Shown here: positions 1-64,000 of the stretch, piece by piece
Layout: the number at the start of each line of letters is the position of its first letter
Numbering within the stretch: the stretch's first letter is position 1
NCBI GenBank assembly: GCA_965220965.1
Contig: OZ244852.1
Location: 1,184,001 to 1,248,000, forward strand
Length of the DNA: 64,000 nt
Origin: Candidatus Marinacidobacterium sp.
Lineage (GTDB): Bacteria; Acidobacteriota; Vicinamibacteria; Marinacidobacterales; Marinacidobacteraceae
Direction: 5' to 3'
The notes under the pieces: generated by a model
Told to the model about the DNA's origin: nothing
Databases searched by the model: none
What the model saw: only the letters and a program-made list of their open reading frames with translations
Program-made: the position numbers and the translations under genes

Positions 1-228
1 CACGCCGTGGAGCGGCCCACGCCAGTCGCCGGCCGCGATCTCGCGTTCGGCCTCGGCGGCCCGCGCCCGGGCGTGCTCGCCGGTCACCGTGATGAACGAG
101 TTGATCAGCGGGTCCACGCTCTCGATGTGCGCCAGGTGGGCCTCCACGACCTCCACCGGCGAGAGCTCCCGGCTCCGGAACCGCTCCGACAGCTCGCGCG
201 CCTCCAGCCGGCAGAGCTCCGGAATCAC
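1..228 (-). CDS. Amidase (GatA/amidase signature family), N-terminal part, runs off the window start
   Basis: Not in the ORF track. GTG at 228 overlaps the upstream stop (GTGA) and reads MIPELCRLEARELSERFRSRELSPVEVVEAHLAHIESVDPLINSFITV...WRGPLHGV, a typical amidase N-terminus. Confidence 0.85.
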   Translation of the reverse strand, partial: MIPELCRLEARELSERFRSRELSPVEVVEAHLAHIESVDPLINSFITVTGEHARARAAEAEREIAAGDWRGPLHGV

Positions 229-530
229 GACCCGTCCTCCGGTCCCCGCGCCCGAAACGTCACGGCCGGCTCCACCAGGTCATCCACCTCGAGGTCGCGC
301 ACCGCCTGGAAGAACGCATGGTTCATCCGGACGGCGGGGAGGATCGTCTCCAGCCGGTCGGGCGCGAGCGGATGGTCCGTCATGGCGTTCGCCGCCTCGA
401 GCCGCGCCACCGTCGCGCCGTCGCCGCCCTCGGCGGCGCACCCCGCGAGCATCGCCGCCCCCGCGACCGGGGCGACCGCTGCGCCCCGCAGCACTCTCCG
501 GCGGCTGAACCGCGCTGCTTCCTGTCCCAT
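225..530 (-). CDS. Small Tat-exported lipoprotein, possibly a GatC/AtzG-like amidase partner
   Basis: SRRRVL twin-arginine motif, LAGC lipobox, C-terminal LEVDDLVEPAVTF reminiscent of GatC/AtzG; translationally coupled to the amidase. Confidence 0.65.
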   Translation of the reverse strand: MGQEAARFSRRRVLRGAAVAPVAGAAMLAGCAAEGGDGATVARLEAANAMTDHPLAPDRLETILPAVRMNHAFFQAVRDLEVDDLVEPAVTFRARGPEDGS

Positions 531-641
531 CGTGGCGCCTCCCGAAGCGGCCCGCCGGCGCGCGCGGCGCGCCCGTGGACCCCACCGGGGGGACCGCGCC
601 GCGCGCCTTCGCCGGCCGGCTGCTCGGCTATCCTATGCCCC

Positions 642-1361
642 GTGCTGCTGCGCGAGGCGGACCGGGAAGCGGTCCGCGCCCGGTGGAACGAGCTCGCGGG
701 ACCGGTGTCGGCGACGCTGACCACCCGCCGCCAGAGTCCGCTGGTGATTCCGGGGCGCGTGGAGTGCGAGTCGTGTCCGACGACCGAAGCGCTCGTCGGC
801 GAGCTGGCGGATCTCTCGGAGAACTTCCGGGTGGAGGTCCGTCAGGTGGACGACCATCCCGAGGGATCGCTTCCCGGGGGGCGGATCCCGGTGATCGAAC
901 TCGCCGGAGAGGCGAAGGGCCGGATCCGTTTCGTGGGGCTTCCGGTCGGCCACGAGTTCGGGAGCCTGGTGGACGCCGCGATCGCCGTGTCCGGCGGCCC
1001 CGGGTCCCTTTCGGAGGCCGCTTCGGCGACTCTGGAGTCGCTCACCCGGCCGGTTCACATTCAGGTGTTCACGACCCCCACGTGACCATGGTGCGCCCCG
1101 GCGGCCAGTCTGGCCGTCCAGTTCGCGGTCGCGAGCGAACACGTCTCGACCGACATCGTGCTCGTCCAGGAGTTCCCCGATCTGGCCCGGGCCTACTCGG
1201 TCAGCTCGGTGCCGCTGACGGTGATGGAGCCGGTGCGCAACGGATCGCCGGTGGCGGGGGAGGGGAGTTCCGTGCTGGGCGCCCGGCCCGAGGAGGTCTT
1301 CGTCGAGGCCATCGCCTCGGTGGGCGCGCCGGCCGGAGAGGAGACCGCCGGTGAGGCCTGA
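642..1361 (+). CDS. Protein disulfide oxidoreductase (PDO / AhpF N-terminal-like, two thioredoxin folds), probable selenoprotein with UPWC
   Basis: GTG 642, CESC first site, RFVGLPVGHEF, then VFTTPT-TGA(1083-1085)-PWC continuing in frame to TGA 1361. Joins track ORFs 318..1085 and 1158..1361, which share a frame. Confidence 0.85.
1100..1118 (+). promoter_or_regulatory. Putative bacterial SECIS hairpin
   Basis: GGCGGCCA-GTC-TGGCCGTC stem-loop (one G-U pair) after a 14-nt spacer from the UGA; apex resembles E. coli fdhF CAGGUCUG. Confidence 0.6.
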
Positions 1362-2901
1362 GGCCACCCGCCCGCCGCGCCATCCGGACGCCGACTGGCG
1401 GCTGACGCGCCGCCGGACGCTCCGGCTCCTCGGCGCCGGGACCGCGGGACTCGGGCTTGCGGCGGGACGGTCCGAAGCTCGGGCGGCGCCGTTCTCCGAC
1501 GAGGCGATCCGCGAGCTCGACCGGCAGATCCACCGGATCCGCCGCCGTTTCGGCCTCCGGCGGGCCATCGGGGTCCATGTGGAGCACCTGGAGTCCGGGG
1601 TCACGCTGTTCAGCCACAACCCCGACCGGGCCTACGTGCCGGCGTCCGGCCAGAAGCTCCCGATCATGGGCGCCTGCCTCCACTACCTGGGGCCGAACTA
1701 CCGGTTCAGCACCCGCTTCCTGGTGGAGGCGCCGCCCACCCCCGACGGCGTCATCGAGGGGCCGGTCCTCATCCGGGGCTCGGGCGACCCCAGCCTGAAC
1801 CGCCACGGCATGGACTTCATCGCCGACTCGCTGGCGGCGTACGGGATCACCGCGATCCGGGGCGAGATCATCCTGGACGACTCGTTCTTCACGCCCGAGG
1901 AGACCGACCAGCGGCTGGTGGCGCGGCGGATCCGCTACGACGAGCCGATCCTGAGCGCGCTGGGCTACCACTGGAACAAGGTCGAGGTCGCCGGGCTTCC
2001 GGAACTGGAGGGCGAGCGTCCGAAGCTGCGCGACGAGGGGTACGGCTACTTCGCGATCCAGAACCGCACCGTGCTGCGGAACTCGGGCCGGCCCTACATC
2101 CTCGCCCACCGGCGACCGAACCGGCGGGTGCGGATCGAGGGTCGGATCCGGGCCGACGGCGAGGAGCGGGTCACGCGTTTCACGGCGACCGAACCGGCCC
2201 TCTACTTCGGCTACGCCTTCCGCGGCAAGCTCATCGAGCGGGGGGTCAACGTCCCGGGTCTGCCGCGCCGCCGCACGCCCTCCGACCCCGACCTCCCGCT
2301 GCTCCTCTACCGGCACGACTCGGACCCCATGGCCCGGGTGGTCGAGTCGCCGGGGAAATACTCGAACAACTGGTCCGCCGAGCAGCTCCTGTTCGCGGTG
2401 GGGGCGCACCGCTGGGGCCCGCCGGGAACCCGCGAGAAGGGCGTCCGGGCCGTCGAGGAGTACCTGGTGGGCCTCGGGAATCCGTCCGGGAGTTTCACGA
2501 TCGACGACGGGTCCGGGCTCTCCCGCCGCAACCGGCTGACGCCCCGCCAGCTCGTGACCGTGGTGCGCGATCTTTACGGCCAGCCGGAGCTTCGCCACGA
2601 CTTCCTCGAGTCGCTCGCCCATTCGGGCATCAGCGGCACGCTCGAGCGGCGGATGCGCGCCGACGCCCTCCGGGGACGGGTCATCGCGAAGACCGGAAGC
2701 CTGGCGGGGGTGAGCTCGCTCTCGGGCGTGGCTTTTCCGTCGGACGGCCCCTCCGGCGACCCGTCTGGCGCCCCCTCCGGCGGAGACGAGCGCGCGCTCG
2801 CCTTCGCCGTCATCACGAACGGCCTCCGCACCCAGTGGAGCGGCGACGCGGTGGAGAACGAAATCGCCGCCGCGCTGGTCGAGTGGGGCGGCGCCACCTG
2901 A
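1351..2901 (+). CDS. dacB: D-alanyl-D-alanine carboxypeptidase/endopeptidase (PBP4, peptidase S13) with Tat-like signal
   Basis: PASGQK (SxxK), SNN (SxN), DGSGLSR and AKTGS motifs, GSGDP; LTRRRTLRLL signal. Confidence 0.9.
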   Translation: MRPEATRPPRHPDADWRLTRRRTLRLLGAGTAGLGLAAGRSEARAAPFSDEAIRELDRQIHRIRRRFGLRRAIGVHVEHLESGVTLFSHNPDRAYVPASGQKLPIMGACLHYLGPNYRFSTRFLVEAPPTPDGVIEGPVLIRGSGDPSLNRHGMDFIADSLAAYGITAIRGEIILDDSFFTPEETDQRLVARRIRYDEPILSALGYHWNKVEVAGLPELEGERPKLRDEGYGYFAIQNRTVLRNSGRPYILAHRRPNRRVRIEGRIRADGEERVTRFTATEPALYFGYAFRGKLIERGVNVPGLPRRRTPSDPDLPLLLYRHDSDPMARVVESPGKYSNNWSAEQLLFAVGAHRWGPPGTREKGVRAVEEYLVGLGNPSGSFTIDDGSGLSRRNRLTPRQLVTVVRDLYGQPELRHDFLESLAHSGISGTLERRMRADALRGRVIAKTGSLAGVSSLSGVAFPSDGPSGDPSGAPSGGDERALAFAVITNGLRTQWSGDAVENEIAAALVEWGGAT

Positions 2902-2923
2902 GCGAACCGCCGGTCGCCCCGGC

Positions 2924-4021
2924 ATGAAGCCCATCCCCGGGCTCGACCCTCCGGAGTACGTCGCCTGGCGCGAGGATCCGGAGGTGCTCGCCGGGTTCGG
3001 CCGGACCCTCGAGGCGGATCCGGCGCGGCGGGAGATCGTCGAGGGGCTACCCAGGGATCTGCGCCTGCGGCTCTATGAGGGGCTCGTTCGCAACCGGCTC
3101 CACGACCTGCAACTGAAGCGCTGGGTCCGCTCCGGCGTCCTCTCGAAGGCCTGGCTGGGTCCCGGAGAGGAAGCGGTCACCGTCGGCGCCTGCCACGCGC
3201 TCGGGGAAGGGGACGTGGTCGGCCCGATGATCCGCAACGCCGGCGCGCTCCATGAACGGGGCGTCCCCCTGGTGGACATGTTCCGGGGTTCACTCGGGAC
3301 CGCCGACGGCCCCACGAGGGGGCGGGACATCCACTTCGGCGACCTGAAGCGCGGCGTCATGGGGCCGATCAGCATGGTCGGCTCGCTCGTTCCGGTGTGC
3401 GCCGGCATGGCGCTGGCGTTTCGTCTGCGGGGGGAGCGGCGCGTCGCGCTCACCTGGGCGGGCGACGGAACCGTCGGCACGGCGGGGTTCCACGAAGGGA
3501 TGACCACCGCGGTCTCGATCCGCGCCCCGCTCATCGTGGTCGTCCAGAACAACCGCATCGCCCTCGGCACGCCGCTGGAGGAAGGCGGCGAGACACGCCT
3601 GGAAGCGCTCGGACCCGCCTACGGCGTCCCCTCGCTGCGCGCCGACGGGAACAACGTGCTGGACTGTTTCGCGGCGGTGCGGCAGGCGCGGGAGCTGGCG
3701 CTCCGCGACGAACGCCCGGTCCTCATCGTGGCGCACACGTTCCGGATGGGAGGCCACGCCACCCATGACGAAGGCGTCAGCCGGCAGCTCCTTCCGTCGG
3801 AACGCTTCGAGCACTACGGCGCGCGGGACCCGGTGCGGGTCTACCGCGCGTTCCTGCGGCGCGGCGGCGCCGGGGAGGGGCCGATTCCGGAGGCCGAACT
3901 CGCGGGGCTCGAAGCCCGCGTCGAGGCCGAGGCCGACGCGGCGGAAGCCGACGCCCGGCGCTCGCAGCGCGACGCCCGGCCCGATCCGGCGACCGCGACC
4001 GAGGGCGTGTTCGCCGGCTAA
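2924..4021 (+). CDS. TPP-dependent 2-oxoacid dehydrogenase E1 alpha subunit
   Basis: GDG...VQNN TPP-binding motif, GEEA, ADGNN, FRMGGHATHD. Confidence 0.85.
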   Translation: MKPIPGLDPPEYVAWREDPEVLAGFGRTLEADPARREIVEGLPRDLRLRLYEGLVRNRLHDLQLKRWVRSGVLSKAWLGPGEEAVTVGACHALGEGDVVGPMIRNAGALHERGVPLVDMFRGSLGTADGPTRGRDIHFGDLKRGVMGPISMVGSLVPVCAGMALAFRLRGERRVALTWAGDGTVGTAGFHEGMTTAVSIRAPLIVVVQNNRIALGTPLEEGGETRLEALGPAYGVPSLRADGNNVLDCFAAVRQARELALRDERPVLIVAHTFRMGGHATHDEGVSRQLLPSERFEHYGARDPVRVYRAFLRRGGAGEGPIPEAELAGLEARVEAEADAAEADARRSQRDARPDPATATEGVFAG

Positions 4022-4068
4022 CTGCTTACCCGGCTACCGGACTGCGTTCGGGCCGGCCAGCGCCGGTG

Positions 4069-4512
4069 CTACTCCCGGCGGCGGCCGTTCGCCGGGAAGT
4101 GGTTCAGGCCGAGGCGCGCCGCCGCGCGGTCCGTCTGGTCCACGATGGCGGCGGCGCTGATCCCGAGCGCGATCACCAGCGCTTCGCTGATCTGCTCCTT
4201 GGTGGCGCCGGCGCCGAGCGCCTTCTTGATGTGTCCGTCGAGGCACCCCTCGCACTTGGCCAGCACCGAGCACGCGATGGCGATCAGTTCCTGGGTGCGG
4301 GTGTCGAGGCTGCGCTTGTCGGAGAAATAGGTCTCCTTGTAGAACTGCCCGTAGATCGCCTTCATCCGCGGCTCGAGCATGGAGTACGAAGCCGGAGCGC
4401 GTCGGGGCGTCGGGGCGGCGGCGGATTCCTCCGCCGGACTCTCATCCGCTTCCGGGTCGAAGTCGATCCCGGGAATCCGCGCCTCCGCGGAGCGAGCACC
4501 GTCCTGCGCCAT
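4069..4512 (-). CDS. Carboxymuconolactone decarboxylase / AhpD-like protein
   Basis: LDTRTQELIAIACSVLAKCEGCLDGH...ALGAGATKEQISEA with CxxC. Start uncertain (alternative ATG at 4380). Confidence 0.85.
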   Translation of the reverse strand: MAQDGARSAEARIPGIDFDPEADESPAEESAAAPTPRRAPASYSMLEPRMKAIYGQFYKETYFSDKRSLDTRTQELIAIACSVLAKCEGCLDGHIKKALGAGATKEQISEALVIALGISAAAIVDQTDRAAARLGLNHFPANGRRRE

Positions 4513-4712
4513 ATCCGATTTGCCTCACGCCCGCCCGAGGAACGGGCCGGGACTTCGTGTTACGCACGGCGGGCGACCGGTCCGGCCGCGTCCGCTGCTT
4601 TCGCCTGAACGGGGCGCAAAGGTTACCACCGCCCCCCTCGACGGCCCCGCCCCGGAACAGGTTCCCTTGCGAGGGAAGGGGAGTCGGCGCTCCGGAGTGC
4701 CCGCCAGAGCTG

Positions 4713-6491
4713 CTAGCTCGGCCAGAAGACCGGGATCAGCAGGCTGGCGGTGACGAGCAGGATGAGGTTCAGCGGGCCGCCCACCTTGATGAAGTCGGCG
4801 AACCGGTACCCGCCCGGCCCGTAGATCATCACGTTCGTCTGGTAGCCGAACGGCGTGACGAACGAGGCCGAGGCCCCGAACATGACGGCGATGAGCAGCG
4901 CGTAGGGGTTCATGCCCGCCTGGGTGGCGGCGAAGATCGCGATCGGCGTCAGCATCACCGCGGTCGCCGCATTCGACATGACGGCGCTGACGAGAGCCGT
5001 CAGCAGGTAGAAGGCGGCGACGAGTCCCGTCTCTCCCAGCGGAGCGGCGAGACGCACCACCCCGCCCGCCAGCAACTCCGCCGCTCCGGTGCTCTCGAGC
5101 GCCACGCCGAGCGGGACGAGGCCGGCCAGCACGAAGACGACGAGCCACTCCACCTCGGCGTAGATCTCCTCGATGTGCACGCAGCGGGTGAAGACCATCA
5201 GTCCGACGCCGGTGAGCGCCGCCGTCATGATGTCGAGCAGGCCCAGACTGGCGCTGAGAACGACGCCCACCATGATCGCGGCGGCGACTCCGGCGCGCGG
5301 CCTTCCCCCGGTCGGCGTCTTCACTTCGGCCATCGGCACGAAGCCGGGCTCGTCGGCCAGCCCCTCCAGCGCGTGGGAGGTTCCGTGAACGAGAAGGAGG
5401 TCCCCGACCCGCAGCGAGAGCTCCGCCAGCCGTTCCTTGACGGTGATCCCTCCGTGCTGGATCGCCAGCACGGTGGCCTGGTACCGCTGCGCAAAGCCCA
5501 GATCGCGCAGTGTCCGGCCGATGAGCCCGGAACCGGGCGCCACCAGCAGCTCGACCAGCCGGCCCCGCCCGGCGCTCAGATCGAGTTCGTGCTCCTCGCC
5601 TTCGCGCGGCGTCCGGAGCCGTTGGCGGCGGGCGAGTTCCAGAAGCTGCTCGGCGGATCCCTGGACGTGGAGGATGTCCCCCGGGCGGATGTGCCGTTCG
5701 CCGTGCGGCGCGGTGATCTCCCGTTCTTCGCGGGTGATGTCGAGGACGGTGACGTCGTAGCGCTCGCCCCAGCCCAGCTCCGCCAGCGAAAGGCCGTTCG
5801 CCGGCGAGTCCTCCGGAACGTGCAGTTCCGTGACGAACCGCCGCACGTCGTATTTCCGGGAGAGGTCGGGGGGCCGGATCCGCCGGGGCAGCAGGAGGCG
5901 GCCGACGGTGAAGAGGTAGAGCAGGCCGACCCCGAGACAGATGAGGCCCAGCGGGGTGATGGAGAACATGCTGAGCCCGTCGAACCCGCGGCGAAGCGCC
6001 TCGCCGTGCACCACCAGGTTCGTGGAGGTCCCCATCAACGTGACCGTGCCGCCGAGGATCGAGACGAAGGAGAGCGGCATCAGGTAGCGGGAGGCCGGCT
6101 CCTTCGCCTGTTCGGCGAGGGCGATGAAGACCGGGATAAACACCATCACGACCGCGGTCGTCATCAGGAACGGCGACAGCACCGAACAGACGAGGCAGAG
6201 CAGGAAGAGGCGCCGGTACTTCCCGCCGAGAGGCGCGGTTCGCGCCCACGCCCCGATCGCGGCGACGAGACCGGTCTTCCGGAGCCCCAGCCCCAGCACC
6301 ATCATCGCGGCGACGGTGACCGTGGCGCGGCTCGAGAGGCCCGACACCGCTTCGGCCGGCGTCAGGATCCCGGTCAGGAGGAGTACGACCGGGATCGACA
6401 TCGCGACCTGGTCCAGCCGCAGCCGGTCCAGCGCAAACAGGACCAGCGCCCCCACGGTCAGCGCCAGGACCAGAACGATCTCGAAGGTCAT
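4713..6491 (-). CDS. SLC13-family permease with TrkA-C domains
   Basis: Multiple TM segments, GTSTNL, SNAAT and TPFGYQTNVMIYGPGGYRFADF motifs, central soluble TrkA-C repeats. Confidence 0.9.
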   Translation of the reverse strand: MTFEIVLVLALTVGALVLFALDRLRLDQVAMSIPVVLLLTGILTPAEAVSGLSSRATVTVAAMMVLGLGLRKTGLVAAIGAWARTAPLGGKYRRLFLLCLVCSVLSPFLMTTAVVMVFIPVFIALAEQAKEPASRYLMPLSFVSILGGTVTLMGTSTNLVVHGEALRRGFDGLSMFSITPLGLICLGVGLLYLFTVGRLLLPRRIRPPDLSRKYDVRRFVTELHVPEDSPANGLSLAELGWGERYDVTVLDITREEREITAPHGERHIRPGDILHVQGSAEQLLELARRQRLRTPREGEEHELDLSAGRGRLVELLVAPGSGLIGRTLRDLGFAQRYQATVLAIQHGGITVKERLAELSLRVGDLLLVHGTSHALEGLADEPGFVPMAEVKTPTGGRPRAGVAAAIMVGVVLSASLGLLDIMTAALTGVGLMVFTRCVHIEEIYAEVEWLVVFVLAGLVPLGVALESTGAAELLAGGVVRLAAPLGETGLVAAFYLLTALVSAVMSNAATAVMLTPIAIFAATQAGMNPYALLIAVMFGASASFVTPFGYQTNVMIYGPGGYRFADFIKVGGPLNLILLVTASLLIPVFWPS

Positions 6492-6568
6492 GTCAGGGCG
6501 CCGACCTCAGAACCGAGCGGCTGTCGGTTGTTCCGATCAGGATCCCGGCCGGCGAGGGGTAGGGGAGG

Positions 6569-6847
6569 CTACCGGCCGAAGCGGCGCGGAGCGAACCGCG
6601 AACCCCAGGGCGTCCGGGGCTTCCTGCGGCGCGGCGGCGGCTTCGGGGGCCTGCTCTCCGGCGTCTCCGACGGAGCGGGTTCCGGCCGCTCGAGATTCAG
6701 GACGACCGGTTGGAGCTGCCGCTCCAACTCTTCCTGCCGTGGTTCCGGGTCCACCCACCTCAGGAAGAACCTCTCAACCCAGTTGAGCCCGTCCCCACGC
6801 TCCCGCCGGACGCTGCGGGAGTCTGTTTCGCCCGTTGATCCGCCCAT
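6569..6847 (-). CDS. Hypothetical ~92-aa protein with Pro/Arg-rich basic tail
   Basis: ATG 6847 preceded by GGAGAG; 3' part of track ORF 6569..7063; fills the gap between the permease and the repeat array. Confidence 0.45.
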   Translation of the reverse strand: MGGSTGETDSRSVRRERGDGLNWVERFFLRWVDPEPRQEELERQLQPVVLNLERPEPAPSETPESRPPKPPPRRRKPRTPWGSRFAPRRFGR

Positions 6848-6898
6848 CGCCCGCTCTCCCAGAGGATAACGCCGGGAAACCGGGCGCGGATCTGGTTG

Positions 6899-7114
6899 CC
6901 GACCTGTTCGCCGCGGCGCTCTTTCCCTATCGGAAGTTGAAATCCAGGGGATTTCAACTTCCGGCGCGTGGCGACCTGCTTCGGCGGTCCCGCAGTTCCT
7001 TATCGGAAGCTGGAATCCTCCCGAACTTCGACTTCCCGCGGCGACTTGCTTCCGCGGTCCCACAGTTCCTTATCGGAAGTCTGAATCGTTCCGATTCAGA
7101 CTTCCGATAAGGAA
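6899..7114. repeat. Three tandem ~70-bp imperfect repeats, each ending in an inverted repeat (hairpin)
   Basis: Units at ~6899, 6971 and 7041 share CGAC(C/T)TG...GCGG...TTCC(C/T)TATCGGAAG. Perfect 15-bp stem 6931-6963 (loop AGG), perfect 23-bp stem 7066-7114 (loop TTC), middle unit degenerate. Confidence 0.9.
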
Positions 7115-7127
7115 TCTTATGTTAAGT
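7100..7127 (+). other. dif: dif-like XerC/XerD recombination site (probable chromosome dimer resolution site)
   Basis: ACTTCCGATAA-GGAATC-TTATGTTAAGT, 11-6-11 layout. Right arm is 10/11 identical to the E. coli XerD arm TTATGTTAAAT; left arm resembles B. subtilis ACTTCCTAGAA. Intergenic; GGGNAGGG polarity flips here. Confidence 0.8.
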
Positions 7128-7194
7128 AGTGAGGTTGGAGCGCGCGGGAGCGGCTACAAGGAGGCGGTTCCAGGAAACAGGGAACGGACGCCCG

Positions 7195-8118
7195 TCAGTC
7201 CTGCTGCGACTCCCGGAACTCCGTGACCGCGCCGTGGAAGACGAAGAGCGCATCGCGGTCATCCGTCGGCGACTCGAAGTTGTAGGTCCGGCCACCCAGG
7301 ACCTTGAGCCGGAGGTTGTTCGCGATGTAATCGAACTCGAACGCCTCGACCTGCGCGAACGGAAGCTGGAAGGCGTCCCGGTGGTCCGTCCGGTAGTCGA
7401 ATCCCTCCGGACCGACATGGAGGACGCCGCTGCAGGACCCGAAGCGGTGCTTGTGGACCACTTCCACGTTGACATCCAGCGTCGCGGTCGGCGCGACCAG
7501 ATCGAAGCGCTCGCGCACCGGAGCGCGCTCGACATGGACCCGCCGGTTCTGGACCTCGTAGCCCTCGGCGGACACCGTGAGCCGGTATTCGCGGGGCTGG
7601 AGATCCCCGATGGTGACCGGCGCGTTGCCCTTGAAGTTCCGGTCGAGGAAGACCATCGCCCCGGGCGGGTTGGAGTCCACCACGATGGAGCCGAGCATCT
7701 CGGCCAGATCCACCGGCACGGAACGCGTCCGGCCGGCGCGGATCGTGATTTCGGCCTCGAACGGGTGGAAGTTCTCGCGCTCGACGCGGAGGTCGTGCGT
7801 TCCGGCGTCGAGGTCTTCCCAGCGTCCCGGGGCCGACCCCAGTTGGCGGCCGCCGAGGAAGACCATCGCGCCCTCGGCCCCGACGACTTCGAGCGCCCCG
7901 GTCGTGGGGGCTGGCGGCGGAGGCGGCCGCTCGGGGGCGTCCGGTTCGGGAGCCGGTTCCGGCTCGGCGGCGGCCGGCGCCTCGTCCACCGGCTCGGAGG
8001 CTGGCTCGTCCCCTCCCCCGCACCCGACGAGCAGGAACGCGCCGAAGAGCGCCAGAAGAAGCGCCGCCAGCCGCGCCGGCGCAGCGTGACTCGGGTGGGG
8101 CCACTGCATCGGAATCAC
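7195..8118 (-). CDS. PEGA domain-containing lipoprotein
   Basis: LLVGC lipobox, Pro/Glu linker, two PEGA-like repeats (GSIVVDSNPPGAMVFLD...G.APVTI). GTG 8118 overlaps the upstream stop (alternative ATG 8109). Confidence 0.8.
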   Translation of the reverse strand: MIPMQWPHPSHAAPARLAALLLALFGAFLLVGCGGGDEPASEPVDEAPAAAEPEPAPEPDAPERPPPPPAPTTGALEVVGAEGAMVFLGGRQLGSAPGRWEDLDAGTHDLRVERENFHPFEAEITIRAGRTRSVPVDLAEMLGSIVVDSNPPGAMVFLDRNFKGNAPVTIGDLQPREYRLTVSAEGYEVQNRRVHVERAPVRERFDLVAPTATLDVNVEVVHKHRFGSCSGVLHVGPEGFDYRTDHRDAFQLPFAQVEAFEFDYIANNLRLKVLGGRTYNFESPTDDRDALFVFHGAVTEFRESQQD

Positions 8119-8621
8119 GCCTCCAGCCGCCGGTAGCCCCGGTTCTGGTAGACGAGCGGCGCCGCGTCCGGCCGCTCGACGGCGGCATCGACGATGCGGC
8201 CGATGAAGAGCGTGTGGTCCCCTTCCCGGTGCGCCGACGCGACTTCGCAGTCCAGCCACCCGATGCAGCCGTCGAGGCGCGGGGGCGCGCCCTCCGGCGA
8301 CGACCCCTCCGCATGGGCGCCGGCGAACTGCTCTGCGCTCCCGAGGCCCGGCCGGGCGAAGTGGTTCGACACGTCCCGCTGGTCCTCTCCCATCAGGTGG
8401 ACCCGGAACCGGCCCGCGGCGATCGCCTCGTGGGCGCGCGCCTCCACCGCAATCGACACCAGGACGAGCGGCGGCTCGAGGCTCACCGAGACGAACGAAC
8501 TCACCGTGATCCCCCGCGGGCCGTCGGCGCCGCGGGCCGTCACCACCGTGACCAACTGGGGCGCCCGCCGCATGAAGTCGCGGAGCAGCTCGCCCGCATC
8601 CGGCGGCGTCGTCACCTGCAA
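8115..8621 (-). CDS. Flavin reductase (DIM6/NTAB family)
   Basis: VTVVT, GITVSSFVSVSLEPPLVLV, GDHTLFIG and PLVY motifs. Confidence 0.92.
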   Translation of the reverse strand: MQVTTPPDAGELLRDFMRRAPQLVTVVTARGADGPRGITVSSFVSVSLEPPLVLVSIAVEARAHEAIAAGRFRVHLMGEDQRDVSNHFARPGLGSAEQFAGAHAEGSSPEGAPPRLDGCIGWLDCEVASAHREGDHTLFIGRIVDAAVERPDAAPLVYQNRGYRRLEA

Positions 8622-8651
8622 GGCGTCACCCGCCGGAGACCCGGCCCCGGC

Positions 8652-9146
8652 TCACCCGGCGAGCTCGGTGAAGTCCGCGGCGTAGCTGACCGCCACGGCG
8701 CCGCGCAGCGTGTTCGCGAGCGGGCAGCCCCGCTCATGGAAGCGCAGCGCCCGTTCGGCGTCCTGGCGCTTTCCCGCCGGCAACCGCAGCTTGTAGCGGA
8801 TCCGGATGGCCCGGAGCGCCATGACCCCGTCCTCATCCACGATGTCGCCCTCGACATCGGCGGAGAGCCGGTCCGGCTGGCTCGGAATGCCGCGTGCTTC
8901 GAGCGCCCGCCCGAACGTGCCCAGCATTCAACCGCCGGTGGCGGCGACGACGTAATCGAGGGTCGCGGGAAGCTCCTCCGCCGGGGTCACGCCGTAGAAG
9001 GCCGCGATCCCGCTGTGGACCCCGAAGCGGACCGGCGTCTCGAAGTCCTCGAGGAAGGCCTGCCGCACCGGGCCGGCCTCCTTGACCACCCGCGCGTGGC
9101 AGGTGTGGACGACCCGCGCCGGACTCTCGCCGGCGGCCGGAGTCAA
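8652..9146 (-). CDS. OsmC-like protein, probable selenoprotein
   Basis: Track ORFs 8928..9146 and 8652..8927 are contiguous in one frame: TLDYVVAATGG-TGA(8928-8930)-MLGTFGRALEARG...GCPLANTL. The TGA is at the first OsmC catalytic Cys position. TTG start overlaps the upstream stop. Confidence 0.85.
8898..8915 (-). promoter_or_regulatory. Putative SECIS hairpin
   Basis: TTCGGGC-GGGC-GCTCGAA stem-loop after a 12-nt spacer from the UGA, G-rich loop. Confidence 0.55.
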
Positions 9147-9709
9147 GGGGACTCCCCGAAGATGTCGGCGTGGAGCGCCTTGACCGGAGCCCCGCTGCCG
9201 GCCAGCGACAGGTCGAGGTCCAGCGTCGTGCTGGTCGGGGCGCTGCAGGCGTTGTCGGTGCAGAGCTGGTAGCGCACCAGCACCGAGGCGGCGGTTTTTC
9301 CCGAGGACTTCGAGGCGGCGGTCACCGGAATGCGGATCGCGACCTTGCCCTCGTAGAGATCGAACTCCCCGAGTCCCGAGAGGTCCCGGCGGATGGGCGC
9401 CGGGTAGTCGACCTCCCCGGCCTCGAACTCGGCGGGTTCGATGAGCTCCACGACGGTTCCCGTCGGGAACGGCTCCTCGGGACCGTAGAGGTGGTACCCG
9501 GGATCCAGTTCGGCCACGACCGCGACCTCGAACCGGTCCCCGGGGCGGATCGGTGACTGGGAGGCGACCAGCTCGAACCGCGCCGCGTTGTCCCAGTCGG
9601 GGATCTCGGGGATCTGCGCGGCCGCGCTCACCGGAACGAGCGCGAACGGCAGCACGAAGGGCAGCAGCCGGCGCCGGAGCGCAACGGCGGAGATGCGGGA
9701 AGAGGACAT
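9143..9709 (-). CDS. Secreted stand-alone DsbD N-terminal (alpha) domain protein
   Basis: Signal peptide ending SAAAQ, PGYHLY, YEGKV and YQLCTDNACSAP (C-x4-C); ATG 9709 with an AGGAGG RBS. Confidence 0.85.
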   Translation of the reverse strand: MSSSRISAVALRRRLLPFVLPFALVPVSAAAQIPEIPDWDNAARFELVASQSPIRPGDRFEVAVVAELDPGYHLYGPEEPFPTGTVVELIEPAEFEAGEVDYPAPIRRDLSGLGEFDLYEGKVAIRIPVTAASKSSGKTAASVLVRYQLCTDNACSAPTSTTLDLDLSLAGSGAPVKALHADIFGESP

Positions 9710-9726
9710 GAGCGTCGGACCTCCTG

Positions 9727-10323
9727 TCAGGAACCGGGCAGGCCGGCGATCTCGTCGAGGATCTCGCCCGGCGCGGTCCGGTCGCGGTAATTCACCCATA
9801 CGTTCACGAAGCGGACGACCCCTTCCCTGTCCACGATGATCGTGGCGGGGTGCGCGAGTCCCTCGCGCTCGGTGCCGTCATGGTCCGTGTTGCGGATCCC
9901 GTAGGCGGAGATCACGTCAGCCCCGTCCACCAGGATGGGAAAGCTCCAGTCGTTCTCGGAGAGCCAGGTCTGCGTCTCCGCGGCGTCGTACATCGAGATG
10001 CCGAGCACGGTGGCGTCCACCGACTCGAACCGTTCCAGGGACGTTTGCAGCTCGCCGAGCTGCGCCTTGCAGAATGGTCACCAACCGCCGCTGCGGAAGA
10101 ACTCGAGAACGACGGGGCCGCGTTCGACGAGCTCCGACAGCCGGTAGGCCGTCCCGTGGGCGTCCCGGAGTTCGAAGTCCGGGGCGGGCTGGCCGACCTG
10201 CACGGTCGAAGTCTCCATCCCCTGCGCCGCAGCGGAGGGGGCGAGACCCCATCCGAGGCCCAGCGTGAGAACGGCGATGGCGAGGCTACGCGCCACGAAG
10301 CCGGTAGCGGAGTTCGAGAGCAT
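9727..10323 (-). CDS. Exported AhpC/TSA (peroxiredoxin-like/redoxin) protein, probable selenoprotein with UPFC
   Basis: Signal peptide, VGQPAPDFEL, GPVVLEFFRSGGW-TGA(10078-10080)-PFCKAQLGEL continuing in frame into track ORF 9727..10020 (PATIIVDREGVVRF). Confidence 0.88.
10047..10063 (-). promoter_or_regulatory. Putative SECIS hairpin
   Basis: Perfect GCAGCTC-GGC-GAGCTGC stem-loop after a 14-nt spacer from the UGA. Confidence 0.65.
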
Positions 10324-10332
10324 GGCGAACCG

Positions 10333-10341
10333 ATTCTAGCA
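10333..10341 (-). promoter_or_regulatory. Extended -10 promoter element of the redox operon
   Basis: TGcTAGAAT 9 nt upstream of ATG 10323; no SD, so a leaderless or very short leader is likely. Confidence 0.5.
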
Positions 10342-10378
10342 TGTCGAACGCGGCGTTCCACCCCCGCGAAAGACGCGC

Positions 10379-10391
10379 CAAGTCATTGATA
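10379..10391. promoter_or_regulatory. IHF-consensus site within an AAGTC...GACTT inverted repeat
   Basis: CAAGTCATTGATA matches YAANNNNTTGATW; AT-rich patch in a GC-rich intergenic region. Confidence 0.4.
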
Positions 10392-10435
10392 TATGGCGAC
10401 TTACGGCGCATGTCGGCGCGCCGACACCGTCAGGA

Positions 10436-11314
10436 TCATCCGGAAGCGGAGCGATCCCCCGCTCCATCCCGCTCCGCGCCGTCGCCGCCACCGTCCCCCT
10501 GGTTCGATTCGAGCTGCCGGAGCAGGTCGCGCAGGGCGTCGATGACCTCGGTCTCCTCGACTTCGCTGCGCCGGAACGTCATGTGGAGACGGAACGGGCT
10601 TCCCTTGGGGGCGTACCGGAACACGAAGGGCCGCGCCCGCCCCCTGCCCGCCCGCTTGCGCTTCACCGGCGGCTCGCTCACCCCGGACGCGAGACGCTGC
10701 ACGCATTCGGCCATCGCCTCGGGCGTCGCCTCGCGCGCCACCCGCAGGAGCTGCCGGCGGGAGCGCACGCCGGCCGCCTGACACATCTCGCGGATCTCCG
10801 GGGGGATGTTGAGCAGCGCGAGGGACTCGGTGATGGAGGTCCGGGGTCGCCCGACCCGGCGCGACAGCGACTCGTGGGTGTGGCCGTGCTCCCGGATCAT
10901 CGCCTCGTAGGCGGCCGCCTCCTCGAACGGAGACAGGTCGTCGCGCAGGAGGTTCTCGACGATCGCGAGCTCGAGCGACTCCGCCTCGTCGGCGTCCCGC
11001 TCGACACAGGGGATCTCGCGCATCCCCACCTGGAGCGCGGCGCGGAAGCGGCGTTCCCCGGCGATTATCTGGAAGTCCTTCGGTCCGAGGCGGCGCACCA
11101 GGATGGGCTGCAGCAGCCCCTGCTCGCGGATCGATGTGGCGAGAGCCTCGAGCGACCCGATGCGCTGGCGGGGCTGGTCGGGGTTGGCGTGGATCTGGGC
11201 GACCGGGATCAGCCGGTGGCGGTTCGCCGGTTCGTCCGTGACCAGGCTGGCCACGTAGTGCCGGTCCCGCTTGCGCAGGCCGACCGCCTCAGGCAGACCG
11301 GTTCGCTTTGACAC
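10436..11314 (-). CDS. parB: ParB/RepB/Spo0J family partition protein
   Basis: NPDQPR, GLLQPILVR, IIAGERRFRA (CTPase motif), ENLLRDDLSPFEEA and an HTH region. Confidence 0.9.
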   Translation of the reverse strand: MSKRTGLPEAVGLRKRDRHYVASLVTDEPANRHRLIPVAQIHANPDQPRQRIGSLEALATSIREQGLLQPILVRRLGPKDFQIIAGERRFRAALQVGMREIPCVERDADEAESLELAIVENLLRDDLSPFEEAAAYEAMIREHGHTHESLSRRVGRPRTSITESLALLNIPPEIREMCQAAGVRSRRQLLRVAREATPEAMAECVQRLASGVSEPPVKRKRAGRGRARPFVFRYAPKGSPFRLHMTFRRSEVEETEVIDALRDLLRQLESNQGDGGGDGAERDGAGDRSASG

Positions 11315-12065
11315 GTTCGAGGACTTCCCCGGCGAGCCGCCGGTAGTCGTGAGCGCCGGCGGAGTCCGGCGCGAACGAAAAGATGGACTCCCGGTAGGCC
11401 GGACTCTCCTCCAGCCTCACGTTCCGCCGGACCTTCGCCCGGAAGGTGGCGGCGCCGAAGTGGGTCCGGATGCGGCGCACGGCGTCCTGCGAGATGCGCG
11501 TCCGGGCGTCATGCATGGTGATCGCCACCCCGAGCAGCGCCAGGTCCGGGTTCGGCCGGCGACGGATCTGCTCCACGGTGTCGAGCAGGTCGTCGGCGCC
11601 CTCGAGGGCGTAATAGGAAGGCTGCAGCGGGATCAGCAGGTAGTCGCTCGCGACCAGCGCGTTCACCGTGATGAGTCCCAGGGTCGGCGGGGTGTCGATC
11701 ACGATCAGGTCGAAATCGTCCAGGACGTGCTGGATCCGGTCCCGCAGCCGGTAGTGGGCGTCGATGTCGCCGAGCAACTGGCGCTCCAGCTTGGCGAGGG
11801 ATATGCGCGACGGCGCCATGGAGAGCCGCTCGATGGCGGTCGGGCGGATGATGTCAGCAAACCGCGCTTCCCCCGTCAGGGCCTCCAGCATCGAAGGCGC
11901 TTCCGGGTCCGGGTCGAGGTAGCTGACCGAGGCGTTCGCCTGCGGATCCAGGTCCACCAGCAGCGTGCGCTCGCCGGCCTGCGCGAACGCCGCCGCCAGG
12001 TTGACCGAGGTCGTGGTCTTGGCGACGCCGCCCTTCTGGTTCGCGACGGTGATCGTCGCTCCCAC
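11289..12065 (-). CDS. parA: ParA/Soj family ATPase
   Basis: NQKGGVAKTT deviant Walker A, DLDPQAN, IDTPP. Confidence 0.92.
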   Translation of the reverse strand: MGATITVANQKGGVAKTTTSVNLAAAFAQAGERTLLVDLDPQANASVSYLDPDPEAPSMLEALTGEARFADIIRPTAIERLSMAPSRISLAKLERQLLGDIDAHYRLRDRIQHVLDDFDLIVIDTPPTLGLITVNALVASDYLLIPLQPSYYALEGADDLLDTVEQIRRRPNPDLALLGVAITMHDARTRISQDAVRRIRTHFGAATFRAKVRRNVRLEESPAYRESIFSFAPDSAGAHDYRRLAGEVLERVKANRSA

Positions 12066-12081
12066 GCGCGCCTCCCCTTCC

Positions 12082-12579
12082 CTACTGGGAGTCGCCGAGG
12101 TCCTCGTCGTCGAGGGACTCCAGCCAGTCGGCGAGCGCCTCGCTGTCTTCCGGCGGCTCGCCGTCGGCGATCAGCTCGTCTCCGCTCTGGACGCTCCGCT
12201 CGATGACGCGGGCGTGGGCGTAGATCGGGGCGCGGGTGCGGAGCGCGATGGCGATCGCGTCGCTCGGGCGCGCATCGATCACGAGCCGCAGGCGCTTGCG
12301 CTCGATGTGGATGTGCGCGTAGAAGGTGTTCCGCCGCAGGTCGTGGATCACGACCTTCAGAACGCGGGCGTCCAGCTCGCGCAGCAGCTCGCGGATCAGA
12401 TCGTGGGTCAGGGGCCGCGGGGGCTCGTAGTTTTCGACCTGGAGGCCGATGGCGCGGCACTCGAGCGGCCCGACCCGGATGGGGAGCTCGCGGTTGCCCG
12501 GCTCCTCCTTGAGCATCACGACCGCCGAGTTGTCCCTCGGGAGCATGAAGATCGCCTTGATGCTCATCTCAACTTCCAT
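12082..12579 (-). CDS. Bifunctional nuclease family protein (DUF151)
   Basis: LPIRVG, PPRPLTHDL and IDARPSDAIAIALR; ATG 12579. Confidence 0.9.
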   Translation of the reverse strand: MEVEMSIKAIFMLPRDNSAVVMLKEEPGNRELPIRVGPLECRAIGLQVENYEPPRPLTHDLIRELLRELDARVLKVVIHDLRRNTFYAHIHIERKRLRLVIDARPSDAIAIALRTRAPIYAHARVIERSVQSGDELIADGEPPEDSEALADWLESLDDEDLGDSQ

Positions 12580-14047
12580 CGCGCACTCCCTGGAACAACG
12601 AGGGCGCTCCACCGGCCAGCACCGGAAGCGGAATCTCCGGCTGCCGGCGGGACGGCGCGGCGAGCGTCGAAGCGGGTCGCTCCGGCGACGTGAGTTCGCC
12701 CCGGAGACTGTTGGGGCCGAACCCGGTGATGGCGACCCGGGCGAAGGCCCCGACGAGCGACGCCGGGCCCGGGAAGTTGACCACCCGGTTGTCCTCGGCG
12801 CGGCCCGCCAGGAAGTCGCCCCGGCGACTCGGACCTTCGACAAGAACCTCCACCTCGCGACCCACGAGCGCGGCGTGGAGCTCGAGCTGGATCGCGCGCT
12901 GCCGCGCCTGAAGCTCCATCAGCCGCGCGGTCTTCTCGCCGTCCGGCACATCGTCGGGCAGGCGCTTCACCGCGAGCGTGTGGGGCCGCTCGGAGTACTT
13001 GAAGGAATAGGCGGAAGAAAACCGGACTTCGTCGAGCAGGCTGAGCGTGTCCTCGAATTCCGCGCGGGTCTCGCCGCAGAACCCGACGATCAGGTCGGTG
13101 GAGAGCGCGAGGCCGGGCGCCTTCTCCCGGGCGTCCGTGACCAGCCGCAGGAACTCCCCGCGGCTGTAGCCGCGCCGCATCCGCTCGAGCACGCTGGTCG
13201 AGCCGGACTGCGCCGGGAGGTGCATGTGCGGCATGAGCGGACCGCCCGCGGCGAACCGCTCCATCAGCGCCGGGCTGAAGTCCTTCGGATGGGGGCTGGT
13301 GAACCGGATGCGGCGGATCCCCGAAACGGCGGAGACGGCGTCGATCAGCGCCGCGAAGTCCCGCCCGTCCTCCGGATCCCGGTAGGAGTTCACGTTCTGC
13401 CCGAGAAGCTGGATCTCGCGGAAGCCGTCGCCGGCGAGGGCCTCCGCTTCGCGGACGACCGACCCGACCGTGCGACAGCGTTCCCTGCCCCGGGTGAAGG
13501 GCACGACGCAGAACGAACAGAAGTTGTCGCAGCCCTCCATGATGGTGATCCACGCCTTGACGCCGGGGACGCGCTCGATCTGTTCCGGCGGGATGTCGAG
13601 GTTGTCGGCGTGGCGTCCGGTTTCCACGATCCGGGTCTCGCCGTCGAGCAGACGCCGCACGATCTGCGGAAGACGGACCAGCGCCTGCGTGCCCAGCACG
13701 AAGTCCACCGCCGGGGCGCGGGCGAAGATCGCCTCGCCTTCCTGCTGGGCGACGCAGCCGGCGACGCCGATCAGCAGCGGGCGCGAAGCCCGGGCGCGGC
13801 CCTTGCCGCCCACGAGCTGCTCGACCCGGGAAAACACCTTCTCCTGGGCTTTCTCGCGCACCGAGCAGGTGTTCAGCACCACGATCTCGCCGCCGGGATC
13901 GGCCTCTCCCCTCGCCGGGCGGGCGCCGAGCGACCCGAGCGCCGCCGCCATCTTCTCCGAGTCGTGGACGTTCATCTGGCAGCCCCAGGTCTCGATGCGG
14001 TATCGAAGACCGGGGTCGCCCGGCGAACGGTCCTGAGCGGGGGGCAT
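12569..14047 (-). CDS. miaB: tRNA-2-methylthio-N6-dimethylallyladenosine synthase
   Basis: TWGCQMNVHDSE, NTCSVREKA, radical SAM CxxxCxxC (GCDNFCSFC), C-terminal TRAM domain. Confidence 0.95.
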   Translation of the reverse strand: MPPAQDRSPGDPGLRYRIETWGCQMNVHDSEKMAAALGSLGARPARGEADPGGEIVVLNTCSVREKAQEKVFSRVEQLVGGKGRARASRPLLIGVAGCVAQQEGEAIFARAPAVDFVLGTQALVRLPQIVRRLLDGETRIVETGRHADNLDIPPEQIERVPGVKAWITIMEGCDNFCSFCVVPFTRGRERCRTVGSVVREAEALAGDGFREIQLLGQNVNSYRDPEDGRDFAALIDAVSAVSGIRRIRFTSPHPKDFSPALMERFAAGGPLMPHMHLPAQSGSTSVLERMRRGYSRGEFLRLVTDAREKAPGLALSTDLIVGFCGETRAEFEDTLSLLDEVRFSSAYSFKYSERPHTLAVKRLPDDVPDGEKTARLMELQARQRAIQLELHAALVGREVEVLVEGPSRRGDFLAGRAEDNRVVNFPGPASLVGAFARVAITGFGPNSLRGELTSPERPASTLAAPSRRQPEIPLPVLAGGAPSLFQGVRDGS

Positions 14048-14056
14048 GCCCGGACG

Positions 14057-15859
14057 TCAGGCTCCGGGAGTCCCGCCCGCGTCGGAAACCGCTTCCCGCG
14101 GCCGCGGCGGGTCGCCCGGCGACGCGGCGCCGCGCAGAAGGTCCCGGGCGTTATCGCGGGCGGCGTCCGTGACTTCGGGACCGGCGAGCATGCGGGCGAT
14201 CTCCTCGGTGCGATGCTCATCCCTGAGGTGGCGCACCCGAACCGAGCCGTCGGATTCTAGTTTTTCGACCCTCAGGTGGCGCCCCGCGAGCGCCGCCACC
14301 TGCGGCAGGTGGGTCACGCAGAGCACCTGCCGGCCGCCCGAGAGGCGACGGAGCCGCCGCCCCACCGCATCGGCGACCCGCCCGGAGGTCCCGGCGTCCA
14401 CTTCGTCGAACACCAGAGTCGGACCGCTCCCCTCCCCCGCCGCCGCGCGCCCGGCCCCGGCGGCCTTGAGCGCGAGGAAGAACCGGGACGACTCGCCCCC
14501 GGAAGCGACTTCGGCCAGCGGGGCCGGAGGGAGTTCGGGGTTCGCGCTGAAGCGGAACGCGACCCGGTCCCAGCCCTCGGCCGTGAAGCGGTCAGAAGGA
14601 GGTTCGTCGAAGGACCCGTCCGCGGGCGCCGGGCGAGGATCCAGCCGGATCTCGAAGCGGGCCTTGGTCAGCCCCAGCCCGGGCAGCTCCGCCAGGACCG
14701 CGGCCGAAAGCTCCAGGGCGGCCTCGCCCCGCGCCGCGCTCAGTTTCCAGGCCGCCCGCCGATAGGAGGCCGCCGCCTCCTCGACCGCGGCGGCGGCTTC
14801 GGCGCGCGCCGCTTCCCGGCGCCCCAGCGAGGCCAGTTCGGTGCGGATCTCCTCGGCGCGCGCCAGCAGCGCCTCGGCGCCGCCCGCGCCCGCGGTGTGG
14901 CGACGCTCGAGCCGCCGCAGGAGCGCCAGCCGGTCCTCGATCCAGGCGAGGCGCTCCGGACCGGCGTCGATCTCCGCGCGCCGGTCGCGGACGGCGGCGG
15001 CGAGATCCTCCACCTCGGCCACCAGGTCGGGACGCCCCTCCAGGAGGGCGGCGGTGGCCGGATCGATCCCGGCGACCGCCTCCAGTTCGCGGAGAGCGGC
15101 GGCGAGCTGCGCGCCGGCGGCGCGGTCCGAACCGTAGAGCGCCTCCCAGGCGGACCCGAGCCCTTCGAGGAGCCGCTCGCTCCGACCCAGGACGGTGCGC
15201 TCTTCGAGCAGCGCCTCCTTCTCGCCCGGTTCGGGCGCGGCGGCCTCGATTTCGCGGAGCGCGGCCTCGAGGGCGCGCCGGTCTTCGCCCGGGGTCGCAT
15301 CGCCGGCCAGCGCCTCGGCGCACGCCATCGCCTCGCGCAACCGCTGGTGCGCGGCGCGGACTTCCGCGAGCTCCCGGTGGTGGCCGCCCGCCCCGTCGAC
15401 CGCCTCCCGCGCGGCCCCGGGGCGCAGGAGCGCCAGGTGCTCCCCCTGCCCGTAGACCTCGGCGAGAAGCGCGCCGACGCGCCGCAGCGCGCCGACCGGG
15501 ATGGCGCTCCCGTTGAGTGATGCGCGGCTCACGACCGTCCGCCCTCCGGGACCCGGCCGCAGCACGCGCCGGATCACCAGTTCGCCGTCCTCCACCGGAA
15601 CGCCGGCCTCGTCGAGCGCCTCCGAAAGAGACCCCGCACGCGAAGCGGGCGCCTGGAACCCGGCTTCGACCACCGTGCGGTCGCCGTGGGGACCGATCTG
15701 CCGGGCGCGCCCGCGGGCCCCGAGCGCGAGCCCGAGCGACTCGAGGAGGAGGCTCTTCCCCGCCCCGGTCTCGCCGGTGAGGACGTGGAGACCCTCGTCG
15801 AACTCGACGGAGACATCCCGCAGGAGCGCCAGGTTCCGGACGCGGAGCCAGAGGAGCAT
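14057..15859 (-). CDS. recN: DNA repair protein RecN
   Basis: LTGETGAGKS, YGQGEH, ASGGESSR, LVFDEVDAG, VLCVTHLPQVAA, EIARML. Confidence 0.92.
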   Translation of the reverse strand: MLLWLRVRNLALLRDVSVEFDEGLHVLTGETGAGKSLLLESLGLALGARGRARQIGPHGDRTVVEAGFQAPASRAGSLSEALDEAGVPVEDGELVIRRVLRPGPGGRTVVSRASLNGSAIPVGALRRVGALLAEVYGQGEHLALLRPGAAREAVDGAGGHHRELAEVRAAHQRLREAMACAEALAGDATPGEDRRALEAALREIEAAAPEPGEKEALLEERTVLGRSERLLEGLGSAWEALYGSDRAAGAQLAAALRELEAVAGIDPATAALLEGRPDLVAEVEDLAAAVRDRRAEIDAGPERLAWIEDRLALLRRLERRHTAGAGGAEALLARAEEIRTELASLGRREAARAEAAAAVEEAAASYRRAAWKLSAARGEAALELSAAVLAELPGLGLTKARFEIRLDPRPAPADGSFDEPPSDRFTAEGWDRVAFRFSANPELPPAPLAEVASGGESSRFFLALKAAGAGRAAAGEGSGPTLVFDEVDAGTSGRVADAVGRRLRRLSGGRQVLCVTHLPQVAALAGRHLRVEKLESDGSVRVRHLRDEHRTEEIARMLAGPEVTDAARDNARDLLRGAASPGDPPRPREAVSDAGGTPGA

Positions 15860-15995
15860 CTAGGGGAGGAATCGCCTGGGGAATCGTCGCGGAGCGCGGG
15901 GGTATTCGGCGGGGTACGAACGGCGCCCGAATGCGCCTCCGCCGAACCGCGCGGATCCTACGCCCGGTGGACTCCCGGTAGGCCGCCGCGGCGGC

Positions 15996-18467
15996 CTACC
16001 GGGACTCGTCCCGGATGGCCTCCAGCCGCTCGCGGGCCACGGTGAACCGTTCGAGGATGCGGGGGATTCCGGTGTCGCCGTAGCGGGCCAGCGTCCGCGC
16101 CTCCGCCACCACGAGCGCCCGCAGGAGGTCCCCGGCGGCGGCGCGCGCCGCCGAAGGGTCGGTGCTCCCGACCTCGCCAACCCACACCGGCGATGTCTGC
16201 GCGAAGACCGAGCCGTTCATCCCCGGCCAGGCCTCCTCGCCGCCGTGCGCGCGGACGGCGACCCATCCCCCGGACGGCAGGTCGAGCGCGCCGCTCAGCT
16301 CCCGGCGGCCCGGCCCGTCGAGGCCGGCGAGCGTCTCGACGACGGTCCCGTTGACGAGGAGATCGACCTGCGCCACCGCGCCCGCCGAGGCGAGCGTCAG
16401 CTCCCAGTTGGCGGTCTCCGCAACCGGCGCGACGCCGCCCGGTCGTTCTCCGCCGAGGCGGAAGTCCAGGAGGGGCCCGGTGCTCACGAAGCTGCGTCCT
16501 GCCCGCAGCGCCTCGAGATAGGGGCCGAGGCGGAACGGTCCCGGAGCATGGACGTAGACCCGGGTCGTCCCGACCGCCATCGTCCGGTGGTAGTTAAGCA
16601 TCACGTCGGTGCCAGCGGAGGCGGCCAGCGGGATCCCGAGGTTCAGGACCCTGCCCCACAACTCGGCGGTCCCCGCCTCGCTCGTCCACAGACACGCGAT
16701 CTCCAGCGTGTCCAGATCGCCCAGCACGGCGTCCGGCACGAAGCTCACCGGGATCGCCGAGAGCCCCGCCTCGCTCCCGAAGGGGTCGGGGACGCTCACC
16801 GGATGCATGTAGGCGCTCACCCCCTGCTGGCTCCGGGCGTGCGCCAGCGCGTCCCGGTTGGGGCGATCGTCGTCGGCGTAGACCGGGTAGCCGGGCCCCC
16901 AGAACCACGGCCAGAAGGCGCTCTCGATGCCGATGAGGCCCAGATGCCCGAGGAAATGGGACCGGATCTCCTGCCCGAAGAGCACCGCCGGAACCCGGTC
17001 CACCCGACGGTCGGCGAAGAACTCGGTGTCGTTCCGTCGATGGTGCAGGTTCGCCATCAGCGGGGTCCCGAAGTCCACATCCTCGGCGGCGAGGAGGAAC
17101 TCCAGATCGCCGGGCGTCAACCGGACCGGACCGCCGTAGTTCAGGTGGAAGTGGTGGTCGGCGGAGCGGTAGCCGGCTTCGCGCGGGTCCCAGAGCGGAT
17201 CCAGCTCGAGGACCAGCTCCCGCAGCTCGCCGGCCGCGACCTCGACCGAGCCGGTCGCCACGGTGTGCGAGAACCCGTGGGCGGCGATGACGCGGACCTC
17301 GCCGCCCGGCGCCGCCGGAACCTCGACTTCCACGACGCCGGGCGAATACCAGAAGACCCGTCCGTGGGTCCCGTCGACCCGCGCGAAGGCGTCCGGATGA
17401 AACACCGGATGGCCCGCGGGATCCGTGACCGCAAGCCTCGCCGGGAGCGGGGCGGCGACGCCGCGCCTCTGCGTCGTGATCCGCACGCGCGCCAGGGGAA
17501 CGCCGAAGTCCCACGCCCGCACCGGAACCAGCTCCACCGGGCCGCCGCGCGTGCTGGCGCGCTTCAGGTGGAAGCGCTCGTCGTCATCCGCCTCGACATA
17601 GAAGACGGATCGCCCGTCGGCGGTCGGCGCCGGGGTGAGCGGCAGGCCCCGGGCGGCCACGATCTCGATCGGGTCCGGGTTCTCCGGGTCCACCAGCAGC
17701 AGCCGGTATCCGTCGCGCCCGTCCCCGGCGGGCCAGTTCACCGCGATCGTGGCGCCCGAGGGGTGGGCGCCGGGGCGCGCCTGCGATGCGATGGACTCGG
17801 TCCTCAGCTCGCGCTCCACGCCCTCGGCGTCCCGATGGACGAGGGCGTCCGGCGAGGAGCGCCCCTTCGAGAGGTAGGCGACGCCCCCGCCGGCGAGCGG
17901 CTGCGGCCGGACCTCCAGCCCGCGCCGGCTGGTGATCCGCGCGGGCTCGCCCGAGCGCGCTTCCAGCCGCCAGATGTCGAGATCCCCTTCGGAGGCGGCG
18001 CTGAAGTAGAGGTCCTCGCCGTCCGGAGACCACGCCGGATCGAGGACGATGGCGTCGTCCCGGAACAGCAGCGACTCCTCGCCGGAAGCGAGGTCGAGCG
18101 ACCAGAGCGCGAGCGTCGCCGAGTCGTCGCGGAGGAAGGCCAGCGCGCTCCCATCCGGCTTCCAGGTCGGCCGGGAGTCCAGCGCCGGGGAGTCCGTCAA
18201 CCGCGTGGCAACGCCGGTCTCGAGGTCGAGCAGCCAGAGCCAGCCGCGCGCGGCGAAGGCGACGCTCGCCCCATCGGGAGACGGCGCCGGGTCGGTGGGG
18301 CCGAAGGCGCTGATCGGAAGCTCGAAGCCCTCGACGTAGACGTGGTGCGAGTAGCCCTCGAGGCGGGCGTAGCGGTTCGTCCACTGGGCCGACGCCGCCG
18401 AGGAAAACAAGGCGGCCAGCAACAGCGCGACCGCGAAGCGGTTCGTGAAGGAGCCTGTGGCGCGCAT
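15996..18467 (-). CDS. Secreted CehA/McbA-type (PHP-like) metallohydrolase with N-terminal TolB/PD40 beta-propeller
   Basis: Signal peptide, SPDG/PTWKPDG/PAWSPDG repeats, ADHHFH, GHL, YMHP, AGTD, GRSFVSTGP; ATG 18467 with GGAGG. Confidence 0.75.
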   Translation of the reverse strand: MRATGSFTNRFAVALLLAALFSSAASAQWTNRYARLEGYSHHVYVEGFELPISAFGPTDPAPSPDGASVAFAARGWLWLLDLETGVATRLTDSPALDSRPTWKPDGSALAFLRDDSATLALWSLDLASGEESLLFRDDAIVLDPAWSPDGEDLYFSAASEGDLDIWRLEARSGEPARITSRRGLEVRPQPLAGGGVAYLSKGRSSPDALVHRDAEGVERELRTESIASQARPGAHPSGATIAVNWPAGDGRDGYRLLLVDPENPDPIEIVAARGLPLTPAPTADGRSVFYVEADDDERFHLKRASTRGGPVELVPVRAWDFGVPLARVRITTQRRGVAAPLPARLAVTDPAGHPVFHPDAFARVDGTHGRVFWYSPGVVEVEVPAAPGGEVRVIAAHGFSHTVATGSVEVAAGELRELVLELDPLWDPREAGYRSADHHFHLNYGGPVRLTPGDLEFLLAAEDVDFGTPLMANLHHRRNDTEFFADRRVDRVPAVLFGQEIRSHFLGHLGLIGIESAFWPWFWGPGYPVYADDDRPNRDALAHARSQQGVSAYMHPVSVPDPFGSEAGLSAIPVSFVPDAVLGDLDTLEIACLWTSEAGTAELWGRVLNLGIPLAASAGTDVMLNYHRTMAVGTTRVYVHAPGPFRLGPYLEALRAGRSFVSTGPLLDFRLGGERPGGVAPVAETANWELTLASAGAVAQVDLLVNGTVVETLAGLDGPGRRELSGALDLPSGGWVAVRAHGGEEAWPGMNGSVFAQTSPVWVGEVGSTDPSAARAAAGDLLRALVVAEARTLARYGDTGIPRILERFTVARERLEAIRDESR

Positions 18468-18496
18468 GGGACGACCTCCCGGGGCTGTTGAGGGCA

Positions 18497-19312
18497 TCAG
18501 AGACCGGATGCCGCGCGGAACTCCCGCGCCGGGACCCGCTGGTCAGCGACAAGGGCGTCGGTGACGAGCATGTGGCCGGGGGCGTGAGTGATGAGCCAAC
18601 GCGGCCGGGCCGCCCGGGCTGCGATCCGGGAGGTCACGCCGCAGGCCCAGAACGCCGGGACCTCTCCGGGCCGGAGCCCGCCGGCGTCCCCGAAATCGGG
18701 AGCGTCGAGGTCGCGGATGCCGAGCGCCGCCGGATCCCCGGCGTGGACCGGCGCGCCGTGGCACAGCGGAAGCGCTTCGCAGATCCGCACGACCTCGTCG
18801 AGGCGGGCTTCCGGGACAGTGCGCATCGAGACGACGAGCGGCCCGCGGAAGGGACCGGACGGGCGGCAGCGGCGGCCCGTGACGTACATGGGAACGATCC
18901 GCCCTTCCTCCTGATGGCGAAGCCGGATGCCGGCATTGACCAGCGCCGCCTCGAATCCGAAGCTGCAGCCGAGCAGGAAGGCGCTCAGGTCATCGCTCCA
19001 GTCGCTGCGGACATCGAGGCGCTCCTCCTCCCCTTCCCCGTCGCAAAAGACCCGGTAACGAGGGAGGTCGGTCCGCAGGTCCGCCCCCGGCGCCACGGAC
19101 CCGGCGGCGGAGAGAACCGGTTCGCGCGACACCTCGAGCAGCGGGCACGCCTGCGCATTCCGCGCGCAGAAGGCGCGGAAGTCGGCCTCCAGCGCCCGCG
19201 GCAGCGCCACGAGATTCGCCTGGGCGAAACCGGGCGCATGGCCCGAAGTCGTTCCGGTGAAATCCCCGGATCGGCACGCGGCCCGCAGCTCCGCCGGACT
19301 CGTCTCAGTCAT
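18497..19312 (-). CDS. Putative hydro-lyase, DUF1445 / D-glutamate cyclase family
   Basis: PGFAQANL, DLRTDLPRYRV, GCSFGFE, PAFWACGVT, THAPGHMLVTD; start MTETSP at 19312. Confidence 0.9.
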   Translation of the reverse strand: MTETSPAELRAACRSGDFTGTTSGHAPGFAQANLVALPRALEADFRAFCARNAQACPLLEVSREPVLSAAGSVAPGADLRTDLPRYRVFCDGEGEEERLDVRSDWSDDLSAFLLGCSFGFEAALVNAGIRLRHQEEGRIVPMYVTGRRCRPSGPFRGPLVVSMRTVPEARLDEVVRICEALPLCHGAPVHAGDPAALGIRDLDAPDFGDAGGLRPGEVPAFWACGVTSRIAARAARPRWLITHAPGHMLVTDALVADQRVPAREFRAASGL

Positions 19313-19809
19313 TCCGCCCGCTGGACAACGAAGAAGACGCGGCGGTCGCGCTCGCCCGCCGGAAGACGCTCCGCGATTCCCGGGCCGTCCATACCCGCGC
19401 CTGAGTCCCGAAGACTCGCCGGAGAAAACACACTCGCCGTCTTCCGCAAGCAGCCCGCTCGCCCCGCGGCCGGAGGCCATGGTTGATTCCATAAGGGAGG
19501 GTGTTGCATTCCGTTACACTCGCGCGCTAGCGGCCGGACTGTATCCGCTGAACCAATACCTGACAGACGAGGTCCAGACCTCGCCTGCAGGAAGCGGCGG
19601 CGGGTTCGGCCCTCTGAATGATCTCGATCTCTCCCCCCCAGCAAACCATGCGGTTGACCGGGACGCCGCCCCACGCGGGACAGCGCGCGGTCTCCTCCTG
19701 AGCGACGCCCTCATTGTGAATCCCATGGTTTCTCTTGCCCTGGCTCGACGCCACCCGCTGCGGTGGGCGAGGGTGAGAGCGCGAGTCGCTGCGGGGCGCA
19801 TCTCCTGAA

Positions 19810-22800
19810 GTGAGCCCGAGACTCCATAGCCCCGGACGCTTCGCGCGCGCCGCGCGCGCTGGCTGGATCGCGCTCCTTCCGCTGCTGGCGCCCGCCATCG
19901 CGCCCGCTATCCCATCCGGCCTTGACGGGTCTGCGGCGACAGCGGTCGCCGCCCAGACGCTGGTGGCCCCCGACGCCCCCGGCAGCTTCACCGCGACCGC
20001 GGGCGACACCGAGGTTTCGCTCACCTGGACGGCGCCGACGAACACCACGGTCGACAGCTTCCAGATCCGGCACAAGCTGACCTCCGCGGCCAGCTTCGGA
20101 AGCTGGAACTCTGTGGGCGGCGGCGGAACCACGACGAGCCACACCGTCACCGGTCTCCTGAACGGGATGGGCTACACGTTCGAGGTCCGGGCGGTGAACA
20201 GCGCCCACAACGGCCTCGCGGCCCTGGCGATGGCGACCCCGCAGTTGCCGGCGCCAGACCCTCCCGGGGACTTCCACGTCTACCGGGGCAACGCCAGGGC
20301 ATGGATGGACTGGGAAGCCCCGACAAATACGAGCGAGATCAACCGCTTCGAGGTCCGCTACCGGACCGCCGAGAGCTGGCCGACCCCTGCGGGGCCCTTC
20401 ACGAACTGGGAGGAGGTCTTCGGCGGCGGAGCGGCCAACAACCACGAGATCACCGGACTTACGAACGGCGTCTACTACGAAGTCGAGTTGCGGGCGGTGA
20501 ACGACACCGGAAACAGCGCAGCCGTAAGGGCATACGTGACTCCCATCGCCGGCGGCCAGCGGACCACCCGGCCGGACATCACCGCGCTGACGCCGGGAAA
20601 CCAGCAACTGACCCTCTCGTGGAGCTGGACGGACGACACCGGAGGGCTCTGCGTCGCCGGCCCAGGGGAAATTTTCGGCTGGGAGATCGAGTACCGGAAA
20701 ACCGGATTGGCGTGGCAACCCACCTGGTTGGAGATGACGAATACCGCGGATGCGGGGGTCTTCAGCATCTACGGCATGGCCAGCCTGAGGACCTTCGTGC
20801 TGGGCCCTTCGTCGAGTGGCCAATATGCCCATGAGATCGGGGTCGCTCTGGATCCGGTGGAGTATCAGGTGCGGATGGCGGCGGTGGCCTCCGCCTGCGA
20901 AGACCTACCCAACTTCAACAACAGCGCGCACTCCGCCACCTGGTCCACGACCCTGGCGGCGGCCCCCGACGCGCCCACCGGCCTCACCGCAACAGCCGGA
21001 GACACCACCGTCTCGCTGAGCTGGGCGCCTCCCACGAACGTCACCAACATCACCCGCTTCGAGCTTCGCTACGGCGCCGCGGGAAACCTCGGGAACTGGA
21101 GCACGGTCTCGGGCGGGGGAGCCGCCAACAGCGAGATCGTCACCGGGCTCACGAACGGAACCCTCTACACCTTCGAGGTGCGGGCGGTGAACCCCGCCGG
21201 AGAAGGCCCTGCGGCCACGACGACCGCGACGCCGACGCCGCCGCCGCCCGATGCGCCGGGTCTGAGCGCGACGCCGGGCGACACGAAAGTGACGCTGAAC
21301 TGGACGGCGCCGACGAACACGACGGACATCGACAAGTACCAGTTCCAGTACCGGACGAGCCCGAGCGGGGCGTGGGTCACCTGGGCGGACGTGGCTGGCG
21401 GCGGGACGGCGTCGAGCCAGGAGGTGACCGGGCTGACGAACGGGACGGCCTACGACTTCGAGGTGCGGGCGGTGAACGCCGGGGGCAACGGTGCGGCCGC
21501 CCAGGTGACGGCGACGCCGAACCCGCCGATCCCCGAGGCTCCGGGTCTGAGCGCGACGCCGGACGACACGAAGGTGACGCTGAACTGGACGGCGCCGACG
21601 AACACGACGAACATCGACAAGTACCAGTTCCAGTACCGGACGAGCCCGAGCGGGGCATGGGTCACCTGGGCGGACGTGGCTGGCGGCGGGACGGCGTCGA
21701 GCCAGGAGGTCACCGGGCTGACGAACGGGACGGCCTACGACTTCGAGGTGCGGGCGGTGAACGCCGGGGGCAACGGTGCGGCCGCCCAGGTGACGGCGAC
21801 CCCGAACCCGCCGCTGCCCGAGGCGCCGGGTCTGTCTGCGACGCCGGACGACACGAAGGTGACGCTGAACTGGACGGCGCCGACGAACACGACGAACATC
21901 GACAAGTACCAGTTCCAGTACCGGACGAGCCCGAGCGGGGCGTGGGTCACCTGGGCGGACGTGGCTGGCGGCGGGACCGCGTCGAGCCAGGAGGTCACCG
22001 GGCTGACGAACGGGACCGCCTACGACTTCGAGGTGCGGGCGGTGAACAGCGGGGGCAACGGTGCGGCCGCCCAGGTGACCGCGACCCCGAACCCGCCGCT
22101 GCCCGAGGCGCCGGGTCTCACGGCGACGCCGGACGACACGAAGGTGACGCTGAACTGGACGGCGCCGACGAACACGACGAACATCGACAAGTACCAGTTC
22201 CAGTACCGGACGAGCCCGAGCGGGGCGTGGGTCACCTGGGCGGACGTGGCGGGCGGCGGAACGGCGTCGAGCCAGGAGGTCACCGGGCTGACGAACGGGA
22301 CCGCCTACGACTTCGAGGTGCGGGCGGTGAACAGCGGGGGCAACGGTGCGGCCGCCCAGGTGACGGCGACCCCGAACCCGCCGCTGCCCGAGGCGCCGGG
22401 TCTCACGGCGACGCCGGACGACACGAAGGTGACGCTGAACTGGACGGCGCCGACGAACACGACGAACATCGACAAGTACCAGTTCCAGTACCGGACGAGC
22501 CCGAGCGGGGCGTGGATCACCTGGGCGGACGTGGCGGGCGGCGGGACGGCGTCCACCCAGGAGGTGACCGGGCTGACGAACGGGACCGCCTACGACTTCG
22601 AGGTGCGGGCGGTGAACAGCGGGGGCAACGGGGCGGCCGCCCAGGTGACGGCGACCCCGAACCCGCCCGCGCCCGAGGCGCCGGGTCTCACGGCGACGCC
22701 GGACGACACGAAGGTGACGCTGAACTGGACGGCGCCGACGAACACGACGAACATCGACAAATACCAGTTCCAGTACCGGACGAGCCCGAGCGGGGCGTGG

Positions 22801-25800
22801 GTCACCTGGGCGGACGTGGCGGGCGGCGGGACGGCGTCCACCCAGGAGGTCACCGGGCTGACGAACGGGACGGCCTACGACTTCGAGGTGCGGGCGGTGA
22901 ACGCCGGGGGCAACGGGGCGGCCGCCCAGGTGACGGCGACGCCGAACCCGCCGCTGCCCGAGGCGCCGGGTCTGAGCGCGACGCCGGACGACACGAAGGT
23001 GACGCTGAACTGGACGGCGCCGACGAACACGACGAACATCGACAAGTACCAGTTCCAGTACCGGACGAGCCCGAGCGGGGCGTGGGTCACCTGGGCGGAC
23101 GTGGCTGGCGGCGGAACGGCGTCCACCCAGGAGGTCACCGGGCTGACGAACGGGACCGCCTACGACTTCGAGGTGCGGGCGGTGAACAGCGGGGGCAACG
23201 GTGCGGCCGCCCAGGTGACGGCGACCCCGAACCCGCCGCTGCCCGAGGCGCCGGGTCTGAGCGCGACGCCGGGCGACACGAAGGTGACGCTGAACTGGAC
23301 GGCGCCGACGAACACGACGAACATCGACAAGTACCAGTTCCAGTACCGGACGAGCCCGAGCGGGGCGTGGATCACCTGGGCGGACGTGGCTGGCGGCGGA
23401 ACGGCGTCCACCCAGGAGGTCACCGGGCTGACGAACGGGACGGCCTACGACTTCGAGGTCCGGGCGGTGAACGCCGGGGGCAACGGGGCGGCCGCCCAGG
23501 TGACGGCGACCCCGAACCCGCCCGCGCCCGAGGCGCCGGGTCTCACGGCGACGCCGGACGACACGAAGGTGACGCTGAACTGGACGGCGCCGACGAACAC
23601 GACGAACATCGACAAGTACCAGTTCCAGTACCGGACGAGCCCGAGCGGGGCGTGGGTCACCTGGGCGGACGTGGCTGGCGGCGGGACGGCGTCGAGCCAG
23701 GAGGTGACCGGGCTGACGAACGGGACCGCCTACGACTTCGAGGTGCGGGCGGTGAACAGCGGGGGCAACGGTGCGGCCGCGCAGGTGACCGCGACCCCGA
23801 ACCCGCCGCTGCCCGAGGCGCCGGGTCTCACGGCGACGCCGGACGACACGAAGGTGACGCTGAACTGGACGGCGCCGACGAACACGACGAACATCGACAA
23901 GTACCAGTTCCAGTACCGGACGAGCCCGAGCGGGGCGTGGGTCACCTGGGCGGACGTGGCGGGCGGCGGAACGGCGTCGAGCCAGGAGGTCACCGGACTG
24001 ACGAACGGGACGGCCTACGACTTCGAGGTCCGGGCGGTGAACGCCGGGGGCAACGGTGCGGCCGCCCAGGTGACGGCGACCCCGAACCCGCCGCTGCCCG
24101 AGGCGCCGGGTCTGTCTGCGACGCCGGACGACACGAAGGTGACGCTGAACTGGACGGCGCCGACGAACACGACGAACATCGACAAGTACCAGTTCCAGTA
24201 CCGGACGAGCCCGAGCGGGGCGTGGGTCACCTGGGCGGACGTGGCTGGCGGCGGGACGGCGTCGAGCCAGGAGGTGACCGGGCTGACGAACGGGACCGCC
24301 TACGACTTCGAGGTGCGGGCGGTGAACGCCGGGGGCAACGGGGCGGCCGCCCAGGTGACGGCGACCCCGAACCCGCCGCTGCCCGAGGCGCCGGGTCTCA
24401 CGGCGACGCCGGGCGACACGAAGGTGACGCTGAACTGGACGGCGCCGACGAACACGACGAACATCGACAAGTATCAGTTCCAGTACCGGACGAGCCCGAG
24501 CGGGGCGTGGGTCACCTGGGCGGACGTGGCGGGCGGCGGGACGGCGTCGAGCCAGGAGGTGACCGGGCTGACGAACGGGACGGCCTACGACTTCGAGGTC
24601 CGGGCGGTGAACAGCGGGGGCAACGGTGCGGCCGCCCAGGTGACGGCGACCCCGAATCCGCCGGCGCCGGATGCACCCAGCAGCTTCATTGCGACGGCGG
24701 GGGATGCCGAGGTTGCCCTGAGCTGGACGGCGCCGACGAACGCGACGATCACCGGGTTCGAGGTGCGCCACCGGGCGACGACCGGGGGGAGCTTCGGGAA
24801 CTGGGATCCGGCGGGCGGGGCCACGGCCACCAGCCACACGGTGACGGGGCTGGCGAACGGGACGGACTACACGTTCGAGTTGCGGGCGGTGAACGCCGGC
24901 GTGGAGGGTCTCGCCGCCACCGCGACCGCGACGCCCCTCCTCCCCGCGCCGCGGTTCTTCTACGCGACGGGGGGAGACACCCTAGTCGTGCTGAACTGGG
25001 GGGCGCCGGTTACCACCAGTCCGATCACGGGCTACGAATACCGCTACCGGAAGAGTTCAGCGACGATCGAGGGAACGTGGACCACGGTGCCGGGCGGAGC
25101 CTCCGTCAGCACGGAGCTCGTCAGAGGCCTGGAGAACGATACGGAATACACGTTCGATCTACGCGCCGTGAACGGGGCTTTCGCCACGGATAGGACCGAG
25201 CCAGGACTGGCGACGCCGGCCCCTCCGGACAACTTCACCGCGACGCCGGGCGACAGTGCGGTCGGGCTGAGCTGGGCCATCCCCCCGGCGAACATCAGTC
25301 AGATCACCGGCTATCAGGTCCGCCACAAGGTGACGAACGGCGGGAGCTTCGTGCCCTGGGACCTGGTGTTCGGCGGCGCGAACGCCAGGAACACCACGAT
25401 CACCGGCCTGACGAACGGGACGAACTACACGTTCGAGGTACGGGCGCAGAACCCCGTGGAGGACGGCCTCCCAGCCACCACGACCGCGACGCCGACGCTG
25501 GGGGGGAACCAGGCGCCGACGGTGGTGGGGACCGGGATCGACGACCAGACCGTCGCGGCGGGAGCGACGAAGGCCGTGACGCTCGCCGGCGCGTTCAACG
25601 ATCCGGACGGCGACAACAACGACCTGACCTACTCGGCGGTTTCGGGCGACCCGACGAAGGCGACCGTCTCGGTCAACGGGACTTCGCTGACGATCACCGG
25701 GGTCGCGATGGGGACCGCGACGGTCACGGTGACCGCCACCGATACGGGCGGTCTGTCGGCGACCGACTCGTTCACAGTGACGGTGTCCGGGACGAACCAG

Positions 25801-28800
25801 GCGCCGACGGTGGCGAACCCGATTGCGGACCAGGCCCTTGTCGCGGGAACCACCCGTTCCGTGGGGCTTATCAGCGTGTTCAGCGATCCCGAGGGCCAGC
25901 CGCTGACGTTCGCGGCCAGTTCGGATGACCCCGCGCTGGCGACCGTGTCGGTGAGCGGGACCACGCTGACGATCAACGCGGTCGCTGCGGGGACACCGAT
26001 GGTCACCGTGACGGCGACCGATCCGGGCGGTCTGTCGGCCACCGACACATTCACGGTGACGGTCTCCGGGACGAACCAGGCGCCGACGGTGGTGGGATCC
26101 GGGATCGCGGATCAGACCGTCACCGTGGGAGCCTCGAGCGACGTGTTGCTTGCCGGCGTCTTCAGCGATCCCGAGGGCCAGCCGATGACGCTCACGGCCG
26201 TTTCGGGTGACACCGCGAAGGCGACCGTCTCGGTCAGCGGGACGACCCTGACGATCTCCGGGCTGACCGTGGGCACAGCGACCGTCACGGTGACGGCCAC
26301 CGATCCGGGCGGCCTGTTTGTCACCGACTCCTTCACGGTGACGGTCTCGCCGGCGAACCAGCCGCCGACGGTGGTGGGGACCGGGATCGACGACCAGACC
26401 GTCGCGGCGGGAGGAACGACGGACGTGACGCTCGCCGGCGCGTTCAACGATCCGGACGGCGACAACAACGACCTGACGTACTCGGCCGTTTCGGACGACC
26501 CGACGAAGGCGACGGTCTCGGTGAGCGGGACAACCCTGACGATCAACGGGGTCGCGATGGGGTCCGCGATGGTCACGGTGACCGCCACGGATCCGGGCGG
26601 CCTGTCGATCACCGACACGTTCACCGTGACGGTGTCCGGGACCAACCAGCCGCCGACCGTGGTAGGCACGGGGATCGACGACCAGACCGTCGCGGCGGGG
26701 GCGACGACGGCCGTGACGCTCGCCGGCGCGTTCAACGATCCGGACGGCGACAACAACAAGCTGACGTACTCGGCCGTTTCCGGCGCCACCGCGCAGGCGA
26801 CCGTCTCGGTAACCGGGACGACGCTGACGATCGCCGGGGTGGCGATGGGGACGGCGGTGGTCACGGTGACCGCCACCGATCCAGGCAACCTGTCGGCCAC
26901 CGACACGTTCACGGTGACGGTGTCCGGAACCAACCAGCCGCCGACGGTGGTAACCGGGATCGCGGATCAGACCGTCACCGAGAGAACGTCGGTCGACGTG
27001 GATCTCGCCGGCGTGTTCAGCGATCCGGAGAGTCAGGCGCTGACGTTCGCGGCGACTTCGAACGCCACCACGACGGCGACCGCCTCGGTAAGCGGGACGA
27101 CCCTGACCATCTCCGGGCTCACTGTGGGCACAGCGATGGTCACTGTGACCGCCACCGATCCGGGCGGCCAGTCGATCACCGACTCCCTCACGGTGACGGT
27201 CGCGGCAGTGCTCCCCGGCCCGCCGATCATTACCAACGTGTTAGGGGCCGACTGGTCGGTCAGGATGTCGTGGGACAACCCCACGAACACCAGCGAGATC
27301 ACCAGCGCCCAGTTCCGTTGGCGCGAAACCAGCTCGATGAACTGGCCCAACTGGGGGGCTAAGTTTGTTCCCCTGCCGTCCGGAAACTCCGCCTTGATCC
27401 CCCTACCGAACGGGATCAGTCACACGATCCAGTTGCGGGTATCGAACAGCGCGGGTGACGGCCCACCCGCCACCTTTAGCGGGACACCAGTGAACTCTCC
27501 GCCGGTGGTGGATAACCCGATCCCGGACCAGACGGTGACGGTGGGTGGGATGACGGACGTTGCGCTCGACGGCGTGTTCGGCGATCCCTCGGGCCTCCCG
27601 GTGACGCTCGCGGCTGTTTCGGGGGACCCCTCGAAGGCCACCGTCTCGCTGACCAAGACAACGCTGCCGCTCCGCGGAGGAGACGCGAAGCTGAGGATCA
27701 CCGGAGTGGCGGTGGGGACGGCAACGGTCGCGGTGACCGCCACCGACACTGACGGCGCGCCGGTCACCGACTCGTTCACGGTGACCGTCGAGGGCGCCCC
27801 CGAGGCGCCGGGCAGTCTGAGCGCGACGCCGGACGACACGAAGGTGACGCTGAACTGGACGGCGCCGACGAACGCGACGATCATCGACAAGTACCAGTTC
27901 CAGTACCGGACGAGCCCGAGCGGGGCGTGGATCACCTGGGCGGACGTGGCGGGCGGCGGGACGGCGTCGAGCCAGGAGGTGACCGGGCTGACGAACGGGA
28001 CCGCCTACGACTTCGAGGTCCGGGCGGTGAACGCCGCGGGCAACGGGACGGCCGCCCAGGTGACGGCGACCCCGAACCCGCCGCTGCCCGAGGCGCCGGG
28101 TCTCACGGCGACGCCGGACGACACGAAGGTGACGCTGAACTGGACGGCGCCGACGAACACGACGAACATCGACAAGTATCAGTTCCAGTACCGGACGAGC
28201 CCGAGCGGAGCGTGGATCACCTGGGCGGACGTGGCGGGCGGCGGAACGGCGTCGAGCCAGGAGGTGACCGGGCTGACGAACGGGACCGCCTACGACTTCG
28301 AGGTGCGGGCGGTGAACGCCGGGGGCAATGGTGCGGCCGCCCAGGTGACCGCGACCCCGAACCCGCCGCTGCCCGAGGCGCCGGGTCTGAGCGCGACGCC
28401 GGACGACACGAAGGTGACGCTGAACTGGACGGCGCCGACGAACACGACGAACATCGACAAGTACCAGTTCCAGTACCGGACGAGCCCGAGCGGGGCGTGG
28501 GTCACCTGGGCGGACGTGGCTGGCGGCGGAACGGCGTCCACCCAGGAGGTGACCGGGCTGACGAACGGGACGGCCTACGACTTCGAGGTGCGGGCGGTGA
28601 ACGCCGGGGGCAACGGTGCGGCCGCGCAGGTGACGGCGACCCCGAACCCGCCGCTGCCCGAGGCGCCGGGTCTCACGGCGACGCCGGACGACACGAAGGT
28701 GACGCTGAACTGGACGGCGCCGACGAACACGACGAACATCGACAAGTATCAGTTCCAGTACCGGACGAGCCCGAGCGGGGCGTGGGTCACCTGGGCGGAC

Positions 28801-31800
28801 GTGGTTGGCGACGGGACGGCGTCGAGCCAGGAGGTGACCGGGCTGACGAACGGGACCGCCTACGACTTCGAGGTGCGGGCGGTGAACGCCGGGGGCAACG
28901 GTGCGGCCGCGCAGGTGACCGCGACCCCGAACCCGCCGATCCCCGAGGCGCCGGGTCTCACGGCGACGCCGGACGACACGAAGGTGACGCTGAACTGGAC
29001 GGCGCCGACGAACACGACGAACATCGACAAGTACCAGTTCCAGTACCGGACGAGCCCGAGCGGGGCGTGGGTCACCTGGGCGGACGTGGTTGGCGGCGGG
29101 ACGGCGTCGAGCCAGGAGGTCACCGGGCTGACGAACGGGACGGCCTACGACTTCGAGGTGCGGGCGGTGAACGCCGGGGGCAACGGTGCGGCCGCCCAGG
29201 TGACGGCGACCCCGAACCCGCCGCTGCCCGAGGCGCCGGGTCTGTCTGCGACGCCGGACGACACGAAGGTGACGCTGAACTGGACGGCGCCGACGAACAC
29301 GACGAACATCGACAAGTACCAGTTCCAGTACCGGACGAGCCCGAGCGGGGCGTGGGTCACCTGGGCGGACGTGGCGGGCGGCGGGACGGCGTCGAGCCAG
29401 GAGGTCACCGGGCTGACGAACGGGACCGCCTACGACTTCGAGGTGCGGGCGGTGAACAGCGGGGGCAACGGTGCGGCCGCCCAGGTGACCGCGACCCCGA
29501 ACCCGCCGCTGCCCGAGGCGCCGGGTCTCACGGCGACGCCGGACGACACGAAGGTGACGCTGAACTGGACGGCGCCGACGAACACGACGAACATCGACAG
29601 ATACCAGTTCCAGTACCGGACGAGCCCGAGCGGGGCGTGGGTCACCTGGGCGGACGTGGCGGGCGGCGGGACGGCGTCCACCCAGGAGGTCACCGGGCTG
29701 ACGAACGGGACGGCCTACGACTTCGAGGTGCGGGCGGTGAACGCCGGGGGCAACGGGGCGGCCGCCCAGGTGACGGCGACGCCGAACCCGCCGCTGCCCG
29801 AGGCGCCGGGTCTGAGCGCGACGCCGGACGACACGAAGGTGACGCTGAACTGGACGGCGCCGACGAACACGACGAACATCGACAAGTATCAGTTCCAGTA
29901 CCGGACGAGCCCGAGCGGGGCATGGATCACCTGGGCGGACGTGGCTGGCGGCGGGACGGCGTCGAGCCAGGAGGTCACCGGGCTGACGAACGGGACCGCC
30001 TACGACTTCGAAGTGCGGGCGGTGAACGCCGCGGGCAACGGTGTGGCCGCCCAGGTGACGGCGACCCCGAACCCGCCGCTGCCCGAGGCGCCGGGTCTCA
30101 CGGCGACGCCGGACGACACGAAGGTGACGCTGAACTGGACGGCGCCGACGAACACGACGAACATCGACAAGTACCAGTTCCAGTACCGGACGAGCCCGAG
30201 CGGGGCGTGGGTCACCTGGGCGGACGTGGCGGGCGGCGGGACGGCGTCCACCCAGGAGGTCACCGGGCTGACGAACGGGACCGCCTACGACTTCGAGGTC
30301 CGGGCGGTGAACAGCGGAGGCAACGGTGCGGCCGCCCAGGTGACGGCGACCCCGAACCCGCCGCTGCCCGAGGCGCCGGGTCTGAGCGCGACGCCGGACG
30401 ACACGAAGGTGACACTGAACTGGACGGCGCCGACGAACACGACGAACATCGACAAGTACCAGTTCCAGTACCGGACGAGCCCGAGCGGGGCGTGGGTCAC
30501 CTGGGCGGACGTGGCGGGCGGCGGGACCGCGTCGAGCCAGGAGGTGACCGGGCTGACGAACGGGACGGCCTACGACTTCGAGGTGCGGGCGGTGAACGCC
30601 GGGGGCAACGGTGCGGCCGCCCAGGTGACGGCGACCCCGAACCCGCCGCTGCCCGAGGCGCCGGGTCTGTCGGCGACGCCGGACGACACGAAGGTGACGC
30701 TGAACTGGACGGCGCCGACGAACACGACGAACATCGACAAGTACCAGTTCCAGTACCGGACGAGCCCGAGCGGGGCGTGGATCACCTGGGCGGACGTGGC
30801 GGGCGGCGGGATGGCGTCCACCCAGGAGGTCACCGGGCTGACGAACGGGACGGCCTACGACTTCGAGGTGCGGGCGGTGAACGCCGGGGGCAACGGTGCG
30901 GCCGCGCAGGTGACGGCGACCCCGAACCCGCCGCTGCCCGAGGCGCCGGGTCTGTCGGCGACGCCGGACGACACGAAGGTGACGCTGAACTGGACGGCGC
31001 CGACGAACACGACGAACATCGACAAGTACCAGTTCCAGTACCGGACGAGCCCGAGCGGGGCGTGGGTCACCTGGGCGGACGTGGCTGGCGGCGGGACCGC
31101 GTCGAGCCAGGAGGTCACCGGGCTGACGAACGGGACCGCCTACGACTTCGAGGTGCGGGCGGTGAACAGCGGGGGCAACGGTGCGGCCGCCCAGGTGACC
31201 GCGACCCCGAACCCGCCGCTGCCCGAGGCGCCGGGTCTCACGGCGACGCCGGACGACACGAAGGTGACGCTGAACTGGACGGCGCCGACGAACACGACGA
31301 ACATCGACAAGTACCAGTTCCAGTACCGGACGAGCCCGAGCGGGGCGTGGGTCACCTGGGCGGACGTGGCGGGCGGCGGAACGGCGTCGAGCCAGGAGGT
31401 CACCGGGCTGACGAACGGGACCGCCTACGACTTCGAGGTGCGGGCGGTGAACAGCGGGGGCAACGGTGCGGCCGCCCAGGTGACGGCGACCCCGAACCCG
31501 CCGCTGCCCGAGGCGCCGGGTCTCACGGCGACGCCGGACGACACGAAGGTGACGCTGAACTGGACGGCGCCGACGAACACGACGAACATCGACAAGTACC
31601 AGTTCCAGTACCGGACGAGCCCGAGCGGGGCGTGGATCACCTGGGCGGACGTGGCGGGCGGCGGGACGGCGTCCACCCAGGAGGTGACCGGGCTGACGAA
31701 CGGGACCGCCTACGACTTCGAGGTGCGGGCGGTGAACAGCGGGGGCAACGGGGCGGCCGCCCAGGTGACGGCGACCCCGAACCCGCCCGCGCCCGAGGCG

Positions 31801-34800
31801 CCGGGTCTCACGGCGACGCCGGACGACACGAAGGTGACACTGAACTGGACGGCGCCGACGAACACGACGAACATCGACAAGTACCAGTTCCAGTACCGGA
31901 CGAGCCCGAGCGGGGCGTGGGTCACCTGGGCGGACGTGGCGGGCGGCGGGACGGCGTCGAGCCAGGAGGTGACCGGGCTGACGAACGGGACGGCCTACGA
32001 CTTCGAGGTGCGGGCGGTGAACGCCGGGGGCAACGGTGCGGCCGCCCAGGTGACGGCGACCCCGAACCCGCCGCTGCCCGAGGCGCCGGGTCTCACGGCG
32101 ACGCCGGACGACACGAAGGTGACGCTGAACTGGACGGCGCCGACGAACACGACGAACATCGACAAGTACCAGTTCCAGTACCGGACGAGCCCGAGCGGGG
32201 CGTGGGTCACCTGGGCGGACGTGGCGGGCGGCGGGACGGCGTCGAGCCAGGAGGTGACCGGGCTGACGAACGGGACCGCCTACGACTTCGAGGTGCGGGC
32301 GGTGAACGCCGGGGGCAACGGGGCGGCCGCCCAGGTGACCGCGACCCCGAACCCGCCGCTGCCCGAGGCGCCGGGTCTCACGGCGACGCCGGACGACACG
32401 AAGGTGACGCTGAACTGGACGGCGCCGACGAACACGACGAACATCGACAAGTATCAGTTCCAGTACCGGACGAGCCCGAGCGGGGCGTGGGTCACCTGGG
32501 CGGACGTGGCTGGCGGCGGGACGGCGTCGAGCCAGGAGGTGACCGGGCTGACGAACGGGACCGCCTACGACTTCGAGGTGCGGGCGGTGAACGCCGGGGG
32601 CAACGGGGCGGCCGCGCAGGTGACCGCGACCCCGAACCCGCCGCTGCCCGAGGCGCCGGGTCTCACGGCGACGCCGGACGACACGAAGGTGACGCTGAAC
32701 TGGACGGCGCCGACGAACACGACGAACATCGACAAGTACCAGTTCCAGTACCGGACGAGCCCGAGCGGAGCATGGGTCACCTGGGCGGACGTGGCGGGCG
32801 GCGGGACGGCGTCGAGCCAGGAGGTGACCGGACTGACGAACGGGACCGCCTACGACTTCGAGGTCCGGGCGGTGAATGCCGGGGGCAACGGTGCGGCCGC
32901 CCAGGTGACGGCGACGCCGAACCCGCCGCTGCCCGAGGCGCCGGGTCTGAGCGCGACGCCGGACGACACGAAGGTGACGCTGAACTGGACGGCGCCGACG
33001 AACACGACGAACATCGACAAGTACCAGTTCCAGTACCGGACGAGCCCGAGCGGGGCGTGGGTCACCTGGGCGGACGTGGCTGGCGGCGGAACGGCGTCCA
33101 CCCAGGAGGTCACCGGGCTGACGAACGGGACCGCCTACGACTTCGAGGTGCGGGCGGTGAACAGCGGGGGCAACGGTGCGGCCGCCCAGGTGACGGCGAC
33201 CCCGAACCCGCCGCTGCCCGAGGCGCCGGGTCTGAGCGCGACGCCGGGCGACACGAAGGTGACGCTGAACTGGACGGCGCCGACGAACACGACGAACATC
33301 GACAAGTACCAGTTCCAGTACCGGACGAGCCCGAGCGGGGCGTGGATCACCTGGGCGGACGTGGCTGGCGGCGGGACGGCGTCCACCCAGGAGGTCACCG
33401 GGCTGACGAACGGGACCGCCTACGACTTCGAGGTCCGGGCGGTGAACGCCGGGGGCAACGGTGCGGCCGCGCAGGTGACGGCGACCCCGAACCCGCCGCT
33501 GCCCGAGGCGCCGGGTCTGAGCGCGACGCCGGACGACACGAAGGTGACGCTGAACTGGACGGCGCCGACGAACACGACGAACATCGACAAGTACCAGTTC
33601 CAGTACCGGACGAGCCCGAGCGGGGCGTGGGTCACCTGGGCGGACGTGGCTGGCGGCGGGACGGCGTCGAGCCAGGAGGTGACCGGACTGACGAACGGGA
33701 CCGCCTACGACTTCGAGGTCCGGGCGGTGAACGCCGGGGGCAACGGGGCGGCCGCCCAGGTGACGGCGACCCCGAACCCGCCGCTGCCCGAGGCGCCGGG
33801 TCTCACGGCGACGCCGGACGACACGAAGGTGACGCTGAACTGGACGGCGCCGACGAACACGACGAACATCGACAAGTACCAGTTCCAGTACCGGACGAGC
33901 CCGAGCGGGGCGTGGGTCACCTGGGCGGACGTGGCGGGCGGCGGAACGGCGTCGAGCCAGGAGGTGACCGGACTGACGAACGGGACCGCCTACGACTTCG
34001 AGGTCCGGGCGGTGAACGCCGGGGGCAACGGTGCGGCCGCCCAGGTGACGGCGACCCCGAACCCGCCGCTGCCCGAGGCGCCGGGTCTCACGGCGACGCC
34101 GGACGACACGAAGGTGACGCTGAACTGGACGGCGCCGACGAACACGACGAACATCGACAAGTATCAGTTCCAGTACCGGACGAGCCCGAGCGGAGCATGG
34201 GTCACCTGGGCGGACGTGGCGGGCGGCGGGACGGCGTCCACCCAGGAGGTCACCGGACTGACGAACGGGACGGCCTACGACTTCGAGGTGCGGGCGGTGA
34301 ACGCCGGGGGCAACGGTGCGGCCGCGCAGGTGACGGCGACCCCGAACCCGCCGCTGCCCGAGGCGCCGGGTCTGTCTGCGACGCCGGACGACACGAAGGT
34401 GACGCTGAACTGGACGGCGCCGACGAACACGACGAACATCGACAAGTACCAGTTCCAGTACCGGACGAGCCCGAGCGGGGCGTGGGTCACCTGGGCGGAC
34501 GTGGCTGGCGGCGGGACGGCGTCCACCCAGGAGGTCACCGGGCTGACGAACGGGACCGCCTACGACTTCGAGGTCCGGGCGGTGAACAGCGGGGGCAACG
34601 GTGCGGCCGCCCAGGTGACGGCGACCCCGAACCCGCCGCTGCCCGAGGCGCCGGGTCTGTCTGCGACGCCGGACGACACGAAGGTGACGCTGAACTGGAC
34701 GGCGCCGACGAACACGACGAACATCGACAAGTACCAGTTCCAGTACCGGACGAGCCCGAGCGGGGCGTGGGTCACCTGGGCGGACGTGGCGGGCGGCGGG

Positions 34801-37800
34801 ACGGCGTCGAGCCAGGAGGTCACCGGACTGACGAACGGGACGGCCTACGACTTCGAGGTCCGGGCGGTGAACGCCGGGGGCAACGGGGCGGCCGCGCAGG
34901 TGACGGCGACCCCGAACCCGCCGCTGCCCGAGGCGCCGGGTCTCACGGCGACGCCGGACGACACGAAGGTGACGCTGAACTGGACGGCGCCGACGAACAC
35001 GACGAACATCGACAAGTACCAGTTCCAGTACCGGACGAGCCCGAGCGGGGCGTGGGTCACCTGGGCGGACGTGGCTGGCGGCGGAACGGCGTCGAGCCAG
35101 GAAGTGACCGGGCTGACGAACGGGACCGCCTACGACTTCGAGGTGCGGGCGGTGAACGCCGGGGGCAACGGGGCGGCCGCGCAGGTGACGGCGACCCCGA
35201 ACCCGCCGCTGCCCGAGGCGCCGGGTCTCACGGCGACGCCGGACGACACGAAGGTGACGCTGAACTGGACGGCGCCGACGAACACGACGAACATCGACAA
35301 GTACCAGTTCCAGTACCGGACGAGCCCGAGCGGGGCGTGGGTCACCTGGGCGGACGTGGCTGGCGGCGGAACGGCGTCGAGCCAGGAAGTGACCGGGCTG
35401 ACGAACGGGACCGCCTACGACTTCGAGGTGCGGGCGGTGAACAGCGGGGGCAACGGTGCTGCCGCCCAGGTGACGGCGACGCCGAACCCGCCGCTGCCCG
35501 AGGCGCCGGGTCTGAGCGCGACGCCGGACGACACGAAGGTGACGCTGAACTGGACGGCGCCGACGAACACGACGAACATCGACAAGTACCAGTTCCAGTA
35601 CCGGACGAGCCCGAGCGGGGCGTGGGTCACCTGGGCGGACGTGGCTGGCGGCGGGACGGCGTCGAGCCAGGAGGTGACCGGGCTGACGAACGGGACGGCC
35701 TACGACTTCGAGGTGCGGGCGGTGAACGCCGGGGGCAACGGGGCGGCCGCCCAGGTGACGGCGACCCCGAACCCGCCGCTGCCCGAGGCGCCGGGTCTGA
35801 GCGCGACGCCGGACGACACGAAGGTGACGCTGAACTGGACGGCGCCGACGAACACGACGAACATCGACAAGTATCAGTTCCAGTACCGGACGAGCCCGAG
35901 CGGGGCGTGGGTCACCTGGGCGGACGTGGCGGGCGGCGGAACGGCGTCGAGCCAGGAGGTGACCGGGCTGACGAACGGGACGGCCTACGACTTCGAGGTG
36001 CGGGCCGTGAACGCCGGGGGCAACGGTGCGGCCGCCCAGGTGACGGCGACCCCGAACCCGCCGCTGCCCGAGGCGCCGGGTCTCACGGCGACGCCGGACG
36101 ACACGAGGGTGACGCTGAACTGGACGGCGCCGACGAACACGACGAACATCGACAAGTATCAGTTCCAGTACCGGACGAGTCCGAGCGGGGCGTGGGTCAC
36201 CTGGGCGGACGTGGCTGGCGGCGGAACCGCGTCGAGCCAGGAAGTGACCGGGCTGACGAACGGGACGGCCTACGACTTCGAGGTGCGGGCGGTGAACAGC
36301 GGGGGCAACGGTGCGGCCGCCCAGGTGACGGCGACCCCGAACCCGCCGCTGCCCGAGGCGCCGGATCTCACGGCGACGCCGGGCGACACGAAGGTGACGC
36401 TGAACTGGACGGCGCCGACGAACACGACGAACATCGACAAGTACCAGTTCCAGTACCGGACGAGCCCGAGCGGGGCGTGGGTCACCTGGGCGGACGTGGC
36501 GGGCGGCGGGACGGCGTCGAGCCAGGAGGTGACCGGGCTGACGAACGGGACCGCCTACGACTTCGAGGTCCGGGCGGTGAACAGCGGGGGCAACGGTGCG
36601 GCCGCCCAGGTGACGGCGACCCCGATGCTGGCGAACCAGCCGCCGACGGTCGTGGGGACCGGGATCGACGACCAGACCGTCGACGAGGGAGGGGCCACGA
36701 CCGTTGTGGAGCTCGCCGGCGCGTTCAGCGACCCCGAGGGCCAGCCGCTGACGTTCACGGCCGTTTCGAGTGACACCGCGCTGGCGACGGTGGCGGTGAC
36801 CGGTTCGACGCTGACGATCACAGGGGTCGCGTTGGGGACCGCGACGGTCACGGTGACCGCCGCCGATCCGGAAAACCTGTCGGTCACCGACGACTTCACG
36901 GTGACGGTCGAGGCTGTGCTCCCCGAGGCGCCCGGGGACTTCGAAGCGACCCACGGCGACACAAGGGTCACGCTGAGCTGGACGGCCCCCACGAATACGA
37001 GCCAGATCCTCTACTACGAGATGCGCTACGGGATCTGGGAGCCCTTCGAGCCAGGCGCCTGGACGAGGGTTCCCGGCGACGGAGGAGCCACCGGCCTCGA
37101 GGTGACCGGCCTCAGCAACCGCTATCGATACAGGTTCGAAGTCCGGGCGGTCAACGACGCCGGACGCGGCCCCGTCGCCTCGAAGACCGCGCATCCGCTG
37201 CCCTTGCTCCCCGATGCGCCCACCGGCTTCACCGCGGACGCGGGCGACGCCCAGGTCGTGCTGAACTGGACGGTTCCCACGAACACGACCGAAATCGACT
37301 GGATGGAGGTCCGCTACGGGAAGACCTCCGAGGGCCTCGACGGACGAGGCTGGGTCATCCTGCCGGGCAAACCGACCAAGACGACCTATACCGCGACCGG
37401 GCTGGAGAACGGTGAGGAATACACCTTCCACGTCCGGGCAAAGAACTACATCGGGTGGGGTCCCCACGCCTCCACGACCGCCACGCCGGTCCTTTCGGCT
37501 CCCGATGCGCCGACCGGCTTCACCGCGACGCCTGGCGACACCGAGGTCTCGCTGAGCTGGACACCGCCGACGAACACCAGCGAGATCGATGACTTCCAGA
37601 TCCGCTACCGGGAGACCTCGGACACGACGACCGAGGGCCCTTGGACCACTCTCGCGGCCAACGTCACGAGTTACACGGTTATCGGGCTGACGAACGGGAC
37701 GGAATACACGTTCGACGTCCGGGCGCGGAACACGGAGGGGGACAGCGCGCCGGCGACGACGACCGGCATTCCCGCCCTGAACGCGCCCGACGCGCCGGGG

Positions 37801-40800
37801 AGCTTCGAAGCAGCGCCGGGCGACACGAAGGTCACGCTGAGCTGGACCATCCCCACGAACACCAGCGAAATCGACAGCTTCCGGGTGCGTTACCGCGAAA
37901 ATGCGGCCCCCCCGAACTCGGGAACCTGGACCACGGTGGATGGAGCGGCGACCAGCTACGAGGTCCCGGGGCTCGCCAACTGGACCTTCTACCGGTTCGA
38001 GATCCAGGCGGTGAACACCGCCGGGAACAGCCCGATCGCGTGGAAGACCGCGACTCCGGCGGCCCCGACCCCCGACGCTCCCGAGAATCTCGAGGCGCGC
38101 CCGGGAGACACCGTGGTCGTGCTCACCTGGAGCGCGCCGGCGAACACCAACGAGCCCCTCATCTACACCTACCGCTACAAGCAGAGTTCGGCGGCGCAGT
38201 TCGGATCCTGGTTCCCGGTGGGCGGCGTAAACCCCACCGAACGACACGTCGACGGCCTGACGAACGGGATCGAATACACGTTCGAAGTGCGCGGGAGCCA
38301 CTTCGGAGGAGACGGCGCGGCCGCCTCGGTGACCGCAACGCCCACCCTGGCGCTACCCCCGGCGCCCGCGGACCTCCGAGCGACGCCAGGAGACACCCAG
38401 GTCACGCTGAACTGGGCCCGCACCAATGCCTCGACCGAGGTCGACAACTTCGAGGTTCGCCACCGGGGCACGGGCGGCTGGACCGCCTGGACCACCGTCC
38501 CGGGCGGAGAAGACGCCAGAAGCACCACGATCACCGGCCTTACGAACGGAGTCCGGTACTTCTTCGAAGTGCGGTCGGTCAACAGCCGGGGGAACAGCGC
38601 CGCCAACACGGCGTCGGCGATTCCGATTCCGCCGCTTCCCGACGCGCCGGGCAGCCTCACGGCGACGGCGGGCGACTCGAGCGTGTCGCTGAGCTGGACG
38701 ACGCCGGCGAACACGAGCTCGATCGACAAGTACCAGGTCCAGCACCGCACGAGCCCGAACGGGGCGTGGACCACCTGGACCGACGTTGACGGCGGCGGAA
38801 CGGCTTCCAGCCACACGGTCGCCGGGCTGACGAACGGGGTCCCCTACGACTTTGCGGTGCGGGCGGTGAACAGCGAGGGCGAGGGGCCGGCCGCCGAAGT
38901 GCCTGCGACGCCGATGAACCAGCCGCCGACGCTGGACAACCCGATCGCGGACCAGTCGGTCACGGTGGGGGAGACGACGGACGTGGAGCTGGCGAACGTG
39001 TTCAGCGATCCGGGTGGGCAGACGCTGACGCTGACGGCGCTCTCGAGGGACACCGCGCGGGCGACGGTGGTGGTGAACGGGACGACGCTGGAGATCACCG
39101 GGGTTGCGGTGGGGACGCCGACGGTGACGGTGACCGCCGACGATGGAGAGGGCGGCTCGGTCACGGACACGTTCACGGTGACGGTGTCGCCGGTGATCCC
39201 GGCGGCGCCGGGTCTCACGGCGACGCCGGACGACACGAAGGTGACGCTGAACTGGACGGCGCCGACGAACACGACGAACATCGACAAGTACCAGTTCCAG
39301 TACCGGACGAGCCCGAGCGGGGCGTGGGTCACCTGGGCGGACGTGGCGGGCGGCGGGACGGCGTCGAGCCAGGAGGTGACCGGGCTGACGAACGGGACGG
39401 CCTACGACTTCGAGGTCCGGGCGGTGAACGCCGGGGGCAACGGTGCGGCCGCCCAGGTGACGGCGACCCCGAACCCGCCGCTGCCCGAGGCGCCGGGTCT
39501 GTCTGCGACGCCGGACGACACGAAGGTGACGCTGAACTGGACGGCGCCGACGAACACGACGAACATCGACAAGTACCAGTTCCAGTACCGGACGAGCCCG
39601 AGCGGGGCGTGGGTCACCTGGGCGGACGTGGCGGGCGGCGGGACGGCGTCGAGCCAGGAGGTGACCGGGCTGACGAACGGGACGGCCTACGACTTCGAGG
39701 TCCGGGCGGTGAACGCCGGGGGCAACGGGGCGGCCGCCCAGGTGACGGCGACCCCGAACCCGCCGCTGCCCGAGGCGCCGGGTCTGAGCGCGACGCCGGA
39801 CGACACGAAGGTGACGCTGAACTGGACGGCGCCGACGAACACGACGAACATCGACAAGTACCAGTTCCAGTACCGGACGAGCCCGAGCGGGGCGTGGGTC
39901 ACCTGGGCGGACGTGGCGGGCGGCGGAACGGCGTCGAGCCAGGAGGTGACCGGGCTGACGAACGGGACGGCCTACGACTTCGAGGTCCGGGCGGTGAACG
40001 CCGGGGGCAACGGAGCGGCCGCCCAGGTGACGGCGACCCCGAACCCGCCGCTGCCCGAGGCGCCGGGTCTCACGGCGACGCCGGACGACACGAAGGTGAC
40101 GCTGAACTGGACGGCGCCGACGAACACGACGAACATCGACAAGTACCAGTTCCAGTACCGGACGAGCCCGAGCGGGGCGTGGGTCACCTGGGCGGACGTG
40201 GCTGGCGGCGGGACCGCGTCGAGCCAGGAGGTGACCGGGCTGACGAACGGGACGGCCTACGACTTCGAGGTCCGGGCGGTGAACGCCGCGGGCAACGGGA
40301 CGGCCGCCCAGGTGACGGCGACCCCGAACCCGCCGCTGCCCGAGGCGCCGGGTCTGTCTGCGACGCCGGACGACACGAAGGTGACGCTGAACTGGACGGC
40401 GCCGACGAACACGACGAACATCGACAAGTACCAGTTCCAGTACCGGACGAGCCCGAGCGGAGCGTGGATCACCTGGGCGGACGTGGCTGGCGGCGGAACG
40501 GCGTCGAGCCAGGAGGTGACCGGGCTGACGAACGGGACCGCCTACGACTTCGAGGTGCGGGCGGTGAACGCCGGGGGCAACGGGGCGGCCGCCCAGGTGA
40601 CCGCGACGCCGAACCCGCCGCTGCCCGAGGCGCCGGGTCTCACGGCGACGCCGGACGACACGAAGGTGACGCTGAACTGGACGGCGCCGACGAACACGAC
40701 GAACATCGACAAGTACCAGTTCCAGTACCGGACGAGCCCGAGCGGAGCGTGGATCACCTGGGCGGACGTGGCGGGCGGCGGAACGGCGTCGAGCCAGGAG

Positions 40801-43800
40801 GTGACCGGGCTGACGAACGGGACCGCCTACGACTTCGAGGTGCGGGCGGTGAACGCCGGGGGCAACGGTGCGGCCGCCCAGGTGACGGCGACGCCGAACC
40901 CGCCGCTGCCCGAGGCGCCGGGTCTCACGGCGACGCCGGACGACACGAAGGTGACGCTGAACTGGACGGCGCCGACGAACACGACGAACATCGACAAGTA
41001 CCAGTTCCAGTACCGGACGAGCCCGAGCGGGGCGTGGGTCACCTGGGCGGACGTGGCGGGCGGCGGGACGGCGTCCACCCAGGAGGTCACCGGGCTGACG
41101 AACGGGACCGCCTACGACTTCGAGGTCCGGGCGGTGAACAGCGGAGGCAACGGTGCGGCCGCCCAGGTGACGGCGACCCCGAACCCGCCGCTGCCCGAGG
41201 CGCCGGGTCTGAGCGCGACGCCGGACGACACGAAGGTGACACTGAACTGGACGGCGCCGACGAACACGACGAACATCGACAAGTACCAGTTCCAGTACCG
41301 GACGAGCCCGAGCGGGGCGTGGGTCACCTGGGCGGACGTGGCGGGCGGCGGGACCGCGTCGAGCCAGGAGGTGACCGGGCTGACGAACGGGACGGCCTAC
41401 GACTTCGAGGTGCGGGCGGTGAACGCCGGGGGCAACGGTGCGGCCGCCCAGGTGACGGCGACCCCGAACCCGCCGCTGCCCGAGGCGCCGGGTCTGTCGG
41501 CGACGCCGGACGACACGAAGGTGACGCTGAACTGGACGGCGCCGACGAACACGACGAACATCGACAAGTACCAGTTCCAGTACCGGACGAGCCCGAGCGG
41601 GGCGTGGATCACCTGGGCGGACGTGGCGGGCGGCGGGATGGCGTCCACCCAGGAGGTCACCGGGCTGACGAACGGGACGGCCTACGACTTCGAGGTGCGG
41701 GCGGTGAACGCCGGGGGCAACGGTGCGGCCGCGCAGGTGACGGCGACCCCGAACCCGCCGCTGCCCGAGGCGCCGGGTCTGTCGGCGACGCCGGACGACA
41801 CGAAGGTGACGCTGAACTGGACGGCGCCGACGAACACGACGAACATCGACAAGTACCAGTTCCAGTACCGGACGAGCCCGAGCGGGGCGTGGGTCACCTG
41901 GGCGGACGTGGCGGGCGGCGGGACCGCGTCGAGCCAGGAGGTGACCGGACTGACGAACGGGACAGCCTACGACTTCGAGGTGCGGGCGGTGAACAGCGGG
42001 GGCAACGGGGCGGCCGCCCAGGTGACGGCGACCCCGAACCCGCCGCTGCCCGAGGCGCCGGGTCTGTCTGCGACGCCGGACGACACGAAGGTGACGCTGA
42101 ACTGGACGGCGCCGACGAACACGACGAACATCGACAAGTACCAGTTCCAGTACCGGACGAGCCCGAGCGGGGCGTGGGTCACCTGGGCGGACGTGGCTGG
42201 CGGCGGGACCGCGTCGAGCCAGGAGGTCACCGGGCTGACGAACGGGACCGCCTACGACTTCGAGGTCCGGGCGGTGAACAGCGGGGGCAACGGTGCGGCC
42301 GCGCAGGTGACGGCGACCCCGAACCCGCCGCTGCCCGAGGCGCCGGGTCTGTCGGCGACGCCGGACGACACGAAGGTGACGCTGAACTGGACGGCGCCGA
42401 CGAACACGACGAACATCGACAAGTACCAGTTCCAGTACCGGACGAGCCCGAGCGGGGCGTGGGTCACCTGGGCGGACGTGGCGGGCGGCGGGACGGCGTC
42501 GAGCCAGGAGGTGACCGGGCTGACGAACGGGACCGCCTACGACTTCGAGGTGCGGGCGGTGAACGCCGGGGGCAACGGGACGGCCGCCCAGGTGACGGCG
42601 ACCCCGAACCCGCCGCTGCCCGAGGCGCCGGGTCTCACGGCGACGCCGGACGACACGAAGGTGACGCTGAACTGGACGGCGCCGACGAACACGACGAACA
42701 TCGACAAGTACCAGTTCCAGTACCGGACGAGCCCGAGCGGGGCGTGGGTCACCTGGGCGGACGTGGCTGGCGGCGGGACGGCGTCGAGCCAGGAGGTGAC
42801 CGGGCTGACGAACGGGACCGCCTACGACTTCGAGGTCCGGGCGGTGAACGCCGGGGGCAACGGTGCGGCCGCGCAGGTGACGGCGACCCCGAACCCGCCG
42901 CTGCCCGAGGCGCCGGGTCTCACGGCGACGCCGGGCGACACGAAGGTGACGCTGAACTGGACGGCGCCGACGAACACGACGAACATCGACAAGTACCAGT
43001 TCCAGTACCGGACGAGCCCGAGCGGGGCGTGGGTCACCTGGGCGGACGTGGCGGGCGGCGGAACGGCGTCGAGCCAGGAGGTGACCGGGCTGACGAACGG
43101 GACCGCCTACGACTTCGAGGTCCGGGCGGTGAACGCCGGGGGCAATGGTGCGGCCGCCCAGGTGACAGCGACCCCGGCGCTGGCGGTCCCCGGCCAGCCG
43201 CAGAACCTAACCGCCGCCGCGGGGAACGCCCAGGTCACGCTGAACTGGAATGCGCCAACGAACACGACCGAGATCCTCCGCTACGAGGTTCGCTGGCGGG
43301 AGACCCGGGCGAACACCTGGGCGAACTGGACCAATGTGATCGGGGCCACCACAACCACGATCACCGGGCTGAACAACGGAATCGAGCACATCTTCCAGGT
43401 GCGGGCCGTGAACAGCGAAGGGACCGGCCCCCACAACTCGGTGACCGCGACGCCGACCCTGACGAAGCCCGAGGCCCCCGGGGGCCTCACCGCGACGGCC
43501 GGGGACACCGAGGTCACGCTGACCTGGACCGCGCCGACGAACACCAACGAGATCGACGGCTACGAAGTCCGCTACCGGGAGGGCGCGGGGACGTTCGAGG
43601 AATGGGCCACGGTGAACGGCGGCGCCAGCGCCAGGACCACGACGGTCACCGGGCTGACCAACGGAATCGTTCACACCTTCGAGGTGCGCGCGGTCAACGA
43701 AATCCACGATGGCGACGTGGCCTCGACGACGGAGACGCCGACGCTGCCGAAGCCGGACGCGCCGGGGAACTTCAACGCGGCGCCGGGCGACACCGTGGTC

Positions 43801-46800
43801 ACGCTGACCTGGACCGCACCCACCAACGCGAGCTCGATCACCGACTTCCAGGTCCGCCACCGGCAGACCTCGGTCACGGCCGACGGCCCCTGGACCATCC
43901 TCGACGCCACGCAGACCAGCTTCACGGTCACCGGGCTGACGAACGGGATCAACTACACCTTCGACATCCAGGCGCGCAACGCCTCCGGGGAGAGCCCGGT
44001 CGCGACGGACAACGCGACCCCTGCCCTTTCGAGGCCCGACGCGCCGGACCTCACCGCGACGGCGGGCAACGCGACGGTCACCCTGCGCTGGACGCCGCCG
44101 ACGAACACGACCGAGATCACCGGCTACCAGGTTCGCTATGGCCCGAACGGCGCCTTCGGGACGTGGGCCGACGTGAACGGTGGCGCTTCCGCCAGGACCA
44201 CCACAATCGCCCCGCTGACCAACGACACCACTTACACCTTCGAGGTGCGGGCGGTGAACACCGCCGGGAACGGCGACGCGGCGTCCGTCACCGCGAGGCC
44301 GCGCGGCCCGAAGCAGACGACCGCCCCCACGAACCTCCAGGTGACCGCGGCAAGCCAGCGACTCAACACGACGTGGAACTGGTCGGACGACACCGGCGGC
44401 GTCTGCGTGGAGGGGAGCACGCGGGATGAGTACTTCAGGTGGGAGCTGGCCTACAAGAAGTCGAGCGTGACCCAGTGGATCACCGGCAACGACCAGACGA
44501 CGAACACCGCCGATGCCGGGATATTCACCCTGGATGGCATGAGCCTGCGGAGCTTCGTGATCAACGCGATGTCGCAGGGTGTCTTCACCTGGGAGACCGG
44601 GGTCGCGCTGGATCCGGTCCCCTATGACGTGCGGCTGAGCGCCTACGCCCACAGTTGCGCCACCGCCACCGACACGCCCTGGAGTGACTGGATCACGGTC
44701 CTCGGAGTCCCGCCGGTGGGCTCGCCGACGGTCCAGAATCCCCTGGCGGACCAGGCGCTCTTCGTGGGCGATACGACGGATCTGTCGCTCGCCGGCGTGT
44801 TCAGCGATCCGGCGGGCCAGACGCTGAGCCTCGCGGCCACATCGGATGACCCCGACACGGTGAGGGTCTCGCTGACCGGGACGACGCTGACCGTCTCCGG
44901 GGTCGCCGAGGGCGAGGCGACGGTGACCGTCCGGGCGACCGACACGGACGGCCTGTGGGCGGAAGACGAATTCACGGTGACGGTGTCCACCGGGCTGCCC
45001 GACGCGCCCACCGGCCTTGCCGCCACGCCGGGCGACACGACGGTGACGCTGAACTGGACGGCTACGACGGACGCCACCGTCACCGGATTCGAGGTCCGCT
45101 ACCGTGAGACCTTCGGCGGGAGCTTCAGGGACTGGGTTCCGCTGATCGGCGCAAACGTCACCACCTACGAGTTCACCGGGCTCCAGAACCGACGGGATTA
45201 CACGTTCGAGGTCAGCGCCGTCAACGCCCGCGGAAGAGGCCCCGCCGCCTCCATAAGGGCCATTCCGGTCCTCCCCGCTCCCGAGGCGCCCACCGGCTTC
45301 ACCGCGACGGGGGGCGACGCCCAGGTCGCGCTGAGCTGGACGGCGCCGACGAACACCAGCGAGATCGACCGCTTCGAGATCCGCTACCGGACGGCTTCGG
45401 GGACGTTCGGCGAGTGGAGCACGGTTGACGGCGACGAGACCAGCGAGACCGTGACCGGCCTGACGAACGGGACCGCCTACACGTTCGAGCTGCGCGCCGC
45501 CAACGACTCCGGGGAAAGCCCCGCGGTTTCAGCAACCGCGACGCCGAACCTGGTCGCTCCCGAGGCGCCGGGGAACTTCACCGCGACCGCCGGCGTCACC
45601 CGGGTCTCGCTGAGCTGGACCGCGCCGACGAACACCAGCGAGATCGACCGCTACGACATCCGCTACCGGGCTGGCTCGGGCGCATTCGTCCCATGGATTG
45701 ACGTGGGGACGGTGACCCGCCGGGAGATCTCCGGCCTCATCAACGGGACCGTTTACACCTTCGAGCTTCGGGCGGTGAACACCGCGGGGAACAGCCCGAC
45801 GGTTTCCACCACCGCGACGCCGCGCGGCGCGAAGCAGACGACCGCCCCGACGAACCTCCAGGTGACCGCGGCAAGCCAGCAACTGAACGTGACCTGGAAC
45901 TGGTCGGACGACACCGGAGGCGCCTGCGTCGAGGGGAGCGGGAGGACCGAGTACTTCCAGTGGGAGCTGGCTTACAGGAAGTCGAGCGGGACCCAGTGGG
46001 TAACGAGCGCCGCACAGACGCCGAACACGGCGGATGCCGGGATCTTCACCCTCCAGGGGATGAGCCGGCGGAACTTCGAGATCAACACATCGTCGAGCGG
46101 CATCCTCCCCGGGGAGACCGGAGTCGCGCTGGATGCGGTTCCGTATGACGTGCGCCTCATCGCCTACGCCGAGCTGTGCGCGACGCCGCCCGACACGCCC
46201 TGGAGCGAGTGGATCACGGTTTACGGGATCCCGCCCGTGGGGTCGCCGACGGTGGAGAACCCGATCGACGACCAGACCCTCGCGGTGGGAATCACGACGA
46301 ACGTGGAGCTCGCCGGCGTCTTCAGCGATCCGGAGGGCCAGACGCTGAACTTCGGGGCGGTTTCGAGTGACATCGCGAAGGCGAGCGTCTCGCTGAGCGG
46401 GACGACGACGCTGACCGTCACCGGGGTCGCCGTGGGCGAGGCGACGGTGACCGTCACGGCGACCGACACGGGCAACCTGTCGGTGGATGACGCCTTCACC
46501 GTGACGGTGGTTTCCGGCGCGCCGACCCTCGACGCGGCCGCGGGCGACACGAAGGTCTCGCTGACCTGGACGCCGCCGGCGAACACGACCGGCATCTCGA
46601 AGTACCAGTACCGCTACCGCAAGACCGCGGAGGCGACCTGGACCGCCTGGGAAGACGTGAACGGCGGGGCGTCGGCCGCCAGCCAGGAGGTCACCGGGCT
46701 GGACAACGGCGACGAATACACCTTCGAGGTGCGAGCGGTCATCAACGGCCAGAACGGGCTCGCCGCCTCGGCGCCGGCGACGCCCACGCTGCCGACGCCG

Positions 46801-49800
46801 GCCGCTCCCGGGAGCTTCGCCGCCGGTGCGGGCGACACGGTGGTCGAGCTGAGCTGGACGGCGCCGACGAACGCAAGCTCGATCACCGACTTCCAGGTCC
46901 GATACTGGAAGACCTCCGAAACGGCCCAGGACAACTGGGCCACGGTGACCGGAGGGGCCGACGCCACGACGACGACGATCACCGGGCTCACGAACGGGAC
47001 CCCCTACACGTTCCAGGTCCGGGCCCGGAACAGCGCCGGCGACGGGGACCCCGCCACGGCGACCGCAACCCCGGCGCTGGCGGTCCCGGGCGCGCCGACG
47101 CTCACCGCGAGCGCGGGCGACGCGACGGTCTCGCTGACCTGGATCGCGCCGGCGAACACGACCGAGATCGACAGCTACGAGGTCCGCTACCAGGCTGGCT
47201 CGGGCGCATTCGGCCCATGGGATGATGTCGGGACGGCGACCAGCCGGGAGGTCACCGGTCTCACGAACGGGACCGAATACACCTTCGAGGTGCGGGCTCG
47301 GAACACCACGGGCCCCGGGGCCTCCGCCTCCGCGAAGGCGACGCCGACCTTGGCGACGCCGGCCGCGCCGGGGAACTTCAACGCGGCGGCGGGGTACGCC
47401 CAGGTCGCGCTGAGCTGGACCGCGCCGACGAACACCAGCTCGATCACCGACTTCCAGGTCCGATACTGGAAGACCTCCGAAACGGCCGAGGACAACTGGA
47501 CCACGGTGAACGGCGGCGCCGACGCCACCACCCGGACCGTCACCGGCCTCGAGAACGGGACCGAATACACCTTCGAGGTGCGGGCGCGGAACACCACGGG
47601 CCCCGGGCCCGCCGCTTCCGCGAGAGCGACGCCGATGAACAGGCCGCCGGTCGTGGACAAGGAGATCGACGACCAGTCCGTCACGGAGGGCGAGTCGACC
47701 GAGGTGTCGCTCGACGGCGTGTTCAGCGATCCGGACCCTCAGACGCTCTCGCTCTCGGCCCGGTCGGGGGACATCGGGAAGGCCACCGTTGCGATCAACG
47801 GGACCACGCTGACGATCTCCGGAGTCGCGGTGGGAACACCGACGGTCACGGTGACGGCCACCGATCCGGACGGCCTGTCGGTCGACGAGTCGTTCACCGT
47901 GACGGTCCTGCCGGTGCTGCCCGACAAGCCGGAACCCTTCACCGCAACTCCGGGTGACGGCAACATCAGGCTGGAGTGGACAACGCCGACGAACACCACG
48001 GTCACCGGGTTCCAGGTACGTCTCCGCCGGACGGGCGCGCCGAACTGGGGCCCCTGGTCCGACCAGGGCCTGCACACCGTGCTCCATGTCCTCGAGCTGG
48101 AGAACGGGATGGGCTACGACTTCCAGGTCCGGGCGCGCAACGCCAACGGATGGGGTCCCCCGGCCGACGCGAACGCGACGCCGAAGGACGAGCCGCCGAT
48201 CGTGGCGAACCCGATCCCGGACCAGACCGTCGTGGCCGGCGGAACGACGGACGTGGCGCTGAACAGGGTGTTCAACGACGGGGGCAGAGACATGACCCTG
48301 ACGGCGACATCGGAGGACACCACCAAGGTGACGGTGTCGCTGGTCGAGCCGACGCTGACGCTGTTCGGCATCGAGGCGACGACCGGGACGGTGACGGTCA
48401 CAGTGACGGCCAGGGATTCGAGCGACCAGACGGTCAGCACCGAATTCGAGGTGACGGTGACCGGGGTGAACCAGCCGCCGACCGTGCCGAACCCGATCCC
48501 GGACCAGACCGTCACCGTGGGCGAGACGGCGACCGTGTCGCTCGACGGGGTGTTCAACGATCCGGAGGGCCAGACCGACAGGCTGACGTTCGCGGCCGTT
48601 TCGGCGGACACGACCAAGGCGACCGTCACGCTGAGCGGGACCACGTTGACCATCTCCGGAGTCGCGCTGGGAACCTCGACGGTCACGGTGACGGCCACCG
48701 ACCCGGGCGGCAAGTCGGCCACCGATGCCTTCACCGTGACGGTGTCGCCGGTGAACCAGCCGCCGACGGTGGTCAACCAGATCCCGGACCAGGCCGTTAC
48801 CGTGGGCGCCACGACCACCGTGTCGATCGACGGCGTCTTCGACGATCCGGACGGCGAAAACGCCAATCTGAGCTACTCGGTCGAGTCGAGCGACGATGCA
48901 CTGGCGACGGTCACGCTGAGCGGGACGGACCTGACCATCCGCGGGGTCGCGGTGGGGACGCCGACGGTGACGGTGACCGCCGAGGATTCGGCGGGCGATT
49001 CGGTCACCGACACGTTCACCGTGACGGTCTCGCCGGCGAACCAGCCGCCGACAGTGGTCAACCAGATCCCGGACCAGGCCGTTACCGTGGGCGCCACGAC
49101 CACCGTGTCGATCGACGGCGTCTTCGACGATCCGGACGGCGAAAACGCCAATCTGAGCTACTCGGTCGAGTCGAGCGACGATGCACTGGCGACGGTCACG
49201 CTGAGCGGGACGGACCTGACCATCCGCGGGGTCGCGGTGGGGACGCCGACGGTGACGGTGACCGCCGAGGATTCGGCGGGCGATTCGGTCACCGACACGT
49301 TCACCGTGACGGTCTCGCCGGCGAACCAGCCGCCGACAGTGGTCAACCAGATCCCGGACCAGGCGGTCACACCGTGTCGATCGGTCGAGTCGAGCGACGA
49401 TGCACTGGCGACGGTCACGCTGAGCGGGACGGACCTGACCATCCGCGGGGTCGCGGTGGGGACGCCGACGGTGACGGTGACCGCCGAGGATTCGGCGGGC
49501 GATTCGGTCACCGACACGTTCACCGTGACGGTCTCGCCGGCGAACCAGCCGCCGACAGTGGTCAACCAGATCCCGGACCAGGCGGTCACCGTGGGCGCCA
49601 CGACCACCGTGTCGATCGACGGCGTCTTCGACGATCCGGACGGCGAAAACGCCAATCTGAGCTACTCGGTGGAGTCGAGCGACGACGCACTGGCGACGGT
49701 CACGCTGAGCGGGACGGACCTGACCATCCGCGGGGTCGCGGTGGGGACGCCGACGGTGACGGTGACCGCCGAGGATTCGGCGGGCGATTCGGTCACCGAC

Positions 49801-52800
49801 ACGTTCACCGTGACGGTCTCGCCGGCGAACCAGCCGCCGACAGTGGTCAACCAGATCCCGGACCAGGCGGTCACCGTGGGCGCCACGACCACCGTGTCGA
49901 TCGACGGCGTCTTCGACGATCCGGACGGCGAAAACGCCAATCTGAGCTACTCGGTGGAGTCGAGCGACGACGCACTGGCGACGGTCACGCTGAGCGGGAC
50001 GGACCTGACCATCCGCGGGGTCGCGGTGGGGACGCCGACGGTGACGGTGACCGCCGAGGATTCGGCGGGCGATTCGGTCACCGACACGTTCACCGCGACG
50101 GTCTCGCCGGCGAACCAGCCGCCGACGGTGGACAACGAGATCCCGGACCAGGCGGTCACCGTGGGCGCCACGACCACCGTGTCGATCGACGGCGTCTTCG
50201 ACGATCCGGACGGCGAAAACGCCAATCTGAGCTACTCGGTCGAGTCGAGCGACGACGCACTGGCGACGGTCACGCTGAGCGGGACGGACCTGACCATCCG
50301 CGGGGTCGCGGTGGGGACGCCGACGGTGACGGTGACCGCCGAGGATTCGGCGGGCGATTCGGTCACCGACACGTTCACCGTGACGGTCTCGCCGGCGAAC
50401 CAGCCGCCGACGGTGGACAACGAGATCCCGGACCAGGCGGTCACCGTGGGCGCCACGACCACCGTGTCGATCGACGGCGTCTTCGACGATCCGGACGGCG
50501 AAAACGCCAATCTGAGCTACTCGGTCGAGTCGAGCGACGATGCACTGGCGACGGTCACGCTGAGCGGGACGGACCTGACCATCCGCGGGGTCGCGGTGGG
50601 GACGCCGACGGTGACGGTGACCGCCGACGATGGTGAGGGCGGCTCGGTCACCGACACGTTCACCGTGACGGTGTCGCCGCCGAACCAGCCGCCGACGGTG
50701 GACAACGAGATCCCGGACCAGGCGGTCACCGTGGGCGCCACGACCACCGTGTCGATCGACGGCGTCTTCGACGATCCGGACGGCGACAACGCCAATCTGA
50801 GCTACTCCGTCGCGTCGAGCGACGACGCACTGGCGACGGTCACGCTGAACGGGACGGACCTGACCATCCGCGGGGTCGCGGTGGGGACGCCGACGGTGAC
50901 GGTGACGGCCGAGGATTCGGCGGGCGATTCGGTCACCGACACGTTCACCGTGACGGTGAGCCCCACCTCCGGTCCCGCCGGGCCGAACTTCCAGGCGACG
51001 ATCCCGAACCAGACCTACACCCTGAACACGGCCATTGCGCCGCTCCAGCTCCCGGCGGCGACCGGCGGAGTCGCGCCGCTGACCTACAGCCTGAATCCGA
51101 CGCCCCCGGCGGGACTCTCCCTCGACGGCCAGCGCCGGTTGACCGGGACGCCGACCACCCCGCAGGCGGCGATCCCCTACACCTGGACGGCCACGGACGC
51201 GGATGGCGCCACCGCGACGCTGACGTTCACGATGACGGTGAACGTTACGACCAGTCCCACCGGACCGAGCTTCACGACGACGGTCCCGAACCAGACCTAC
51301 ACCCAGAGCGCACCGATCGCGCCGCTTCAGCTTCCGGCGGCGACCGGCGGCGTCGCGCCGCTGACCTACAGCCTGACGCCGACGCCCCCGCCGGGCCTCT
51401 CCATCAACACCGGGGAGCGGCGGCTGACCGGGACGCCGACCACCCCGCAGGGGCCGATCACCTACACCTGGGCGGCCACCGACGGGGCTGGCGACGCCGC
51501 AGCGCTCACCTTCACGATCGGCATCAACGCCCCGACGATTCCTGGCGGCGGCGGTGGCGGCGGCGGCGGAACTCCAGGTGGAGACACTCCCGCCCCCGGG
51601 ACCGCCTCGATCGAAGGCGTGCGCATCGTGTCGAGCCCGCCATCGGGCGTCTGGTACGGGATCGGAGACCAAATCGTCATCGGCGTCACGTTCAGCGAAT
51701 CGGTGACGGTGAGCGGCGGGCAGCCCTCGATCGGGATCCAGGTCGGGTCCCGGGTCCGGCGAGCGGTCTACACCGGCGGGAGCGGCGGGAGCGAACTCCG
51801 GTTCGCGTGGACGGTCGAAGCCGGACTCGAGGATGAGAACGGCGTGTCGGTCACGGCCGGCAGTCTGGCGGGGGCGACCCTGACCAGCAACGGGAACGAC
51901 GTCCCGCAGGACAACCCCTCTCTCGGCGACCAGGCGGGACACCGGGTCGACGGCATCGCGCCCAGCGTTGAAGGCTTCGAGTTCGCCTCCCGGCCGTCGA
52001 CGACCGAGGGTTACCGGGCCGGGGAGCGCATCGAACTCGATGCGCGGTTCAGCGAAGGGGTTTCGGTCGGCGGGGCGCCCGCGCTCCTGATCGATGTCGG
52101 CGGGGTCTACCGGGAAGCCGGGCTCCTCCTCTCCAGCGCGCAGACCGTCCGCTTCGGGTACGTCGTCAGCACGACGGACTGGGATGAAAACGGCGTCGCG
52201 ATCCCGGCGAACGCGCTGCAGGCGTCCTCCGGCGCGATCACGGACCGCGCCGGGAACGCTCCCGGGGCCTCCCCCGCGCGCGCCGCGGATCCCGCGCACC
52301 GGGTCCGCGGTCTTTCCCCGCCGGCGCTGCTGAACCCCCTCGCGGACCTGACGCTGGTCGCGGGCGCGGCGGCGGTGGACCTGGATCTGGGGCCGGTCTT
52401 TGGCCGCGCGGACAGCTACCAGGCCGCCTCCTCGCGCCCCGACGTGGCCGAGGTGTCCGTCACCGGCGCGACCCTGACGGTGCGGCCGCTGAGCGAGGGG
52501 TCGGCCGAGGTGGTCGTCGCGGCCCGGAACCTTGCGGGAACCACCGAGGACCGGTTCACCGTGACCGTGACCTCGGATCCGGCGGAAGTGGCGGCGGCGA
52601 ACGCGGCCCTCGGCGGCTTCGCCCGCGGCATGCTGGCCGGCGTCTCCGAGACGCTCGGCCGCAGGCTGGAGCAGGGGCCGGGGGCCAGCCGGCTCTACCT
52701 GAGCGGGCTCCAGCAGACGATGGGCGCCGAGGCGGGCCTGTCGCAGCTCGAGGAGCGCGGCGGCTACGGGGTTCGCTCGCTGTTCCTGGGCCGTGAGGCT

Positions 52801-54018
52801 CTGGGCGAGGATCCGACCGGGTTCGGCGGCTTCGACCCGATCCGCGACACCTTCGAGATCGCCCCGCAGATGGAAGCGGGCGCAGGCGATTCCGGGATGC
52901 GCTGGGGGATCTGGGGCGCCGGAACCCAGAGCATGTTCCGCGGGGACGCCGGCGGGGGAACGTATGACGGGACCCTGCTCTCGCCGTTCGTCGGTCTCGA
53001 CATCGGTGGCGAGAACTGGCTCATCGGGCTCGCCGGATCCCGGCAGACGGGGTCCGCGGACTACGCCTTCGCCGGAGAGAGCTCCGGAAGCGGGTCCATG
53101 GATCTCGAACTGAGCGCGATCTACCCCTACGCCAAGGTCACCCCGGTCGACGGGACCGAGGTCTGGGCGGCCGGCGGCATCGGCCAGGGCGGTCTGGAGC
53201 TGACGCGCAGTCTGTCCGGAGAGTCGAGCGCGGATGTCGAACTGACGCTCGGCATGCTGGGCGTCCGGCAGCGGGTGCGCCAGACGGCAAGCGGCGCGGA
53301 GATCGCGGTCCGGGCCGACGTGGGGATGGCGCGACTGGAGGCGGACGGCGCCGAAGGCTTCGCGTCCTCCCTGACCGGGGACGTCCGACGGGGCCGGGTG
53401 GGCCTGGAAGGCTCGCTGCGGCGGTCGATCGGGAACATGGTGATGCGGCCCTTCGCGCAGGTTGCGGGCCGCTACGACACCGGCTCCTCGGTCGAGGGCG
53501 GCGGACTCGATCTCATGGGCGGCTTCGACCTCGAGTCGCCGGGCGGCCGCTTCCGGCTCCAGGCGATGGGGCGCGTGCTGCTGGCGCACGACTCCTCCTA
53601 CCGGGAGACCGGATTCGGGGGCATGATCGAGCTGCGCCCGGCGCGGGACTCCGGAGAAGGCCTCTCGATGCGGCTCATGCCGCAGTTCGGGGTGGTCCAG
53701 TCCGGACAGACCATGTGGAACGAGCAGACGCCGCAGTGGTACGGCACCCTGCCGACGGGGGCGACGCCGCAGTCCGAGATGCAGCGGACACACGCCCTGC
53801 TCGAGTACGGCATCCCGGTGCGCGGCACGGTGGTGACTCCGTTCGCCGAGGCCATGACGGATCCGATGTCGCAGCGGATGCGCTTCGGCCTGCGGCACCG
53901 CCCGCCGGGCATGCTCGAGCGCTTCATCAACGTGGAGCTCTTCGCCGAGCGGACCCGGCTCACCGGATCCGAGCCGGTCCAGCACCGGTTCTTCCTCCAG
54001 AGCCTGATCCGGTTCTGA
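19810..54018 (+). CDS. Giant (11,402 aa) repetitive surface protein/adhesin: FN3 and cadherin-like Ig repeats with a C-terminal autotransporter-like beta-domain
   Basis: Uninterrupted 34.2-kb ORF. N-terminal signal peptide, FN3 motifs (V.L.W..P...Y...Y...VTGLTNGT.Y.FEVRAVN), NQPPTV/F.DPDG cadherin-like repeats, amphipathic beta-strand C-terminus ending in Phe. Confidence 0.92.
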   Translation: MSPRLHSPGRFARAARAGWIALLPLLAPAIAPAIPSGLDGSAATAVAAQTLVAPDAPGSFTATAGDTEVSLTWTAPTNTTVDSFQIRHKLTSAASFGSWNSVGGGGTTTSHTVTGLLNGMGYTFEVRAVNSAHNGLAALAMATPQLPAPDPPGDFHVYRGNARAWMDWEAPTNTSEINRFEVRYRTAESWPTPAGPFTNWEEVFGGGAANNHEITGLTNGVYYEVELRAVNDTGNSAAVRAYVTPIAGGQRTTRPDITALTPGNQQLTLSWSWTDDTGGLCVAGPGEIFGWEIEYRKTGLAWQPTWLEMTNTADAGVFSIYGMASLRTFVLGPSSSGQYAHEIGVALDPVEYQVRMAAVASACEDLPNFNNSAHSATWSTTLAAAPDAPTGLTATAGDTTVSLSWAPPTNVTNITRFELRYGAAGNLGNWSTVSGGGAANSEIVTGLTNGTLYTFEVRAVNPAGEGPAATTTATPTPPPPDAPGLSATPGDTKVTLNWTAPTNTTDIDKYQFQYRTSPSGAWVTWADVAGGGTASSQEVTGLTNGTAYDFEVRAVNAGGNGAAAQVTATPNPPIPEAPGLSATPDDTKVTLNWTAPTNTTNIDKYQFQYRTSPSGAWVTWADVAGGGTASSQEVTGLTNGTAYDFEVRAVNAGGNGAAAQVTATPNPPLPEAPGLSATPDDTKVTLNWTAPTNTTNIDKYQFQYRTSPSGAWVTWADVAGGGTASSQEVTGLTNGTAYDFEVRAVNSGGNGAAAQVTATPNPPLPEAPGLTATPDDTKVTLNWTAPTNTTNIDKYQFQYRTSPSGAWVTWADVAGGGTASSQEVTGLTNGTAYDFEVRAVNSGGNGAAAQVTATPNPPLPEAPGLTATPDDTKVTLNWTAPTNTTNIDKYQFQYRTSPSGAWITWADVAGGGTASTQEVTGLTNGTAYDFEVRAVNSGGNGAAAQVTATPNPPAPEAPGLTATPDDTKVTLNWTAPTNTTNIDKYQFQYRTSPSGAWVTWADVAGGGTASTQEVTGLTNGTAYDFEVRAVNAGGNGAAAQVTATPNPPLPEAPGLSATPDDTKVTLNWTAPTNTTNIDKYQFQYRTSPSGAWVTWADVAGGGTASTQEVTGLTNGTAYDFEVRAVNSGGNGAAAQVTATPNPPLPEAPGLSATPGDTKVTLNWTAPTNTTNIDKYQFQYRTSPSGAWITWADVAGGGTASTQEVTGLTNGTAYDFEVRAVNAGGNGAAAQVTATPNPPAPEAPGLTATPDDTKVTLNWTAPTNTTNIDKYQFQYRTSPSGAWVTWADVAGGGTASSQEVTGLTNGTAYDFEVRAVNSGGNGAAAQVTATPNPPLPEAPGLTATPDDTKVTLNWTAPTNTTNIDKYQFQYRTSPSGAWVTWADVAGGGTASSQEVTGLTNGTAYDFEVRAVNAGGNGAAAQVTATPNPPLPEAPGLSATPDDTKVTLNWTAPTNTTNIDKYQFQYRTSPSGAWVTWADVAGGGTASSQEVTGLTNGTAYDFEVRAVNAGGNGAAAQVTATPNPPLPEAPGLTATPGDTKVTLNWTAPTNTTNIDKYQFQYRTSPSGAWVTWADVAGGGTASSQEVTGLTNGTAYDFEVRAVNSGGNGAAAQVTATPNPPAPDAPSSFIATAGDAEVALSWTAPTNATITGFEVRHRATTGGSFGNWDPAGGATATSHTVTGLANGTDYTFELRAVNAGVEGLAATATATPLLPAPRFFYATGGDTLVVLNWGAPVTTSPITGYEYRYRKSSATIEGTWTTVPGGASVSTELVRGLENDTEYTFDLRAVNGAFATDRTEPGLATPAPPDNFTATPGDSAVGLSWAIPPANISQITGYQVRHKVTNGGSFVPWDLVFGGANARNTTITGLTNGTNYTFEVRAQNPVEDGLPATTTATPTLGGNQAPTVVGTGIDDQTVAAGATKAVTLAGAFNDPDGDNNDLTYSAVSGDPTKATVSVNGTSLTITGVAMGTATVTVTATDTGGLSATDSFTVTVSGTNQAPTVANPIADQALVAGTTRSVGLISVFSDPEGQPLTFAASSDDPALATVSVSGTTLTINAVAAGTPMVTVTATDPGGLSATDTFTVTVSGTNQAPTVVGSGIADQTVTVGASSDVLLAGVFSDPEGQPMTLTAVSGDTAKATVSVSGTTLTISGLTVGTATVTVTATDPGGLFVTDSFTVTVSPANQPPTVVGTGIDDQTVAAGGTTDVTLAGAFNDPDGDNNDLTYSAVSDDPTKATVSVSGTTLTINGVAMGSAMVTVTATDPGGLSITDTFTVTVSGTNQPPTVVGTGIDDQTVAAGATTAVTLAGAFNDPDGDNNKLTYSAVSGATAQATVSVTGTTLTIAGVAMGTAVVTVTATDPGNLSATDTFTVTVSGTNQPPTVVTGIADQTVTERTSVDVDLAGVFSDPESQALTFAATSNATTTATASVSGTTLTISGLTVGTAMVTVTATDPGGQSITDSLTVTVAAVLPGPPIITNVLGADWSVRMSWDNPTNTSEITSAQFRWRETSSMNWPNWGAKFVPLPSGNSALIPLPNGISHTIQLRVSNSAGDGPPATFSGTPVNSPPVVDNPIPDQTVTVGGMTDVALDGVFGDPSGLPVTLAAVSGDPSKATVSLTKTTLPLRGGDAKLRITGVAVGTATVAVTATDTDGAPVTDSFTVTVEGAPEAPGSLSATPDDTKVTLNWTAPTNATIIDKYQFQYRTSPSGAWITWADVAGGGTASSQEVTGLTNGTAYDFEVRAVNAAGNGTAAQVTATPNPPLPEAPGLTATPDDTKVTLNWTAPTNTTNIDKYQFQYRTSPSGAWITWADVAGGGTASSQEVTGLTNGTAYDFEVRAVNAGGNGAAAQVTATPNPPLPEAPGLSATPDDTKVTLNWTAPTNTTNIDKYQFQYRTSPSGAWVTWADVAGGGTASTQEVTGLTNGTAYDFEVRAVNAGGNGAAAQVTATPNPPLPEAPGLTATPDDTKVTLNWTAPTNTTNIDKYQFQYRTSPSGAWVTWADVVGDGTASSQEVTGLTNGTAYDFEVRAVNAGGNGAAAQVTATPNPPIPEAPGLTATPDDTKVTLNWTAPTNTTNIDKYQFQYRTSPSGAWVTWADVVGGGTASSQEVTGLTNGTAYDFEVRAVNAGGNGAAAQVTATPNPPLPEAPGLSATPDDTKVTLNWTAPTNTTNIDKYQFQYRTSPSGAWVTWADVAGGGTASSQEVTGLTNGTAYDFEVRAVNSGGNGAAAQVTATPNPPLPEAPGLTATPDDTKVTLNWTAPTNTTNIDRYQFQYRTSPSGAWVTWADVAGGGTASTQEVTGLTNGTAYDFEVRAVNAGGNGAAAQVTATPNPPLPEAPGLSATPDDTKVTLNWTAPTNTTNIDKYQFQYRTSPSGAWITWADVAGGGTASSQEVTGLTNGTAYDFEVRAVNAAGNGVAAQVTATPNPPLPEAPGLTATPDDTKVTLNWTAPTNTTNIDKYQFQYRTSPSGAWVTWADVAGGGTASTQEVTGLTNGTAYDFEVRAVNSGGNGAAAQVTATPNPPLPEAPGLSATPDDTKVTLNWTAPTNTTNIDKYQFQYRTSPSGAWVTWADVAGGGTASSQEVTGLTNGTAYDFEVRAVNAGGNGAAAQVTATPNPPLPEAPGLSATPDDTKVTLNWTAPTNTTNIDKYQFQYRTSPSGAWITWADVAGGGMASTQEVTGLTNGTAYDFEVRAVNAGGNGAAAQVTATPNPPLPEAPGLSATPDDTKVTLNWTAPTNTTNIDKYQFQYRTSPSGAWVTWADVAGGGTASSQEVTGLTNGTAYDFEVRAVNSGGNGAAAQVTATPNPPLPEAPGLTATPDDTKVTLNWTAPTNTTNIDKYQFQYRTSPSGAWVTWADVAGGGTASSQEVTGLTNGTAYDFEVRAVNSGGNGAAAQVTATPNPPLPEAPGLTATPDDTKVTLNWTAPTNTTNIDKYQFQYRTSPSGAWITWADVAGGGTASTQEVTGLTNGTAYDFEVRAVNSGGNGAAAQVTATPNPPAPEAPGLTATPDDTKVTLNWTAPTNTTNIDKYQFQYRTSPSGAWVTWADVAGGGTASSQEVTGLTNGTAYDFEVRAVNAGGNGAAAQVTATPNPPLPEAPGLTATPDDTKVTLNWTAPTNTTNIDKYQFQYRTSPSGAWVTWADVAGGGTASSQEVTGLTNGTAYDFEVRAVNAGGNGAAAQVTATPNPPLPEAPGLTATPDDTKVTLNWTAPTNTTNIDKYQFQYRTSPSGAWVTWADVAGGGTASSQEVTGLTNGTAYDFEVRAVNAGGNGAAAQVTATPNPPLPEAPGLTATPDDTKVTLNWTAPTNTTNIDKYQFQYRTSPSGAWVTWADVAGGGTASSQEVTGLTNGTAYDFEVRAVNAGGNGAAAQVTATPNPPLPEAPGLSATPDDTKVTLNWTAPTNTTNIDKYQFQYRTSPSGAWVTWADVAGGGTASTQEVTGLTNGTAYDFEVRAVNSGGNGAAAQVTATPNPPLPEAPGLSATPGDTKVTLNWTAPTNTTNIDKYQFQYRTSPSGAWITWADVAGGGTASTQEVTGLTNGTAYDFEVRAVNAGGNGAAAQVTATPNPPLPEAPGLSATPDDTKVTLNWTAPTNTTNIDKYQFQYRTSPSGAWVTWADVAGGGTASSQEVTGLTNGTAYDFEVRAVNAGGNGAAAQVTATPNPPLPEAPGLTATPDDTKVTLNWTAPTNTTNIDKYQFQYRTSPSGAWVTWADVAGGGTASSQEVTGLTNGTAYDFEVRAVNAGGNGAAAQVTATPNPPLPEAPGLTATPDDTKVTLNWTAPTNTTNIDKYQFQYRTSPSGAWVTWADVAGGGTASTQEVTGLTNGTAYDFEVRAVNAGGNGAAAQVTATPNPPLPEAPGLSATPDDTKVTLNWTAPTNTTNIDKYQFQYRTSPSGAWVTWADVAGGGTASTQEVTGLTNGTAYDFEVRAVNSGGNGAAAQVTATPNPPLPEAPGLSATPDDTKVTLNWTAPTNTTNIDKYQFQYRTSPSGAWVTWADVAGGGTASSQEVTGLTNGTAYDFEVRAVNAGGNGAAAQVTATPNPPLPEAPGLTATPDDTKVTLNWTAPTNTTNIDKYQFQYRTSPSGAWVTWADVAGGGTASSQEVTGLTNGTAYDFEVRAVNAGGNGAAAQVTATPNPPLPEAPGLTATPDDTKVTLNWTAPTNTTNIDKYQFQYRTSPSGAWVTWADVAGGGTASSQEVTGLTNGTAYDFEVRAVNSGGNGAAAQVTATPNPPLPEAPGLSATPDDTKVTLNWTAPTNTTNIDKYQFQYRTSPSGAWVTWADVAGGGTASSQEVTGLTNGTAYDFEVRAVNAGGNGAAAQVTATPNPPLPEAPGLSATPDDTKVTLNWTAPTNTTNIDKYQFQYRTSPSGAWVTWADVAGGGTASSQEVTGLTNGTAYDFEVRAVNAGGNGAAAQVTATPNPPLPEAPGLTATPDDTRVTLNWTAPTNTTNIDKYQFQYRTSPSGAWVTWADVAGGGTASSQEVTGLTNGTAYDFEVRAVNSGGNGAAAQVTATPNPPLPEAPDLTATPGDTKVTLNWTAPTNTTNIDKYQFQYRTSPSGAWVTWADVAGGGTASSQEVTGLTNGTAYDFEVRAVNSGGNGAAAQVTATPMLANQPPTVVGTGIDDQTVDEGGATTVVELAGAFSDPEGQPLTFTAVSSDTALATVAVTGSTLTITGVALGTATVTVTAADPENLSVTDDFTVTVEAVLPEAPGDFEATHGDTRVTLSWTAPTNTSQILYYEMRYGIWEPFEPGAWTRVPGDGGATGLEVTGLSNRYRYRFEVRAVNDAGRGPVASKTAHPLPLLPDAPTGFTADAGDAQVVLNWTVPTNTTEIDWMEVRYGKTSEGLDGRGWVILPGKPTKTTYTATGLENGEEYTFHVRAKNYIGWGPHASTTATPVLSAPDAPTGFTATPGDTEVSLSWTPPTNTSEIDDFQIRYRETSDTTTEGPWTTLAANVTSYTVIGLTNGTEYTFDVRARNTEGDSAPATTTGIPALNAPDAPGSFEAAPGDTKVTLSWTIPTNTSEIDSFRVRYRENAAPPNSGTWTTVDGAATSYEVPGLANWTFYRFEIQAVNTAGNSPIAWKTATPAAPTPDAPENLEARPGDTVVVLTWSAPANTNEPLIYTYRYKQSSAAQFGSWFPVGGVNPTERHVDGLTNGIEYTFEVRGSHFGGDGAAASVTATPTLALPPAPADLRATPGDTQVTLNWARTNASTEVDNFEVRHRGTGGWTAWTTVPGGEDARSTTITGLTNGVRYFFEVRSVNSRGNSAANTASAIPIPPLPDAPGSLTATAGDSSVSLSWTTPANTSSIDKYQVQHRTSPNGAWTTWTDVDGGGTASSHTVAGLTNGVPYDFAVRAVNSEGEGPAAEVPATPMNQPPTLDNPIADQSVTVGETTDVELANVFSDPGGQTLTLTALSRDTARATVVVNGTTLEITGVAVGTPTVTVTADDGEGGSVTDTFTVTVSPVIPAAPGLTATPDDTKVTLNWTAPTNTTNIDKYQFQYRTSPSGAWVTWADVAGGGTASSQEVTGLTNGTAYDFEVRAVNAGGNGAAAQVTATPNPPLPEAPGLSATPDDTKVTLNWTAPTNTTNIDKYQFQYRTSPSGAWVTWADVAGGGTASSQEVTGLTNGTAYDFEVRAVNAGGNGAAAQVTATPNPPLPEAPGLSATPDDTKVTLNWTAPTNTTNIDKYQFQYRTSPSGAWVTWADVAGGGTASSQEVTGLTNGTAYDFEVRAVNAGGNGAAAQVTATPNPPLPEAPGLTATPDDTKVTLNWTAPTNTTNIDKYQFQYRTSPSGAWVTWADVAGGGTASSQEVTGLTNGTAYDFEVRAVNAAGNGTAAQVTATPNPPLPEAPGLSATPDDTKVTLNWTAPTNTTNIDKYQFQYRTSPSGAWITWADVAGGGTASSQEVTGLTNGTAYDFEVRAVNAGGNGAAAQVTATPNPPLPEAPGLTATPDDTKVTLNWTAPTNTTNIDKYQFQYRTSPSGAWITWADVAGGGTASSQEVTGLTNGTAYDFEVRAVNAGGNGAAAQVTATPNPPLPEAPGLTATPDDTKVTLNWTAPTNTTNIDKYQFQYRTSPSGAWVTWADVAGGGTASTQEVTGLTNGTAYDFEVRAVNSGGNGAAAQVTATPNPPLPEAPGLSATPDDTKVTLNWTAPTNTTNIDKYQFQYRTSPSGAWVTWADVAGGGTASSQEVTGLTNGTAYDFEVRAVNAGGNGAAAQVTATPNPPLPEAPGLSATPDDTKVTLNWTAPTNTTNIDKYQFQYRTSPSGAWITWADVAGGGMASTQEVTGLTNGTAYDFEVRAVNAGGNGAAAQVTATPNPPLPEAPGLSATPDDTKVTLNWTAPTNTTNIDKYQFQYRTSPSGAWVTWADVAGGGTASSQEVTGLTNGTAYDFEVRAVNSGGNGAAAQVTATPNPPLPEAPGLSATPDDTKVTLNWTAPTNTTNIDKYQFQYRTSPSGAWVTWADVAGGGTASSQEVTGLTNGTAYDFEVRAVNSGGNGAAAQVTATPNPPLPEAPGLSATPDDTKVTLNWTAPTNTTNIDKYQFQYRTSPSGAWVTWADVAGGGTASSQEVTGLTNGTAYDFEVRAVNAGGNGTAAQVTATPNPPLPEAPGLTATPDDTKVTLNWTAPTNTTNIDKYQFQYRTSPSGAWVTWADVAGGGTASSQEVTGLTNGTAYDFEVRAVNAGGNGAAAQVTATPNPPLPEAPGLTATPGDTKVTLNWTAPTNTTNIDKYQFQYRTSPSGAWVTWADVAGGGTASSQEVTGLTNGTAYDFEVRAVNAGGNGAAAQVTATPALAVPGQPQNLTAAAGNAQVTLNWNAPTNTTEILRYEVRWRETRANTWANWTNVIGATTTTITGLNNGIEHIFQVRAVNSEGTGPHNSVTATPTLTKPEAPGGLTATAGDTEVTLTWTAPTNTNEIDGYEVRYREGAGTFEEWATVNGGASARTTTVTGLTNGIVHTFEVRAVNEIHDGDVASTTETPTLPKPDAPGNFNAAPGDTVVTLTWTAPTNASSITDFQVRHRQTSVTADGPWTILDATQTSFTVTGLTNGINYTFDIQARNASGESPVATDNATPALSRPDAPDLTATAGNATVTLRWTPPTNTTEITGYQVRYGPNGAFGTWADVNGGASARTTTIAPLTNDTTYTFEVRAVNTAGNGDAASVTARPRGPKQTTAPTNLQVTAASQRLNTTWNWSDDTGGVCVEGSTRDEYFRWELAYKKSSVTQWITGNDQTTNTADAGIFTLDGMSLRSFVINAMSQGVFTWETGVALDPVPYDVRLSAYAHSCATATDTPWSDWITVLGVPPVGSPTVQNPLADQALFVGDTTDLSLAGVFSDPAGQTLSLAATSDDPDTVRVSLTGTTLTVSGVAEGEATVTVRATDTDGLWAEDEFTVTVSTGLPDAPTGLAATPGDTTVTLNWTATTDATVTGFEVRYRETFGGSFRDWVPLIGANVTTYEFTGLQNRRDYTFEVSAVNARGRGPAASIRAIPVLPAPEAPTGFTATGGDAQVALSWTAPTNTSEIDRFEIRYRTASGTFGEWSTVDGDETSETVTGLTNGTAYTFELRAANDSGESPAVSATATPNLVAPEAPGNFTATAGVTRVSLSWTAPTNTSEIDRYDIRYRAGSGAFVPWIDVGTVTRREISGLINGTVYTFELRAVNTAGNSPTVSTTATPRGAKQTTAPTNLQVTAASQQLNVTWNWSDDTGGACVEGSGRTEYFQWELAYRKSSGTQWVTSAAQTPNTADAGIFTLQGMSRRNFEINTSSSGILPGETGVALDAVPYDVRLIAYAELCATPPDTPWSEWITVYGIPPVGSPTVENPIDDQTLAVGITTNVELAGVFSDPEGQTLNFGAVSSDIAKASVSLSGTTTLTVTGVAVGEATVTVTATDTGNLSVDDAFTVTVVSGAPTLDAAAGDTKVSLTWTPPANTTGISKYQYRYRKTAEATWTAWEDVNGGASAASQEVTGLDNGDEYTFEVRAVINGQNGLAASAPATPTLPTPAAPGSFAAGAGDTVVELSWTAPTNASSITDFQVRYWKTSETAQDNWATVTGGADATTTTITGLTNGTPYTFQVRARNSAGDGDPATATATPALAVPGAPTLTASAGDATVSLTWIAPANTTEIDSYEVRYQAGSGAFGPWDDVGTATSREVTGLTNGTEYTFEVRARNTTGPGASASAKATPTLATPAAPGNFNAAAGYAQVALSWTAPTNTSSITDFQVRYWKTSETAEDNWTTVNGGADATTRTVTGLENGTEYTFEVRARNTTGPGPAASARATPMNRPPVVDKEIDDQSVTEGESTEVSLDGVFSDPDPQTLSLSARSGDIGKATVAINGTTLTISGVAVGTPTVTVTATDPDGLSVDESFTVTVLPVLPDKPEPFTATPGDGNIRLEWTTPTNTTVTGFQVRLRRTGAPNWGPWSDQGLHTVLHVLELENGMGYDFQVRARNANGWGPPADANATPKDEPPIVANPIPDQTVVAGGTTDVALNRVFNDGGRDMTLTATSEDTTKVTVSLVEPTLTLFGIEATTGTVTVTVTARDSSDQTVSTEFEVTVTGVNQPPTVPNPIPDQTVTVGETATVSLDGVFNDPEGQTDRLTFAAVSADTTKATVTLSGTTLTISGVALGTSTVTVTATDPGGKSATDAFTVTVSPVNQPPTVVNQIPDQAVTVGATTTVSIDGVFDDPDGENANLSYSVESSDDALATVTLSGTDLTIRGVAVGTPTVTVTAEDSAGDSVTDTFTVTVSPANQPPTVVNQIPDQAVTVGATTTVSIDGVFDDPDGENANLSYSVESSDDALATVTLSGTDLTIRGVAVGTPTVTVTAEDSAGDSVTDTFTVTVSPANQPPTVVNQIPDQAVTPCRSVESSDDALATVTLSGTDLTIRGVAVGTPTVTVTAEDSAGDSVTDTFTVTVSPANQPPTVVNQIPDQAVTVGATTTVSIDGVFDDPDGENANLSYSVESSDDALATVTLSGTDLTIRGVAVGTPTVTVTAEDSAGDSVTDTFTVTVSPANQPPTVVNQIPDQAVTVGATTTVSIDGVFDDPDGENANLSYSVESSDDALATVTLSGTDLTIRGVAVGTPTVTVTAEDSAGDSVTDTFTATVSPANQPPTVDNEIPDQAVTVGATTTVSIDGVFDDPDGENANLSYSVESSDDALATVTLSGTDLTIRGVAVGTPTVTVTAEDSAGDSVTDTFTVTVSPANQPPTVDNEIPDQAVTVGATTTVSIDGVFDDPDGENANLSYSVESSDDALATVTLSGTDLTIRGVAVGTPTVTVTADDGEGGSVTDTFTVTVSPPNQPPTVDNEIPDQAVTVGATTTVSIDGVFDDPDGDNANLSYSVASSDDALATVTLNGTDLTIRGVAVGTPTVTVTAEDSAGDSVTDTFTVTVSPTSGPAGPNFQATIPNQTYTLNTAIAPLQLPAATGGVAPLTYSLNPTPPAGLSLDGQRRLTGTPTTPQAAIPYTWTATDADGATATLTFTMTVNVTTSPTGPSFTTTVPNQTYTQSAPIAPLQLPAATGGVAPLTYSLTPTPPPGLSINTGERRLTGTPTTPQGPITYTWAATDGAGDAAALTFTIGINAPTIPGGGGGGGGGTPGGDTPAPGTASIEGVRIVSSPPSGVWYGIGDQIVIGVTFSESVTVSGGQPSIGIQVGSRVRRAVYTGGSGGSELRFAWTVEAGLEDENGVSVTAGSLAGATLTSNGNDVPQDNPSLGDQAGHRVDGIAPSVEGFEFASRPSTTEGYRAGERIELDARFSEGVSVGGAPALLIDVGGVYREAGLLLSSAQTVRFGYVVSTTDWDENGVAIPANALQASSGAITDRAGNAPGASPARAADPAHRVRGLSPPALLNPLADLTLVAGAAAVDLDLGPVFGRADSYQAASSRPDVAEVSVTGATLTVRPLSEGSAEVVVAARNLAGTTEDRFTVTVTSDPAEVAAANAALGGFARGMLAGVSETLGRRLEQGPGASRLYLSGLQQTMGAEAGLSQLEERGGYGVRSLFLGREALGEDPTGFGGFDPIRDTFEIAPQMEAGAGDSGMRWGIWGAGTQSMFRGDAGGGTYDGTLLSPFVGLDIGGENWLIGLAGSRQTGSADYAFAGESSGSGSMDLELSAIYPYAKVTPVDGTEVWAAGGIGQGGLELTRSLSGESSADVELTLGMLGVRQRVRQTASGAEIAVRADVGMARLEADGAEGFASSLTGDVRRGRVGLEGSLRRSIGNMVMRPFAQVAGRYDTGSSVEGGGLDLMGGFDLESPGGRFRLQAMGRVLLAHDSSYRETGFGGMIELRPARDSGEGLSMRLMPQFGVVQSGQTMWNEQTPQWYGTLPTGATPQSEMQRTHALLEYGIPVRGTVVTPFAEAMTDPMSQRMRFGLRHRPPGMLERFINVELFAERTRLTGSEPVQHRFFLQSLIRF
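21250..24669 (+). repeat. FN3 repeat block A: 12 near-identical 285-bp units
   Basis: Exact 285-bp period (95 aa); differences limited to a few recurring sites. Confidence 0.95.
25507..27210 (+). repeat. Six diverged cadherin-like/Ig repeats
   Basis: Repeated NQ(A/P)PTV...F(N/S)DP(D/E)G...TDSFTVTV units. Confidence 0.85.
27802..36625 (+). repeat. FN3 repeat block B: 31 near-identical 285-bp units
   Basis: Same unit as block A; first unit 288 bp, then starts at 28090+285n up to 36355. Confidence 0.95.
39202..43180 (+). repeat. FN3 repeat block C: 14 near-identical 285-bp units
   Basis: Same unit; starts at 39202+285n up to 42907. Confidence 0.95.
48754..50960 (+). repeat. Cadherin-like repeat block D: 8 near-identical units (285 bp; third unit 219 bp)
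   Basis: Units start at 48754, 49039, 49324, 49543, 49828, 50113, 50398 and 50683. Confidence 0.92.
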
Positions 54019-54089
54019 CCCGCGACGATCCCGCCGTGGCAGTCCGTCACCCGGGGGGCCTCCCGGCGTTCCCGCGGCCCGCTGATTTC

Positions 54090-54118
54090 TTGACCGTACC
54101 GAGGGGTGCGACTAGACT
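54090..54118 (+). promoter_or_regulatory. Sigma70-type promoter of rplM-rpsI
   Basis: TTGACC-N17-TAGACT. Confidence 0.7.
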
Positions 54119-54261
54119 CCCGGCTTCGGGTGGCGCCGCGGTTTCGCGGGTTCCGACGCCGAAGTTCGGAACTCCCCGGACCCCGGTCCGCCCGGCTTTT
54201 TTTATCGTCGCGCCACGTTCTTCCTGACCCCTTCCAACCCGACCGCTCCGAACCGACTCTC

Positions 54262-54720
54262 TTGTCCCGATCCGCAGGCACCACGTTCCTCCGGGCCGCC
54301 GAAGTTCGTCGGCGGTGGTTCCTGGCGGACGCCGGCGACGAGGTGCTCGGACGGCTGGCGACCCGGGTGGCGCGCGTCCTCACCGGAAAGCACAAGCCCT
54401 CCTGGACGCCGTTCCTCGACTGCGGCGACCACGTCATCGTGGTGAACGCGTCGCGGGTCCGTCTGACCGGCAGGAAGGAAGAGCAGAAGCTTTACCACCG
54501 GACGAGCGGGCGCCCCGGCGGGCTCAAGTCGCGGACCGCGGCCCAGGTGCGCAGCGCCCATCCCGAGCGCCTCATCGAGAGCGCGGTGCGCGGCATGCTC
54601 CCGAAGGGGAAGCTGGGCCGCGCGCAGTTCGGCAAGCTCAAGGTCTACTCCGGGACCGAGCACCCGCACGCGGCGCAGCAGCCGGAGCCGCTGCCTCCGG
54701 TCAACGTGGAGAGGGCCTGA
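54262..54720 (+). CDS. rplM: 50S ribosomal protein L13
   Basis: [38 protein letters not shown]. Start uncertain; TTG 54262 gives a typical length. Confidence 0.95.
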
Positions 54721-55112
54721 TGCCGGCTCCCCTGGCCTACGGCACCGGCAAGCGCAAGTGCTCCATCGCCCGGGTCTACCTCCGCACCGGAACCGGCGAG
54801 ATCCTGGTGAACCACCGGAAGCTCGCGGACTACTTTCCCCGGGACACCTACCAGAACTGGGTGACGCAGCCCCTGCTCGCAACCGACCAGGGGAAGGCGG
54901 TCGATGTGGACGCCCGGGTGAAGGGCGGCGGGCTCTCCGGCCAGGCCGCGGCGGTCCGTCTCGGAATCGCCCGCGCGCTCAGCGAGAACGACGCCCGCCT
55001 CCGCCCGGAGCTGAAGCGGCGCGGATTCCTGACCCGGGACGCCCGGCGCAAGGAACGCAAGAAGTACGGGCAGCCCGGCGCCCGCAAGCGGTTCCAGTAC
55101 TCGAAGCGCTGA
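54720..55112 (+). CDS. rpsI: 30S ribosomal protein S9
   Basis: YGTGKRK, GGGLSGQA, LTRDARRKERKKYG...ARKRFQYSKR; ATG overlaps the rplM stop. Confidence 0.97.
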   Translation: MPAPLAYGTGKRKCSIARVYLRTGTGEILVNHRKLADYFPRDTYQNWVTQPLLATDQGKAVDVDARVKGGGLSGQAAAVRLGIARALSENDARLRPELKRRGFLTRDARRKERKKYGQPGARKRFQYSKR

Positions 55113-55243
55113 GCGCGGTTCTTCGTCGGATGGCATCTCCCGGGGGCATGCGGCCCCACCGAGTCCCCTTCCCGGGGCCCGGATCGCTCCGACGGACCTT
55201 CTCGCCTACGGCGAGCCGCGGCTGAGAGAAGGCGGTCTTTCCC

Positions 55244-56092
55244 ATGGCGACCACCGTCACCATGAAGGACCTGCTGGAAGCAGGCCTCCATTTCGGCCAC
55301 GAGACGAAGTGGTGGAACCCGCGCATGCGGCCCTACATCTACGGGTCCCGCAGCGGCATCCACATCGTGGACCTGAACCAGACGCTGCCGATGTTCCGCG
55401 AGGCGCTCCACTTCGTCTCCCGACTGGGCGCGGAGGGCAAGACGGTCCTCTTCGTGGGCACGAAGCGGCAGGCGCAGGAAGTCATCGCCGCCGAGGCCTC
55501 CCGGGTGGAGGCCTTCTACGTGAACCACCGCTGGCTCGGCGGCCTGCTCACGAACTTCCGCACGATCCGCCGCAGCATCGCCCGGTTCCAGGAACTCCGC
55601 GAGCTGACCGAGAACGTCGGGCAGCGGGGCCTCTCGAACAAGGCCTGGTCGCGGCTGGAGAAGCGGCGCCGGCGGATGGAGAAGACCCTCGCCGGCATCG
55701 AGAAGATGGACCGGCTCCCCGACGCGGTCTGCATCGTGGACCCCAAGAACGAGATGATCGCGGTCCAGGAAGCGCGGAAGCTGAAGATCCCGGTCGTGGC
55801 GATCGTGGACACCGACTGCGACCCGGACCTCATCGACTACATCATCCCCGGGAACGACGACGCGCTCCGCGCCATCCGGCTCTTCGCCAACCTGATGGCA
55901 AGCGCCTACCACGATGGCCGCCAGTTGCGAGGGCTGACGCCCTTCGAGACGGAAGACGGGAGCGGAGACGAAGCCACGCCCGCCCCGCCGGAGAACGAGA
56001 CTCCCGGGGCTGCGGCGCCGCCCGCCGCCGCGCCGAGTGCGGAAGCGCCCGAGGCCCCCGCCTCCGCTCCCGCTCCGGAAGCGCCGTCCTGA
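55244..56092 (+). CDS. rpsB: 30S ribosomal protein S2
   Basis: LLEAGLHFGH, WNPRM, RWLGGLLTNF, IPGNDDALRAI. Confidence 0.97.
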   Translation: MATTVTMKDLLEAGLHFGHETKWWNPRMRPYIYGSRSGIHIVDLNQTLPMFREALHFVSRLGAEGKTVLFVGTKRQAQEVIAAEASRVEAFYVNHRWLGGLLTNFRTIRRSIARFQELRELTENVGQRGLSNKAWSRLEKRRRRMEKTLAGIEKMDRLPDAVCIVDPKNEMIAVQEARKLKIPVVAIVDTDCDPDLIDYIIPGNDDALRAIRLFANLMASAYHDGRQLRGLTPFETEDGSGDEATPAPPENETPGAAAPPAAAPSAEAPEAPASAPAPEAPS

Positions 56093-56147
56093 TTCCCGGC
56101 CAGCAGCCGCTGGCCATTCGCCGACTCCCCTGACAGGAGGATCCGAC

Positions 56148-56777
56148 ATGCCCGCCATCCCGGCCCGCGAGGTGAAGCGGCTCCGCGACCAGACCGGAGC
56201 CGGGTTCGCTGACTGCAAGGAGGCGCTCGTCAAGGCGGACGGGGACTTCGACAAGGCGGTTCGCCTGCTCCGGGAGAAAGGCGCGGCCGCCGCGGAGAAG
56301 CGCGCGGGACGCGCGACCTCCGAGGGCCTGATCCACGCCTACATCCACGACCGCCGGATCGGCGTCCTGGTGGAGCTCTCCTGCGAGACCGACTTCGTCG
56401 CCCGGAACGAGCAGTTCCGGAACCTGGCGAACGACCTGGCGATCCACATCGCCTGCAACTACCCCGCCCCCGCCCGCTGGGTGCGCCGGGAGGACGTGCC
56501 CGCCGCGCTGATCGAGGAAGAGTCGGCGCTGATCCGGGCGCAGCTCGCCAAGGATCCGAAGAACCAGAACAAGCCCCCGGCGGTCCTCGACCGCATCGTC
56601 ACCGGGAAGCTGGAGAAGTTCCTCGGCGAGCGGATCCTCCTCGAGCAGCCCTACGCGCTCGACGACACGAAGAAGGCAAAGGTCCAGGACCGGCTGATCG
56701 AGACCGCCCAGGCGACGAAGGAAAACATCCAGATCCGCCGGTTCGTGCGGTTCGAACGGGGCGAAGATCGGGGCTGA
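56148..56777 (+). CDS. tsf: Elongation factor Ts (short form)
   Basis: VKRLRDQTGAG, CETDFVA, IRRFVRFERGE; AGGAGG RBS. Confidence 0.95.
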   Translation: MPAIPAREVKRLRDQTGAGFADCKEALVKADGDFDKAVRLLREKGAAAAEKRAGRATSEGLIHAYIHDRRIGVLVELSCETDFVARNEQFRNLANDLAIHIACNYPAPARWVRREDVPAALIEEESALIRAQLAKDPKNQNKPPAVLDRIVTGKLEKFLGERILLEQPYALDDTKKAKVQDRLIETAQATKENIQIRRFVRFERGEDRG

Positions 56778-56912
56778 CGCCCCTCGCTGGCGGTCCGTCC
56801 CGTAGGATTCGCGCAGGAAACCTCTCCTTCCACCGCCTCCGGACCGGAGGACGGCGCCGCCCGGCGCCGCCGCGCACCCGCTCCGGCGCGTGAAGGAGGG
56901 GCCGCAGGACAC

Positions 56913-57626
56913 ATGACCGGGACCCGACGCGTTCTCCTCAAGCTGTCGGGGCAGGCCCTGCGCGGGCCATCGCCGTCGGGGATCCACGCACCGTCGGTGC
57001 AGGCGATGGCGCGGACGATCGCGGAGATCCACCGGGGGGGGATCCAGGCGGGGTGCGTGATCGGGGGCGGGAACATCTTTCGCGGACTGGAAGCCGAGAC
57101 CCAGGGGATGGACCGGGTCCAGGCCGACTCGATGGGGATGCTCGCGACCCTCATCAACGCGCTGGCGCTCCAGGACGCCCTCGAGAAGCTCGACTGCACG
57201 ACCCGGCTCATGTCGGCGATCACCGTGCGGCAGGTCGCCGAGCCCTTCATCCGCCGCCGGGCGATCCGCCACCTCGAGAACGGCCGGGTCGTGGTGTTCG
57301 CCGCGGGAACCGGCAACCCCTACTTTTCGACCGATACCGCCGCCGCGCTGCGCGCCGCCGAGATCCACGCCGGGATCCTGATCAAGGCGACGCGCGTCTC
57401 GGGGGTCTACACCGGCGACCCGGAGCAGGACCCCGACGCCCGCAAGATCCCCCGGCTGACCTGGCGGGAGGCGATCCGGCGCGAACTCCGCTTTATGGAC
57501 CACACCGCGATCTCGCTCTGCAAGGAGAACCAGTTGCCCATCGTGGTCTGCCACCAGGACGACCTGGTGGCGGCCGCCCGGGGGGAGGACGTGGGCACCC
57601 TGGTCGGCTCGGCGCCGGGCGCCTGA
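56913..57626 (+). CDS. pyrH: Uridylate kinase
   Basis: RVLLKLSG, GGGNIFRG, GTGNPYFSTDTAAALRA. Confidence 0.95.
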   Translation: MTGTRRVLLKLSGQALRGPSPSGIHAPSVQAMARTIAEIHRGGIQAGCVIGGGNIFRGLEAETQGMDRVQADSMGMLATLINALALQDALEKLDCTTRLMSAITVRQVAEPFIRRRAIRHLENGRVVVFAAGTGNPYFSTDTAAALRAAEIHAGILIKATRVSGVYTGDPEQDPDARKIPRLTWREAIRRELRFMDHTAISLCKENQLPIVVCHQDDLVAAARGEDVGTLVGSAPGA

Positions 57627-57637
57627 AGGAGAACCCG

Positions 57638-58195
57638 ATGAACCATCCGATCCTCGACGACCTGAACCGCCGCATGGACAAGACGGTGACCGTGTTCGAG
57701 CAGGAGCTGGCGACGATCCGGACCGGACGCGCCTCGGTCACGCTCCTGGATGCGGTGCGGGTGGAGTACTACGGACAGCTCCTGCCGCTGAACCAGGTGG
57801 CGACGCTGAAGACTCCCGATGCCAGCACGATCCTCGTCCAGCCCTGGGAGCGCAACATGCTCTCCCCGGTGGACCGGGCGATCCGGGCGGCCAACCTGGA
57901 TCTGAACCCGGCGTCCGACGGCGCGGTGCTGCGGATCCCGATCCCGCCGCTCAGCCAGGAGCGGCGGCGTCAGCTCGCGCGCAGCATCGGGAAGATGGCG
58001 GAGGAACACAAGAACGCGCTCCGCCAGGTTCGCCGGGACGCCAACCAGCAGCTCAAGAAGCTGGTGAAGAGCAAGGAGCTCTCGGAGGATCTCGAGCACG
58101 ATCTCGAGGCCGAAGTCCAGAAGGCGACCGACGCCCACGTGAACCGGCTCTCCGAAGTCGCCTCCCGCAAGGAAGCCAGCATCCTCTCCATCTGA
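57638..58195 (+). CDS. frr: Ribosome recycling factor
   Basis: IRTGRAS, YYG..PLNQVA, PPLSQERR, RQVRRDAN; AGGAG RBS. Confidence 0.95.
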   Translation: MNHPILDDLNRRMDKTVTVFEQELATIRTGRASVTLLDAVRVEYYGQLLPLNQVATLKTPDASTILVQPWERNMLSPVDRAIRAANLDLNPASDGAVLRIPIPPLSQERRRQLARSIGKMAEEHKNALRQVRRDANQQLKKLVKSKELSEDLEHDLEAEVQKATDAHVNRLSEVASRKEASILSI

Positions 58196-58239
58196 CCCGC
58201 CACCGGTCCCCTCCCCCACGCTCGCCGCTGGAGGCCGCC

Positions 58240-59421
58240 GTGTCCGAACCGCGCTACTCCTACATCTCGCACCTCGAGTGCTCCCGGACCGGCGAGCGGC
58301 ACGACGCCGGCCAGCCGCACGGCCTCTCCCGCGCCGGCGCCCCGCTCCTCGCCCGCTACGACCTCGAGGCGGCGGCGTCGGTCTTCACGCCGGAAGTGCT
58401 CCGGGACCGGCCCTTCGACCTGTGGCGGTACCACGAGGTCCTGCCCATCCGGCGGGAGCGGCACACGCTCCGGCTGGGCGAAGGGGGGACGCCGCTCACC
58501 CCGGCGTCCCGGCTGGGCGCCGAGCTGGGACTGGACCGGCTCTACGTCAAGGACGAGGGGAGGAACCCCACCGGGAGCTTCAAGGACCGCGGCCTGTGCA
58601 TGGCGGTCTCGGCCGCCTGGCAGTTCGGGGTCGCCGGCGTCGCGCTCCCGTCCGCCGGGAACGCCGGCGGCGCGGCGGCCGCCTACGCCGCCCGCGCCGG
58701 CCTGCCCTGCGTCGTCGCCGTGCCGGAGGACTGTCCGGCGGTGAACCGGGTCGAGGCGGGGGTCTACGGCGCGGAGGTCCACCGGGTGGACGGGCTCATC
58801 TCGGACGCCGGCCGACTCATCGCGGAAATGGCCCCGGAACGCGGGCTCTTCGACGTGGCGACGCTCAAGGAGCCGTTCCGCATCGAGGGCAAGAAGACGA
58901 TGGGGTACGAGCTGTTCGAGCAGCTCGGCCGCCTGCCGGATCTCGTGCTCTATCCCACCGGGGGCGGCACCGGACTCATCGGGATGTGGAAGGCGTTCGC
59001 CGAAATGGAGGCGCTCGGCTGGGTCGGGTCCGAGCGTCCCCGGATGATCGCGGTGCAGGCGGAGGGTTGCGCTCCCATCCCGAAGGCGTTCGCCGAGGGC
59101 GCAACGGAGTCCGAGATGTGGAGCGACGCCGCCACCGTGGCGAGCGGGATGCGGGTGCCCAAGGCGCTCGGCGACTTCCTGATCCTCGCCGCGGTGCGCG
59201 AGAGCGGGGGCGCAGCGATCGCGGTGTCCGATGCCGAACTCATGCGGGACGCCCGCCGCATCGCCTCCACCGAGGGGATCCACGCCGCGCCCGAGGGCGG
59301 AGCGTGCCTCAGCGCGCTGCGCCGGCTGATCGACGCGGGCGAGGTCGCCCCCGACGAGACGGTCGTCCTCTTCAACACCGGGACGGGCGCGAAGTACCTC
59401 GAAGCGTTCGAGAGCGCCTGA
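58240..59421 (+). CDS. thrC: Threonine synthase-like PLP enzyme
   Basis: LGEGGTPL, NPTGSFKDRG (PLP Lys), SAGNAG, EGKKTMGYE, PTGGG. Confidence 0.85.
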   Translation: MSEPRYSYISHLECSRTGERHDAGQPHGLSRAGAPLLARYDLEAAASVFTPEVLRDRPFDLWRYHEVLPIRRERHTLRLGEGGTPLTPASRLGAELGLDRLYVKDEGRNPTGSFKDRGLCMAVSAAWQFGVAGVALPSAGNAGGAAAAYAARAGLPCVVAVPEDCPAVNRVEAGVYGAEVHRVDGLISDAGRLIAEMAPERGLFDVATLKEPFRIEGKKTMGYELFEQLGRLPDLVLYPTGGGTGLIGMWKAFAEMEALGWVGSERPRMIAVQAEGCAPIPKAFAEGATESEMWSDAATVASGMRVPKALGDFLILAAVRESGGAAIAVSDAELMRDARRIASTEGIHAAPEGGACLSALRRLIDAGEVAPDETVVLFNTGTGAKYLEAFESA

Positions 59422-59481
59422 CCGACCCGGCGGCTCATCCGCGTCGGAGGGTCCGACGCGGAGGGCCGCCGCTCTTCGGAG

Positions 59482-61638
59482 CTACTGCTGGTCGTCGGTG
59501 GGCGTCTCAGCGGCCGGGTCGCCGAGGCGCACCGCCCACAGACCCGAGTTCCGGTCCGAGAAGAAGATCGTCCCCTTGTGCGGCTGCGCGCCCCAGACCT
59601 GGGGAGCGTTCGGGAGGAACCCGTCGGGATCGAGCGGCAGGAAGCGCGCGATCTCCCGCCCCTGGCGGTAGAGGTTACCGAGCAGCTCGCCCGAGACGTC
59701 CACGACCCTGAGGCCGCCGTTGTAGAACGCCACGTACATCACGTCGTCCTCGATCCAGATGTTGTGGCTCCCGGCCTCGGGCACCTCGTAGCGGCCCACC
59801 AGCCGGGGCTCCTGCTCGAAGTTCTCGTCCCACTCGAGGATGTGGATCCAGCCGCGCCAGCGCGTCGGCTCGTTGTCGTAGCCCGGCGTGCCGGTCCCGA
59901 CCTCGGACATCGGGCTGTAGCGCCCGGTGCGCGCCGCCTCGTCCCCGGCGAAGATGTAGAACTTGCCGGTGGAGACGCTGCGGTAGGGATAGACCGCGTG
60001 GTTCCAGCCGGTGGGGAACGGGAACTGGCCGATGAGCTGCGGGCTCTGGGGCGTGCCCCCCTTCCCGGCCCCGCCGACGTCGATCACCGCGACCCCGTCG
60101 CTCCAGTTCGCCGAGTAGGCGATCCCCTCCACGACCCACACGTCGTGGATCGAGCGCGCCGGGTTGTCGAGCGCGAAGCTGCCGACCCGGTGCGGAGTCG
60201 ACGGATCCTCGATGTTGACGATGTCGAAGCGCTGGCCGCCAGAGAGCGCGTAGATGTGCCCGTCGTGGATGAAAGTGTTGTGGACCCCGCCGGTGAGCTG
60301 GTCGTCGTACTCGGCCAGCCTGGTGACGCCGGTCGACGGGTCGGAGACATCCAGGATCACGAGGCCGTTCCGGCGGTTCGAGGCGCCCTCGCGGGAGATC
60401 ACCGCGGTCGCGCCGTCCTCGCTGATCTTCACGTCGTTCACCGTGCGGGCGTCGACGTGCACGACATCCACGATCTCGAGGCTCTCCGGGTCGGTCACGT
60501 CCCAGATGTAGGCGTGCCCGGCGGCGCTGTGGGTCCCGGTGATGGCGTAGTCCCGACCGTTGGGCGCCTCCCAGACCCACAGATCCGAGGTCGCGCGGTC
60601 CTTCACCCGGCCGTGGCCCACGAGTTCGATGGGACGCTGCGCGCCCCGGTCGGTGACGCTGACGATCGTGGAGGCGGAGACGCCCCCGGTGTGGGCGACG
60701 AGGGTGTAGAGCCCGGGCAGATCCGCCACGAAGCGCCCGTCCGCGGTGACCAGCCCGGAGGACGGTCCCCCAACCCCCATGGCGTCGGTGAGCGCCGAGA
60801 AGCTGTAGCCGATGTGGATGTCCTCGAGCGGGTTGCCGGAGGCGTCGGTGAGGTTCGCGTTGAGGTGGACCACGTCACCGGTGCGGGCGGCCGCCCGGTC
60901 CGCAGTGAGGGTCATCCGGGCCACCGGGTTCTCGGCGACCTCGAGTTCCATCGAGGCGGTCGCTCCCCCCGAGGTCGCGGTGAGGGTCACGCTCCCCGGC
61001 GCGCCGAGGCGGAGCACACCCCGCGTCCTCGACCGCTCCACGGTGGCCGGGCGGGCGACCGGGGCCGCAACCGAGGCGTCCGAGGTGCTCCACTCGACGG
61101 CGGCGCCCTCGACCAGCTCGCCGCCGGCGTCGAGCGGCGCCGCATCCACGGTCGTTTCGGTTCCCGAGAACAGCGGGCCGGACATCGCGACCTGGAGCTC
61201 CGCGACCGGACGGGGGGCGATCGTCAGCGGCACGCGCTGCTGGATGAAGCCCTCGCCCTCCGGATCGCGGTCGCCGCTCTCCACCCGGGCGCCCACGACC
61301 CGCACCATGACCCCGAACTCGCCGGGCCGGCGGGTGGAGACCTCGCCCTCGCGGGAGACCTTGAACAGGTTGAACCCCCAGGTTCGGCGCTCGATGTCCC
61401 AGAACTGGCCGTAGAGCGGCAGGTAGAGAACCTGGGCGTCCTCGATCTCGACGCCGTCCGCGTCGAGCACGCGGGCCTCGAGCTGCGCCGCCTCGCCGGC
61501 GACCAGGTGGAGCTCGGCGGGCGTCACCTCGATCGAGGCGGGCTGGCGGGCCTCTTCGCCGCCGGCGGCTTCCTGGCCGGCGACCGGCGCGGCGGCGAGC
61601 AGCCCCGCGAAGAGCAGACGGAGAGTCGGGCGCTTCAT
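59482..61638 (-). CDS. Secreted LVIVD-repeat beta-propeller protein with N-terminal Ig-like domains
   Basis: Signal peptide, Big_2-like segments, repeated ILDVSDP/VIDV/RVVDVS with HN/HD motifs. Confidence 0.8.
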   Translation of the reverse strand: MKRPTLRLLFAGLLAAAPVAGQEAAGGEEARQPASIEVTPAELHLVAGEAAQLEARVLDADGVEIEDAQVLYLPLYGQFWDIERRTWGFNLFKVSREGEVSTRRPGEFGVMVRVVGARVESGDRDPEGEGFIQQRVPLTIAPRPVAELQVAMSGPLFSGTETTVDAAPLDAGGELVEGAAVEWSTSDASVAAPVARPATVERSRTRGVLRLGAPGSVTLTATSGGATASMELEVAENPVARMTLTADRAAARTGDVVHLNANLTDASGNPLEDIHIGYSFSALTDAMGVGGPSSGLVTADGRFVADLPGLYTLVAHTGGVSASTIVSVTDRGAQRPIELVGHGRVKDRATSDLWVWEAPNGRDYAITGTHSAAGHAYIWDVTDPESLEIVDVVHVDARTVNDVKISEDGATAVISREGASNRRNGLVILDVSDPSTGVTRLAEYDDQLTGGVHNTFIHDGHIYALSGGQRFDIVNIEDPSTPHRVGSFALDNPARSIHDVWVVEGIAYSANWSDGVAVIDVGGAGKGGTPQSPQLIGQFPFPTGWNHAVYPYRSVSTGKFYIFAGDEAARTGRYSPMSEVGTGTPGYDNEPTRWRGWIHILEWDENFEQEPRLVGRYEVPEAGSHNIWIEDDVMYVAFYNGGLRVVDVSGELLGNLYRQGREIARFLPLDPDGFLPNAPQVWGAQPHKGTIFFSDRNSGLWAVRLGDPAAETPTDDQQ

Positions 61639-63584
61639 TACCAGGCCACCCCGTAGTCCTCGCCGTGCTGGCTGGAGCCGCCCCAGAGGGTGCCGTGCTC
61701 GCGATCGAACCAGATGGCGTTGATCGGGCCGGAGGTCCGGGGAGCGAAGCGCAGGTCGTACCCCATGCCGGTCAGCTCCTCGCGGATCCAGTCGGGCACC
61801 CGGTCGTTCAGCAGCAGGCTGCCGGGCTCGGACTCGTGGGCTCCGAAGGAACTGCGCATCTGGTAGCTGTTGAAGTTGGCGGCCTCGGCGGCCTCCTGGA
61901 CGTTCATGCCGAACTCGACCACGTTCAGGAAGAACTGCAGGAGGTTCTGGTCCTGGCCGTCGCCTCCCTGGACCGCGAAGGACAGGAACGGCTCCCCGTC
62001 CCGCAGCGCCAGGCTCGGTGTGAGCGTCGCGCGTGGGCGCTTCCCCGGTTCGAGGACGTTGTAGGGGTTCTTCGCCGGGTCGAGCACGAAGCTCTGCATC
62101 CGCTGGCTGAGCCCGATGCCGGTCTCGCCGGCGAGCACCGCCGGGAGCCAGCCTCCGCTGGGGGTCACCGAGACGACCCAGCCGGAAGCGTCCGCCGCCT
62201 GGATCGACGTGGTCCCGGCGACGAAGCCGTCGAGGAACTCCTGGCGCTCCTCCTCGGTGGTCGGCTGCCCCGAGGTTCCGCCGAAGTTCTCGAGGTAGTG
62301 GGCGAACGGGTTCTCCCCGCCCTGGAACGGATACGGGTCGCCGGGTCCGATGTTCGGGTCGTTGCGATCCGGCCGGATCAGCTTCGCCCGCTCCCGCGCG
62401 TAGTCCTTCGAGAGAAGTCCGCGGATCGGCTCCTCCGGCGGGAAGTAGGGGTCCCCGTAATAGAAGTCGCGGTCGGCGAAGGCGAGGTTCATCGCCTGGT
62501 AGATCGTGTGGATGTACCGCGTGCTGTTGTAGCCCATCCCCTTGAGGTCGAAGTCCTCGATGAGGTTCAGCGCCTGGAGCAGCACCGGGCCCTGGACCCA
62601 GTGGGTCAGCTTGTAGACCTCGATGCCCTTGTAGTTCGTGGAGACCGGCTCCTCGATCTCGACTCTCCAGTTGGCGAGGTCATCCGTCGTGATGAGGCCG
62701 CCCTGTTCCTGGGTTCCCCGGGCGATCTCCTCGGCGATGTCGCCCTTGTAGAAGCGGTCGTAGGCGGCGTAGATGGCGCCCTTGCGGTCCTGGCCGGCGG
62801 CGAGCGCCTCGGCCTCCGCATCGACCAGCTTCTGGAGCGTGGCGTGGAGCTCGGGCTGGCGGAAGACCTCACCCGGAAGCGGCCCGCCGGCGTCGAACTC
62901 CCGGGTGGACGCATCCTCGCGGTCCCAGTAGTTCCCGGTCTCGTCCTGCGGGCCGGACTCGGCCGAACGCTCGTCGCGGTGCGGGAGCAGGGTCCGGCGC
63001 GACCAGGGCCACTCGGCGATCCGGTCGGCGCCGCGCTGGATCGAGCGGGCGGTCGCCGCCTCGATGGGGTATCCCTCCGCCATCATCATCGCCGGCGCGA
63101 GGACCTCGGCGAGGCTCATCGTCCCGTATTCGGCGAGCATCGTCATGAGGCCGCCGGGAGTCCCGGGCGTCACCGCGGCGAGGGGTCCGACCGCGGGCGG
63201 ATAGTCCATCCCCTGCTCCCGGAAGAACTCGGGCGTGGCCCCGGTGGGCGCGACGCCGAGCGCGTTGATCCCGATGACCTTCTTCTGCTCGGGGTGCCAG
63301 ATCAGCGCCTGGGTCTCGCCTCCCCAGCTCAGCACGTCGAACATGGTCGCCGTCGCCCCCAGCATGGCGCAGGCGGCGTCGACCGCGTTGCCGCCCTGCT
63401 GGAAGATCATGGCGCCGGCGGTTGCGCCCAGCGGCTTGCCGGTGATCGCCATCCAGTGCCGTCCGTGGAGGACGGGCTTCTGGGGCCGGGCGAGACCCGA
63501 CGCGGCGATCGCCGAGGCGATCAGAAGGACAGTGGCGAACGCCGCTCGGCGTCCGGAACGGGATGGCTTGGGGAGAGTCCTCAT
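61638..63584 (-). CDS. Gamma-glutamyltransferase family protein (secreted)
   Basis: GGNAVDAA, FYKGDIA, AFADR..YGDP, TTS nucleophile, PGKRP, GGDGQDQ. Start uncertain (63584 or 63620). Confidence 0.92.
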   Translation of the reverse strand: MRTLPKPSRSGRRAAFATVLLIASAIAASGLARPQKPVLHGRHWMAITGKPLGATAGAMIFQQGGNAVDAACAMLGATATMFDVLSWGGETQALIWHPEQKKVIGINALGVAPTGATPEFFREQGMDYPPAVGPLAAVTPGTPGGLMTMLAEYGTMSLAEVLAPAMMMAEGYPIEAATARSIQRGADRIAEWPWSRRTLLPHRDERSAESGPQDETGNYWDREDASTREFDAGGPLPGEVFRQPELHATLQKLVDAEAEALAAGQDRKGAIYAAYDRFYKGDIAEEIARGTQEQGGLITTDDLANWRVEIEEPVSTNYKGIEVYKLTHWVQGPVLLQALNLIEDFDLKGMGYNSTRYIHTIYQAMNLAFADRDFYYGDPYFPPEEPIRGLLSKDYARERAKLIRPDRNDPNIGPGDPYPFQGGENPFAHYLENFGGTSGQPTTEEERQEFLDGFVAGTTSIQAADASGWVVSVTPSGGWLPAVLAGETGIGLSQRMQSFVLDPAKNPYNVLEPGKRPRATLTPSLALRDGEPFLSFAVQGGDGQDQNLLQFFLNVVEFGMNVQEAAEAANFNSYQMRSSFGAHESEPGSLLLNDRVPDWIREELTGMGYDLRFAPRTSGPINAIWFDREHGTLWGGSSQHGEDYGVAW

Positions 63585-63654
63585 GGTGCGGATTGTGGTC
63601 GCCCGGAGGCGGATCCGCAAAGGGGACTCTCCCCGTCAGGACGGGGCCCGCCGT

Positions 63655-64000
63655 TTACTCCCTCGAGGAAGCGTCGGTCGTCGTGAGGTCGCCCTCCACC
63701 GTGAACCGCTCGAACCAGTTGCGAAGCAGGAGCTGGACGCGGAGGAAGTTCGTGGGGGGAAGACTCCGGCTGTGCCAGCCATCGGTGAGCCGCACCATCG
63801 CGGTCGGGATCTTCCGCATCTTCAGCGCCATGTAGTACTGCTCGGTCTGCTCCATGGGCGTGCGGAGATCCCGCTCCCCGGTCATCAGCATCGTCGGCGT
63901 CGTCACTTTGCCGACGTACATCAGCGTGGAGCGCCGCAGGTGCTCCTCCGGGTCCTCCCACGGGAGCTTCTCGAAGTTGCGGTACCAGCTCGCCCCGTCG
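63655..64000 (-). CDS. S9 family (prolyl oligopeptidase-like) peptidase, C-terminal part
   Basis: VTTPTMLMTGERDLRTP (catalytic Asp) and GWH (catalytic His); truncated by the window end. Confidence 0.88.
   Translation of the reverse strand, partial: DGASWYRNFEKLPWEDPEEHLRRSTLMYVGKVTTPTMLMTGERDLRTPMEQTEQYYMALKMRKIPTAMVRLTDGWHSRSLPPTNFLRVQLLLRNWFERFTVEGDLTTTDASSRE

Follow-up and report, generated by a model that had tools for sequence, protein, structure and literature searches.

The DNA analysed here is a 64,000-nt window of the genome of Candidatus Marinacidobacterium sp. (GCA_965220965.1 OZ244852.1:1184001-1248000), with a GC content of 71%. An earlier note on this DNA had reported three redox genes with one in-frame TGA apiece, and every element of that description was found in its place. 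The first gene, on the plus strand (642..1361), encodes a PDO-like or AhpF-N-terminal-like protein of 239 aa with two thioredoxin folds (Thioredoxin_3). It starts with a GTG at 642 and ends at a true stop TGA (1359-1361); its product carries CESC in the N-terminal unit and U-PW-C in the C-terminal unit, and orthologues begin with MLLREADR. The in-frame TGA (1083..1085, plus strand; context TPT-U-PWC) is predicted to encode Sec148, which would take the place of the first Cys in the CPxC active site of the C-terminal unit.

The other two genes lie on the minus strand. The gene at 9727..10323 encodes a predicted exported Prx-like thiol:disulfide oxidoreductase of 198 aa (AhpC-TSA, 102.8 bits), with a signal-peptide-like segment at the N terminus and the motif U-PF-C. 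Its TGA (10078..10080, minus strand; context GGW-U-PFC) is predicted to encode Sec82, with which a thioredoxin-type CxxC would begin. The OsmC-like gene (8652..9146; Pfam OsmC) encodes 164 aa. It starts with a TTG at 9146, has GGGGAG upstream, overlaps the stop codon of a DsbD_N gene and ends with TGA at 8654-8652. The TGA inside it (8928..8930, minus strand; context ATGG-U-MLG) corresponds to a predicted Sec73, aligned with Cys in 8/10 full-length homologues. The protein thus contains U73, which we take to be the peroxidatic position of OsmC/Ohr, and C137. Its assignment to OsmC/Ohr (PF02566) is supported by a score of 45.3 bits against a gathering cut-off of 27.5, by two conserved Cys positions and by an OsmC fold: the structure model has a pLDDT of 96, and the best PDB folds matched are OsmC/Ohr (TM 0.65-0.81).

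The CMD/AhpD CxxC gene, DsbD_N gene and flavin reductase gene that had been listed for the same interval were all confirmed. The AhpD/CMD-family protein (4069..4512, minus strand) has C-EG-C and is a Cys form without TGA. A stand-alone DsbD N-terminal (alpha) domain protein with a signal peptide and C-x4-C is encoded at 9143..9709 (minus strand), directly after the Prx-like gene in 15/16 loci. Its start was placed at the ATG at 9709, which has AGGAGG upstream, and the start at 9799 given in the ORF list was dropped. The flavin reductase gene (HpaC/FerA-like, 8115..8621, minus strand) is present in 16/16 loci. It shares its frame with the OsmC-like gene, yet it is a separate gene: it has a start codon of its own (TTG 8621 or GTG 8615) and is therefore not a second read-through product. 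A gene for a PEGA-domain lipoprotein (7195..8109, minus strand) is the last of this same-strand cluster.

A search for in-frame TGAs flagged seven sites in the window, of which three are the candidates described above. The remaining four are the junction between the OsmC stop and the flavin reductase gene, the stop of ThrC, and two antisense frames (RecN and a giant ORF). No further in-frame TGA candidate was found in the window or in 16 related loci of 10-20 kb.

Conservation of the TGA codons and of the frames beyond them

In each of the three genes the Pfam domain (Thioredoxin_3, OsmC or AhpC-TSA) is continuous across the TGA. The TGA of the Prx-like gene is kept in 16/16 orthologous loci from Vicinamibacteria/Acidobacteriota at 50-75% identity, and that of the OsmC-like gene in 15/15. 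The PDO-like gene occurs in two of the loci (L002 and L008), and both keep the TGA. Beyond this codon the frame extends for 114-116 aa in all 16 Prx-like relatives and for 89-96 aa in all 15 OsmC-like relatives. Decay past the TGAs in relatives, which the earlier note had named as evidence against recoding, was not seen: the Prx-like and OsmC-like frames have retained their length, with a degree of conservation similar to that of the parts upstream.

These data bear on whether the TGAs are real stops, in pseudogenes, through sequencing errors or in split genes, for instance with a restart at the ATG after the TGA of the OsmC-like gene. Gene callers do predict separate halves: among the best 150 OsmC representatives, the first residue of 16 is the Met that follows the TGA, and 23 stop immediately ahead of that codon. 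The conservation of the TGA in 16, 15 and 2 independent genomes speaks against this, as do the conserved halves, with no second stop or frameshift. Moreover, a start codon directly behind the TGA is lacking in the Prx-like and PDO-like genes, and splitting a gene would deprive the product of its first redox residue and divide one domain between two polypeptides. Termination at the three sites is, in our judgement, exceedingly unlikely. The same gene calls bear out the prediction that such genes are miscalled, since the TGA marks the exact end or beginning of 9 Prx-like relatives, of all 11 PDO-like matches in public sets (each stopping just short of it) and of 39 OsmC representatives among the best 150. 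The OsmC subfamily is widespread and mostly split by gene callers in this way.

The residue aligned with the TGA in homologues is Cys. Full-length Prx homologues at 36-42% identity have WCPFC, and the PDB PDO proteins have CPYC at the aligned site (residues 34-226 of the PDO-like protein align to PDB 1j08 and 1a8l). Across 80 loci, the Prx column contains TGA in 23, Cys in 27, Ser/Thr in 20, a gap in 8 and Gly/Ala in 2. The claim that each TGA stands at a catalytic Cys needs qualification for this gene. Its U does replace the first Cys of a thioredoxin-type CxxC, but in an alignment to AhpE it falls on the Thr of TxxC, and C85 falls on the peroxidatic Cys. An in-frame UGA in a conserved ORF, coding sequence beyond it and Cys at the aligned position in homologues, all found here, are what is looked for in a selenoprotein gene.

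We also considered TGA as a sense codon (Trp in table 4, Gly in table 25), or as a codon that a near-cognate tRNA reads through unaided by dedicated machinery. One full-length homologue (P0132) has W at the OsmC column, which may only reflect the translation of that record. This reading is already contradicted by stop-codon usage: codes 4 and 25 are ruled out by the 18 family-supported genes in the window that stop at TGA, and the only in-frame TGAs within genes that have coding sequence on both sides are the three candidates. The aligned residue being Cys and not Trp or Gly is a further argument against it, and conserved hairpins after the TGAs would be left unexplained. We put its chance at next to nothing. 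Recoding is therefore site-specific and the code unchanged, as the earlier note had proposed.

Hairpins downstream of the TGA codons

All three TGAs are followed after 12-14 nt by a stem of 7-8 bp with a loop of 3-4 nt that has G first, in agreement with the earlier description. The hairpin of the PDO-like gene (1100..1118, plus strand) has an 8 bp stem and the loop GUC, 14 nt after the UGA (-12.6 kcal/mol). In the OsmC-like gene (8898..8915, minus strand), a 7 bp stem with one G-U pair carries the loop GGGC, 12 nt after the UGA (-8.2 kcal/mol), and in the Prx-like gene (10047..10063, minus strand), a 7 bp stem carries the loop GGC, 14 nt after the UGA (-10.1 kcal/mol). Spacings from UGA to loop are 22, 19 and 21 nt, respectively.

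By loose criteria that were chosen after, and derived from, these three hairpins (stem of at least 7 bp with G-U allowed; loop of 3-5 nt with G first; 9-17 nt after the TGA), 15 of the 1440 TGA trinucleotides on both strands of the window qualify, including the three candidates. Outside the giant repeat ORF the count is 9/494, and in the 16 related loci 128/6336. Among the qualifying TGAs, coding-type GC3 (at least 0.88) on both sides distinguishes the three candidates only. By these criteria hairpins are not as frequent after true stops, where they follow 1 of 18 family-supported TGAs, against 3 of 3 in-frame TGAs (Fisher P=0.003). Compared with shuffles, the 60-nt stretches had folding energies that were unexceptional for DNA of 71% GC (z = -0.29, -0.53 and -0.04). 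An Rfam scan of positions 1-20000 with E up to 10 gave no SECIS family, only eight weak unrelated matches (miRNA, snoRNA and sRNA), and MAFFT alignment did not bring the hairpins of the three families into register.

Comparison between relatives was most informative for the Prx-like gene. All seven pairs are kept in 17 sequences, and 98/98 cells pair; in 5 of the 14 distinct sequences one pair has switched from G-C to A-U through two synonymous changes, a switch matched by 1/500 shuffles. Of the three hairpins only this one covaries, at this single pair, and the switch may represent one evolutionary event. Among codons for invariant amino acids, 13/13 outside the hairpin vary synonymously, whereas CTC and GAG inside it never do. 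The protein may account for some of this nucleotide conservation, the QL..LQ stretch encoded there being present in Cys homologues as well. The PDO hairpin is identical in both loci that hold the gene, though synonymous sites nearby differ. The OsmC hairpin is invariant across the window and 13 loci and shows no covariation, and 5/91 cells are unpaired, all from L012 and L013. These two loci have a different 8 bp stem with the loop GGA, 18 nt after the UGA, and the hairpin position is thus not as strictly conserved as had been claimed.

In ten further loci from independent lineages, including Planctomycetota, Acidobacteriaceae and Chloroflexia, a TGA stands first or second in the motif. In nine of them a simple stem-loop with the apical loop AGUU, GUU, AGUUG, GGC or GAUUU follows the TGA; the tenth (L060) folds only into a more complex structure. 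The sequence TGA-CCA-T noted earlier does follow both UxxC codons, but it is merely the coding of U-P-[W/F]; the CCA is kept in 14/17 Prx sequences and in only 1/3 PDO sequences.

The constraints given in PMC13188914 for bacterial SECIS elements (bSECIS) are a loop of 3-9 nt, a stem of 4-16 bp, a G in the first two loop positions, a distance of 16-37 nt from UGA to loop and a minimum free energy of -7.5 kcal/mol or lower. As set out there, these constraints accommodate all three hairpins. The idea of a special minimal SECIS was consequently dropped: since all three fit the published bacterial consensus, they do not represent a new type. They share with the bSECISearch model of PMC13188914 an in-coding stem-loop after the UGA and a small loop with G followed by G or U; nothing in them lies outside that model as described, and within its range they are on the short side.

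Identity of the inserted residue

The three TGAs are very probably selenocysteine codons, in ordinary bacterial selenoprotein genes of an acidobacterium of the class Vicinamibacteria. Since none of selA, selB, selC and selD lies in the 64 kb window, the choice between Sec and Cys inserted by a SelB-like system is one that we infer. tRNA scans found no tRNA gene, tRNA-Sec included, in the window or in the 16 related loci.

Reading of the UGA as Cys would involve a tRNA(Sec)-like tRNA(Cys) (selC*), delivered by a SelB paralogue able to recognise hairpins of this type. Such a Cys-insertion system is described in the review PMC7609411; it would need the same in-frame TGA, hairpin and Cys column, and the window fits both readings equally. 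What separates them is taxonomy and family membership. In the account of that review, selC* systems are known from Firmicutes, Thermodesulfobacteria, Nitrospirae and Proteobacteria, not from Acidobacteria. Acidobacteria are, on the other hand, counted among the Sec-using phyla in PMC1794560 and PMC12013277, and Sec forms of all three families are reported in PMC1794560 and PMC1088965. We consider Cys insertion very unlikely here, and continue with Sec as the preferred residue.

Putative products and gene cluster

By the established bacterial pathway, SelB-GTP-Sec-tRNA(Sec) would bind a short GC-rich hairpin in the coding region whose apical loop begins with G-G or G-U and lies 19-22 nt after the UGA. 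The complex would compete with RF2 and bring Sec to the A site of the ribosome. The PDO-like gene would yield a disulfide oxidoreductase of the PDO/AhpF-N type, cytoplasmic and with a U-x-x-C site. The Prx-like product would be an exported thiol:disulfide oxidoreductase, also with U-x-x-C, its gene lying beside that of an exported DsbD-alpha-like domain; we infer that the domain is a likely electron donor. The OsmC-like product would be an OsmC/Ohr-type hydroperoxide reductase with Sec at the first conserved Cys position, encoded beside a flavin reductase. These conserved combinations, in which a putative reductant accompanies a Sec enzyme (DsbD-alpha for the Prx-like protein, flavin reductase for OsmC), offer ideas on electron donors.

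In 15/16 Vicinamibacteria genomes the genes for an exported UxxC Prx-like protein, a stand-alone DsbD-alpha domain, a Sec-OsmC protein, a flavin reductase and a PEGA lipoprotein occur together. It is possible, though we hold this only tentatively, that this same-strand cluster by parAB is a hitherto undescribed selenium-dependent peroxide/disulfide defence module. Its OsmC protein would then fall in a widespread Sec subfamily that the curated NCBIfam model does not cover, with a SECIS rebuilt 6 nt further downstream in one sublineage, and the lineage may have more selenoproteins than are known from Acidobacteriota. The literature searches turned up no paper on the gene cluster, and supplementary tables of the cited papers may list these families or organisms.

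The main value of these observations is for annotation and for a census of selenium use. Because public gene calls for many MAGs cut these genes and their orthologues at the TGA, redox-enzyme inventories of the marine and soil Acidobacteriota concerned are wrong at these loci. Knowledge of Sec decoding itself is unchanged by the three genes.

Comparison with known selenoproteins and SECIS elements

The three hairpins are similar to the upper stem-loop in the fdhF element of E. coli; that stem-loop suffices if it lies about 11 nt from the UGA. As for the proteins, all three genes belong to already known kinds of selenoprotein, and what is new is the lineage. Scores against the NCBIfam models of selenoprotein families are all under the curated cut-offs: 162.5 against 185 bits for PDO_seleno_TRX (TIGR02187; model positions 2-208 of 209), 26.5 against 95 bits for the OsmC-related (seleno)protein (NF041052), and 51 against 120 for SelL_rel_redox, the nearest model to the Prx-like protein.

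PMC1794560 names, among the selenoprotein families, a homologue of the amino-terminal domain of AhpF. The PDO-like protein resembles TIGR02187, 1a8l and 1j08 in having two thioredoxin-fold units, each of CxxC type, with U on the first Cys of the C-terminal CPxC; it differs from PDO_seleno_TRX by its score. Both Prx-like UxxC and OsmC-like proteins are described as selenoprotein families in PMC1088965. The OsmC-like protein shares with the known OsmC-like selenoproteins and NF041052 the OsmC/Ohr fold and a Sec at the first of two conserved Cys positions. The motif reported for the Sargasso Sea OsmC-like set in PMC1088965 is UxxT, whereas here it is U-[ML]-x-G-T. Because of this local motif and the low NF041052 score, the OsmC-like protein of the window probably belongs to a separate OsmC subfamily. 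The Prx-like protein agrees with the Prx-like UxxC selenoproteins described by Zhang and Gladyshev (PMC1088965, PMC1794560) in its AhpC/TSA redoxin fold, in UxxC replacing the TxxC of peroxiredoxins and in the occurrence of both Sec and Cys forms. It differs from them in its Vicinamibacteria host, its N-terminal signal-like segment and the DsbD_N gene that lies next to it in 15/16 genomes.

Three in-frame TGA codons in a set of redox genes

Across the 64 kb of the window (GC 71%, zero N), three genes for redox proteins contain an in-frame TGA. The PDO-like gene (642-1361, + strand) encodes a protein of 239 aa when its TGA (1083-1085) is read through in the context TPT-U-PWC, where U is the predicted selenocysteine (Sec). 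The TGA of the Prx-like gene (10323-9727, - strand) lies at 10080-10078 in the context GGW-U-PFC, and that of the OsmC-like gene (9146-8652, - strand) at 8930-8928 in the context ATGG-U-MLG. Pfam domains span the TGA in all three proteins: Thioredoxin_3 (residues 139-195), AhpC-TSA (residues 43-172) and OsmC (residues 62-154), respectively.

The Prx-like gene opens a cluster located immediately downstream of parA-parB. On the - strand it is followed by genes for a DsbD_N protein (9143-9709), the OsmC-like protein, a flavin reductase (8115-8621) and a PEGA lipoprotein (7195-8109). A CMD/AhpD protein with a C-EG-C motif is encoded at 4069-4512 (- strand); this gene, the DsbD_N gene and the flavin reductase gene had been named as neighbours in the earlier note, and their presence was confirmed. 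The DsbD_N gene ends in a TGA that overlaps the likely OsmC start codon, TTG, in the tetranucleotide TTGA (9143-9146, - strand); GGGGAG is found upstream, and the arrangement suggests translational coupling inside the cluster. The flavin reductase gene is in the same frame as the preceding OsmC stop, but has its own TTG/GTG start. Solely from conserved adjacency and signal-peptide-like N-termini, we infer that the DsbD_N protein and the flavin reductase could serve as reductants.

Two repeat regions were also observed in the window. One, AT-richer than its flanks, lies a short way downstream of the PEGA lipoprotein gene (6923-7114) and comprises three tandem units, each some 70 nt long and containing one palindrome, the last with perfect 23-nt arms (7066-7088 and 7092-7114). 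A CRISPR array was ruled out at this site, because the repetition extends to the stretches that separate the palindromes (84% identity). A single open frame of 11,413 codons from stop to stop (19777-54018, + strand) carries fibronectin-III, bacterial Ig and He_PIG repeats and consists for the most part of tandemly repeated 285-nt units, with 54 copies between 27799 and 43176 and 12.4 between 21139 and 24663. Its product resembles a giant adhesin or other surface protein.

Conservation of the TGA codons and of the downstream frames

Gene calls are broken at these codons in the protein library. The nine closest Prx relatives all terminate at ...FFRSGGW, and the 11 PDO-like matches, including the window's own gene call, all terminate at ...VFTTPT. 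Among the best 150 of 553 OsmC representatives, our own tally from the match table gave 23 proteins whose last residue is the one preceding U and 16 whose first is the Met following it.

We scanned species-representative genomes with the Prx-like protein and obtained 80 loci. Sixteen of them (L001-L015 and L051, 50-75% identity) come from metagenome-assembled genomes (MAGs) labelled Vicinamibacteria, Vicinamibacteraceae, Acidobacteriota or "Candidatus Marinacidobacterium". The Prx-like TGA is at the same codon in all 16. The order ParA-ParB-Prx-DsbD_N-OsmC-flavin reductase was scored in 15 of the 16 loci; L001 gave no ParA match and L014 is without the DsbD_N and OsmC genes. The OsmC TGA was retained in 15/15 orthologues. 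L002 contains the PDO-like gene and L008 part of it, both with the TGA; in L001 and L009 it was not found beside the S13 peptidase gene. Past the TGA, the frame remains open over 114-116 aa in the Prx orthologues and 89-96 aa in the OsmC orthologues, and identity to the window is alike upstream and downstream of the TGA for both proteins, which rules out decay. This conservation of the codons and of the frames behind them excludes pseudogenes or split genes. A change of genetic code is excluded by the 18 genes of the window that stop at TGA, in agreement with the site-specific recoding proposed earlier.

The earlier observation itself holds, and site-specific recoding of UGA to Sec is very probably the right reading. 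A scan of the 64-kb window revealed no tRNA gene, and no Sec machinery genes were found in it. SelB-like insertion of Cys by a tRNA(Sec)-like tRNA(Cys), a system described for other phyla (PMC7609411), would fit the same evidence as Sec insertion; we consider it unlikely here. Beyond the three genes read as Sec-encoding, no further in-frame TGA selenoprotein candidates were detected in the window or the 16 related loci.

Hairpins downstream of the TGA codons

As the earlier note had described, a stem-loop is present 3' of each TGA. The stem has 8 bp with a GUC loop in the PDO-like gene (14 nt past the UGA), 7 bp with a GGGC loop in the OsmC-like gene (12 nt) and 7 bp with a GGC loop in the Prx-like gene (14 nt). 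The corresponding 60-nt stretches folded no better than shuffles (z = -0.29, -0.53 and -0.04 for the three stretches), so that folding energy alone is uninformative in the GC-rich DNA of the window. Unlike energy, hairpin placement is informative. The criteria for a SECIS-like hairpin were chosen after the hairpins had been seen, and the following control counts are therefore supportive rather than independent: under loose criteria a hairpin follows 15 of the 1440 TGA trinucleotides of the window (9/494 without the giant repeat ORF), and under slightly wider criteria 128 of 6336 in the 16 related loci; the three candidates are the only ones in the window in which a hairpin occurs together with coding-type GC3 on both flanks; and a hairpin follows 1/18 true TGA stops of family-supported genes vs 3/3 in-frame TGAs (P=0.003). 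The sole true stop mimicking the pattern is that of ThrC (59419-59465, + strand), where a perfect 11 bp stem with a GGG loop is found 16 nt further, between convergent genes. This stem is probably a terminator.

Sequence variation among relatives pointed to constraint at the RNA level. All seven pairs of the Prx hairpin are kept in 17 sequences; one of these pairs is G-C in 5 sequences and A-U in the other 12, a difference due to a pair of synonymous changes (CAG/CAA, CTG/TTG). Among distinct rows 98/98 cells pair, and the observed covariation, which may reflect a single evolutionary event, was reached by 1 of 500 shuffles. Around the hairpin, synonymous variation occurs in 13/13 codons with an invariant amino acid; within it, CTC and GAG are invariant, and the other substitutions either compensate one another or fall in the loop or immediately beyond the stem. 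Since Cys homologues also have a QL..LQ stretch there, some of the conservation is attributable to the protein. For the OsmC hairpin, the window and 13 loci agree throughout and zero covariation was seen; two of its pairs are broken in L012 and L013. These two loci have a different 8 bp stem with a GGA loop 18 nt after the UGA, that is 6 nt further downstream. The stretches concerned (L012:11791-11850 and L013:11750-11809) belong to more distant orthologues. The shift resembles a turnover of SECIS elements inside a single gene family, in which the type of structure is retained but not its exact position. Three sequences share one and the same PDO hairpin and differ at synonymous sites nearby.

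Ten further Prx-like homologues bearing a TGA (L017, L018, L021, L022, L030, L035, L050, L060, L072 and L074) were found in Planctomycetota, Acidobacteriaceae, Chloroflexia and other MAGs. Within the redox motif the TGA stands first in seven of them and second in three, and it is followed by an open frame of 110-203 aa. Their hairpins have stems of 6-9 bp and AGUU, GUU, AGUUG, GGC or GAUUU loops, 10-19 nt after the UGA; the fold in L060 is more complex than a simple stem-loop.

Comparison with known SECIS elements and selenoprotein families

Full-length Prx homologues at 36-42% identity have WCPFC at the redox site. Across the 80 Prx loci, the aligned column contains TGA (23), Cys (27), Ser (12), Thr (8), a gap (8), Gly (1) or Ala (1). 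The three loci with TGA at the second motif position read T-x-x-U (L060 and L072) or have Gly first (L074). At the U column, 8/10 OsmC homologues have Cys, one has W and one has D. In P0132, the full-length OsmC homologue that ranks best (47% identity), this column holds Trp, where most homologues have Cys; the source pipeline may have translated TGA as Trp. Solved PDO structures align CPYC with the U-PW-C of the PDO-like protein. The OsmC-like protein gave no sequence match in PDB; its predicted model (pLDDT 96) best matched OsmC/Ohr structures (TM 0.65-0.81).

The bacterial SECIS model, as outlined in a 2026 review (PMC13188914), has an apical loop of 3-9 nt with G at either its first or its second position, usually then G or U, an upper stem of 4-16 bp, a UGA-to-loop distance of 16-37 nt and an MFE <= -7.5 kcal/mol. 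In the PDO-like, OsmC-like and Prx-like genes, respectively, the spacing is 22, 19 and 21 nt, the loops start with GU, GG and GG, and the energies are -12.6, -8.2 and -10.1. All three hairpins thus agree with the model on every point outlined there; they are ordinary elements and form no new minimal class, and the "minimal SECIS" suggested earlier was not upheld.

All three protein families are likewise already recorded as selenoprotein families. NCBIfam scores point the same way, although they are below the cut-offs: 162.5 vs 185 for PDO_seleno_TRX, 26.5 vs 95 for "OsmC-related (seleno)protein" and 51 vs 120 for SelL-related redox protein. Given these scores, the most fitting view of the OsmC gene is that it represents an OsmC subfamily of its own, with Sec. 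A survey listed 4 selenoproteins in Acidobacteria (PMC1794560), an acidobacterium has 3 known selenoprotein genes (PMC12013277), and the Sargasso Sea study included Prx-like (UxxC) and OsmC-like families (PMC1088965). In an alignment to M. tuberculosis AhpE, U matches the Thr of TxxC, while C85 matches the peroxidatic Cys, so by sequence the Prx-like protein has a thioredoxin-type UxxC site, the same as that described for the Prx-like family in the latter study. As both the SECIS elements and the protein families belong to known kinds, and the lineage and the members are new, this new set of probable Sec genes is of use chiefly for annotation correction.

What the first reader, a model, noticed from the sequence alone, without database searches (positions are those of the whole stretch)
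6899..7127. Tandem array of XerC-arm hairpins fused to the dif site: candidate undescribed Xer-linked system
Seen: three ~70-bp units abut dif. Each holds an inverted copy of the dif left arm plus part of the spacer. On the minus strand they read ACTTCCGATAA-GGAACT, GCTTCCGATAA-GGAACT and ACTTCCGATAG-GGAAAG, with GC-rich sequence in place of the XerD arm. The dif-proximal unit forms a perfect 23-bp stem with dif itself (7066-7114). Unit 1 forms a perfect 15-bp stem whose inner sequence differs yet still pairs (TGAAATCC/GGATTTCA versus CTGAATCG/CGATTCAG), which looks like compensatory change. Known: IMEX elements use folded ssDNA hairpins (CTXphi) or sites with a defective XerD arm (TLCphi) to integrate at dif. 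Inference: serial scars of Xer-mediated integration, a dif-anchored array growing one unit at a time, or a cruciform/extra XerC loading module that regulates dimer resolution. No integrase or phage gene is nearby.
Basis: partly seen in the sequence, partly recalled or inferred. Interest (0 to 1): 0.78.

Follow-up and report, generated by a model that had tools for sequence, protein, structure and literature searches.

The report
Inverted XerC half-site repeats beside dif
Next to the site where this bacterium untangles its replicated chromosomes lie three short repeats, each holding a backwards copy of half of that site; this is real and unusual, but seen in one genome only, and it may be either a helper element or a harmless duplication.

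Summary
Window 7100-7127 is a canonical 28-bp dif. Its XerC side carries a non-coding array of period 70-73 bp (6893-7106). Each unit holds an inverted copy of the XerC arm plus the first 4 nt of the central region (14-15 of 15 nt) and no XerD arm (1-2 of 11). The proximal copy forms a perfect 23-bp palindrome with dif, and the distal unit a perfect 15-bp stem. The motif occurs nowhere else in the 64-kb window. It has no match in phage, plasmid or Rfam libraries. No other of 119 dif flanks from other genomes has such an array.

The integration-scar reading fails. The copies are inverted, not direct, and unit junctions lie inside the arm, not at the XerC cleavage point. The best reading is a locally generated inverted and tandem duplication of dif's XerC half-site. 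It leaves three XerD-less XerC half-sites on the side where plasmid Xer sites carry accessory DNA. A function (accessory or decoy XerC binding, cruciform) is inferred, not shown.

The host is a Gemmatimonadota bacterium. Interest is moderate.

The parts
7100..7127 (+). dif site: XerC arm 7100-7110, central region 7111-7116, XerD arm 7117-7127
   Evidence: Sequence. Unique in the window. Its core pattern is shared with dif-like sites of 119 loci from many phyla. It has the same miaB-BFN-parA-parB neighbourhood as dif in Acidobacteriota loci. The XerC arm is identical to the dif predicted for Solibacter usitatus in Kono 2011, supplementary file 2.
7066..7114 (.). Perfect palindrome with 23-bp arms and a 3-nt loop (7089-7091). 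The right arm is an 8-nt outer flank, dif's XerC arm and the first 4 nt of the central region. Its outer edge lies in the middle of the dif central region.
   Evidence: I2. It is the longest perfect palindrome in the window. DNA fold of -26.5 kcal/mol.
7037..7106 (+). Unit U2 (dif-proximal): GC-rich segment 7037-7065, inverted XerC half-site 7066-7080, inner stem and loop 7081-7099, ACTTCCG 7100-7106 (shared with dif)
   Evidence: Half-site 15/15 identical to dif.
6964..7036 (+). Unit U1: GC-rich segment 6964-6995 (25/32 identical to that of U2), inverted XerC half-site 6996-7010 (14/15), degenerate hairpin, ACTTCC end
   Evidence: D2, 84% over 58 nt; hairpin only -4.2/-5.3 kcal/mol.
6893..6963 (+). 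Unit U0 (distal): inverted XerC half-site 6923-6937 (14/15), perfect 15-bp stem 6931-6945/6949-6963, ACTTCCG end. The left part, 6893-6922, is only weakly alignable to the other units.
   Evidence: I4; -16.2 kcal/mol; 9-12 of 32 columns.
7195..8259 (-). PEGA-domain protein gene, transcribed towards dif from the XerD side. It is the last of a run of ten minus-strand genes that includes parB 10436-11314 and parA 11289-12065.
   Evidence: Pfam; ORF and GC3 lists.
4713..6491 (-). SLC13/CitMHS transporter gene with two TrkA_C domains, on the XerC side and transcribed away from dif. Its best relatives name the host lineage.
   Evidence: Pfam. Homologues of 79-85% identity are named Gemmatimonadales or Candidatus Palauibacter sp..
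6569..6847 (-). 92-aa orphan ORF between the array and the transporter gene. It is context only, not part of the array.
   Evidence: Present in the protein collection as P0001, with no other homologue at E <= 0.01.

Best explanation
The site at 7100-7127 is the chromosome's dimer-resolution site, dif. The ~210 bp on its XerC side is a local, non-coding product of two duplication steps. It is not a mobile element.

Step 1 (inferred): dif's extended XerC half-site (9-nt outer flank, 11-nt arm, first 4 nt of the central region) was copied in inverted orientation just outside the arm, by template switching or fold-back synthesis. This gave a palindrome that ends in mid central region.

Step 2 (inferred): a ~70-bp segment containing that inverted copy was duplicated in tandem, so three inverted half-sites now lie 70-73 bp apart.

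Shown: the anatomy, its non-random nature, the absence of XerD arms, the inverted orientation, the junction positions, and the absence of other copies in the sequence available.

Inferred consequence: each unit is an XerC-only binding site that cannot complete recombination. Together they would load or hold extra XerC on the XerC side of dif. That is the side where the plasmid sites cer and psi carry accessory DNA, and the logic resembles the extra TnpI-binding motifs DR1-DR2 beside the Tn4430 core site. The proximal palindrome could also extrude as a cruciform whose four-way junction lies in the dif central region. I rate the local-duplication origin as likely and the accessory or decoy function as possible only.
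For: Anatomy and statistics:.

Local rather than dispersed:
- A profile of the three units run with nhmmer --max finds only the units themselves and their palindromic mirror images. This holds in the 64-kb window and in 1.23 Mb of other dif flanks.
- Against plasmids (72,556 records) and phages (50,697 records) there is no match better than E = 0.06, and none covers more than 18% of the query.
- No Rfam family comes near its gathering score.

The site is a real dif:
- The miaB-BFN-parA-parB-dif order is shared with Vicinamibacterales loci L038 and L062 and Thermoanaerobaculia loci L025 and L031.
- Across the fetched loci, GC skew is higher on the XerC side than on the XerD side in 38 of 43 loci with at least 7 kb on both sides.

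The half-site is the best-kept part of the units: 13 of 15 columns are invariant, against 22 of 59 elsewhere (Fisher p = 0.00065).

The same design recurs once with a different arm. L038 (Vicinamibacterales) has an inverted copy of its own arm plus 3 central-region nt, 7 bp from dif (11-bp perfect stem, -21 kcal/mol). So the inverted copy tracks the local arm sequence.

Geometry: about 207 bp lie on the XerC side, and unit spacing of 70-73 bp is roughly seven helical turns.

Precedent for recombinase-binding accessory motifs: PMC2847244 (abstract and passages read).
Against: - One genome only; no relative was examined.
- The conservation contrast depends on the unit phase. If U0's left part is simply unique flank, the only fair comparison is U1 against U2: arms 20/22 against the GC-rich part 25/32, p = 0.19. 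Getting 14 of 15 is expected 13% of the time at that divergence.
- Perfect stems with mirrored changes can come from template-switch mutation without any selection.
- The design is rare. Among the 113 control loci scored, 3 have an inverted XerC-arm copy upstream (L027, L038, L093). One of these (L093) is a whole second dif. One search adds a 9-bp stem over the arm in L056.
- No other of 119 dif flanks has a tandem repeat of period 10 or more within 30 bp of dif.
- The gap between the back-to-back arms is 19 bp here and 7 bp in L038, so no fixed protein geometry is conserved.
- From recall, not tested here: E. coli XerC binds a lone half-site weakly without XerD.
- No XerC, XerD or FtsK gene lies in the window, so the cognate proteins were not examined.
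Confidence: 0.4

Rival explanations
1. Neutral by-product. The origin is the same (template switch plus slippage at a break-prone, recombination-prone terminus site), but the copies are not bound to any effect and are simply decaying.
For: U1's hairpin has decayed. The GC-rich parts of U1 and U2 differ at 7 of 32 positions, and the arm conservation is not significantly higher (p = 0.19). The design is rare among other dif sites. L056 shows another small rearrangement around the XerC cleavage point, which suggests dif flanks collect such scars.
Against: All three half-sites keep 14-15 of 15 nt, although the U0 flank is otherwise unalignable. Spacing is kept at 70-73 bp. Two of the three hairpins are perfect.
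Confidence: 0.25
2. Hairpins serve transcription, not Xer. They would be terminators or 3'-end stabilisers of the PEGA gene run (REP-like), or operator repeats for the downstream 92-aa ORF and transporter operon. The overlap with the dif arm would be incidental or a matter of economy.
For: The array lies between two co-directional minus-strand genes, 68 nt beyond the PEGA stop codon. In L038 the dif hairpin also follows a gene (parB) that reads into dif from the XerD side. The minus-strand RNA folds strongly (z = -6.5).
Against: There is no T/U tract after the stems on the transcribed (minus) strand. The terminator scan finds hits only on the plus strand, which has no upstream gene. The other two perfect palindromes of the window, at gene ends, are GC-rich 11-16 bp stems of a different style. 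This reading gives no reason for 15-nt identity to the XerC half-site in three copies. No sigma-70-like promoter is found.
Confidence: 0.15
3. Footprints of a Xer-exploiting element, such as an IMEX, a CTX-like folded ssDNA site or an integron-attC-like mini-cassette, inserted serially at dif.
For: The units show conserved boxes, a variable but self-pairing inner stem and a fixed length, a pattern recalled from attC sites. The order GC-rich part, inverted half-site, hairpin, arm, central region is what a single-strand XerC exchange with a hairpin would leave on the dif-proximal side (own derivation). [quoted passage not shown]
Against: The copies are inverted to dif, whereas integration gives direct repeats. 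The junctions ACTTCC(G)|GC-rich lack the 8 nt (ATAAGGAA) that exchange at the XerC cleavage point predicts. There is no XerD arm (1-2 of 11). There is no cargo and no phage or plasmid match. There is no second functional site in the units' orientation at the far end of the array.
Confidence: 0.07
4. Dispersed REP, REPIN or MITE, or remnants of a dif-targeting insertion sequence (ISAba32 group of the IS1202 family).
For: That IS group inserts on the XerC side of dif or xrs sites. It builds arrays in which the proximal copy is the newest, and it leaves partial copies (bioRxiv 10.1101/2022.12.17.520857, section 9 read; PMC10132070, abstract start from the search listing only). Hairpin units of about 70 bp are REPIN-sized (recalled).
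Against: There is no other copy in the 64 kb. None of the 26 ORFs scanned against Pfam is a transposase or a RAYT. There is no 5-6 bp direct repeat, and no element end lies 5-6 bp outside the arm; instead the palindrome uses the arm itself. Genome-wide absence could not be tested.
Confidence: 0.08
5. Assembly or sequencing artefact.
For: Palindromes and tandem repeats are places where assemblers and some library methods make errors (general knowledge).
Against: The units differ from one another (79% matches), so this is not a collapsed or expanded identical repeat. Both flanks are unique. The locus lies inside a 2.88-Mb contig. The palindrome is short and internal.
Confidence: 0.02

Closest known systems
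Accessory sequences of the plasmid Xer sites cer (ColE1) and psi (pSC101)
   Same: There is roughly 200 bp of extra DNA directly on the XerC-binding side of a XerC/XerD core site. In cer and psi this DNA shapes the synapse and restricts recombination to resolution. The side and size are partly recalled; the role of PepA, ArgR and ArcA is from the abstract of bioRxiv 10.64898/2026.02.23.706985, seen in the listing.
   Different: The known accessory DNA binds PepA with ArgR or ArcA, not the recombinase. It is plasmid-borne and has no copies of the XerC arm. Here the site is chromosomal and the repeated motif is the XerC half-site itself.
[quoted passage not shown]
   Same: A tyrosine-recombinase core site is flanked on one side by extra copies of the recombinase's own binding motif. 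These act as dispensable accessory sequences that impose topology and the order of strand exchange (PMC2847244, abstract and passages).
   Different: It involves a different recombinase and a transposon rather than a chromosome. It has two motifs close to the core rather than three at 70-bp spacing, and no hairpins. No binding has been shown here.
IMEX attachment sites (CTXphi folded attP, TLCphi attP with a poor XerD arm)
   Same: They use dif-like sequences with a good XerC arm. CTXphi has two such sites in inverted orientation (PMC4246890). TLCphi tolerates a defective XerD arm (PMC9226527 and PMC6744903, abstract starts from the search listings only).
   Different: Those are kilobase-sized elements with genes. 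They integrate to give direct repeats, with junctions at the cleavage points. Here the units are 70 bp with no genes, are inverted, and have junctions inside the arm.
dif/xrs-targeting insertion sequences (ISAba32/ISAjo2 group, IS1202 family)
   Same: They are the only described process that builds an oriented array specifically on the XerC side of dif, with the newest copy nearest to dif.
   Different: They are about 1.5-kb IS with a transposase, terminal inverted repeats and 5-6 bp target duplications, inserted 5-6 bp outside the arm. None of these features is present here.
Inverted duplications that include dif
   Same: Lactobacillus delbrueckii ssp. bulgaricus carries a 47.5-kb inverted repeat at the terminus that includes the putative dif, giving two dif sites in opposite orientation (PMC5345009, passages).
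   Different: Those duplicate the whole site, or tens of kilobases. Here only the XerC half-site is copied, three times.

Membership tests
Chromosomal dif (XerC/XerD site) | 28 bp made of two 11-bp arms in imperfect inverted symmetry around a 6-bp central region | tested here: met
   7100-7127. The XerC arm and the inverse of the XerD arm share 8 of 11 nt.
Chromosomal dif (XerC/XerD site) | Sequence of the conserved type, single copy | tested here: met
   The core pattern is shared with 119 loci from many phyla. There is one site in the window. The XerC arm equals that of the dif predicted for Solibacter usitatus.
Chromosomal dif (XerC/XerD site) | Located at the replication terminus (GC-skew switch, converging gene orientation) | tested here: inconclusive
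   GC skew in the window is flat (-0.006 against -0.004). Ten consecutive genes on the XerD side and two of four on the XerC side point towards the site. The neighbourhood is shared with dif of Acidobacteriota loci. The whole chromosome was not available.
Chromosomal dif (XerC/XerD site) | Cognate XerC, XerD and FtsK present and acting on the site | not testable with these tools
   None of the 26 ORFs scanned is a tyrosine recombinase.
IMEX integration array | dif-like sites in direct orientation flanking each inserted element | tested here: not met
   All three copies are inverted relative to dif.
IMEX integration array | Junctions at the arm/central-region cleavage point | tested here: not met
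   The junctions read ACTTCC(G) followed by GC-rich DNA. The 8 nt ATAAGGAA are absent.
IMEX integration array | Element cargo (replication or phage genes), or similarity to known elements | tested here: not met
   The units are 70-73 bp and non-coding. There are no phage or plasmid matches.
CTXphi-type folded attP | A hairpin whose stem provides both an XerC and an XerD binding arm | tested here: not met
   The stems contain the XerC arm only. The XerD-arm position matches in 1-2 of 11 nt.
REP / REPIN / MITE | Many dispersed copies in intergenic regions of the genome | tested here: inconclusive
   There are 0 copies outside the array in 64 kb. The rest of the genome was not available.
dif-targeting IS (ISAba32 group) | IS end 5-6 bp outside the XerC arm, a 5-6 bp direct repeat, and a transposase gene or an IRL remnant | tested here: not met
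   The palindrome uses the arm itself, there is no direct repeat of the 5-6 bp flank, and there is no transposase. The features are as described.
Recombinase-binding accessory motifs (Tn4430 IRS type) | Extra copies of the recombinase's binding motif on one side of the core | tested here: met
   Three copies are 14-15 of 15 nt identical to the XerC half-site, all on the XerC side and all in one orientation. This is met at sequence level only.
Recombinase-binding accessory motifs (Tn4430 IRS type) | The motifs are bound by the recombinase and change the selectivity or order of strand exchange | not testable with these tools
   This needs binding and recombination assays.
cer/psi-type accessory region | Binding sites for PepA with ArgR or ArcA; plasmid-borne; FtsK-independent | not tested
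   The site is chromosomal (2.88-Mb contig). Sites for the accessory proteins were not searched, because no reliable motif for this phylum was at hand.
Intrinsic terminator | GC-rich stem followed by a T/U run on the transcribed strand | tested here: not met
   The consensus scan gives hits only on the plus strand, which has no upstream gene. It gives none on the minus strand.

The most novel reading that the evidence does not exclude
A chromosomal dif carries its own recombinase-only accessory module. Three XerD-less XerC half-sites sit at about seven-turn spacing, next to a palindrome that can place a four-way junction in the dif central region. The module would pre-load XerC and wrap or fold the XerC-side flank. 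That would give topological or supercoiling control of dimer resolution, or a stop for FtsK or forks arriving from that side. Such control is so far known only from plasmid sites, which use PepA, ArgR or ArcA, and from transposon resolution sites.
Probability: 0.15. Interest if true: 0.75.

Novelty: new variant of a known kind. Interest (0 to 1): 0.45.

Why it matters
Chromosomal dif is usually treated as a bare 28-bp site whose control comes from FtsK. If extra XerC half-sites beside dif are bound and matter, chromosomes too could use accessory DNA to control Xer recombination. That would also give a simple natural substrate for studying XerC-only complexes and cruciform-recombinase interplay. 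If the array is only a scar, it still records the kinds of errors (inverted and tandem duplication ending in mid central region) that occur at a site which is cut and rejoined in many cell cycles. Either way, it warns dif-annotation and IMEX-detection pipelines that XerC-arm copies next to dif need not mean integration.

Tried and rejected
1. Comparison with relatives failed. None is close to the window, and none is named Gemmatimonadota. Only afterwards did one search show that the host is a Gemmatimonadota (Candidatus Palauibacter-like) with many relatives at 79-85% identity for the flanking transporter. Their dif flanks stayed unchecked.

2. I used the 119 loci as controls instead.

3. I tried to reach relatives through spurious ORFs over the array. 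Searching the 164-aa ORF 6569-7063(-) returned only the window's own 92-aa ORF.

4. Rfam at a permissive threshold gave only chance microRNA-like hairpin hits far below gathering scores.

5. Phage and plasmid blastn gave only short chance matches.

6. A recalled 16-nt parS consensus had 0 matches at up to 3 mismatches in the window. The closeness of parAB to dif is therefore not explained by a visible parS cluster.

7. CRISPR-like reading rejected: the variable part is itself palindromic, there are only three units, the 'spacers' are homologous, and there are no cas genes among the scanned ORFs.

8. Coding reading rejected on GC3.

9. GC skew of the window is uninformative about the terminus.

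10. The inner stems contain TGAAT...ATTCA-type half-palindromes that recall arginine-repressor boxes of cer. This is from recall, the spacing differs, and it was not tested, so no weight is given to it.

11. One search failed on a frame error and was corrected.
Full report
**What is there**

The window is about 71% G+C. Position 7100-7127 (+) reads ACTTCCGATAA GGAATC TTATGTTAAGT, a 28-bp site with the layout of dif.
- It is the only such site in the window: 1 match at up to 3 mismatches against 0.01 expected, and the XerD arm is unique.
- The 702 bp between the PEGA-domain gene 7195-8259(-) and the SLC13/CitMHS transporter gene 4713-6491(-) (Pfam) contain the dif and, on its XerC side, the array.
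- The only long ORF across the array, 6569-7063(-), has GC3 of 0.71, against 0.83-0.93 for the window's genes, so the array is non-coding.
- The lower 92 codons of that ORF (6569-6847) are held in the protein collection as an orphan, P0001.

**Checking the observation**

- Tandem Repeats Finder reports 6923-7094, period 70, 2.4 copies, 79% matches, score 187. The repeat finder gives three copies spaced 73 and 70 bp.
- The two perfect stems are as stated: 7066-7088/7092-7114 (23 bp, 3-nt loop) and 6931-6945/6949-6963 (15 bp).
- Read on the minus strand, the three units carry GGATTTCAACTTCCGATAGGGAAAG, GGATTCCAGCTTCCGATAAGGAACT and CGATTCAGACTTCCGATAAGGAACT. dif's own CGATTCAGACTTCCGATAAGGAATC is on the plus strand.
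- Identity over the arm plus 4 central-region nt is 14/15, 14/15 and 15/15. The position where an XerD arm should be matches in 1, 1 and 2 of 11 nt.

Tests against chance:
- The 14-mer at up to 1 mismatch occurs 4 times in 64 kb, all within 6923-7114, with 0 expected in 100 shuffles.
- Only 4 distinct perfect palindromes of at least 11 bp exist in the window, and two are here.
- The ssDNA fold of 6890-7130 has z = -10.2.

- U1's hairpin has decayed.
- U0's left third is hardly homologous to the other units (9-12 of 32 columns).
- The inner stems are diverged versions of one 9-nt outer flank rather than unrelated sequences.

**Is the site really dif, and whose genome is it**

tblastn of the window's proteins against those loci gave the following:
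- The order miaB, BFN nuclease (PF02577), parA, parB, dif is shared with two Vicinamibacterales loci (L038, L062) and two Thermoanaerobaculia loci (L025, L031).
- In Acidobacteriaceae/Terriglobia loci the order is miaB, BFN, dif.
- In two Armatimonadota loci (L007, L041) the BFN gene abuts dif.
- The window has the same order, with four extra genes between parB and dif. So the site is the orthologous dif.

Further points:
- Over all loci with at least 7 kb on both sides, GC skew is higher on the XerC side in 38 of 43, as expected for terminus sites of one polarity. In the window itself the skew is flat.
- Gene orientation fits converging forks: ten consecutive minus-strand genes lie on the XerD side.
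- The XerC arm equals that of the dif predicted for Solibacter usitatus in supplementary file 2 of Kono et al. 2011 (PMC3025954).
- The transporter's best homologues (79-85% identity) are named Gemmatimonadales or Candidatus Palauibacter sp. The window's own proteins sit on a 2.88-Mb contig.
- The host is therefore a Gemmatimonadota bacterium and the locus is chromosomal.

**Is the unit dispersed or borrowed**

- A profile of the three units, run with nhmmer --max over the window and 1.23 Mb of fetched loci, finds only the three units and their palindromic mirror images. Everything else has E above 0.3.
- blastn against 72,556 plasmids and 50,697 phages gives only chance matches (best E = 0.06, at most 18% of the query).
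- Rfam gives only sub-threshold hairpin look-alikes.
- None of the 26 ORFs scanned against Pfam is an integrase, transposase or phage protein.
- Genome-wide dispersion could not be tested.

**How unusual is it among dif sites**

I used the 119 loci as controls.
- Inverted XerC-arm copy within 250 bp upstream, alignment score of at least 20: 3 of 113 loci (L027, L038, L093). None has one downstream. For the XerD arm, one locus has an inverted copy upstream and one downstream. The window scores highest, at 30.
- Perfect stem of at least 9 bp overlapping dif: 2 loci, L038 and L056.
- At least 9 of the 15 half-site nt paired with upstream DNA in the minimum-energy fold: 6 of 117 on the XerC side and 4 of 117 on the XerD side. 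Only L038 (-21.0 kcal/mol) and L093 (-13.8) are strong, against -33.2 for the window.
- Tandem repeat of period 10 or more within 30 bp of dif: none of the other 119 flanks.

L093 is a different case: it has a second complete dif-like site, inverted, 61 bp away. L038 is the one true parallel. It is a Vicinamibacterales genome whose dif has a different arm (GGGTCCGATAA GGG...) and, 7 bp outside it, an inverted copy of that arm plus 3 central-region nt. The inverted copy therefore follows the local arm sequence, and in both genomes it ends in mid central region.

Xer-mediated integration joins an element's site to dif and leaves hybrid sites in direct orientation on both sides of the element. 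Here all three copies are inverted to dif, and at the far end of the array there is no functional site in their orientation.

I also derived what a CTX-like exchange would leave, that is, XerC exchanging one strand between dif and a folded hairpin. It predicts repeating units of the form GGAA, spacer, inverted half-site, hairpin, full arm. The order of parts fits. However, the observed junctions are ...ACTTCCG|GCGCGTGG... and ...ACTTCC|CGCGGCGA..., so the 8 nt ATAAGGAA that the XerC cleavage position demands are missing at both.

The units also lack any XerD arm, unlike the CTXphi site, which is made of two dif-like sites in inverted orientation (PMC4246890, passage).

The only described process that builds oriented arrays on the XerC side of dif is insertion of ISAba32-group elements, 5-6 bp outside the arm with a 5-6 bp duplication (bioRxiv 10.1101/2022.12.17.520857, section 9). 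None of its marks is present. The scar and growing-array readings are therefore not supported.

**What it most likely is**

The simplest origin has two steps, both inferred:
1. An inverted copy of dif's extended XerC half-site was made just outside the arm by template switching or fold-back synthesis.
2. A ~70-bp segment was then duplicated in tandem by slippage.

The GC-rich parts of U1 and U2 are 25/32 identical, so the duplication is not recent.

Whether the copies are under selection is unclear:
- Over the three-unit alignment the half-site is much better kept than the rest: 13 of 15 against 22 of 59 invariant columns, p = 0.00065.
- If U0's left part is merely unique flank, the fair contrast is U1 against U2, and it is not significant: 20/22 against 25/32, p = 0.19. 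Getting 14 of 15 is expected 13% of the time.
- The mirrored differences between the U0 and U2 stems show that palindromy is maintained. Template-switch correction within a palindrome would do that without selection.

**How it would work if it works**

- Each unit offers XerC an exact or near-exact half-site with the first 4 nt of the central region but no partner arm. XerC could bind there, but a complete XerC/XerD exchange is not expected.
- Three such sites, 70-73 bp apart over about 207 bp on the XerC side, resemble in position the accessory DNA of cer and psi. In logic they resemble the DR1-DR2 TnpI-binding motifs of the Tn4430 resolution site, which impose synapse topology and the order of strand exchange (PMC2847244).
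- The proximal 49-bp palindrome could extrude as a cruciform whose branch point falls between GGAA and TC of the central region, that is, a Holliday-junction-like structure at dif.
- All of this is inference. Points against it: XerC binds lone half-sites weakly in E. coli (recalled); the arm-to-arm gap is not conserved between the window (19 bp) and L038 (7 bp); and the design is rare.

**Rivals**

- Neutral scar: 0.25.
- Transcription-related hairpins: 0.15. The array follows the PEGA gene run, but there is no U tract on the transcribed strand, and the stems are unlike the GC-rich palindromes at other gene ends.
- REP, MITE or IS remnant: 0.08.
- IMEX or hairpin-element footprint: 0.07.
- Artefact: 0.02.

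**Novelty and literature**

- Five searches did not turn up a description of XerC half-site repeats or hairpin arrays beside a chromosomal dif.
- No listed result contained the term Gemmatimonadota.
- Kono et al. 2011 predicted one Gemmatimonadetes and three Acidobacteria dif sites. A term search of its main text found no occurrence of 'flanking' or 'hairpin'.
- These searches cover open-access papers and bioRxiv only.
- I class the feature as a new variant of a known kind, a dif site with an unusual half-site array, if it is functional. Otherwise it is an ordinary, if striking, local rearrangement.

**Limits**

The decisive step is the comparison of dif flanks in Candidatus Palauibacter / Gemmatimonadales genomes, together with a whole-genome scan for the unit.

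Noticed in passing
window 10436-14056, and loci L005, L007, L025, L030, L031, L038, L039, L041, L050, L059, L061, L062, L068: dif keeps a conserved neighbourhood across phyla. The order is miaB, BFN bifunctional-nuclease gene (PF02577), dif in Acidobacteriaceae/Terriglobia, with parA-parB inserted before dif in Vicinamibacterales, Thermoanaerobaculia and this Gemmatimonadota window. The BFN gene lies 0-13 bp from dif in two Armatimonadota loci. parAB beside dif, rather than beside the origin, and a nuclease gene tied to dif both seem worth a study of their own.
   Followed up: partly
L093, about 61 bp upstream of its dif (623-bp locus; Planctomycetota MAG): There is a second complete dif-like site (XerC arm, a different 6-nt central region, XerD-like arm) in inverted orientation next to the first. 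The arrangement recalls pdif-module boundaries, or a miniature of the inverted dif pair in Lactobacillus delbrueckii.
   Followed up: no
L056, the 25 bp upstream of its dif (Acidobacteriaceae MAG): There is a direct 8-nt duplication (TAACAGAT) spanning the XerC arm / central-region boundary, preceded by an inverted copy of the outer 7 nt of the arm. This is another small rearrangement centred on the XerC cleavage point.
   Followed up: no
window 19777-54018 (+): One open frame of 11,414 codons is built largely from near-identical 285-bp (95-aa) fibronectin-type-III repeats. The arrays have 12.4 and 54 copies at 95% and 88% matches. Big_2, He_PIG and cadherin-like domains are also present. It is a giant surface protein gene about 12 kb from dif.
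   Followed up: partly
window 7100-7127: The XerC arm and the inverse of the XerD arm differ at only 3 of 11 positions (CCG against AAC). An inverted XerC arm is therefore also an 8-of-11 match to a direct XerD arm, and the two recombinases must tell the arms apart on very few bases.
   Followed up: no
window 6569-6847 (-): A 92-aa ORF between the array and the transporter gene is present in the protein collection, but no homologue was found at E <= 0.01. Its GC3 was not measured in the correct frame, so whether it is a real gene is open.
   Followed up: partly
window 15973-16004 and 59438-59462: Apart from the two stems in the array, these are the window's only perfect palindromes of at least 11 bp. 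Both are GC-rich and both sit at gene 3' ends, one between convergent genes. They probably show this genome's style of U-tract-less terminator.
   Followed up: no
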